Source: Leptospirales bacterium (GTDB lineage: Bacteria; Spirochaetota; Leptospiria; Turneriellales; JAOUFE01). From it: a stretch of DNA of 31,461 bases. The notes beneath the pieces are model-generated. The model was not told the DNA's origin and did not search any database. It saw nothing but the letters and a program-made list of their open reading frames with translations. Every line of letters begins with the position of its first letter. Positions within the stretch are counted from its first letter, which is position 1. Positions 1 to 31,461 of the stretch are shown here, piece by piece. Location of the stretch: positions 1 through 31,461 of the forward strand of contig JBEQLE010000049.1 of the NCBI GenBank assembly GCA_040326155.1, read 5' to 3'. Made by a program: the position numbers and the translations under genes.

Positions 1-1
1 G

Positions 2-444
2 ATGAATCGTGGTACCGGTTCTTTTAATAATTTTCAGGTGAAACTGAGCTGTGCCCCGGCGGCCGATTTTACGATGAACTCGGTTGTAAACAGTTTGCCA
101 AATGGTTTTACACTGCATTCACCAGCGCCGAATCCCCATACTTTTGCACTTGCCGACTGGGCCAAACCTGTTGATATTATAAACGAAATAACTTCTGATC
201 TGGACGGAGCCTACTCTATAACGTTAACTCCTTCAGATGTAAGTTACCCGTCAGAAACTGTCTATTTTGAAGATTCTCCGATGAAACGAGTTACTATCAC
301 TACCACAGGCGTTCTTGCTGCCGGTGAATCTTATGAAATACAAAACTTCACCGATAAAAAAGAGATCGCCTCTTTAGGAAGTTCCATCTGGTGGGCGGTA
401 AATGGCGACCCTTATGCTTTTGAAATTTCCAGGCAGCCAGCGGG
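2..444 (+). repeat. Paralogous direct repeat, copy 1 (matches ~5992-6440)
   Basis: Visual alignment at offset ~5990. Long identical stretches (e.g. aatggttttacactgcattcaccagcgcc) with mostly synonymous differences; similarity decays near 444/6440. Confidence 0.9.
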
Positions 445-3400
445 GCAGATTTGCGCTATTGCAGAGGTACCGTTTGGTACGACCTCCACTGTAATGGCAT
501 TGACTGTGAATTGTGTGGCGGGATATGCCACATCGCAAAGTGTAAACCCGGTTCCAGAGAGTGTACTCGACTATAGAATGTACCAAGGCAAGGTAACCAC
601 TGTTGCCGGTTCCGTATTCACTATGGGATTTACGGTTCACGCAAACACTCTTTATTATAGTAATGGCGCTAACTTTTATAGTTTACCGACGGGCGGTGGA
701 GCACCCACAACATTAATTACAGGCGGCCTGTCTAATGTGACTCATGTGGTAACGGATGGTACAAATATATATTTTTCCGATTCGGGCAATAACCGGGTTG
801 TGAAATATAACATCGGCGGGGTTATCGCAGATACATTTGCAATGGGGACCGCTTTCGGGACAAATTTTCCTTCCGGGCTGGCTCTCGATATAAACAGACA
901 GATATTATACGTTTCGATTCGAGGAGTCGGGGAGCAAAGAATTCGACGAATAGATTTGCTGAGCGGAACTATGCTGGCAGACCTTTCGCATGCGGATATA
1001 AATGACCCTTCGGCGATCGTATTATTAAATGATAAACTATATGTGGCTAACTACGGCGATAACAGGATTATAGAAATAACTAATCCGCACGGTGGTACTT
1101 TAAGTACGCTTGTGATAGCGGGTGTTGATCATGGCATTGCTCCCGGAACCGCCGGTACTTTTAAAGATGGGTCGTCTTTATCGGCGCACTTTAGCCAGCC
1201 GTTCGGAATTACCACAGATGGAAACGATCTCTATATTGCGGAAACCGGGAATGACCGTATTAGAAAAATTAACATGAGAACAGACATTGTAAGTACCATT
1301 GCCGGAGACGGTAATCAGGCGAACACCGATGGTACGGGTGTAGCGGCCAGCTTTAACTCCCCAACCGGAATTGCATTTGACGGAAGAGTGATGTATGTGA
1401 GTTCCCCCGGCGGTATTCGCAAAGTCACCGACAACGGTCTTGTGGGTTACTGGCCCTTGGGCTCTGCCCAACCGGGGGTAGCGGGAAATGCGAATGATTA
1501 CAACAGTGATGGGGCTACCAGCCTCACGGGAACATGGGTAGGACCAGAGAGCTATGGTGCTGGCCGAAACAATGAAAGTAGTGGTGCTGGCCTGTTTAAT
1601 GTATCCAAGTATGTTAGCACTAAAGACATCACGATTGGAAATAACACACCCTTTGCAATATCTGCCTGGATTAATCCCACAAATCTCGACGTTAATCGGG
1701 GTATTCTTGGTGCTTCTAATTTTGAATTTTTGTTTCGTGTGGGTTTAGATGGTCATTTACAGTTTCAAAACTGGATCATCAGTGGTGCCACCAAGTATAT
1801 TAGCAAAAGTTCCGCTGGTATGATTAAAATAAATACATGGACGCATGTTGCTTATGTGTATCGCGGCGCTGGTCATGGTGGGGGGCGCGTGTATATAAAT
1901 GGACATGATGCTACTTATACACATTGGGAAGAAAATATCGGGGCCCCAATAGACCGGGCCGAAAATGTTCTGATTGGCAAAGGTTATAATCTTAGTGAAT
2001 TCGTTGGTTCCATCGCCGACGTTCGTATCTACAAACGCGCCCTCAACGAAGGCGAAATCAACGAGCTTGCGCAAGACGCCGATGAAACGTTGGTTGGCAA
2101 TAGTTATAATAAAAGCGCGACGGGGCTTTTGAGTCATTATCGTTTTGATAACGCTAATATCGGGTCAAATGGTCTCGACGACGATACTAGTGGGGTGCAG
2201 GATGACGAAATCTATGATTCTGGACCATTAAGTCATCGATTGACAAATGTTGGATTATCCACAGCAAGTATCGGAAAAGATGGCGAGAACAATGGGGCAT
2301 ATTCTTATAATGGTAGTACGCAATATCTTAAAAACATAAGTTCTAACGGGCTGCCTGAAGGCGACAACCCAAGAACTCTGTGTGCCTGGATTAATCCGGC
2401 CAGCTATCCAACTGTAGGTTCCAATTCTGTTCCGGCAGGTTATGGGTTTGCCGGAACAAATCCCGACAAGGAGTTTGGACTGGCATTGAATTCTACAGGT
2501 CAAATCTGGCACTGGACAGGTAGTGCGCCAAGTATTATTACACCGACTCCAATACCTCTGAACACTTGGACACACATGTGTATGGATTATGACGGTGGTA
2601 CAAACGGAACAACCAGACTTTATCAAAACGGCAAACTGGTGAGTAGTGGTAATCGCACTCTTTCAACGAATGCCAATGAACCACTGACTGTTGGTGCACG
2701 AATGGATGGGGCACTGAACTTCAATGGTAAAGTCGACGATGTTCGAATCTACAACAACGTCTTGACCGCCGACCAGATTCGCCAGTTGGGCGTGCAGGTG
2801 CCAAACGGGCTGGTGGCACATTATGATTTTAATGGCGATACAAAAGATGTCAGCGGGTTTGGTAATGATTTGATTGTAGGGGCTACCTCGCCTACGCTGT
2901 CGTTAGATCGTTTCGGACAAAGTAGTAGTTATTATTTTGATAGCAGTGACTATTTTCGAACCGATGCGGTAGACACAACAACTCTTCCTTTACCGACAGG
3001 TTCAGCAGCCAGAACCCAATGCGCCTGGACAAAAGTGCTTACGGGCCAAACTGGTTTGAAGATTATCTCCCAATGGGGTGGGGGTGGCTCACGTATGTTT
3101 ACACAGCTTCGTTTTGATGCGTCAACTGAGAAGTTTGAGTTTGCCACCAACCCTGTATCAGTTTCCGCACCAATGAAACAATCGAAAGGTTTTTGGCATC
3201 ATGTCTGCGCTGTTTATGATGGAGGCACTTCCTTAAAACTATATGTAAATGGCGCTGACGTAGATTCAGCATCGACAGGCACAATATTGAGCACCCCGAA
3301 TAATACTCAGCTTTTTGTGGGTTCAGCTGGAAGCAATGTTGGTAACCGCTGGAAGGGCGACCTCGACGACGTACGTGTTTACAACCGGGCTCTGGCACAA

Positions 3401-4582
3401 AGTGAAATTCAGGCTCTGGCCGGAACCGATTTAATCAATTACCGTTTTCAATATGCAGGAGCAGATAAAGTAGGCCCCACCGCGGCGTGTGCCGGCGGTG
3501 ATCAGTCTACCGGAATTGGTCCATATACCTTTAATTTACCAGCCGCCGATGACATTTTGATTAGCGTAAATACGAACCTTCAAAGGGGTACAGCAGGCGG
3601 TGTTAGTAACAACCTGGAACTGCGTCTTTATATTGACGGTAGTAAACAGCATACGTTTTCTTATTACCGTTACTGGGGTAACACGACTTCTATGAGTACG
3701 TCTTTTGTAGTCCCTGCAATGCCACTTGGTGCGCATACGCTGGAATTGAAATACTGCGGCGACGGAACCAATAATCCCGTAATAATCGGGGCATATCCGA
3801 CCACAATTACAGCAACCGGTTTAAATAGCAGTCCGTACTTCCTGGCAAGAAATGGGTATAATCTACCCGTTGGAACTACTGCTTTGACATCCAATGTTTT
3901 TGCGTCCATTCAAGACGGGGCTAATCCCATGCAGGCAATTTATACGGCCTCAGAGAACATTTTATTGTGGCAAAACTTTTCTTTTGGCGGATTGGTGACT
4001 ACTTCAGCAAACTTCAAGCTGTCTCCGTCAACTACGGAAGACCTTATTTTCAGTACGGATGGCGGCGCGCCCATCAGTTTATTTACGTATGAACCCGTTG
4101 CCAATGGCGTAACGTATACAACCACGGCAAATTATCTGGTACCGATAGCATCAAGTATAGAAACAAAGTCGATTTATGACAATACGCTAAACCTACTGGC
4201 TTTCAAAGAACCGCCCGCCGGAAATTTTGGCAAAACACTCACTACGCCAGTTTCGACTACTTCTTTAACATACGTTCCTTTGACCAATATAAACATAACG
4301 AATAGCAAAACCTCACGTTATTTAATTTCATTTAGCGCTCTGTGGGCATATGGTTCGGCCCCGGGTCGCGGATGTGATTTTGCGTTACTAATAAATTCAA
4401 ATGAAATCACTACCTCGCTACTGCATTCGTCCAATACTTCTTTGACACCAACATCGGACATTATAACGGTAGAAAGTATTGATGCCGGTACAATCCCTGT
4501 AGAAATACAATATAAACAAAGTAGTACCAGCGGTACCTGTACAGTGCAAAGAGCTGTTTTTACAGTTATTCCTCTAGATTAA
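2..4582 (+). CDS. Giant surface protein, 5'-truncated by the window: conserved N-terminal region, NHL-type beta-propeller, 3 LamG/ConA-like domains, C-terminal beta-sandwich region
   Basis: 1526-aa ORF. It has NHL-like repeats (IYFSDSGNNRV, LYVANYGDNRI, LYIAETGNDRIRKI) and three LamG-like units (GLVGYWPL..DVRIYKRAL, GLLSHYRFD..DVRIYNNVL, GLVAHYDFN..DVRVYNRAL). The first ~145 aa match aa ~300-445 of the downstream paralog, so the ATG at 2 is internal and the gene starts upstream of the window. Confidence 0.85.
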   Translation: MNRGTGSFNNFQVKLSCAPAADFTMNSVVNSLPNGFTLHSPAPNPHTFALADWAKPVDIINEITSDLDGAYSITLTPSDVSYPSETVYFEDSPMKRVTITTTGVLAAGESYEIQNFTDKKEIASLGSSIWWAVNGDPYAFEISRQPAGQICAIAEVPFGTTSTVMALTVNCVAGYATSQSVNPVPESVLDYRMYQGKVTTVAGSVFTMGFTVHANTLYYSNGANFYSLPTGGGAPTTLITGGLSNVTHVVTDGTNIYFSDSGNNRVVKYNIGGVIADTFAMGTAFGTNFPSGLALDINRQILYVSIRGVGEQRIRRIDLLSGTMLADLSHADINDPSAIVLLNDKLYVANYGDNRIIEITNPHGGTLSTLVIAGVDHGIAPGTAGTFKDGSSLSAHFSQPFGITTDGNDLYIAETGNDRIRKINMRTDIVSTIAGDGNQANTDGTGVAASFNSPTGIAFDGRVMYVSSPGGIRKVTDNGLVGYWPLGSAQPGVAGNANDYNSDGATSLTGTWVGPESYGAGRNNESSGAGLFNVSKYVSTKDITIGNNTPFAISAWINPTNLDVNRGILGASNFEFLFRVGLDGHLQFQNWIISGATKYISKSSAGMIKINTWTHVAYVYRGAGHGGGRVYINGHDATYTHWEENIGAPIDRAENVLIGKGYNLSEFVGSIADVRIYKRALNEGEINELAQDADETLVGNSYNKSATGLLSHYRFDNANIGSNGLDDDTSGVQDDEIYDSGPLSHRLTNVGLSTASIGKDGENNGAYSYNGSTQYLKNISSNGLPEGDNPRTLCAWINPASYPTVGSNSVPAGYGFAGTNPDKEFGLALNSTGQIWHWTGSAPSIITPTPIPLNTWTHMCMDYDGGTNGTTRLYQNGKLVSSGNRTLSTNANEPLTVGARMDGALNFNGKVDDVRIYNNVLTADQIRQLGVQVPNGLVAHYDFNGDTKDVSGFGNDLIVGATSPTLSLDRFGQSSSYYFDSSDYFRTDAVDTTTLPLPTGSAARTQCAWTKVLTGQTGLKIISQWGGGGSRMFTQLRFDASTEKFEFATNPVSVSAPMKQSKGFWHHVCAVYDGGTSLKLYVNGADVDSASTGTILSTPNNTQLFVGSAGSNVGNRWKGDLDDVRVYNRALAQSEIQALAGTDLINYRFQYAGADKVGPTAACAGGDQSTGIGPYTFNLPAADDILISVNTNLQRGTAGGVSNNLELRLYIDGSKQHTFSYYRYWGNTTSMSTSFVVPAMPLGAHTLELKYCGDGTNNPVIIGAYPTTITATGLNSSPYFLARNGYNLPVGTTALTSNVFASIQDGANPMQAIYTASENILLWQNFSFGGLVTTSANFKLSPSTTEDLIFSTDGGAPISLFTYEPVANGVTYTTTANYLVPIASSIETKSIYDNTLNLLAFKEPPAGNFGKTLTTPVSTTSLTYVPLTNINITNSKTSRYLISFSALWAYGSAPGRGCDFALLINSNEITTSLLHSSNTSLTPTSDIITVESIDAGTIPVEIQYKQSSTSGTCTVQRAVFTVIPLD

Positions 4583-4595
4583 TACAATAATTAAT

Positions 4596-4772
4596 AAAGG
4601 TAAAAGTGAATTTTTTCCACCGCGCGGTTTTTCGTCTTTTCCCTCGCTACGAATTTTTTGTTTGTTTTATAAAACAAACAAAAAGCTTCTACGCTACCCA
4701 ATACGATATTTTTTGGGGGCGACGTGGGTCGGTTTTTTTGTGTCGCTTCGTTCGAATTTAGTTTGAAGTTTA
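4596..4772. repeat. Structured intergenic element, copy 1
   Basis: Three blocks shared with 10125-10520: A aaagg(t)aaaagtga-N10-ccgcgcggt-N3-tcgYcttttccct; B ctac..acccaatacgatattttt; C cggttttt..gcttcgttcga-N6-tttgaagttta. It also contains a perfect 30-bp palindrome at 4655-4684. Confidence 0.8.
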
Positions 4773-4964
4773 ATAACCCCCAAAAAACGTTGTTTTGGCC
4801 GCAGCAGCCGAAAGCGGTCGCGTCAGGCTGCAAGGTCTGTCAGGTTTTTCGCACGAAAACTTGACGAGGGGGGTCTGCTTCGTGGCACACATCTATAGGT
4901 AAAACCGAAATTGTCTGCAAGATATCTACCTAAAGACGATCTACCCTGGGGTGGTGGAAGACGG

Positions 4965-5003
4965 CCCTTCGGTACAATCGATCTTTGATCGATCACTCAG
5001 GGA
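4965..5003. repeat. REP-like hairpin (cccttcg...ctcaggga)
   Basis: cccttcggtaca-atcgatc-ttt-gatcgat-cactcaggga, with an inner perfect 7-bp stem. The outer arms resemble CCCTTCG..CTCAGGG extragenic palindromes. Confidence 0.4.
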
Positions 5004-5148
5004 CCAGGTCGGCTGCAACCAGGGGCCTGGCCCCTTTTAATTCATAAAATAGATTGTTAATTTCATTGACAACATACAAGATATTAGATTTTCTGTGCAT
5101 ACATCATCCTCTACTATTACACGGATCAAAATGAGCCACATAAAACAG

Positions 5149-8100
5149 ATGAAATTTATACGAACACTTTGGTTTTGTATTCTACTCTCCGGTATGCAGT
5201 GTAGTGCTGCAAACATGATGAAGACTATATTCAAAGGCGATGGTTCCCTTATATTCAGTGAAACAGAACTGCACATTACAGAGGGTGCACTTGCTGGAAA
5301 TTTCAATATAACGCTTGCGGCAAAACCCACCCACGATGTCTCCGTTTCCCTGGCGGTTTCAGACGATTCTGAAATTATTATAGCGCCTGAGAATATAACT
5401 TTTTCTACAGATGATTATAATATTCCCCGAGTTGTCATTGTCTATGGCCTCGCCGATTGTACAACAGACGGTGATCAAAATGTCACAATTACGACCACAG
5501 AGGTAACCAGCAAAGACAGACGATTTCGTTCATCAGAGAATTCGTATCTACTCGTAAATGAAGTGGCTGTAACGGTTCGAGATAACGCTCTGAACGTTCC
5601 AGAACTGTTTTTATTGTCAGATAAAACCACCCTGGAAACTTCGGAGAGTGGTGGAAATGACAAGTTCCTGGTTTCTCTCAGTTGTGCTCCGGTTGCCAAT
5701 GTAACGGTGAACCTGGCCTCATCGAATATCGCCGAAGGCATTTTAGATACTGCTACGGTAAATCTTGATTCCAGCAATTACGCTACCGGCCAACTTGTAA
5801 CGGTAACTGGTCAGTCCGATTGTACGTTAGAGGCAGACCAAGCCTATTCGGTGAGCGCCAGTATCGCTTTGGCCGGTTTAAGTGACCCGGTGAATGACGT
5901 TGTTTTTGACGGCCTTGCAGACTCTATCGGTGTGACCAACCAGAATATCGAAATGACCAAGCAGTTGATGATTTCATCTGCAGGTACTCAAGTGAATCGT
6001 GGTAGCGGCTCTTTTAATAATTTTCAGGCGAAACTGAGCTGTGCCCCGGTGGCCGATTTTACGATGAACGCGGTTGTAAATAGTCTGCCTAATGGTTTTA
6101 CACTGCATTCACCAGCGCCAAACCCCCATACTTTTTTGCTGGCCGACTGGGCGAAACCTGTTGATATCATAAACGAAGTAACTTCTGATTTTGATGGTGC
6201 ATACTCTATAACGTTGACTCCGGCGGATGTAAGTTACCCGGCAGAAACGGTTTATTTTGTTGATTCTCCGACGAAACGAGTTACGATCACCACAGCTGGT
6301 TTAACTCCAGGTGAGTCTTATGAAATTCAGAATTTTACAGATAAAAAAGAGATCGCCTCTCTTGGTAGTTCCATTTGGTGGGCTGTGAACGGCGACCCGT
6401 ATTCTTTTAAAATATCAAGGCAACCGAATGGGCAGGTTTGTTCTATTATTACAGCGAATGTACCTGATCTGCCTCACGGTACGCTGACTGGTATTATGGA
6501 CCTGAATGTGGATTGCAAAACCGGGTACCAAGTGAACAACCAGGTATTATTGAGTGATCCAAGCGCTAAAGATAATTTTCCTGTTGGCATGTTATATACG
6601 ACCATGTTGAGTTCCACTACATATACGAACCCTACCGGCATGGCCATTGTTGGTAATACCATGTATGTGGTAGATTGGCCGGGTAATTTGTACTCAGTTC
6701 CGCTGGCCGGAGGCGCACCGTCCCCGATTGCGATTTCCGGAGGGGCTCTAAATAATCCGAGTGGTCTCGTGACGGACGGTCAATATGTCTATGTTTCCGA
6801 TCGTGGTAATCATCGAATTGTAAAAATTCTCGTGAATACGACACCTACCGCCCCAAGGGTCACCGGTGAATTAACCGTTGTGGCTGGAACCGGAGTATCC
6901 GGAACACCCGTAGATACAGCCGATCCGTTGCTTGCGCGGTTTAACCAGCCTGAAGGTTTAGTTTTAAAAGATGACTATCTATATGTGGCCGACCGCCTGA
7001 ATCATTCCATTCAAAGAGTTCACCTGCCCACGGGCGCAGTAATTTTATTTGCCGACATGGGTACGACTTGTGAGCAACCGGTTGGCCTTGCTTCGAATGA
7101 TACCTATTTGTTCGCCGCTTGTTTTGGCTCAAACAACATAGCAAAAGTCCATTTGACATCACAAGCCGTCAGTAATGTTGCCGGACTTCCCGGCGTGGGG
7201 AATTCCGGCGTTGTAGACGGGGTCGGCAATTCGGCTCGTATGACCAGCCCCACAGGTTTGGTCTATATGGGCAACACGCTTGTTTTTTCCGAGTGGAACA
7301 GCGGGTACCTTCGTCGAATTAATATTTCTAATGTGAATTCCCCGGTGGTAAAAACCGCATTGGGTCATGGTGTCGTTGCAGCCACGGTAGCGCCCGCCGA
7401 TTTTTCCCTGGTGCAGTTTAATAACGCTCAAATGCTTGCAACGGACGGTGAATCGATCTATTACTCGGACTTTAACAATAACAACATTTTGAAAATGACA
7501 CAGGGGCTCGCCGCACACTACAAATTGGCGGGTGATTTCAATGATTCCAGTGGGAATGGAAATGATGGTAATTTGATCGGTACACCAACAACAGGTGTGG
7601 ATGATCCCCATGGTGGTACGAACGCAGTGAGTGGATTTTCACTTGCTGATTATATTAAAGTAACAGACTCCCCTTCTTTGAACCCCGCTTCCCTATCGGT
7701 GTCCGTTTGGCTTAACCCGACCAGTTTGCCTGGACCTGGGGTAATCAATGTTATTCTAGGGAATAATTCGACCATACCCGGTTATTTTCTAGAGCTATAC
7801 AATGATGGAGCAAATCAACGTATATATTGGCGAGCAGGGGGTACGCCATTTTCTGTGCCGATTATCTTGCCAACGAATCAATATTCGCATATAAGCATTA
7901 CACATAATGGGCCAAGTCAAACAGCCACTCTTTATATAAACGGGATATTCATTACTTCAGCAGGATCGAGAGCAGTGGTTCCCCAGGGGCTTAATTATGA
8001 CTTACTGATTGGTCGAAGAAGCGATGGTAGTCCCGCCTTCGATGGGGCTATCTCCGACCTGCGTATATACAACCGCGCCTTAACCGCTACAGAAGTGAAT

Positions 8101-10083
8101 CGTCTATCAACTCGCATTCCCGACGGCTTGGTTGCGTATTACCCGTTTGATGATGCGGCGTCAGGAACGGCGGTGGACTATTCGTCCTTTGTAAATAATG
8201 GGACCCTCGGGGGTGGCATGAGCGCGGCAGCGAATAGAACGTATGACCGCTTCGGTAAAGCTAATTCGGCTTATCGCTTTAACGGTGTCGGGAATTTCAT
8301 AACGGCGCGCGATAGTTTTTTACCGGTCGGCACTGCCCCCAGAACAATTTGCCACTGGGTAAGGGCCAGGGCATTAAATTCAGGTACAACTGTCGGGTAT
8401 GGTACCGGATCGGCGCCGAACGGTCGGGCCAATGGTTTTCAATTTACCAGTGCTGATGTTGGTTATACCACTTTTTCCTCTGACGTGTTTTTTGGCAAAC
8501 CCGTTCCATTATTCGAATGGTCGCACATTTGTGGAACTTATGATGGTACAAAAGCCGCCATCTATATGGACGGGAAGTTGGTTGTAGATCCCGTTGCCCC
8601 ACCCGTAGCGTGGGACACAACGTTGTCGGGTTTATTGCATATTGGGGAGAATGCAAACGGAGGCTCCGACTACTTTTCCGGCGACATCGACGAAATTCGC
8701 ATTTATGACCGTGTACTCTCCGATAAAGAGATTCTCTTTCTGGCAGACAAACCGTTTAACCCCACTGGCGGTCTGGTAGCTTGGTACCCTCTGGGTGGCG
8801 ATACAAAAGATTACAGCGGAAATGGAAACAATGGAACATTGAATGGAACCAGTATTCCCGCAACCGGACCGCACGGAGATACGGAGGGGGCGGCATATTT
8901 TGATGGAACCACCAATTATGTGGATGCCGGAGCAAATCCGGAGGCGGATGTACCCCATAGCATGTCGATTAGCGTCTGGATAAAACCCGATCAACTACCC
9001 GCACTTAATGGTATTATGGGTATTTTGGGTAAAAGTGATGGCACCGGCGGATATTTTCTAGAGTTATTCAAAGACGATGGCTTAGGGAGCACCTATTCCC
9101 CGGATTCTTTCCCCGTGCCAGGTACGAGGGTGTTTTATTCAGGTAACGCCGGAACAAATGCTTTAGCGCCGAGAGTAAATTTTCCGATCAATCAGTACAG
9201 TCACATTGCCGTGGTGCATGAGGGAACGAATGTAGAAATATTTGTCAATGGCAAAAGACGCGCCCTGACTACTACCGGTGGCAACATTGCGGTAAACACA
9301 GCTACGGCACCACTCTACCTTGGTCGCCGCCACGACGGCTCACCTTTTAAAGGCGCCATCTCTGACGTTCGTATTTATAATCGGCCACTCAGCGCTCTCG
9401 AAATTGCCAGACTCGCCACCCAGGTACCCGATTCACTGGCGGTCTATTATCCGTTGGACGAAGTTAATACCGTAGGTGCCCAAAAATTCACCCCCGATTT
9501 AGGTATTCATAACATTGACGGCCTGGTACTTGGCCCTGGTGCTGGTGTTCTGGCTGTTGACCGACATGTATTTTCCTCCAGCTCCATGAGATTTGACGGC
9601 ATTGATGATGTCGTGGATGCCCCAACGACGAATTATCTACCCATAGGAAATTCTCCTCGAACCTTTTGCGGGTGGTATAAGGCCGCAGGTACTCTTTCAA
9701 CAAATTTTATTGCTTCTTATGGCACGAATGGTGTAAATATGACTATGGGTTTAATTATTTACCCAACTGTCTATAATTTTTGGACATTGGACTACGCGAC
9801 TAATGTACAATTGGACACAAACCCCATTCCGGTTACTCTCGGTAAGTGGACAAATCTGTGCGGAACGTTTGATGGCAGTAATATGAAACTTTATCTCAAT
9901 GGCACTTGGGTTGCAACTAGATCGGGGGTAACATTGGCTACGGGCAATGGCCCTTTGAGAATAGGTCAGAGAATACCCACTCCTCCATGGTTTCCATTTA
10001 ATGGTGACCTGGATGACATTCGAGTATACAGCCGGGCTCTGAGCGCAGGCGAACTTCTCGCCATTTCCGGTATTTACCCCTAG
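5149..10083 (+). CDS. Giant putative lipoprotein: signal peptide, Calx-beta/Ig-like repeats, NHL beta-propeller, 4 LamG/ConA-like domains
   Basis: Within ORF 5095..10083. The ATG at 5149 gives MKFIRTLWFCILLSGMQC, a signal peptide with a lipobox-like Cys. Two repeats like 'TEG..F.ITL...P..DV.V.L..SD..E' follow, then NHL repeats and four LamG units ending in D.RIY.R.L. Confidence 0.85.
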   Translation: MKFIRTLWFCILLSGMQCSAANMMKTIFKGDGSLIFSETELHITEGALAGNFNITLAAKPTHDVSVSLAVSDDSEIIIAPENITFSTDDYNIPRVVIVYGLADCTTDGDQNVTITTTEVTSKDRRFRSSENSYLLVNEVAVTVRDNALNVPELFLLSDKTTLETSESGGNDKFLVSLSCAPVANVTVNLASSNIAEGILDTATVNLDSSNYATGQLVTVTGQSDCTLEADQAYSVSASIALAGLSDPVNDVVFDGLADSIGVTNQNIEMTKQLMISSAGTQVNRGSGSFNNFQAKLSCAPVADFTMNAVVNSLPNGFTLHSPAPNPHTFLLADWAKPVDIINEVTSDFDGAYSITLTPADVSYPAETVYFVDSPTKRVTITTAGLTPGESYEIQNFTDKKEIASLGSSIWWAVNGDPYSFKISRQPNGQVCSIITANVPDLPHGTLTGIMDLNVDCKTGYQVNNQVLLSDPSAKDNFPVGMLYTTMLSSTTYTNPTGMAIVGNTMYVVDWPGNLYSVPLAGGAPSPIAISGGALNNPSGLVTDGQYVYVSDRGNHRIVKILVNTTPTAPRVTGELTVVAGTGVSGTPVDTADPLLARFNQPEGLVLKDDYLYVADRLNHSIQRVHLPTGAVILFADMGTTCEQPVGLASNDTYLFAACFGSNNIAKVHLTSQAVSNVAGLPGVGNSGVVDGVGNSARMTSPTGLVYMGNTLVFSEWNSGYLRRINISNVNSPVVKTALGHGVVAATVAPADFSLVQFNNAQMLATDGESIYYSDFNNNNILKMTQGLAAHYKLAGDFNDSSGNGNDGNLIGTPTTGVDDPHGGTNAVSGFSLADYIKVTDSPSLNPASLSVSVWLNPTSLPGPGVINVILGNNSTIPGYFLELYNDGANQRIYWRAGGTPFSVPIILPTNQYSHISITHNGPSQTATLYINGIFITSAGSRAVVPQGLNYDLLIGRRSDGSPAFDGAISDLRIYNRALTATEVNRLSTRIPDGLVAYYPFDDAASGTAVDYSSFVNNGTLGGGMSAAANRTYDRFGKANSAYRFNGVGNFITARDSFLPVGTAPRTICHWVRARALNSGTTVGYGTGSAPNGRANGFQFTSADVGYTTFSSDVFFGKPVPLFEWSHICGTYDGTKAAIYMDGKLVVDPVAPPVAWDTTLSGLLHIGENANGGSDYFSGDIDEIRIYDRVLSDKEILFLADKPFNPTGGLVAWYPLGGDTKDYSGNGNNGTLNGTSIPATGPHGDTEGAAYFDGTTNYVDAGANPEADVPHSMSISVWIKPDQLPALNGIMGILGKSDGTGGYFLELFKDDGLGSTYSPDSFPVPGTRVFYSGNAGTNALAPRVNFPINQYSHIAVVHEGTNVEIFVNGKRRALTTTGGNIAVNTATAPLYLGRRHDGSPFKGAISDVRIYNRPLSALEIARLATQVPDSLAVYYPLDEVNTVGAQKFTPDLGIHNIDGLVLGPGAGVLAVDRHVFSSSSMRFDGIDDVVDAPTTNYLPIGNSPRTFCGWYKAAGTLSTNFIASYGTNGVNMTMGLIIYPTVYNFWTLDYATNVQLDTNPIPVTLGKWTNLCGTFDGSNMKLYLNGTWVATRSGVTLATGNGPLRIGQRIPTPPWFPFNGDLDDIRVYSRALSAGELLAISGIYP
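5992..6440 (+). repeat. Paralogous direct repeat, copy 2 (matches ~2-444)
   Basis: Same alignment as copy 1. Confidence 0.9.
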
Positions 10084-10124
10084 CAGGTAAAAAGAGGTTT
10101 TTTCGTAAGAAATTTTTACGGCGA

Positions 10125-10520
10125 AAAGGAAAAGTGAGTATTTTTGTCCGCGCGGTCCATCGCCTTTTCCCTGACTCCGGCCGCTTCGCGTCCTACATCA
10201 CCCAATACGATATTTTTGGAGCGTCGAAGTGAGGTAATCCACACAAGATGTTGCCACCTTGTATGGATTACCTTGATTAAGCCGCACAACGGCTATAAAG
10301 GAAGTGACGGTTTAGACCCGGCTGCATGGTAGTACCATTTTCAGATAAAAACCCCACAGTGTAGTGCGGTCGCATTCCGCACGAAGAACATCTTTCGGTA
10401 CTCCCTTTACAATACGAAAAATTCCACGATCTGCCTCGGCCTGATTTTTTTGAAATTTTATTGTTTCACAATTCTCCCGGTTTTTACTAGTTGCTTCGTT
10501 CGATCATCTTTTGAAGTTTA
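10125..10520. repeat. Structured intergenic element, copy 2, with a ~250-bp insert
   Basis: Blocks A (10125-10172), B (10193-10226) and C (10478-10520) match copy 1. The insert between B and C contains a 16-bp stem with one mismatch (10232-10273). Confidence 0.8.
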
Positions 10521-10545
10521 TTTCGAAAAAAAGCGAAATTATTTT

Positions 10546-10574
10546 TTGCCATATTGACGGTTTATTATTACTTT
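10546..10574 (+). promoter_or_regulatory. Putative sigma70 promoter of vapBC (leaderless)
   Basis: TTGCCA (10546-10551), N17, TACTTT (10569-10574). The ATG lies 6 nt downstream and there is no Shine-Dalgarno. Confidence 0.55.
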
Positions 10575-10580
10575 ATAACT

Positions 10581-10820
10581 ATGAAAACCACTCTTTACTT
10601 AGAGCAAGCTCTTTTAAAAAAAGTAAAGGCTGACGCTGTACGTGACGGGGTGACTTTAACGGCATATACTGAGATGGCGCTTCGCGAAACCCTTGCTCGA
10701 AAAAAATCTTCGCATAAACATGTATCAAGAGAGTTGCCTGTTTTCGAAGGCGACGGGTTTTTGCCCGGCGTCGATATTTCCGACTCCTCCTCCCTGCTTG
10801 ACATAATGGAAGGCCAGTAG
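10581..10820 (+). CDS. vapB: Type II antitoxin, VapB-like (ribbon-helix-helix N-terminus)
   Basis: ATG at 10581: MKTTLYLEQALLKKVKADA..TLTAYTEMALRE..LPVF.GDGFLPGVDISDSSSLLDIM. Lies directly upstream of a PIN toxin. Confidence 0.85.
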   Translation: MKTTLYLEQALLKKVKADAVRDGVTLTAYTEMALRETLARKKSSHKHVSRELPVFEGDGFLPGVDISDSSSLLDIMEGQ

Positions 10821-10830
10821 TCTCCCGATT

Positions 10831-11271
10831 ATGATTTTTTGCGACGTAAATATATTGGTGTATGCACACCGCGCCGATTCTCCTGACCATGCTTTTTATA
10901 AAAAATGGTTGTTGAATGTAATAAATTCCAGAACGAGTTTTGCTGTAAACGATACTATTTTCAGCGGTTTTTTACGTATCATCACACACCGAAAAATATT
11001 CAAAACACCATCGACTTTTGAACATGGCGAGCAGTTTGTAAAAGTGTTACGAGAACACCCCAATGCCATGCCGATTATTCCGGACGATGACCACTGGTTC
11101 ATTTTTACCGAGTTGTGTAAAAAATACCAGTGCAGTGGTAACCTCGTGCCGGACGCTTATATTGCCGCTCTGGCGATGGGGTCGGGTTGCACTTTAGCCA
11201 CAGCCGATCGCGATTTTGACCGTTTTAAAAAACTAAAAGTAGTTCATCCATTTGATGAGCGAGACTTTTGA
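10831..11271 (+). CDS. vapC: PIN-domain ribonuclease toxin VapC
   Basis: MIFCDVNILVYAHR...GNLVPDAYIAALA...LATADRDFDRF are PIN motifs resembling the mycobacterial-type VapC family. Confidence 0.93.
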   Translation: MIFCDVNILVYAHRADSPDHAFYKKWLLNVINSRTSFAVNDTIFSGFLRIITHRKIFKTPSTFEHGEQFVKVLREHPNAMPIIPDDDHWFIFTELCKKYQCSGNLVPDAYIAALAMGSGCTLATADRDFDRFKKLKVVHPFDERDF

Positions 11272-11316
11272 CCAAAATCGTAAAAATATCCAGAAACAAA
11301 GGTTAATAAAACTAAG

Positions 11317-12114
11317 TTATAAATAGAAGACGGTTGTGTTTACTGCGACATGTAAAAGGATGGGGTACAATAGTGAACAGCTTATCCAGCGAATGGCTCC
11401 TAAAATTAGACCGGCGCTGAAGTACAATATGAATGCATTTGTCATGTCCCCCAAACCATAACTCATGGAGAGATGAACAATGCTGAATAGAAACGCGGTG
11501 ATTAATATTATTGCGAAATCACTTTTGGTGAAATCTTTAAATACTTTAAATAGAACGTCGCGGAAAAATATCTCTTCAAACAAAGGAGCCAGTATTACAG
11601 CTTGAATTAGCAGCATTTTGTTATCGGAGATACTGGGAGCGCCTGCGGTATAAAGACCGAGCGGAATTAGTATTACCGGATATGCTAAAACGGTAAGGGC
11701 AAAATGACGTATCTGAAAAGGGAAGGGGAAAAAACGCAGACGCAAATATGCATTTGACTCTTTTTGCAAAAATATGAAACCACCGATACCGTATAGCAAA
11801 GCGCCGCCGGCGGAATAGAAAGATTCGAAAAACAGGGCGAACGAGATATACACGAGATGAAAAAACAAATGAAGAAAACTTAAAATATCCTTAAAAGAAA
11901 TATTCTTTTTCGTCCCGACTTTTAAAATTGTATTTGAGATATGGGAAAATATTCCCGGTGAATCGTCTAACTTGCGAGCTGATAACAATCGACCCAGGTC
12001 TTCGGTTGTTAAAAACTCTGAAAGTTTTTTACGTAAGTTTTCAGGTAACGAAAAATAGAGTAGGGAAGCCATCTTTACGCCTGAAAAAGGGGATTGTACA
12101 ACCTGTTTTTTCAT
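11317..12114 (-). CDS. CPBP (Abi/CAAX) family intramembrane metalloprotease
   Basis: Motifs FEEIFFR, FSIVH and HVAVN, with multiple TM helices. Overlaps the mgtE stop by 4 nt. Confidence 0.85.
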   Translation of the reverse strand: MKKQVVQSPFSGVKMASLLYFSLPENLRKKLSEFLTTEDLGRLLSARKLDDSPGIFSHISNTILKVGTKKNISFKDILSFLHLFFHLVYISFALFFESFYSAGGALLYGIGGFIFLQKESNAYLRLRFFPFPFQIRHFALTVLAYPVILIPLGLYTAGAPSISDNKMLLIQAVILAPLFEEIFFRDVLFKVFKDFTKSDFAIILITAFLFSIVHLSMSYGLGDMTNAFILYFSAGLILGAIRWISCSLLYPILLHVAVNTTVFYL

Positions 12115-13493
12115 AAAAATATTTCAGAAGCTAGAGCGAGAAAAATAAAAAATCCCATAATATCGGTTGATGCAGCGACTAGAATGGAAGACCCGTAGGC
12201 AGGGTCCATTTTAAAAAATTTCAATAACAGAGGAATCGCCGCTCCCATAATAGTTGCAAAAACCATGTTTAGCAATAAAGCAATGGCTACGATCATCCCC
12301 AGCAAATAGTTATTATACAATAAATGGGCGACAATACTGATTAAACTGCCTACCAGAATAGCCCCTAAAATAACAGCCGTTACGTCGCGAAAAAGAACCC
12401 AGCGAATTTGAACCCAGTGCAACTTCCCAAGGGCAAGACCGCGAACGACCATCGCAACCATCTGGTTACCTGTGGCTCCCCCAAGGGCGGCGACCATTGG
12501 CATAAACATGGCAAGAACTACAAACTCTTGTATAAGCCCCTGGTATAAACCAATGACAAGAGCCGAAATCGTTGTTGTGGCAATGTTAATAAACATCCAG
12601 GGCAAACGATGTCGTAGAGAGAGTAATATACCATTCGAAAATTTTTCCTTTTTGTTTAGACCAAACATGCGGTATACATCTTCGGAAGCTTCTTCTTCTA
12701 GAACATCCACGATATCATCAATGGTAATACGTCCGAGCAAAATGTTGTCTTCATTCACTACGGGCGCGCTAATTAAATCGTAGTCACGAAAAAGTTTTGC
12801 AACCTCTTCCTGGTCAGTTTCAGGCCTGACAAGAACCGGCAAAGGCTTCATGATATCTTTGGCAAGTTTACCTGGTTTTTCGATAATGAGTTTTCTGAGC
12901 GGAATATAACCGACTAAATGTGTTTTTTCGTTTACTATATAAATAAAATGCAGATCTTCAAATTGATTTTTTTGGGACTCTTTACGAAATTGTTTGATTA
13001 TTGTTTCTACAGAAGCCTTTTGAGAAACGGCAATAAAATCGGATGTCATTAAAGCCCCGGCGGTCTCTTCCGGGTAGTGCAATAGTTCTTTTATTTTTTT
13101 TGAATATTCCGCATCAAAACGGCGAATAATAAAATCGGCCTCCCAATCAGAGAGGGTTTTCAGAATATCAACGGAATCATCAGGATCGAGTTCTTCCAGA
13201 CGATCAACAATCCACTCCGTATCCTGGGTTCGAAGAATGGCGGCGCTGAGTTTTGGGTCGAGTTCGGCTAAGAAAGCGGCACTGTCTTCTTCTTTTAAAT
13301 TATTTAATATCTGGGACTTTTCAACCGTAGAGAAATAATTCCAGATATGAGTCAAATCGGAAGCGTGTAATTTTCCAAGCAACTGACTCAGCCACTCAGA
13401 TTTTCTGCGTAGAATAAGTTTTTTTATCGTTCGAACAACCTGTTCACGATTTTTCTCAGTTATGAGAATAAAATGTTGAACGGTTTCAGCCAT
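12111..13493 (-). CDS. mgtE: Magnesium transporter MgtE
   Basis: MgtE_N, CBS pair (YPEETAGALMT, LLGRITIDDIVDV), RLPW, ALGGATGNQ, DPAYGS..TDIMGF. Confidence 0.96.
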   Translation of the reverse strand: MAETVQHFILITEKNREQVVRTIKKLILRRKSEWLSQLLGKLHASDLTHIWNYFSTVEKSQILNNLKEEDSAAFLAELDPKLSAAILRTQDTEWIVDRLEELDPDDSVDILKTLSDWEADFIIRRFDAEYSKKIKELLHYPEETAGALMTSDFIAVSQKASVETIIKQFRKESQKNQFEDLHFIYIVNEKTHLVGYIPLRKLIIEKPGKLAKDIMKPLPVLVRPETDQEEVAKLFRDYDLISAPVVNEDNILLGRITIDDIVDVLEEEASEDVYRMFGLNKKEKFSNGILLSLRHRLPWMFINIATTTISALVIGLYQGLIQEFVVLAMFMPMVAALGGATGNQMVAMVVRGLALGKLHWVQIRWVLFRDVTAVILGAILVGSLISIVAHLLYNNYLLGMIVAIALLLNMVFATIMGAAIPLLLKFFKMDPAYGSSILVAASTDIMGFFIFLALASEIFL

Positions 13494-13503
13494 ACGACAA
13501 TAT

Positions 13504-14211
13504 TCAGGATTTATTCCCTATGACCATCTTTTTTAAAAACGATTTTCTATGGTGAATCGACATGCCCGAGCTCGCTAAAGCTTCGCGATGTTTTAGCGTT
13601 CCATAACCGGCATTCGACGCAAGATTATATTCAGGAAACTTCTCGGAAGCCTTGGCAATCATGGCGTCTCTTTCGACTTTGGCCACAATAGAAGCGCAAC
13701 CAATAGAGAACAATCGATCATCACCGCCAATAATGGTATGAATGGGTGGCATTGCAGAAGACATTCCCAGCATAGGGTATTGAAAACGATAATTTCCATC
13801 CAGAAGAATAAAAGCCGGGTCGTCCCCAGAAGGATGTTTTAATTTTAAAGATTGAACAGCCCGGTACAAAGCATATTGAATAGCCCGGTTTATATTGTAT
13901 TTATCGATGTATCCGACGGAAACATGAGAAACTCGTATGGAAAAATTACTAATGATTTTCTCTGAAAGATAGTTTCGTTTTTTTGCGGAAAGTTTTTTCG
14001 AATCGCGAATTTCGCTGTGCCATTCATGGAATGGAGGTGTTTTGTATTCTGGGCCTTCGTTAAAATAGGAAAAAGGCACTGAAATGGCCCCAACACTGAC
14101 GGGTCCGAAAAGACTTCCACGGCCAACTTCATCGGCCGCAATAAAGTAGCCGGACGATTCTTCAGCAGAGAATTTTCGAATATAGTCCCATTCAAGGGGC
14201 TCCATTGTCAT
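13504..14211 (-). CDS. rnhB: Ribonuclease HII
   Basis: DEVGRGSLFGPV, DSKKL, LDG, ASIVAKVERD, GYGTLKH, HRKSF. Follows rplS, as is common. Confidence 0.95.
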   Translation of the reverse strand: MTMEPLEWDYIRKFSAEESSGYFIAADEVGRGSLFGPVSVGAISVPFSYFNEGPEYKTPPFHEWHSEIRDSKKLSAKKRNYLSEKIISNFSIRVSHVSVGYIDKYNINRAIQYALYRAVQSLKLKHPSGDDPAFILLDGNYRFQYPMLGMSSAMPPIHTIIGGDDRLFSIGCASIVAKVERDAMIAKASEKFPEYNLASNAGYGTLKHREALASSGMSIHHRKSFLKKMVIGNKS

Positions 14212-14222
14212 CCCCCGGAGAT

Positions 14223-14726
14223 TTATTTTTTGGTTTCTTTTGTTGTGGGAGCTTCAGCAGCTTCGGGAGTTGCCTGAGCTTCTGCGTTTGCTTCTTCTGC
14301 AGGGGCTGCGGCAGCAGCGGCTTTTTTAGTTTCAGCTTTAATTTCTTCAGCTTTTGCAAAAACCTTGTCTACAGGAGGTTCGCTTTTAACTTCTTTTAAA
14401 CGACCACCTTTACCGATTTTGTCGCGTAAAAAATAAAGTTTCGATCTACGAACTTTACTACTTCTCATTTTTTCGATTTTTTCGACAGTTGGTGCATAAA
14501 TAGGAAAAACTCTTTCTACACCCACATCAAAGCTGATGCGACGAACTACGATTGATTTACCAACCCCACGATTGCGAATTGCAATAACAGTACCTTCATA
14601 AACCTGAATTCTCTCTTTACTGCCTTCTTTGATTTTGTAATGAACCTTTACAGTATCCCCTACTTCAAAGTCTAATTTACGATTAATTTGTTCTAAATGT
14701 AATTTATCTAATAATGGCTGAATCAT
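14223..14726 (-). CDS. rplS: 50S ribosomal protein L19 with Ala/Glu/Lys-rich C-terminal extension
   Basis: FEVGDTVKVHYKIKEGSKERIQVYEGTVIA...GVERVFP...KVRRSKLYFLR. The likely start is the ATG at 14726 (MIQPLL). Confidence 0.96.
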   Translation of the reverse strand: MIQPLLDKLHLEQINRKLDFEVGDTVKVHYKIKEGSKERIQVYEGTVIAIRNRGVGKSIVVRRISFDVGVERVFPIYAPTVEKIEKMRSSKVRRSKLYFLRDKIGKGGRLKEVKSEPPVDKVFAKAEEIKAETKKAAAAAAPAEEANAEAQATPEAAEAPTTKETKK

Positions 14727-14819
14727 GGTTTTGCTCCCGGAAAAAATATCAAAACTAAGATAATTCAGGGAGATATGTTGAAAAGCTTTTTTTAGTGGTT
14801 TTTTGATAGCGAAAAAATA

Positions 14820-14868
14820 CAACCTCTGGTACCTTTTTGCTCCTTATGGTATCAAGGTACTGAGGTTG
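14820..14868. promoter_or_regulatory. Imperfect inverted repeat upstream of rplS (terminator or leader hairpin)
   Basis: caacctc-tg-gtacctt ... aaggtac-t-gaggttg forms two 7-bp stems. Confidence 0.4.
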
Positions 14869-14881
14869 CAACATCAATCTA

Positions 14882-15505
14882 TTATACTGCTAAATGTTTT
14901 CCAAGTTTTGCTGATATACTTAATGCGCCAGATACGCTTGCCAATGGATCATCCGTAGACATGAAATTTTCCTTTGACCAATATCCTGTCTCGATTTCAT
15001 CAGTGCGTACAACAATTTTTTCAAGGCTACAATATGGGAAGGCTGCTTTAATATCTGTTTTCAGAGTGTCTGGCATCGCAGTCCAGGCAGCAACCCCTGC
15101 ATCGATATCTTCCTGATCGGAATCTTCCAGATAAATACCGCCATCTAAAACTTTTCTGATTTCGTCGTCATCGCCCCAATCATCGTCCTCGTCTGCTTCT
15201 TTCTCTTTTGCATCCAAACTATAATTTAAACAAAAATATGCGCTGGCAGCAACCTTAGTATAAATTTCCATTGCAAAGTCATCTAGATCTACCTCAATTT
15301 TTACAGGTAAATCATCAAGCTTTCCTCGCAACTCAACTTTATCATCTTCGTCTTCATCGAATTTTATTTTAAAACTATCTAAAGATTCACCTACATCTTC
15401 TAAAAATTCTTTGGCAACCACCAGTTTTTCTTCATTTTCTAAATCACTCCAGGCATCAGAGTCTTCATCTGCATATGGTTCAAATTTTTCCTTCCATTTC
15501 GACAT
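14882..15505 (-). CDS. Hypothetical, very acidic protein
   Basis: 207-aa ORF with RBS AAGGAG and a strong Asp/Glu excess. No family recognised. Confidence 0.8.
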   Translation of the reverse strand: MSKWKEKFEPYADEDSDAWSDLENEEKLVVAKEFLEDVGESLDSFKIKFDEDEDDKVELRGKLDDLPVKIEVDLDDFAMEIYTKVAASAYFCLNYSLDAKEKEADEDDDWGDDDEIRKVLDGGIYLEDSDQEDIDAGVAAWTAMPDTLKTDIKAAFPYCSLEKIVVRTDEIETGYWSKENFMSTDDPLASVSGALSISAKLGKHLAV

Positions 15506-15624
15506 AACATTCTCCTTTCATCAATATTTGTATGCACCCATTTATATAATTTCAAAAGCATTGTAAAGAATTTTAAAACCCAAGAATTGGAAAGTTTGAA
15601 AGGTACGAGGCAATATATTAAAAA

Positions 15625-15960
15625 CTATTTAAATTCAGGGCGGTTCTCAATGAACTCTTTTACTTCATTTTGCATCTTCTTCCAAGAGACAAAATAAAGA
15701 ATTAACATGGGAATCAATCCCATAAGAAAAATTCTAACAAATACAGAGGGAGCCAATCCCATGCATCGGATAGTCGTTTTTTCAGGCTTCACTTTTATTA
15801 TTACTGCTACACCTGTCCAAGCGCTTTTTTTGATTATAAATTCTGTATGAAGTGCGTGCGTCATATAAAATTCATATTTACCGGGAAAGTACATCTTAAA
15901 AATTTCCATAGTGCTTTGCACAGTTATATCCAGTTTTTTGTTAATAATTATTTTTGGCAT
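15625..15960 (-). CDS. Hypothetical membrane protein
   Basis: 111-aa AT-rich ORF with one C-terminal hydrophobic segment. Confidence 0.65.
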   Translation of the reverse strand: MPKIIINKKLDITVQSTMEIFKMYFPGKYEFYMTHALHTEFIIKKSAWTGVAVIIKVKPEKTTIRCMGLAPSVFVRIFLMGLIPMLILYFVSWKKMQNEVKEFIENRPEFK

Positions 15961-16049
15961 TGTATTATTTATTATTGCAATTAATCTAAGTCGTCAATCT
16001 GTTTTTAAAGTGGTCCCGTCCAAAAAGTTAGTATTTACTAACTTTTTGT

Positions 16050-16077
16050 TTGACAAGATATACATGTATTACAGAAT
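16050..16077 (+). promoter_or_regulatory. Putative promoter with a palindromic spacer site
   Basis: TTGACA (16050-16055), N16, CAGAAT. Perfect palindrome ATACATGTAT at 16060-16069. Confidence 0.4.
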
Positions 16078-16101
16078 GCTAATATACAAAGGCAGGAAAA
16101 C

Positions 16102-16575
16102 ATGAATTCAAAAACAATATCTATTATCGCAATTTTTCTATGGGTAGCGACCATTTCTATTATTGGTTATCGCTTTATAAAAGGAAATGCACAACAAGTA
16201 GAATCGATGGAAGATACTCGTATGGCTATTACCTTGACTCCCGATGAAAAATCACATGTTTTGGGAGAGATGAGAGCCATGTTAAATTCTATTCAGGGAA
16301 TCGTCGCTGGTCTTGACCAGGGTGACATGAAAATGGTTTCTGAAGCGGCTCTGGAGAGCGGAACCGCACATATGGTTGATACGGACCCCCGATTGATGAT
16401 GAAGCTTCCTTTGAGTTTTAAAAAACTCGGCATAGGCTCCCATGAATACTACGACAAAATTTCAGAAGTGGCGCTCGCCGACGGTTCCCAAAAAAAAATT
16501 CTCTCGATGTTGAATTCCCAGCTGCAAACATGCATTGCTTGCCATGACACTTTTCAGTTTGTAACCGAACCATAA
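16102..16575 (+). CDS. Membrane-anchored monoheme cytochrome c (class II / cytochrome c'-like)
   Basis: N-terminal TM/signal segment, helical body and a C-terminal CIACH heme-binding motif. Confidence 0.8.
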   Translation: MNSKTISIIAIFLWVATISIIGYRFIKGNAQQVESMEDTRMAITLTPDEKSHVLGEMRAMLNSIQGIVAGLDQGDMKMVSEAALESGTAHMVDTDPRLMMKLPLSFKKLGIGSHEYYDKISEVALADGSQKKILSMLNSQLQTCIACHDTFQFVTEP

Positions 16576-16672
16576 TTAAAGTTGAACCGACCGAAAATTG
16601 CTAAAAATCGAAGTAATGGAATAGTTTTTTCTTTACAAGAATAGCTATTATCATTACATTGAATTCGATTAT

Positions 16673-17635
16673 ATGAATAAACGAAAAATACAAAACGGTC
16701 CAGAATTAACTGAAATTGGTATCGGCACCTGGGCCATCGGCGGACCCTGGGCTCACGGCTGGGGTCCACAAGATGACGAAGATTCCATAAAAGCGATAAA
16801 AACAGCACTCGACCAGGGTATCAACTGGATTGATACAGCTCCCGCTTACGGGTATGGTCGCGCCGAACAAGTTGTGGCTCGCGTGGTGGGAAAAAACCGA
16901 CCAGAAACATTTATAGCAACCAAGTGTGGTCTGGTTTGGAATGACAAGAAAAAAATGAAAATCAGGTTAACCAGCGACTCGATTATCGAAGAGTGCGAAA
17001 ACAGCCTGCGCAGACTAAACACAGATTACATCGACCTCTACCAGATACACTGGCCTGACCCGAGAACTCCTGTTGAAGAAGCATGGCGGGCAATGACCCG
17101 GTTAAAAGATTCAGGCAAAGTAAGGTATATTGGGGTAAGCAACTTTGGTGTGGAGTTATTGAACAAGTGCAATACAATTACCCCGATTACAACTCTTCAA
17201 CCCCCGTACAGCATGGTAAAACGGGAAATTGAAAAAGATATTTTGCCTTGGGGTAAAGAACACAATACCGGGATTCTCGCATACAGTCCTATGCAAGCGG
17301 GAATTCTAACGGGCAAGTTTACCGCCGAAAGGGTAAAAAATTTACCTGAAGACGACTGGCGCAGATACAATCCTTATTACAAAACTCCAGTATTCGAAAA
17401 AATTCTAGAGTTTGTTGAAAAAGTAAAACTCATCGGAGAAAAATACAAAAAAGCGCCTGGCCCGATGGCTGTTAACTGGGTTTTGTCACAACCAGGAGTA
17501 ACCGCCGCCATTGTCGGGGTTCGCAACCAGGAACAGGCCCAAAAAATTACCGAAAGTGCCGGTTGGAGTATTCAAAAAGAAGACCTTGAAACCATAGATA
17601 ATGCATACGATTCTATAGTAAAACCGGTACTATAA
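16673..17635 (+). CDS. Aldo/keto reductase
   Basis: IGIGTWAIGG, IDTAPAYGYG, ATKCG, SLRRLNTDYIDLYQIHWPD, IGVSNF, LAYSPM. Confidence 0.96.
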   Translation: MNKRKIQNGPELTEIGIGTWAIGGPWAHGWGPQDDEDSIKAIKTALDQGINWIDTAPAYGYGRAEQVVARVVGKNRPETFIATKCGLVWNDKKKMKIRLTSDSIIEECENSLRRLNTDYIDLYQIHWPDPRTPVEEAWRAMTRLKDSGKVRYIGVSNFGVELLNKCNTITPITTLQPPYSMVKREIEKDILPWGKEHNTGILAYSPMQAGILTGKFTAERVKNLPEDDWRRYNPYYKTPVFEKILEFVEKVKLIGEKYKKAPGPMAVNWVLSQPGVTAAIVGVRNQEQAQKITESAGWSIQKEDLETIDNAYDSIVKPVL

Positions 17636-17640
17636 TATTA

Positions 17641-18297
17641 CTATTTTTTCGTTTTATTTTTATAATCCCATCGTCTTTGGCGTTGCTTTAAATTGTTAAT
17701 GAACCTCGGTCCGAAAAAAAGCATAAAATTACTGTAAACTATTATCAGGTACAGTTTTCCCATGGGTTCATATATAATAAAGTTATAGATAATCATTGCC
17801 CCTAATATGTACCCAAGCCATTTTAGTTTTACCCGAACAACAAAGTAGTGAATTTCTTGTTCACCAAACAGTGTACATAGAGCCAACATTAATGAGTATT
17901 CAATATTTCTAAAATTTACAACAGGGTAATCTGCTATAAGGGAATAGAGTATGGTTAAAAAAACAGAAAAGAAAAAATAGAAAGTGGTTTTAAATGCTCC
18001 CCAATGTGCTTCCAGGGAATTAAAAATATAATATAAAATCATTAGAAAAAAGGCGGTAAACAGAGTATTTAATGCCCCATCAGGATAAGATAACGGCACC
18101 GCCAGAAAAGTTAACATTCGCCAGACTTCACCTTGTAAGACCAAATGCGGGTATAAAATAAACTTTTGCAGTGATTCTGGATTCGTATAATAAGAGAGCA
18201 TTCCAAACACTTGTAAAATGATCAGATACATTCCGAGGTTGGGTAGAGCAAACCACCCCATTTTTTTTTCTAATTTATCAAGCCAGGTCGGTGTCAT
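17641..18297 (-). CDS. Rhomboid/Derlin-like membrane protein
   Basis: About 6 TM segments and the rhomboid-superfamily WR motif (QGEVWRMLTF). No GxSG catalytic motif is visible. Confidence 0.65.
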   Translation of the reverse strand: MTPTWLDKLEKKMGWFALPNLGMYLIILQVFGMLSYYTNPESLQKFILYPHLVLQGEVWRMLTFLAVPLSYPDGALNTLFTAFFLMILYYIFNSLEAHWGAFKTTFYFFFSVFLTILYSLIADYPVVNFRNIEYSLMLALCTLFGEQEIHYFVVRVKLKWLGYILGAMIIYNFIIYEPMGKLYLIIVYSNFMLFFGPRFINNLKQRQRRWDYKNKTKK

Positions 18298-18324
18298 TAT
18301 TGCCTCATTTTTTATTATAATATA

Positions 18325-18888
18325 TTAAACCAGTACACAGTGTTCCAGGAACGTTTCCATATCAAGGGTCCCGAAAAAAATAAAATTCACAACATGTGGT
18401 ATATCATTATCTGCCAGAAAGTCACGAACAACTGTAGACGAAACTACCGCCGCCAGGTCGGGAGGATATCCAAACACTCCAGTCGAAATTGCCGGAAAAC
18501 CAATGGATTTCAGTCCCTTTTTTTTTGCAAGCATCAAACTGTTACGATAGCAATCTGCAAGTTTCTCTGGTTCACCAGAGTTTCCCCCGGCCCACCGAGG
18601 ACCAACCGTATGAATTACATTTTTGCAGGGAAGATTCCCCGCAGTCGTAATAACCACCTCACCATCAGGTAAACCATCGGGTAGTTCCGTCTGGCGAATT
18701 TTCTTACACTCTTCCAGAATCGCCGGACCTCCAGCGCGGTGAATCGCTCCGTCGACTCCCCCTCCGCCCATCAAACTTCCGTTGGCAGCATTCACAATTA
18801 CATCCAAACTCTCTTTTGTAATGTCTCCTGTCCTGATAAAAACCCGGTCATGGAACAATGATACCATACGCCCACTAAGAAATTTCAC
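18325..18888 (-). CDS. ymdB: Macro-domain O-acetyl-ADP-ribose deacetylase (YmdB-like)
   Basis: GDIT, IVNAANGSLMGGGGVDGAIHRAGG, VIHTVGP, FPAISTGVFGYP. The start may be the ATG at 18867. Confidence 0.93.
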   Translation of the reverse strand: MKFLSGRMVSLFHDRVFIRTGDITKESLDVIVNAANGSLMGGGGVDGAIHRAGGPAILEECKKIRQTELPDGLPDGEVVITTAGNLPCKNVIHTVGPRWAGGNSGEPEKLADCYRNSLMLAKKKGLKSIGFPAISTGVFGYPPDLAAVVSSTVVRDFLADNDIPHVVNFIFFGTLDMETFLEHCVLV

Positions 18889-19087
18889 AAAGCTTTGTCA
18901 AGATGAAAGTTATTAATATTTGGCAGTCCATCAGCCGGGTTTTATACAAGCGTTAAGGTATAATATTCCATCGGTTCAAAGTGCGGAATGCTACCGAAAA
19001 GGTGGTGAACGGCGTAGCCGACTTCGTATGAAAAATTTCATTGCAAGTTAGTTGACTTGTAGAGAACAATGGCATAGAGGTTCGAAT

Positions 19088-19681
19088 ATGAGTAATTATA
19101 ATAAAGGCCTTGAGCTTGAAACAAAATTTATGAATTGGGCTGAAAAAAACCTTGGCTACGAAGATTTAAAATTGAGGCACTTAGTAAATGGGCAGGCAGC
19201 AGTCAGACCTTATGAAATCGATATTCATGGTCTACAAAGACGACCAGCTTATAAAGCTTTAGGGTTTATTGCTTCCGCACTTTTTATTTTAGTATTTTTT
19301 ATAATAGGTGACGAAGAATTGATGACATATAAACTATTTGCTTATATTCATGAACTTTTACCTAAAGGTTTAATTGAATATATTCCACATATTATAATTA
19401 CAAGTTTTATCATGTTTTTAATTTTAGCTAGAAATTATAAAACGGTTGTGTGTATTGAATGTAAAAATTTAAAAACAAAAGTTAAGCGAGAACATGTTCT
19501 AAAATTCCTGGCCGTTATCACTGATATTTACGGAGGAAGTTTACAATGGTCAAAACCGTGTTTATTAATATTTGTATCAGTATCAGAGTACGATCAAGAT
19601 GCATTAGAGCTTGCACACGCAAACGACATTGCCTACTATATAAAGAATACATCATCTGATAATGATTATTCTCTAGTATAA
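19088..19681 (+). CDS. Mrr-like PD-(D/E)XK restriction endonuclease-fold protein with two inserted TM helices
   Basis: KGLELE, EIDIHG, IECK and IFVSVSEYDQDALELA match the Mrr_cat pattern. Two hydrophobic segments lie between D and ExK. AT-rich. ATG at 19088. Confidence 0.7.
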   Translation: MSNYNKGLELETKFMNWAEKNLGYEDLKLRHLVNGQAAVRPYEIDIHGLQRRPAYKALGFIASALFILVFFIIGDEELMTYKLFAYIHELLPKGLIEYIPHIIITSFIMFLILARNYKTVVCIECKNLKTKVKREHVLKFLAVITDIYGGSLQWSKPCLLIFVSVSEYDQDALELAHANDIAYYIKNTSSDNDYSLV

Positions 19682-19765
19682 GTCAATCTGGATAAATTAC
19701 ACCCTCTTCTATACTCCTTTTAGTCTTTGTTATACGCTGTTTCGTCATCGAAAAAGCAAACTGTG

Positions 19766-20093
19766 TTAAAATCCAATTTTTTTCTTTTCTTCTTTTTCTT
19801 GAAAGCCGTATAGTTCTTTAATTGCCGAAAAAATAATATCGATATCTTTTTCGTTTTTCCAGCTCCTGAATTTTACTATAGATCTCCGTTGGGTCATGTA
19901 AAAGTCCGGTTATTTTTACAAAAAATCTCATAATATTGATATTAACCTCAACAGCTTTTGGGCTGCTTAACACAGAAGATAGCATCGCAATTCCATTTTG
20001 AGTAAACGCATACGGTAAATATTTGCTTTGCTTACCGCTCCCTTTTAAGGTCGCAATTTGCGACCTTTGAGAGTCCCACTCTTTTTGAGTCAA
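19766..20093 (-). pseudogene. ORF6N-domain DNA-binding protein remnant
   Basis: LTQKEW..RSQIATL..YLPYAFTQNGIAMLSSVL...VNINIMR.FV is the ORF6N core, and the N-terminal half is absent. A frameshift near 19853 restores DIDIIFSAIKEL...KKKIGF* (stop at 19766). Confidence 0.8.
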
Positions 20094-20201
20094 AAGCAGT
20101 TTTTTTTGAATTTGAATACAAATAATTCAATTATTTTTGCTTCAGGACATTTCAGATTTGCCTGGCCTTGCTATAGACCCTGAATTTCCAGGAGCGGCAA
20201 T

Positions 20202-20636
20202 TTAAGAAAGTAAGTTTTTTGCCAGACCAGAGGCGACTTTACCATCGAACTGGTTTGGGTATTTCTCTTTTAAGGCAGCCATTACCTGACCCATCATTTT
20301 AGGGGACTTCTCCGGAAGTGTTGAAATAATTTCTTCAATGGCTTTTTTTAAATCTTCTTCGGACAGCGGTTCAGGCAAATAAGATGTAAGAATCTTCTTT
20401 TCGACTTTTTCTTTTTCGGTGTCTCGATTGTCTTTTTCAAGTAAGGTTATACTTTCATTAATTCCTTTCAGGAATTTTTTTACAATGGCAGAGACCTCAT
20501 CTTCGCTAGGTTCCCGGTTGCCCGCGTCTTTTCCCACCATTTTAGCCTCAGAAATAACGGTAGTCAGTAAATTTGCTGTAACCGTATCACGCGACTTACG
20601 CGCTTCCATATTGTCTTTTTGCATTTTCTCAAACAT
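20202..20636 (-). CDS. GatB/YqeY domain protein
   Basis: Typical YqeY features: EKKILTSYLPEPLSEEDL, MMGQVMAALKE, DGKVAS. Confidence 0.9.
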   Translation of the reverse strand: MFEKMQKDNMEARKSRDTVTANLLTTVISEAKMVGKDAGNREPSEDEVSAIVKKFLKGINESITLLEKDNRDTEKEKVEKKILTSYLPEPLSEEDLKKAIEEIISTLPEKSPKMMGQVMAALKEKYPNQFDGKVASGLAKNLLS

Positions 20637-20719
20637 ATTACCCTCTTAAAAAATTATTAAATAAGTATTTACGAAACAATGAATACTCTATCGTGTTGTC
20701 AATTCTTTTGACAATCACC

Positions 20720-21601
20720 TTAACACTTGTCCATGCATTTTTCAGACTCATATTCAATTTCAATAGTGGAGTGAAATTTACCATACTCTTCCAGAGTTTT
20801 TCGAATAGTAGAACGAACCTGAGAAATTGTTTTTTTATTCACGGGGTCATTTATACAAATGTGAGCCGTAAATATATGGTGAATACTGTCGAGAGTCCAA
20901 ACATGCAGATCGCAAATATAAGATACATTTTTAACTTTTTCAATACTCTGCCTTAACTTACCCATATCAATATTAGCAGGCGCTTTCTGAATAAACATCA
21001 TTATAGAGCTTTTCAGGTTTATAATAACTTTTACCAATATATATATCGTAATGCCGATTGATGTAAGCGGGTCTAGTATGGGAACATCATAAAATCTCAT
21101 TATTATAGAAATTACCAGAACCGCAACCCATCCGAAAACATCTTCAAAAAAATGCAGCGTCATAACTTTTGAATTCAAACCTTCGTTTTTCTTCATTTTA
21201 AAAATAGCGGCGCCATTTACGACTATCCCTAAAATTGCAATGGCGCTCATTCCGGTTACATTCGGGTCAACAGGACTTTGCAGCCTGCCAATAGCATACC
21301 ATAAAATAAAAATCGATCCTGTAAACATAACAAGGGAGTTCGTAAAAGCGCTTAGCAGGGGAAGCCGCGCAAGACCATACGTAAGTGAGTTATCATCGAC
21401 TTTTTTATTGGAATATTTTTCAGAAAACCAGGCAAAAGACAATATCAACGCATCACCCAGATCATGAAAAGCGTCTGCAAGTACAGTCATGGAATTTGTC
21501 AGAAATCCCGCAATAAATTCTATTATAGAGAACCCGATATTCAATATTACCGCGATCTTGATGTTTTTTATCTGGTTGTGATTGTGGCTGTGATCGTGCA
21601 T
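20720..21601 (-). CDS. Cation diffusion facilitator (Zn/Co/Cd efflux, CzcD/ZitB-like)
   Basis: His-rich N-terminus, LADAFHDLGD, LHFFEDVFGW, DLHVWTL, HSTIEIE. Confidence 0.93.
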   Translation of the reverse strand: MHDHSHNHNQIKNIKIAVILNIGFSIIEFIAGFLTNSMTVLADAFHDLGDALILSFAWFSEKYSNKKVDDNSLTYGLARLPLLSAFTNSLVMFTGSIFILWYAIGRLQSPVDPNVTGMSAIAILGIVVNGAAIFKMKKNEGLNSKVMTLHFFEDVFGWVAVLVISIIMRFYDVPILDPLTSIGITIYILVKVIINLKSSIMMFIQKAPANIDMGKLRQSIEKVKNVSYICDLHVWTLDSIHHIFTAHICINDPVNKKTISQVRSTIRKTLEEYGKFHSTIEIEYESEKCMDKC

Positions 21602-21755
21602 TCTCTTACTATAAGATAGTCATCATTTAGCGGCGCGTAAAGCAATTTATTATATGCCCACCGACCCTATGGCCATAAAGACGTTAAATGTACCTATTTT
21701 ATATATTATATTGACACTTCCATCAATTTTATAAATACGACTTTGTAACGAAGGG

Positions 21756-23594
21756 ATGAAAAAAAATATATTTTATATAATCATTATAGCCTTATACTCT
21801 ATAATTCTGTCGCCTTCAGGAGCCGCTCTTTATTCCATCCCCACAATTCAACTAGCCGACCAGAATAAATATAATCTTGCCGGAAATTCGGAATATTATG
21901 AAGACAAAGAAGGCGCATTAACCATTGAAGAAATAACCTCACCGGCTTATAAAACTTTGTTTCAACCCGTAAAAAGAGAGGTACCCCATTTTGGAGTTTC
22001 CAGCTCGACGTATTGGTTAAGGTTTAATGTAGAAAACCTCTCTCAAGTAGAGTCCTGGATATTTGATGTCAATTTTCATGGTTTGAAATCCGTAGAAATT
22101 TACATCGATGCCGATAAAAAATTTCAATGGATAGAAACCGTTGGTTTAGCCTTTCCCTTTGAGCAACGAAAAATTAAGGTTACAAGCCTTGCTTTTCCTA
22201 TCGAATTACAAACTGGAATTACTCGAAATTTCTATTTAAGAATTACATCCGATCTTTCCTTTAAGCTGCCGATTTCCCTGCATACGGAAGAAAATTTTTG
22301 GAATAAAGTAACTACAGAAACTTTCTTTTTTGGTGTTTATTTCGGAATCGTTTTAATTATGCTTCTATACAATGCATTTTTGTATTTTTTTATTCGGGAC
22401 CGGGTCTATGCATATTATACATTATACATACTTTGCAATTACTTATTTTTATACACTTTTATCAGCGGTCATATTTTCCTGGTATTCAGCTTTGGTTCGT
22501 TTTATATGTTAAATCTGGTTTTTCAGCAAACCTGGACTCTAGGTCTTATTTTTGCCATATTTTTCACCAGAAGTTTCTTACACACCGCTTTAAAGCACCC
22601 CGTCATTGACAAATTACTGTTTTTTCTTTCTTCAGTAATGGTTGTTTCCCTGATATTAAATCCATTTCTCGACACAACTACCTCATTAAAAATCAACCTC
22701 GTTTACTCCCTGGTAACTCGAACCTTTTTATTTGTTATTTCTTTAATAGCCTGGATGCGAAAAAATAAAAGCGCCCGTTTTTTTCTTATCGCCTGGACAG
22801 CCATTATTGTAGCAATTATTATTGCAGATCTTCGCGTTATGGCTCTTATACCCAGCAATTTTTTTACCGAATATTTTATGTTTTTTGCGAGTGCGCTTGA
22901 CCTGCTTCTATTTACCATCGCCCTTGGCGACCGAATACAAATTTTAACCATTGAAAAAGACACCGCCCAGAAAGATCTCATTTCGCAGAGAACACGAATT
23001 GCTCGTGAAATTCATGACGCAGCCGGGTCGGAACTTACAGAAATGATTGTCTACCTGGAGTCGATTGGGAAAAAATCAAAGACAGCATCTAAAATTTACG
23101 GGCGATTAAAAATTCTGATACAAAAAATTCGTGATATGGTATTTCTATTAAATAAGACTGAAAACTTTTCCGCTGTCATAGATATGGAAATAAAGCTATA
23201 TATCAATCGGTTATCAGAGTTAAGAAAACTCACTTTGCGCTACAGGCTGGAGCAGATTGGCGGCAATTTAACTTCCGATCAAGCTTTGCACCTTTTTCGA
23301 ATTTTTCAAGAGTGGATGTCGAATGTTCTTCGTCACGGAAAACCCTCGCAAATTGAGATCAGGATACAGAAGAAAGGTCGTTACTTATACTTTACAGTGT
23401 ACAACGATGGAACCTCTTTCTCATGGAACGAGAGCAGAGGCTTAGGTGGGATGGGTCTGAAAAACATTGAAGAAAGGAGTATTCTTCTGGGTTCCCGATT
23501 TAGAATATTCAGCGATAAGCAAAAAGGAACTCTATTTATTCTGCAAAAACAAATTATAAAGAAACTGAGTCATAAAACAATAAAACATGGGTAA
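21756..23594 (+). CDS. 7TM-DISM sensor histidine kinase (HisKA_3 type)
   Basis: 7TMR-DISM extracellular and 7TM regions (YWLRF, YNAFLYFFIRDRVYAYY, ARFFLIAW), then RIAREIHD, QEWMSNVLRHG, NDG and GMGLKNIEER. Confidence 0.9.
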   Translation: MKKNIFYIIIIALYSIILSPSGAALYSIPTIQLADQNKYNLAGNSEYYEDKEGALTIEEITSPAYKTLFQPVKREVPHFGVSSSTYWLRFNVENLSQVESWIFDVNFHGLKSVEIYIDADKKFQWIETVGLAFPFEQRKIKVTSLAFPIELQTGITRNFYLRITSDLSFKLPISLHTEENFWNKVTTETFFFGVYFGIVLIMLLYNAFLYFFIRDRVYAYYTLYILCNYLFLYTFISGHIFLVFSFGSFYMLNLVFQQTWTLGLIFAIFFTRSFLHTALKHPVIDKLLFFLSSVMVVSLILNPFLDTTTSLKINLVYSLVTRTFLFVISLIAWMRKNKSARFFLIAWTAIIVAIIIADLRVMALIPSNFFTEYFMFFASALDLLLFTIALGDRIQILTIEKDTAQKDLISQRTRIAREIHDAAGSELTEMIVYLESIGKKSKTASKIYGRLKILIQKIRDMVFLLNKTENFSAVIDMEIKLYINRLSELRKLTLRYRLEQIGGNLTSDQALHLFRIFQEWMSNVLRHGKPSQIEIRIQKKGRYLYFTVYNDGTSFSWNESRGLGGMGLKNIEERSILLGSRFRIFSDKQKGTLFILQKQIIKKLSHKTIKHG

Positions 23595-23629
23595 ATACAC
23601 ATTGAAAAAACCTTGACGCTGCCCTTTAG

Positions 23630-23650
23630 CTTTTAAGTCTAACTTAAAAG
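23630..23650. promoter_or_regulatory. Inverted repeat (candidate operator) upstream of rseC-rnf
   Basis: cttttaagt-cta-acttaaaag has perfect 9-bp arms and lies just downstream of a TTGACG (23613-23618). Confidence 0.45.
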
Positions 23651-23687
23651 AGTACCAAAATAGGTTCTGTTTCTACGGAGGCGCCGC

Positions 23688-24101
23688 TTGAAAGGCCAAA
23701 TCGTTTCAAAAGATAACACAGGTAAGCTTAAGATTGCTTTAATGCAGGAAGCTGACGACAACTGTAAAGCATGCGGAATGGGTGATTCCTGCGGTCTTAC
23801 TAAACTCTCGTACCTTGAGGTGGATAATGGACCGGAGGTAGAAAATTTGAATATCGATGATTATGTTGATGTAGAAATACCTTCAAAACTATTCTTTTGG
23901 TTAACGAGCTCGGTTTATATTTTACCTCTTTTTACTATGCTTTTCGGCGCTATTATAGCATCCTTTGTATTTCCTCTCGGCGGGGACAAAGTGGCTATTG
24001 TCGGTGGGTTTTCCGGTTTTGCTGTAGGAATAATTTTTAACGTTTTTTTAAATAAATACTTATCACTCCAACGGATTGTACAAATCAGGAGATTGGCATG
24101 A
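23688..24101 (+). CDS. rseC: RseC/MucC family protein
   Basis: CKACGMGDSC, VYILPL and two TM segments. GGAGG RBS before a TTG start; first gene of the rnf operon. Confidence 0.85.
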   Translation: MKGQIVSKDNTGKLKIALMQEADDNCKACGMGDSCGLTKLSYLEVDNGPEVENLNIDDYVDVEIPSKLFFWLTSSVYILPLFTMLFGAIIASFVFPLGGDKVAIVGGFSGFAVGIIFNVFLNKYLSLQRIVQIRRLA

Positions 24102-24961
24102 ATGAATTAGTAAATGGATGGCAAGAAATTGCAATTACAGCGGCAAGTCTCGCGGGTATCGCTTTTCTCGCCGGGGTAGCTCTTTATTATGCGGCGAAAG
24201 TTTTTGCCGTTGAAGAAGACCCCATGGTCGAGGCAATCGAAGATATTCTTCCAGGCGCAAACTGCGGAGCCTGTGGCGTACCTGGTTGTTTCAGCTTTGC
24301 CGAAAAAGTCGCAAAAACCAAAGATATGAGCCTCTACTGTCCGGTCGGTGGCCAGGAACTTTCTGACGATATGGCCGACTTGATGGGCCTCGAAGCCGTG
24401 GAACAAGATAAATTGGTCGCCCGTGTTATGTGCCAGGGTGGAAATTTCAGTACTCGTACCGGGCAATACCAGGGAATTAAGTCCTGCTCAGCAGTTTCAA
24501 CTATTCACCAGTATGATCTTACCTGCCCCTATGGGTGTTTTGGTTATGGTGATTGCGTTACTTCCTGCGATTTTGACGCTATTCATATAATAAACGGTGT
24601 TGCCCTCGTTGATGAAGAAAAATGCACCGCATGCGATGCCTGTGTAATTGACTGTCCCATCAACATTATAGAGATGCAACCTTACGATAAGACGGTTTTT
24701 ATTGCATGTAAATCTATTGACTCCGGCGGCGCCGTAAAAAAATATTGCGAAGTTGGATGTACCGGTTGTAAAAAATGTGTAAAAGCCTGCGAGCATGAAG
24801 CTATCCATTTCGATAGTTTTCTTGCAACAATAATTCCCGATAAATGTACAAATTGTAACGATTGTGTAGATAAATGCGATACCCATACTATAGTCATTTC
24901 TAAAGATGGAATTGCGCAAATTAAGGATAAGTTGGTAGAGAATGCTGAAGTCAACGTTTAA
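24098..24961 (+). CDS. rnfB: Rnf complex subunit B
   Basis: N-terminal TM, LPGANCGACGVPGC and multiple 4Fe-4S motifs. Confidence 0.95.
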   Translation: MNELVNGWQEIAITAASLAGIAFLAGVALYYAAKVFAVEEDPMVEAIEDILPGANCGACGVPGCFSFAEKVAKTKDMSLYCPVGGQELSDDMADLMGLEAVEQDKLVARVMCQGGNFSTRTGQYQGIKSCSAVSTIHQYDLTCPYGCFGYGDCVTSCDFDAIHIINGVALVDEEKCTACDACVIDCPINIIEMQPYDKTVFIACKSIDSGGAVKKYCEVGCTGCKKCVKACEHEAIHFDSFLATIIPDKCTNCNDCVDKCDTHTIVISKDGIAQIKDKLVENAEVNV

Positions 24962-26306
24962 TCTGGGTGGTATTCATCCGCCGGAGAATAAAAAATATTC
25001 CGAAGGCAAAGAGATCCGGAATATTTCCGTCCCCGAACAGGTGTCCATAAACCTTAACCAACACATTGGAAGAAAAGCCAAGGCCGTAGTCGAGAAAAAG
25101 CAAGAAGTTTCCGTAGGCGATATTTTAGGCGAAGCCGATGGTTTTATTTCTGCATTGGTTCACTCCCCCGTAAGCGGGACCGTCAAAAAAATTGAACAAA
25201 AAATGACCGCCGCAGGAATGGTTGAATCGACTCTTACAATTGACGTCGATGTCGAAAAAACAGCTGAAGATTCTAAAAAATACGAAATGAAAAAAGAGGT
25301 CGATATCGACCAGACTTCTAAAGAAGATCTTTTAAAAATGATACAAGATGCCGGTATCGTTGGACAAGGCGGAGCGACATTCCCTATGCATGTCAAACTT
25401 TCTCCCCCACCCGATAAGCAAGTTGATATTTTAATTCTAAACGGCGCCGAGTGTGAGCCCTATTTAACCGCCGACCACCAGTTGATGCTTGAAAAAACAG
25501 ATGAAATACTGCTGGGAGTGCGCGTAATACAAAAGGTTTCTAATGTAAAACAAGTACATATTGGAATCGAGGAAAATAAACCCGATGCTATAAAACTTTT
25601 TACAGAAAGGATATCTGCGACAGGAATTCAAAACTGTCAGGTCTCCGCTTTGAAAACCAAATATCCGCAAGGCGGCGAAAAACAACTGATTAACGCCATC
25701 ACCGGGCGCGAAGTACCTTCGGGTAAACTTCCGTTTGATGTAGGCGTTCTTGTACAAAACGTTGGAACCATTTTTGCCGTTTACGAAGCCGTCTTTTATG
25801 GAAAACCCGTAATCGACCGGGTGACCACAATTACCGGTTTTGTAAAAAAACCGGGGAATTTTCGAATTCGCATGGGTACCGCTTTTAGTCATGCCATTGA
25901 AGATGGCGCTGGAGGGTTTATTGACGAAGAACGAGTTCGTTCCGTAGTAAACGGCGGACCAATGATGGGTAAATCCATACGGCAGCTTGACGTCTCGGTT
26001 ATGAAAGGAACAAGCGGTATAGTCGCTTTATCGGACCACGAATTTGTATTTTCAGAAGAGGGTCCCTGTATTCGGTGTGGTCGCTGTATCGATATTTGCC
26101 CCATGGGTCTTATGCCGGTCAATCTCGCTGACGATACCATCCTTAAGAACGGAACCGAACTGCTCGACTCTATGGATTGCATCGAATGTGGAAGTTGTTC
26201 ATATGTTTGCCCCACCAGTCGCAAGCTGGTACACTGGATAAAAATAGGAAAAGGTGTTTACCGCACCTGGAAAGCAAAAGAAGAGAGTTATAAAACAGAC
26301 CAATGA
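24942..26306 (+). CDS. rnfC: Rnf complex subunit C
   Basis: GGIHPPENK, AGIVGQGGATFP, NGAECEPYLTADH, YPQGGEKQLI, GGPMMG and two CxxCxxCxxxCP motifs. Confidence 0.97.
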   Translation: MLKSTFNLGGIHPPENKKYSEGKEIRNISVPEQVSINLNQHIGRKAKAVVEKKQEVSVGDILGEADGFISALVHSPVSGTVKKIEQKMTAAGMVESTLTIDVDVEKTAEDSKKYEMKKEVDIDQTSKEDLLKMIQDAGIVGQGGATFPMHVKLSPPPDKQVDILILNGAECEPYLTADHQLMLEKTDEILLGVRVIQKVSNVKQVHIGIEENKPDAIKLFTERISATGIQNCQVSALKTKYPQGGEKQLINAITGREVPSGKLPFDVGVLVQNVGTIFAVYEAVFYGKPVIDRVTTITGFVKKPGNFRIRMGTAFSHAIEDGAGGFIDEERVRSVVNGGPMMGKSIRQLDVSVMKGTSGIVALSDHEFVFSEEGPCIRCGRCIDICPMGLMPVNLADDTILKNGTELLDSMDCIECGSCSYVCPTSRKLVHWIKIGKGVYRTWKAKEESYKTDQ

Positions 26307-27274
26307 GAGAATTAATACTAACATCGGCCCCGCATGTTCGGAGCGGTTCGCAATTAAAAAACATCATGTATGATGTTGCCTTGGCTCTACTGCCTGCCAC
26401 GGTCTGGAGCGTCTACAAATTTGGCATGCCCGCTTTAAACGTAATACTCTTTGCCCTTGCATCGGGTCTTGCCTTTGAGGCGCTTTCGCTGTATATGCAA
26501 CGAAAGAAAAATATACTCTCCATTACATTTGACGGAAGCGCCATAGTCACTGCTTTGTTGCTGGCTCTGAACCTGCCTTCCTCATCACCGGCATGGCTGG
26601 TTATTACTGGTAGTTTTGTAGCGATTGTAATTGCCAAGCATACATTTGGCGGTTTGGGGTATAATATTTTTAACCCCGCTCTGGTAGCCCGGGTTTTTCT
26701 ACTGATTTCATTTCCCGTACAAATGACAAAATGGCTGGCGCCAGGCAGTTTCGGCGTAGACGCAGAGACCATTGCAACGCCACTCGACCTCATTAAAACA
26801 GAGGGCGCCGCCGGAATTGAAAAAATCACCTCTGACTATACAACGCTCGACTTTTTTCTCGGAAACACCGGGGGAAGTATGGGTGAAGTTTCCGCTGCGA
26901 TGCTTTTACTTGGGGCGTTATACTTAATGGTTCGTAAGGTTATTACATGGGAAGTTCCCATTACTATATTGGCATCGCTGTTTGCCTTTACCGGTATTTT
27001 TTACCTTGTAAACGATGCAGAATATGCCAGTCCTGTATTGCACCTTTTATCGGGTGGGGCTATTCTAGGAGCCTTTTTCATGGCGACCGACATGGTGACC
27101 TCCCCCATGACCAGAAAAGGGATGATCATTTTCGGAGTCTCCATCGGAATTATCACCGGTTTAATTCGTCTGTTTGGCGGTTATCCCGAGGGAATTTCTT
27201 TTGCAATTATTATCATGAACGCCGTTGTACCTATTATCGATAAGTACACCAGAGTGAAAAAATTTGGAACATAA
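26303..27274 (+). CDS. rnfD: Rnf complex subunit D
   Basis: FGGLGYNIFNPAL, ATPL flavinylation site, GSMGEVS, FFMATDMVTSP, GGYPEG. Confidence 0.97.
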   Translation: MRELILTSAPHVRSGSQLKNIMYDVALALLPATVWSVYKFGMPALNVILFALASGLAFEALSLYMQRKKNILSITFDGSAIVTALLLALNLPSSSPAWLVITGSFVAIVIAKHTFGGLGYNIFNPALVARVFLLISFPVQMTKWLAPGSFGVDAETIATPLDLIKTEGAAGIEKITSDYTTLDFFLGNTGGSMGEVSAAMLLLGALYLMVRKVITWEVPITILASLFAFTGIFYLVNDAEYASPVLHLLSGGAILGAFFMATDMVTSPMTRKGMIIFGVSIGIITGLIRLFGGYPEGISFAIIIMNAVVPIIDKYTRVKKFGT

Positions 27275-27283
27275 GAGAACAAT

Positions 27284-27883
27284 ATGGCTGCACAAAAAAA
27301 AGATGTTTTAATACTGGTACTCATTGCCACATTTTCAGGCCTGCTGTTAAGCGGGACGTATATACTAACTAAAAAAGATATTGCCAAGGCTAAAATAGAG
27401 AAACAAAAAAAGGCTCTTAAAGCGGTAATGCCCTTTTTAGGAAATAACCCCTACGAGAAAATCGTATACAAATATCAGGAAAATACCATAAATATTTTCA
27501 CCGTCACGGAAAATGAAAATTTCCTGGGGGCTGCGCTGGAACTCAAAACTAAAAAAGGGTATAGCGGTTGGATTGTATTTTACCTGGGTGTTGACGCCGA
27601 TGGAAAAGTTACAGGGATGTATATTACTGAATCGAAAGAGACGCCGGGTCTTGGCGATAAAGCCAAAGATAAAAAATGGTGGGGTCAATTTGTCGGCAAA
27701 TCGAAAGAAGATTTTATTTTTAAAGTGGAAAAAGACAAAGGTGATGTTGTTTCAATTACAGCATCCACAATTACTTCGCGGGCGATAACAAATGCATCCG
27801 ATCAGGGTTTAGATCTATATAAAGATTTTCTCGCAAACGGCGCAAAAACAAACGTAGTGGAGGCGCAAGATGGTAAAAAATAA
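27284..27883 (+). CDS. rnfG: Rnf complex subunit G
   Basis: N-terminal TM, GYSG.I, ETPGLG and the ITASTITSRA FMN-binding segment. Confidence 0.95.
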   Translation: MAAQKKDVLILVLIATFSGLLLSGTYILTKKDIAKAKIEKQKKALKAVMPFLGNNPYEKIVYKYQENTINIFTVTENENFLGAALELKTKKGYSGWIVFYLGVDADGKVTGMYITESKETPGLGDKAKDKKWWGQFVGKSKEDFIFKVEKDKGDVVSITASTITSRAITNASDQGLDLYKDFLANGAKTNVVEAQDGKK

Positions 27884-28535
27884 CGAAAACGATAACGAAA
27901 AAACAAAAGCAAAAACAAAAGACAGAGATCCGCTACCGAAAATATACGCAGACGGGTTATGGAACAGTAACCCGGTTTTAATAATGCTTTTGGGGCTTTG
28001 TCCAGCGCTGGCTGTAACCAGTTCGGGCTTAAACGGTCTGGCCATGGGCGTCGCAACTATTTTCGTACTTGTAATGGCAAACCTGGCAGTCTCCATACTA
28101 CGCGGAATTATTCCCGCAAAAATGAGAATTCCATCTTTCATTGTTATTATTGCAACTTTTGTTACCGTGATCGACTTACTCATGGAAGCCTACGCCAACG
28201 ACCTGCACGGACAACTTGGTATCTTTATTCCGTTGATTGTGGTAAACTGTATTATTCTAGGGCGCGCCGAAGCTTTTGCCTACAAAAAATCGGTCTGGAA
28301 ATCTTTTAACGATGGTTTAGCCATGGGTGTCGGGTTTACATTAGCCCTGGTTGCTATGGGTGTCATTCGGGAAATTTTTGGGAATAATTCCGTTTTCGGA
28401 TACAATATTTTCGGTGAAGATTTTAATAATGTTTTATTTATGATATTACCCCCGGGGGCTTTCTTAACGCTCGGGTATTTACTTGCTCTGAGCCACTATA
28501 TTAACAACAAAAGGGCCGAACGTAAAAAGGCGTAA
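27870..28535 (+). CDS. rnfE: Rnf complex subunit E
   Basis: NPVLIMLLGLCPALAVT, LGIFIPLIVVNCIILGRAEAFA, LPPGAF. Confidence 0.97.
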   Translation: MVKNNENDNEKTKAKTKDRDPLPKIYADGLWNSNPVLIMLLGLCPALAVTSSGLNGLAMGVATIFVLVMANLAVSILRGIIPAKMRIPSFIVIIATFVTVIDLLMEAYANDLHGQLGIFIPLIVVNCIILGRAEAFAYKKSVWKSFNDGLAMGVGFTLALVAMGVIREIFGNNSVFGYNIFGEDFNNVLFMILPPGAFLTLGYLLALSHYINNKRAERKKA

Positions 28536-28545
28536 AGGATAGATT

Positions 28546-29136
28546 ATGGATAGTTTTATATATTTAATATTAATTTCAATTAACGCTATATTTGTCAGTA
28601 ATATCGTTTTTGCTCAATTTCTTGGCATCTGCCCTTACATGGGAGTTTCCAAAAAAATAGATACCGCGTTAGGTATGGGTATGGCGGTCGTTTTTGTAAT
28701 GACTTTATCAAACGCGATAACCTATATGATTCAGATCTTTATTTTAGAACCTTACGACATTGGCTTTTTAAAAACAATCTCTTTTATTCTCGTAATCGCC
28801 TCACTGGTTCAGTTTGTAGAAATCTTTATGAAAAAGAAGATGAACGTTCTTTACCAGTCACTGGGTATTTACCTGCCGTTAATTACAACAAATTGCGCTA
28901 TTCTCGGCGTGGCCTTGCTGGCAATTCAAAACGAGTATAATTTTATTCAGTCCATCGTATTTTCCATTTCCAGCGGAATTGGTTTTATTTTAGCTCTGGT
29001 TCTGTTTGCGGGTATTCGCGAACGTCTTGAGTATGCCCAGATGCCGGCTGCTCTAAAAGGAACCCCCGTTGCGCTTGTTTCTGCTGCCATCATCTCCCTT
29101 GCTTTTATGGGTTTTTCCGGTCTTGTAAAGCTGTAA
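28546..29136 (+). CDS. rnfA: Rnf complex subunit A
   Basis: [39 protein letters not shown]. Confidence 0.97.
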
Positions 29137-29215
29137 GGATTATAGAGCCGACGGATGTTTCTTTTGTGAAGCTACAAAAATACAACGAAGCGAGCCTCAC
29201 AAAAAGGATTTTTTT

Positions 29216-30181
29216 GTGAAAATGAAGAAGCCAAAAATAATTCCCCTGCTCATAATAACAGGGCTAATTATATATTCACTGTTTTTCTATAAAACGCCCA
29301 CCCAGGGATGTACGTTTTATTCCATGGGCGGTATTAAAACCGAAATTAAAATATTTAATGAAAACCGATCGGTGGCGCGCGACGCCTGCGAGCTTGTAAA
29401 AGAACGGTATGAAGAACTCGAAAGCATGTTCAGCACCTACCGGGCAGGCAGTCTGGTTAGCAAAATAAATCGCGAAGCTTATAAACAACCGATAAAACTT
29501 TCAGACGAGGTTTATTATCTAATATCCAGATCACTTGCAATTAGCCTGGCTACGGAGGGGTATTTTGACATCGCTGTAAAACCACTTCTCGATATGTGGG
29601 CGCAGGCCGTAAAAGATAAGACACTTCCCTCCAGTTCAAAAATCAATCGCACAAATAAAATATCAAGATCAAAATATATTCAACTGGATGAAAACGCCCG
29701 GACAGTCTATTTTCTTAAACCCGGCATGCAAATTGATCTGGGTGCAATAGCCAAAGGGTATATGGCCGACGAGGCTAAAGAAATTCTGATCTCGGCTGGC
29801 ATTGAGCGGGGACTCATAAATTCAGGCGGCGACATCGTCGCTTTCGATGTTTCCGAAAATCCAGTGCCTTTTAAAATTGCCGTTTACAATCCGCATACCG
29901 GTAAAAGCGACGAGGTTATTTCCATAACGAACGGATCGATTGTCACATCGGGTAATTACAGCCGCTCATATTCCATTCAAGGTAAAGAATACTCACATAT
30001 ATTAAACCCTCATACGGGAACTCCTCGCGGGGGGTGCAAAAGTATAACTCTCAAGGCTTCGACGGGTTTGCTTGCCGACGCACTTGCAACAGCGTTATGC
30101 GCCGATCCAAATTATGTGATGGGTAAAAACTTACCGAAATTACCGGCCGGCGTAGAAGTTGTTTCCTACTTTAAAGATTAA
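29216..30181 (+). CDS. apbE: FAD:protein FMN transferase ApbE
   Basis: IDLGAIAKGYMAD, INSGGDI, VTSGNY, YSHILNPHTG, ADALATAL. The start is the GTG at 29216 or the ATG at 29222. Confidence 0.95.
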   Translation: MKMKKPKIIPLLIITGLIIYSLFFYKTPTQGCTFYSMGGIKTEIKIFNENRSVARDACELVKERYEELESMFSTYRAGSLVSKINREAYKQPIKLSDEVYYLISRSLAISLATEGYFDIAVKPLLDMWAQAVKDKTLPSSSKINRTNKISRSKYIQLDENARTVYFLKPGMQIDLGAIAKGYMADEAKEILISAGIERGLINSGGDIVAFDVSENPVPFKIAVYNPHTGKSDEVISITNGSIVTSGNYSRSYSIQGKEYSHILNPHTGTPRGGCKSITLKASTGLLADALATALCADPNYVMGKNLPKLPAGVEVVSYFKD

Positions 30182-30185
30182 ACTT

Positions 30186-31025
30186 TTATAGAGTTGCCGA
30201 GGTGTCTTCATAGGGTTCTTCTTTTGCGCCAAATTGTGTAATCAATTTTTTTGCAAAAGCAATATCGAGCGCATGCCCCCCTTTCGAACCTAAAAGATGA
30301 CCTAGAATCGGTCTTCCCACAAGCGAAAGATCGCCAATCATATCGAGAATTTTATGGTACAATGCCTCGTGAGTAAAACGGGGTTCGTTCAAAGTTCCCT
30401 CATTCGTAAAAACAAGAACGTTCTCCGTAGAGCCGCCCTGGGCAAGCCCCTTAGCGCGCAAATACTCTACCTCTTTTATAAAACCAAAAGTCCGAGCCCG
30501 CGAAATATGGTTTGTAAGAAACTCTTCGTCATAGGGAAAATCAATTTCAAGATTTTTCAGCATGGGATGGTCAAAATTAATACTATAGGATATACGAGAT
30601 TTTTCAGCTGGCAGACCCACAATATACCGATCACCGTCAGTAACCATAATCGGCTTTGTTATTTTAAGAGGCCGAATTTCCGTCGAAAACTCATGACATT
30701 CACAAGTCTGAAAAAATTCAATAAAAGGTTTAGCCGAACCATCCATAATAGGAATTTCAGTCGCCCCTTGAATTTCAATAATTAAATCGGTAATACCCAG
30801 TACATAAATAGCATACATCAAATGTTCAATCGTCTGTACATAGAAGTTGCCTTCTCCAAGAGTAACAGCAAGCGAAGTATCAATGACGTTTTCCACCGTA
30901 GCTGAAACATAACTTTTATTTTCCTTCGCGCGATTGTTATAAAAACGAATTCCAAAACCATCCTCAGCAGGATGAAAAATCATTTTCACTTTCTCACCCG
31001 AGTGAAGACCAATGCCTTCGAGCAT
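30186..31025 (-). CDS. lpxC: UDP-3-O-acyl-N-acetylglucosamine deacetylase; natural 5' end apparently missing
   Basis: GIGLHSG, TIEHL, EIPIMDGSA, ISRARTFGF, HKILDMIGDL, GGH. The frame stays open upstream of 31025 (NKSVQEFYFRKTIKESG-M) with the conserved RKT-type strand but no ATG/GTG/TTG. Confidence 0.95.
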   Translation of the reverse strand: MLEGIGLHSGEKVKMIFHPAEDGFGIRFYNNRAKENKSYVSATVENVIDTSLAVTLGEGNFYVQTIEHLMYAIYVLGITDLIIEIQGATEIPIMDGSAKPFIEFFQTCECHEFSTEIRPLKITKPIMVTDGDRYIVGLPAEKSRISYSINFDHPMLKNLEIDFPYDEEFLTNHISRARTFGFIKEVEYLRAKGLAQGGSTENVLVFTNEGTLNEPRFTHEALYHKILDMIGDLSLVGRPILGHLLGSKGGHALDIAFAKKLITQFGAKEEPYEDTSATL

Positions 31026-31077
31026 TCCACTCTCTTTAATCGTTTTGCGAAAATAAAATTCTTGAACCGATTTATTC

Positions 31078-31461
31078 TTATTTTTCTTTAATTTCTTCCC
31101 TTGCTCCGCAGGCAGTGCATTTTAAATAAATTTTTTTACTCTCTCTCTGAATTTGAGTATCTGGTTTATTACAAATATTACATAAAACATATAATTTCGT
31201 ATAGTTCTCGATTAGTCGATTCAAAATCACTTCTTTAAATTGAGATTTCATGAATAATTGTTGTCCTCTTTGCTCACCGAAGGTTCCTGCGTTCTTTAAG
31301 AAGAAACCCAAGAAATGATTCTTTTCCCGATTGAGCACGTTGATAATCTGGTTAAAATTAGTTATATATGTGTTCTTACTTTCTATACGGATCTTGACCG
31401 TGGGGATTACAAATCTGTTTTGCTGTATTGCATTATCTGGAATCTTCTCGTATGCTTTTTC
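31078..31461 (-). CDS. eif2b: Archaeal-type translation initiation factor 2 subunit beta (aIF2-beta), 5'-truncated by the window end
   Basis: The frame is open to the window edge: EKAYEKIPDNAIQQNRFVIPTVKIRIESKNTYITNFNQIINVLNREKNHFLGFFLKNAGTFG...YVLCNICNKPDTQI...LKCTACGAR. This is the eIF2B/eIF5 domain with a C4 zinc ribbon, in the short archaeal form. Confidence 0.92.
   Translation of the reverse strand, partial: EKAYEKIPDNAIQQNRFVIPTVKIRIESKNTYITNFNQIINVLNREKNHFLGFFLKNAGTFGEQRGQQLFMKSQFKEVILNRLIENYTKLYVLCNICNKPDTQIQRESKKIYLKCTACGAREEIKEK

What the first reader, a model, noticed from the sequence alone, without database searches (positions are those of the whole stretch)
31026..31461. Archaeal aIF2-beta joined to bacterial lpxC: chimeric junction or inter-domain transfer
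Seen: a clear a/eIF2-beta ORF (RF.IP, TYITNF, LNRE..H, YVLCxxCxKPDT, LKCxACGA) stops at 31078. GC drops there (15/60 at 31141-31200 versus 27/60 at 30961-31020). The lpxC frame runs upstream through its conserved RKT strand into the aIF2-beta 3' end with no canonical start codon, so its 5' end seems replaced near 31070-31085, an A/T low-complexity stretch. Established: a/eIF2 is archaeal/eukaryotic and lpxC is bacterial. Inference: most likely a metagenomic misassembly with an AT-rich archaeon (it resembles Lokiarchaeia sequences from memory, unverified). If real, it would be a remarkable transfer.
Basis: partly seen in the sequence, partly recalled or inferred. Interest (0 to 1): 0.8.

Follow-up and report, generated by a model that had tools for sequence, protein, structure and literature searches.

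The report
Archaeal tip misjoined to bacterial contig
The last 390 bases of this bacterial contig are a stray piece of a Lokiarchaeon's translation-factor gene that the assembler glued onto the bacterial lpxC gene at a shared 21-letter word, so it is an assembly artefact and not a gene transfer between domains.

Summary
The window is a whole contig (C115) of a spirochaete-type MAG. It ends with 127 codons of an aIF2-beta gene (31461..31078, minus strand), directly followed by lpxC, which has no ATG/GTG/TTG upstream of its conserved F-R-K-T strand.

The aIF2-beta piece is Asgard archaeal. It is 72-95% identical in protein to the 120 listed proteins, and every taxon name among them is an Asgard lineage. 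At DNA level it matches marine-sediment contigs from four studies. All four leave the window at 31071 and run into the usual Asgard downstream gene.

The decisive result is that another contig of the same MAG, C86, ends with lpxC's native 5' flank. It carries a GTG start and the first four codons, points outward, and dovetails in frame with C115 at 31091. This matches the N-terminus of a 90%-identical LpxC on an independent metagenome contig.

Bacterial sequence therefore reaches up to 31091 and archaeal sequence reaches down to 31071. The two overlap in a 21-nt A-rich word, which is the signature of a wrong turn in a k-mer graph.

PF01873 passes its cut-off in 0 of 40 relatives, and no other Asgard DNA from this locus is in the MAG.

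Verdict: assembly chimera, not a real feature. Source reads could not be checked.

The parts
31092..31461 (-). Archaeal-only part of the tip. It holds codons 1-123 of the 127-codon fragment of an Asgard (Lokiarchaeal-type) aIF2-beta gene. The contig end removes about 10 N-terminal codons.
   Evidence: PF01873 at E 2.8e-28. It is 72-95% identical to the 120 listed proteins, most of them 137 aa, and every taxon name among them is an Asgard lineage. Contigs of 4 runs from 4 studies lie on 31071-31461 only. All 25 genome loci found are archaeal MAGs.
31071..31091 (.). The 21-nt A/T-rich junction word (plus strand TTTATTCTTATTTTTCTTTAA). In the archaeon it is the last 3 and 2/3 codons of aIF2-beta, the TAA stop (31080..31078) and 7 nt of spacer. 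In the bacterium it is lpxC codons 5-11 (L-K-K-N-K-N-K).
   Evidence: The archaeal contigs match down to 31071 and then diverge, all into one shared loose end. The bacterial relative L014 aligns up to 31088. C86's last four letters equal 31091..31088 on the minus strand, and the letters before them differ. That all 21 nt are native to the bacterium is inferred, because C86 itself covers only 4 of them.
30186..31091 (-). Bacterial lpxC (UDP-3-O-acyl-GlcNAc deacetylase) from its codon 5 to its stop. The first four codons (GTG start, L, S, L) are not in the window. They lie at the end of contig C86.
   Evidence: PF03331 at E 2.5e-85 over the extended frame. It is 83.2% identical in DNA to L014 over 895 nt. 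The N-terminal alignment lacks only the first four columns. The last 16 nt of C86 read GTGCTCAGCCTTTTAA.
29216..30181 (+). ApbE-family flavin transferase, convergent with lpxC. This is native bacterial context, and the relatives have the same arrangement.
   Evidence: PF02424 at E 1.3e-65. An ORF with the same conserved N-terminal motif lies next to lpxC's 3' end in L005 and L006; I did not run a family search on those two ORFs.

Best explanation
The junction is an assembly artefact.

The sample held a spirochaete-type bacterium (the MAG) and a Lokiarchaeal-type Asgard archaeon. By chance both genomes carry the same 21-nt A-rich word. In the archaeon it spans the end of aIF2-beta (…E-I-K-E-K, stop) plus 7 nt of spacer. 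In the bacterium it encodes codons 5-11 of lpxC (L-K-K-N-K-N-K).

In a k-mer graph such a word is one shared node with two ways in and two ways out. The assembler joined the archaeal way in (about 370 nt of aIF2-beta) to the bacterial way out (lpxC and the rest of C115). The true bacterial way in was left as the end of contig C86.

What is shown:
- the archaeal origin and its exact lower boundary
- the bacterial upper boundary
- the native lpxC start on C86, with its in-frame fit

What is inferred:
- that the 17 nt between the C86 end and 31070 are identical in the native bacterium
- that the error arose in silico and not from a chimeric library molecule

A dispersed repeat just upstream of lpxC, which sits at many contig ends in this MAG, probably made this spot hard to resolve.
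For: 1. Archaeal origin. 456 of 458 candidates match the fragment at E<=1e-3. The best 120 are 72-95% identical, and every taxon name among them is an Asgard lineage. All 25 confirmed genome loci are archaeal MAGs, 20 named as Asgard lineages and 5 as 'uncultured archaeon'.

2. Lower boundary. Contigs of 4 runs from 4 studies cover only 31071-31461. In all 4 a contig leaves the window at 31071 into one identical loose end. One contig (X1 record 1) has a single difference in 31071-31140, at 31131, so the 21-nt word is native to the archaeon. In 22 of 22 Asgard loci inspected (3 of the 25 were left out because the match stops before the C-terminus), aIF2-beta is followed within about 40 nt by a gene that begins …V-Y-L/I-K. 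The loose end encodes the same start.

3. Upper boundary. The closest independent lpxC is P0122, 90% identical in protein, on contig L014. It aligns to the window from 30194 to 31088 at 83.2% DNA identity. Its ORF starts with GTG and reads M-L-S-L-I-K-K-N-R-H-K-S-I-Q-K-F-Y-F-R-K-T.

4. Native start found. The last ~190 nt of contig C86 of the same MAG align to L014's lpxC 5' flank. Its last 60 nt are unique in the MAG. Its last 16 nt are a GTG start plus L-S-L and TTA A, pointing off the contig end, and they fit the lpxC frame of C115 at 31091. The window's translation from 31091 lacks only the first four alignment columns.

5. lpxC occurs once in the MAG.

6. PF01873 passes its cut-off in 0 of 40 relatives. 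Five Asgard loci of about 3.1-4.4 kb hit the MAG only at C115 31065-31461.

7. The foreign piece is 391 nt long and sits at a contig end.

8. Repeat A of L014 (2557-2900), just upstream of lpxC, has 25 hits in the MAG. Eleven lie within 300 nt of a contig end, although only 2.4% of the genome lies that close to an end.
Against: - No reads of the source sample were available. The best run holds 0.21 of the words, and all four runs laid cover only the archaeal part. Coverage and spanning read pairs are therefore untested.
- C86 overlaps the shared word by only 4 nt, so full 21-nt identity in the native bacterium is inferred. L014 matches 15 of 21 there by my own count.
- No word of 19 nt or more from 31001-31461 recurs elsewhere in the MAG, so the two contigs do not overlap by a full k-mer as neighbours in a graph often do.
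- The GC drop is only at the 5.4th percentile.
- Gene order upstream of the repeat is not shared between C86 and L014. The C86 link rests on about 190 nt plus the frame fit.
Confidence: 0.94

Rival explanations
1. The chimera was made in the tube and not in the computer. A library molecule joined archaeal and bacterial DNA, by PCR or amplification template switching at the A-rich microhomology or by ligation, and the assembler followed that molecule faithfully at a poorly covered contig end.
For: The foreign tip is 391 nt, about the size of one short-read library fragment. Template switching also happens at microhomology. C86 and C115 do not overlap by a full k-mer.
Against: One chimeric molecule rarely survives an assembler's coverage filters. 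The archaeal and bacterial boundaries enclose exactly 21 nt, which fits a shared graph node. That 21 is the smallest default k of common metagenome assemblers is recalled, not tested here. This reading is also an artefact, so the biological verdict does not change.
Confidence: 0.04
2. A real and very recent insertion of Lokiarchaeal DNA upstream of lpxC in part of the bacterial population, by illegitimate recombination at the microhomology. In this reading C86 is the unaltered allele, and lpxC in the variant is translated from a non-canonical start such as the in-frame CTG used for the public gene call.
For: The junction is in the deposited contig. The frame is open from a CTG and was called as a 309-aa protein, P0121. 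Microhomology is also what illegitimate recombination uses. Bacterium and archaeon would share a sediment habitat; the four runs laid are labelled marine-sediment, marine or sediment metagenomes.
Against: - The native 5' end is present in the same MAG and stops at the edge of the shared word.
- lpxC occurs once.
- The insertion would remove the start codon, the first four codons and the 5' flank (presumably with the promoter) of a gene that is conserved with this N-terminus in all 9 relatives inspected and in L014.
- No relative carries PF01873 over its cut-off: 0 of 40.
- The foreign piece ends with the contig, and no further archaeal neighbour genes are in the MAG.
- An aIF2-beta alone has no plausible role in a bacterium (established knowledge: it works in the archaeal/eukaryal aIF2/eIF2 heterotrimer).
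Confidence: 0.015
3. The gene is a native bacterial homologue of the IF2B/IF5 domain, inherited in this spirochaete lineage.
For: None beyond its presence on the contig.
Against: It is 72-95% identical in protein to the 120 listed proteins, whose taxon names are all Asgard, and near-identical in DNA to sediment contigs that carry the Asgard neighbour gene. It was found over the cut-off in 0 of 40 relatives.
Confidence: 0.005

Closest known systems
Inter-genome chimeric contig in a short-read metagenome assembly (wrong path through a shared k-mer in a de Bruijn graph)
   Same: - Two unrelated organisms are joined inside one contig at a short exact shared word.
- The foreign part is a short tip at a contig end.
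- The true continuation sits at the end of another contig of the same assembly.
- A dispersed repeat lies next to the spot.

A full-text search listed papers that discuss chimeric contigs and misassemblies in metagenomic de Bruijn assemblies, for example PMC9795473 and PMC8172020. I saw only the search listing and the starts of the abstracts.
   Different: Nothing unusual. The only notable detail is that the partners belong to different domains and that the join happens to keep an open frame. That frame led a gene caller to a 309-aa LpxC with a false N-terminus.
Asgard (Lokiarchaeal-type) aIF2 beta subunit, Pfam PF01873
   Same: It matches the domain over profile positions 6-117 of 117, has the C-terminal four-cysteine zinc-ribbon motifs, and is 72-95% identical to the mostly 137-aa proteins listed, whose taxon names are all Asgard.
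   Different: It lacks about 10 N-terminal residues because the contig ends. It also lacks its usual downstream neighbour, which is replaced by lpxC from 31070 on.
LpxC of the Leptospira-class spirochaete group (PF03331)
   Same: It has the full deacetylase domain and the 15-20-residue N-terminal extension before F-R-K-T seen in relatives, and it is convergent with an ApbE gene as in relatives.
   Different: In the window its first four codons and start are missing. They lie on C86.

Membership tests
a/eIF2-beta (PF01873, IF2B/IF5 domain) | Match to the family profile above the curated cut-off | tested here: met
   98.6 bits against a cut-off of 27, E 2.8e-28, profile positions 6-117 of 117. 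The whole-genome search gave the same result, 98.2 bits.
a/eIF2-beta (PF01873, IF2B/IF5 domain) | Archaeal (Asgard) and not bacterial affiliation of the sequence | tested here: met
   The best 120 proteins are 72-95% identical, and every taxon name among them is an Asgard lineage. All 25 genome loci are archaeal MAGs. The control genomes that match are 4 archaea.
LpxC (PF03331) | Match to the family profile above the curated cut-off | tested here: met
   280.4 bits from the ATG at 31025, and 286.6 bits with the upstream extension, which then covers profile positions 2-267 of 268.
LpxC (PF03331) | Complete gene with a start codon on this contig | tested here: not met
   There is no ATG, GTG or TTG upstream of F-R-K-T in the window. 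The GTG start and codons 2-4 are at the end of C86.
Assembly chimera between two genomes | Each side of the junction matches a different organism, and the boundaries enclose a short exact shared word | tested here: met
   The archaeal match ends at 31071. The bacterial match reaches 31088 by blastn and 31091 by the C86 end.
Assembly chimera between two genomes | The true continuation of the host sequence exists elsewhere in the same assembly, at a contig end, in the right orientation | tested here: met
   The C86 end aligns to the lpxC 5' flank of L014. It carries the start codon, is unique in the MAG, points outward and fits the frame.
Assembly chimera between two genomes | Coverage step and lack of spanning read pairs at the junction in the source reads | not testable with these tools
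   The one run search found no run with more than 0.21 of the words. The four runs laid hold only the archaeal part.
Inter-domain horizontal gene transfer | The same junction in independent assemblies or in related genomes | tested here: not met
   PF01873 passes its cut-off in 0 of 40 relatives. The closest independent lpxC contig, L014, has a bacterial upstream region. Contigs of 4 independent runs carry the archaeal neighbour gene and not lpxC.
Inter-domain horizontal gene transfer | Recipient genes at the insertion site remain functional or are plausibly disrupted | tested here: not met
   The junction would remove the start and 5' flank of the only lpxC copy, yet the intact 5' end exists on C86.

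The most novel reading that the evidence does not exclude
The junction is real in a subpopulation. A spirochaete took up Lokiarchaeal DNA, inserted it by microhomology recombination directly in front of lpxC, and now reads lpxC from a non-canonical start. That would be a snapshot of a very recent archaeon-to-bacterium transfer of a translation-factor gene.
Probability: 0.015. Interest if true: 0.6.

Novelty: not a real feature. Interest (0 to 1): 0.04.

Why it matters
Biologically it does not matter: there is no archaeal initiation factor in this bacterium. It has practical value in three ways.

- It shows how a 21-nt chance identity between two co-occurring genomes can fake an inter-domain transfer at a contig end.
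- It gives the likely true link between two contigs of the MAG: the C86 end joins C115 at 31091, reading on the minus strand.
- It flags a protein sequence in the searched collection with a false N-terminus: the 309-aa LpxC called from a CTG inside the archaeal piece.

If the junction were real, it would be a striking recent archaeon-to-bacterium transfer. The evidence is against that.

Tried and rejected
- Read-level test. The single run search found no run that holds the bacterial part. The four runs laid carry only relatives of the archaeal part, so coverage across the junction could not be examined. Their only pieces on the bacterial side were two short low-value matches in X4: 30913-30948, and 31052-31083 from an 89-nt contig.
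- Synteny. Genes upstream of lpxC in relatives G001, G003, G002, G009 and G007 were searched in the MAG. Their homologues lie inside other contigs (C66, C90, C171), not at ends facing lpxC. Upstream gene order is not conserved, and this route gave nothing.
- Shared k-mers. No word of 19 or 21 nt from 31001-31461 recurs in the MAG, so a plain overlap search did not find the partner contig. It was found only through the relative L014.
- Composition. GC of the tip is at the 5.4th percentile, too weak to decide anything alone.
- Earlier notes of this scan on the same genome concern an unrelated peptide gene cluster and did not bear on this finding.
- Alternative starts for lpxC inside the window were considered: the CTG near 31115 used by a public gene call, and ATT in R-K-T-I. 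They were dropped once the GTG start turned up on C86.

Full report
**What is there**

The window is the whole of contig C115 (31461 nt) of a MAG with 171 contigs, 4.26 Mb, 94.7% completeness and 1.7% contamination. The finding therefore sits at a contig end.

On the minus strand a frame open at its 5' end runs 31461..31081 (127 codons), with TAA at 31080..31078.

Fifty-two bases downstream is the first ATG (31025) of an lpxC gene (PF03331, E 2.1e-83). Its frame stays open upstream through F-R-K-T to a stop near 31121, without any ATG, GTG or TTG. Including that upstream part extends the Pfam match from profile position 10 back to position 2, so the real gene starts upstream of 31025.

The rest of the contig is plainly bacterial: an Rnf operon, ApbE, ribosomal protein L19, RNase HII, MgtE and others.

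**Origin of the aIF2-beta piece**

- Of 458 candidates, 456 match at E<=1e-3. The 120 listed are 72-95% identical, and most are 137 aa long. Every taxon name among them is an Asgard lineage (Promethearchaeota, Loki-, Thor-, Hod-, Hermod-, Heimdall-, Odinarchaeota); the other names give only the function or 'marine sediment metagenome'.
- In the species-representative genome collection, all 25 confirmed loci are archaeal MAGs. Twenty are named as Asgard lineages and 5 as 'uncultured archaeon'.
- PF01873 passes its cut-off in 0 of 40 relatives of the MAG. One relative (G003) has a 21-bit sub-threshold match inside a 690-aa frame, which I take as chance.

**Where the archaeal DNA ends**

No served run holds more than 0.21 of the sampled words of 30500-31461. 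I laid contigs from four runs of four studies on 30000-31461.

- They cover only 31071-31461, apart from two short low-value pieces in X4 (30913-30948 and 31052-31083).
- In each of the four runs a contig leaves the window at exactly 31071 and continues into one and the same loose end.
- One contig (X1 record 1) has a single difference in 31071-31140, at 31131. No difference below 31111 is listed for any run.

The loose end encodes the start M-K-V-Y-L. In 22 of 22 Asgard loci inspected, aIF2-beta is followed within about 40 nt by a gene whose product begins …V-Y-L/I-K-V/I-H. Three of the 25 loci were left out because their match stops short of the C-terminus. Natural archaeal DNA thus carries its own neighbour gene where the window carries lpxC.

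**Where the bacterial DNA ends**

lpxC has a match in 10 of 12 relatives searched. In the 9 loci I read, an in-frame ATG, GTG or TTG lies upstream of F-R-K/R-T, and in most it gives a 15-20-residue N-terminal extension.

The closest other protein is P0122, 90% identical. It lies on an independent metagenome contig, L014. There the full ORF starts with GTG and reads M-L-S-L-I-K-K-N-R-H-K-S-I-Q-K-F-Y-F-R-K-T-I-K. The window reads …L-K-K-N-K-N-K-S-V-Q-E-F-Y-F-R-K-T-I-K.

At DNA level, L014 2938-3832 aligns to the window 31088-30194 at 83.2%. Bacterial homology therefore runs past the archaeal boundary.

**The decisive result**

The same blastn run showed that the end of another contig of the MAG, C86 (52569 nt), resembles L014's lpxC upstream region.

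- The last ~190 nt of C86 align to L014 2754-2934. That stretch covers a copy of a dispersed repeat, the spacer, and the start of lpxC.
- The last 60 nt of C86 are unique in the MAG.
- Its last 16 nt, GTGCTCAGCCTTTTAA, read GTG-L-S-L and then TTA A, pointing off the contig end.
- On the minus strand of C115 the lpxC frame has TTA at 31091..31089 followed by AAG. The letters before TTAA differ between C86 and C115.

C86 therefore supplies exactly the four codons the window lacks, in frame. In an alignment with L014 and six other LpxC proteins, the window's translation from 31091 lacks only the first four columns. lpxC occurs once in the MAG.

**The junction**

Bacterial sequence reaches up to 31091 and archaeal sequence reaches down to 31071. 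The overlap is 21 nt: plus strand TTTATTCTTATTTTTCTTTAA at 31071-31091.

In the archaeon this is the end of aIF2-beta, its stop, and 7 nt of spacer. In the bacterium it encodes L-K-K-N-K-N-K, where L014 has I-K-K-N-R-H-K (15 of 21 nt identical by my count).

A short exact word shared by two genomes is one node in a k-mer graph. A wrong pairing of its arms gives exactly what is seen: archaeal way in, bacterial way out, and the true bacterial way in stranded as a contig end. That 21 is the smallest default k of widely used metagenome assemblers is my recollection and was not tested. That all 21 nt are native to the bacterium is inferred, since C86 covers only 4 of them.

**Supporting context**

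- Five Asgard loci of about 3.1-4.4 kb around aIF2-beta hit the MAG only at C115 31065-31461. No other archaeal DNA from that locus was binned.
- The stretch just upstream of lpxC in L014 (2557-2900) belongs to a dispersed repeat with 25 hits in the MAG. Eleven lie within 300 nt of a contig end, although only 2.4% of the genome lies that close to an end. C86 carries a copy 60 nt from its end. The spot is thus one where the assembly tends to break.

**What speaks against, or remains open**

- The source reads were not available, so depth and spanning pairs are untested.
- C86 and C115 share no word of 19 nt or more.
- The GC of the tip (0.320 against 0.396) is only at the 5.4th percentile.
- Gene order further upstream is not shared between C86 and L014, nor among relatives.
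- A chimeric library molecule could give the same contig. That would still be an artefact.
- A real insertion in part of the population cannot be formally excluded. It would need the loss of the start and 5' flank of the only lpxC copy, the survival of the intact allele in the same bin ending exactly at the shared word, and a contig break right after 391 nt of foreign DNA. I put it at about 1.5%.

**Comparison with what is known, and verdict**

Both genes are ordinary members of their families: an Asgard aIF2-beta and a spirochaete-group LpxC. Their adjacency is a chimeric contig of the kind discussed in the literature on metagenome assembly (search listing and abstract starts only).

Novelty: not a real feature. 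Interest: very low, apart from the practical notes below.
- C86 and C115 can probably be joined.
- The 309-aa LpxC (P0121), called from a CTG inside the archaeal piece, carries a false N-terminus.

Noticed in passing
L014:2557-2900 and L014:1337-1620; G000 contig C86:52370-52509 and many other G000 contigs: A dispersed repeat family with G-runs and C-runs lies upstream of lpxC in the relative contig L014. Part A has 25 blastn hits in the MAG, 11 of them within 300 nt of a contig end. Part B has 38 hits, 6 of them near ends. It seems to be a main cause of contig breaks in this MAG. Its nature (MITE-like or REP-like) was not studied.
   Followed up: partly
window 30186-31115 (minus strand); protein P0121: The protein collection holds this window's LpxC as a 309-aa protein that begins M-P-A-E-Q-G-K-K. 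It was called from an in-frame CTG inside the archaeal piece. Its first 8 or so residues are translated from archaeal DNA in another frame, so they are not LpxC. The next seven (L-K-K-N-K-N-K) come from the shared word and are probably genuine.
   Followed up: yes
L015-L039 (Asgard MAG loci), just downstream of aIF2-beta: In 22 of 22 loci inspected, aIF2-beta is followed within about 40 nt by a small gene that begins …V-Y-L/I-K-V/I-H…E-T-I-A-C-C. This is a tightly conserved gene pair in Asgard archaea. The family of the second gene was not identified here.
   Followed up: no
window 2-4582 and 5095-10083 (plus strand): Two very large proteins in tandem (1526 aa and 1662 aa), with NHL repeats and several Laminin_G_3 / pentaxin / sialidase-N type lectin domains. 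They are probably surface or secreted proteins. GC here (0.43-0.51) is higher than in the rest of the contig.
   Followed up: no
window 23688-30181 (plus strand): A complete Rnf-type operon: an RseC/MucC-like gene, RnfB-like, RnfC, RnfD, RnfG (FMN_bind), and two Rnf-Nqr membrane subunits, followed by an ApbE flavin transferase that is convergent with lpxC. An ORF with the same N-terminal motif lies next to lpxC in relatives G001 and G003.
   Followed up: partly
L012 (G012:C1:898012-898896): In one same-order relative the lpxC match lies in a 757-aa open frame with one TAG read through. lpxC there may directly follow, or be fused with, an upstream gene. This was not examined.
   Followed up: no
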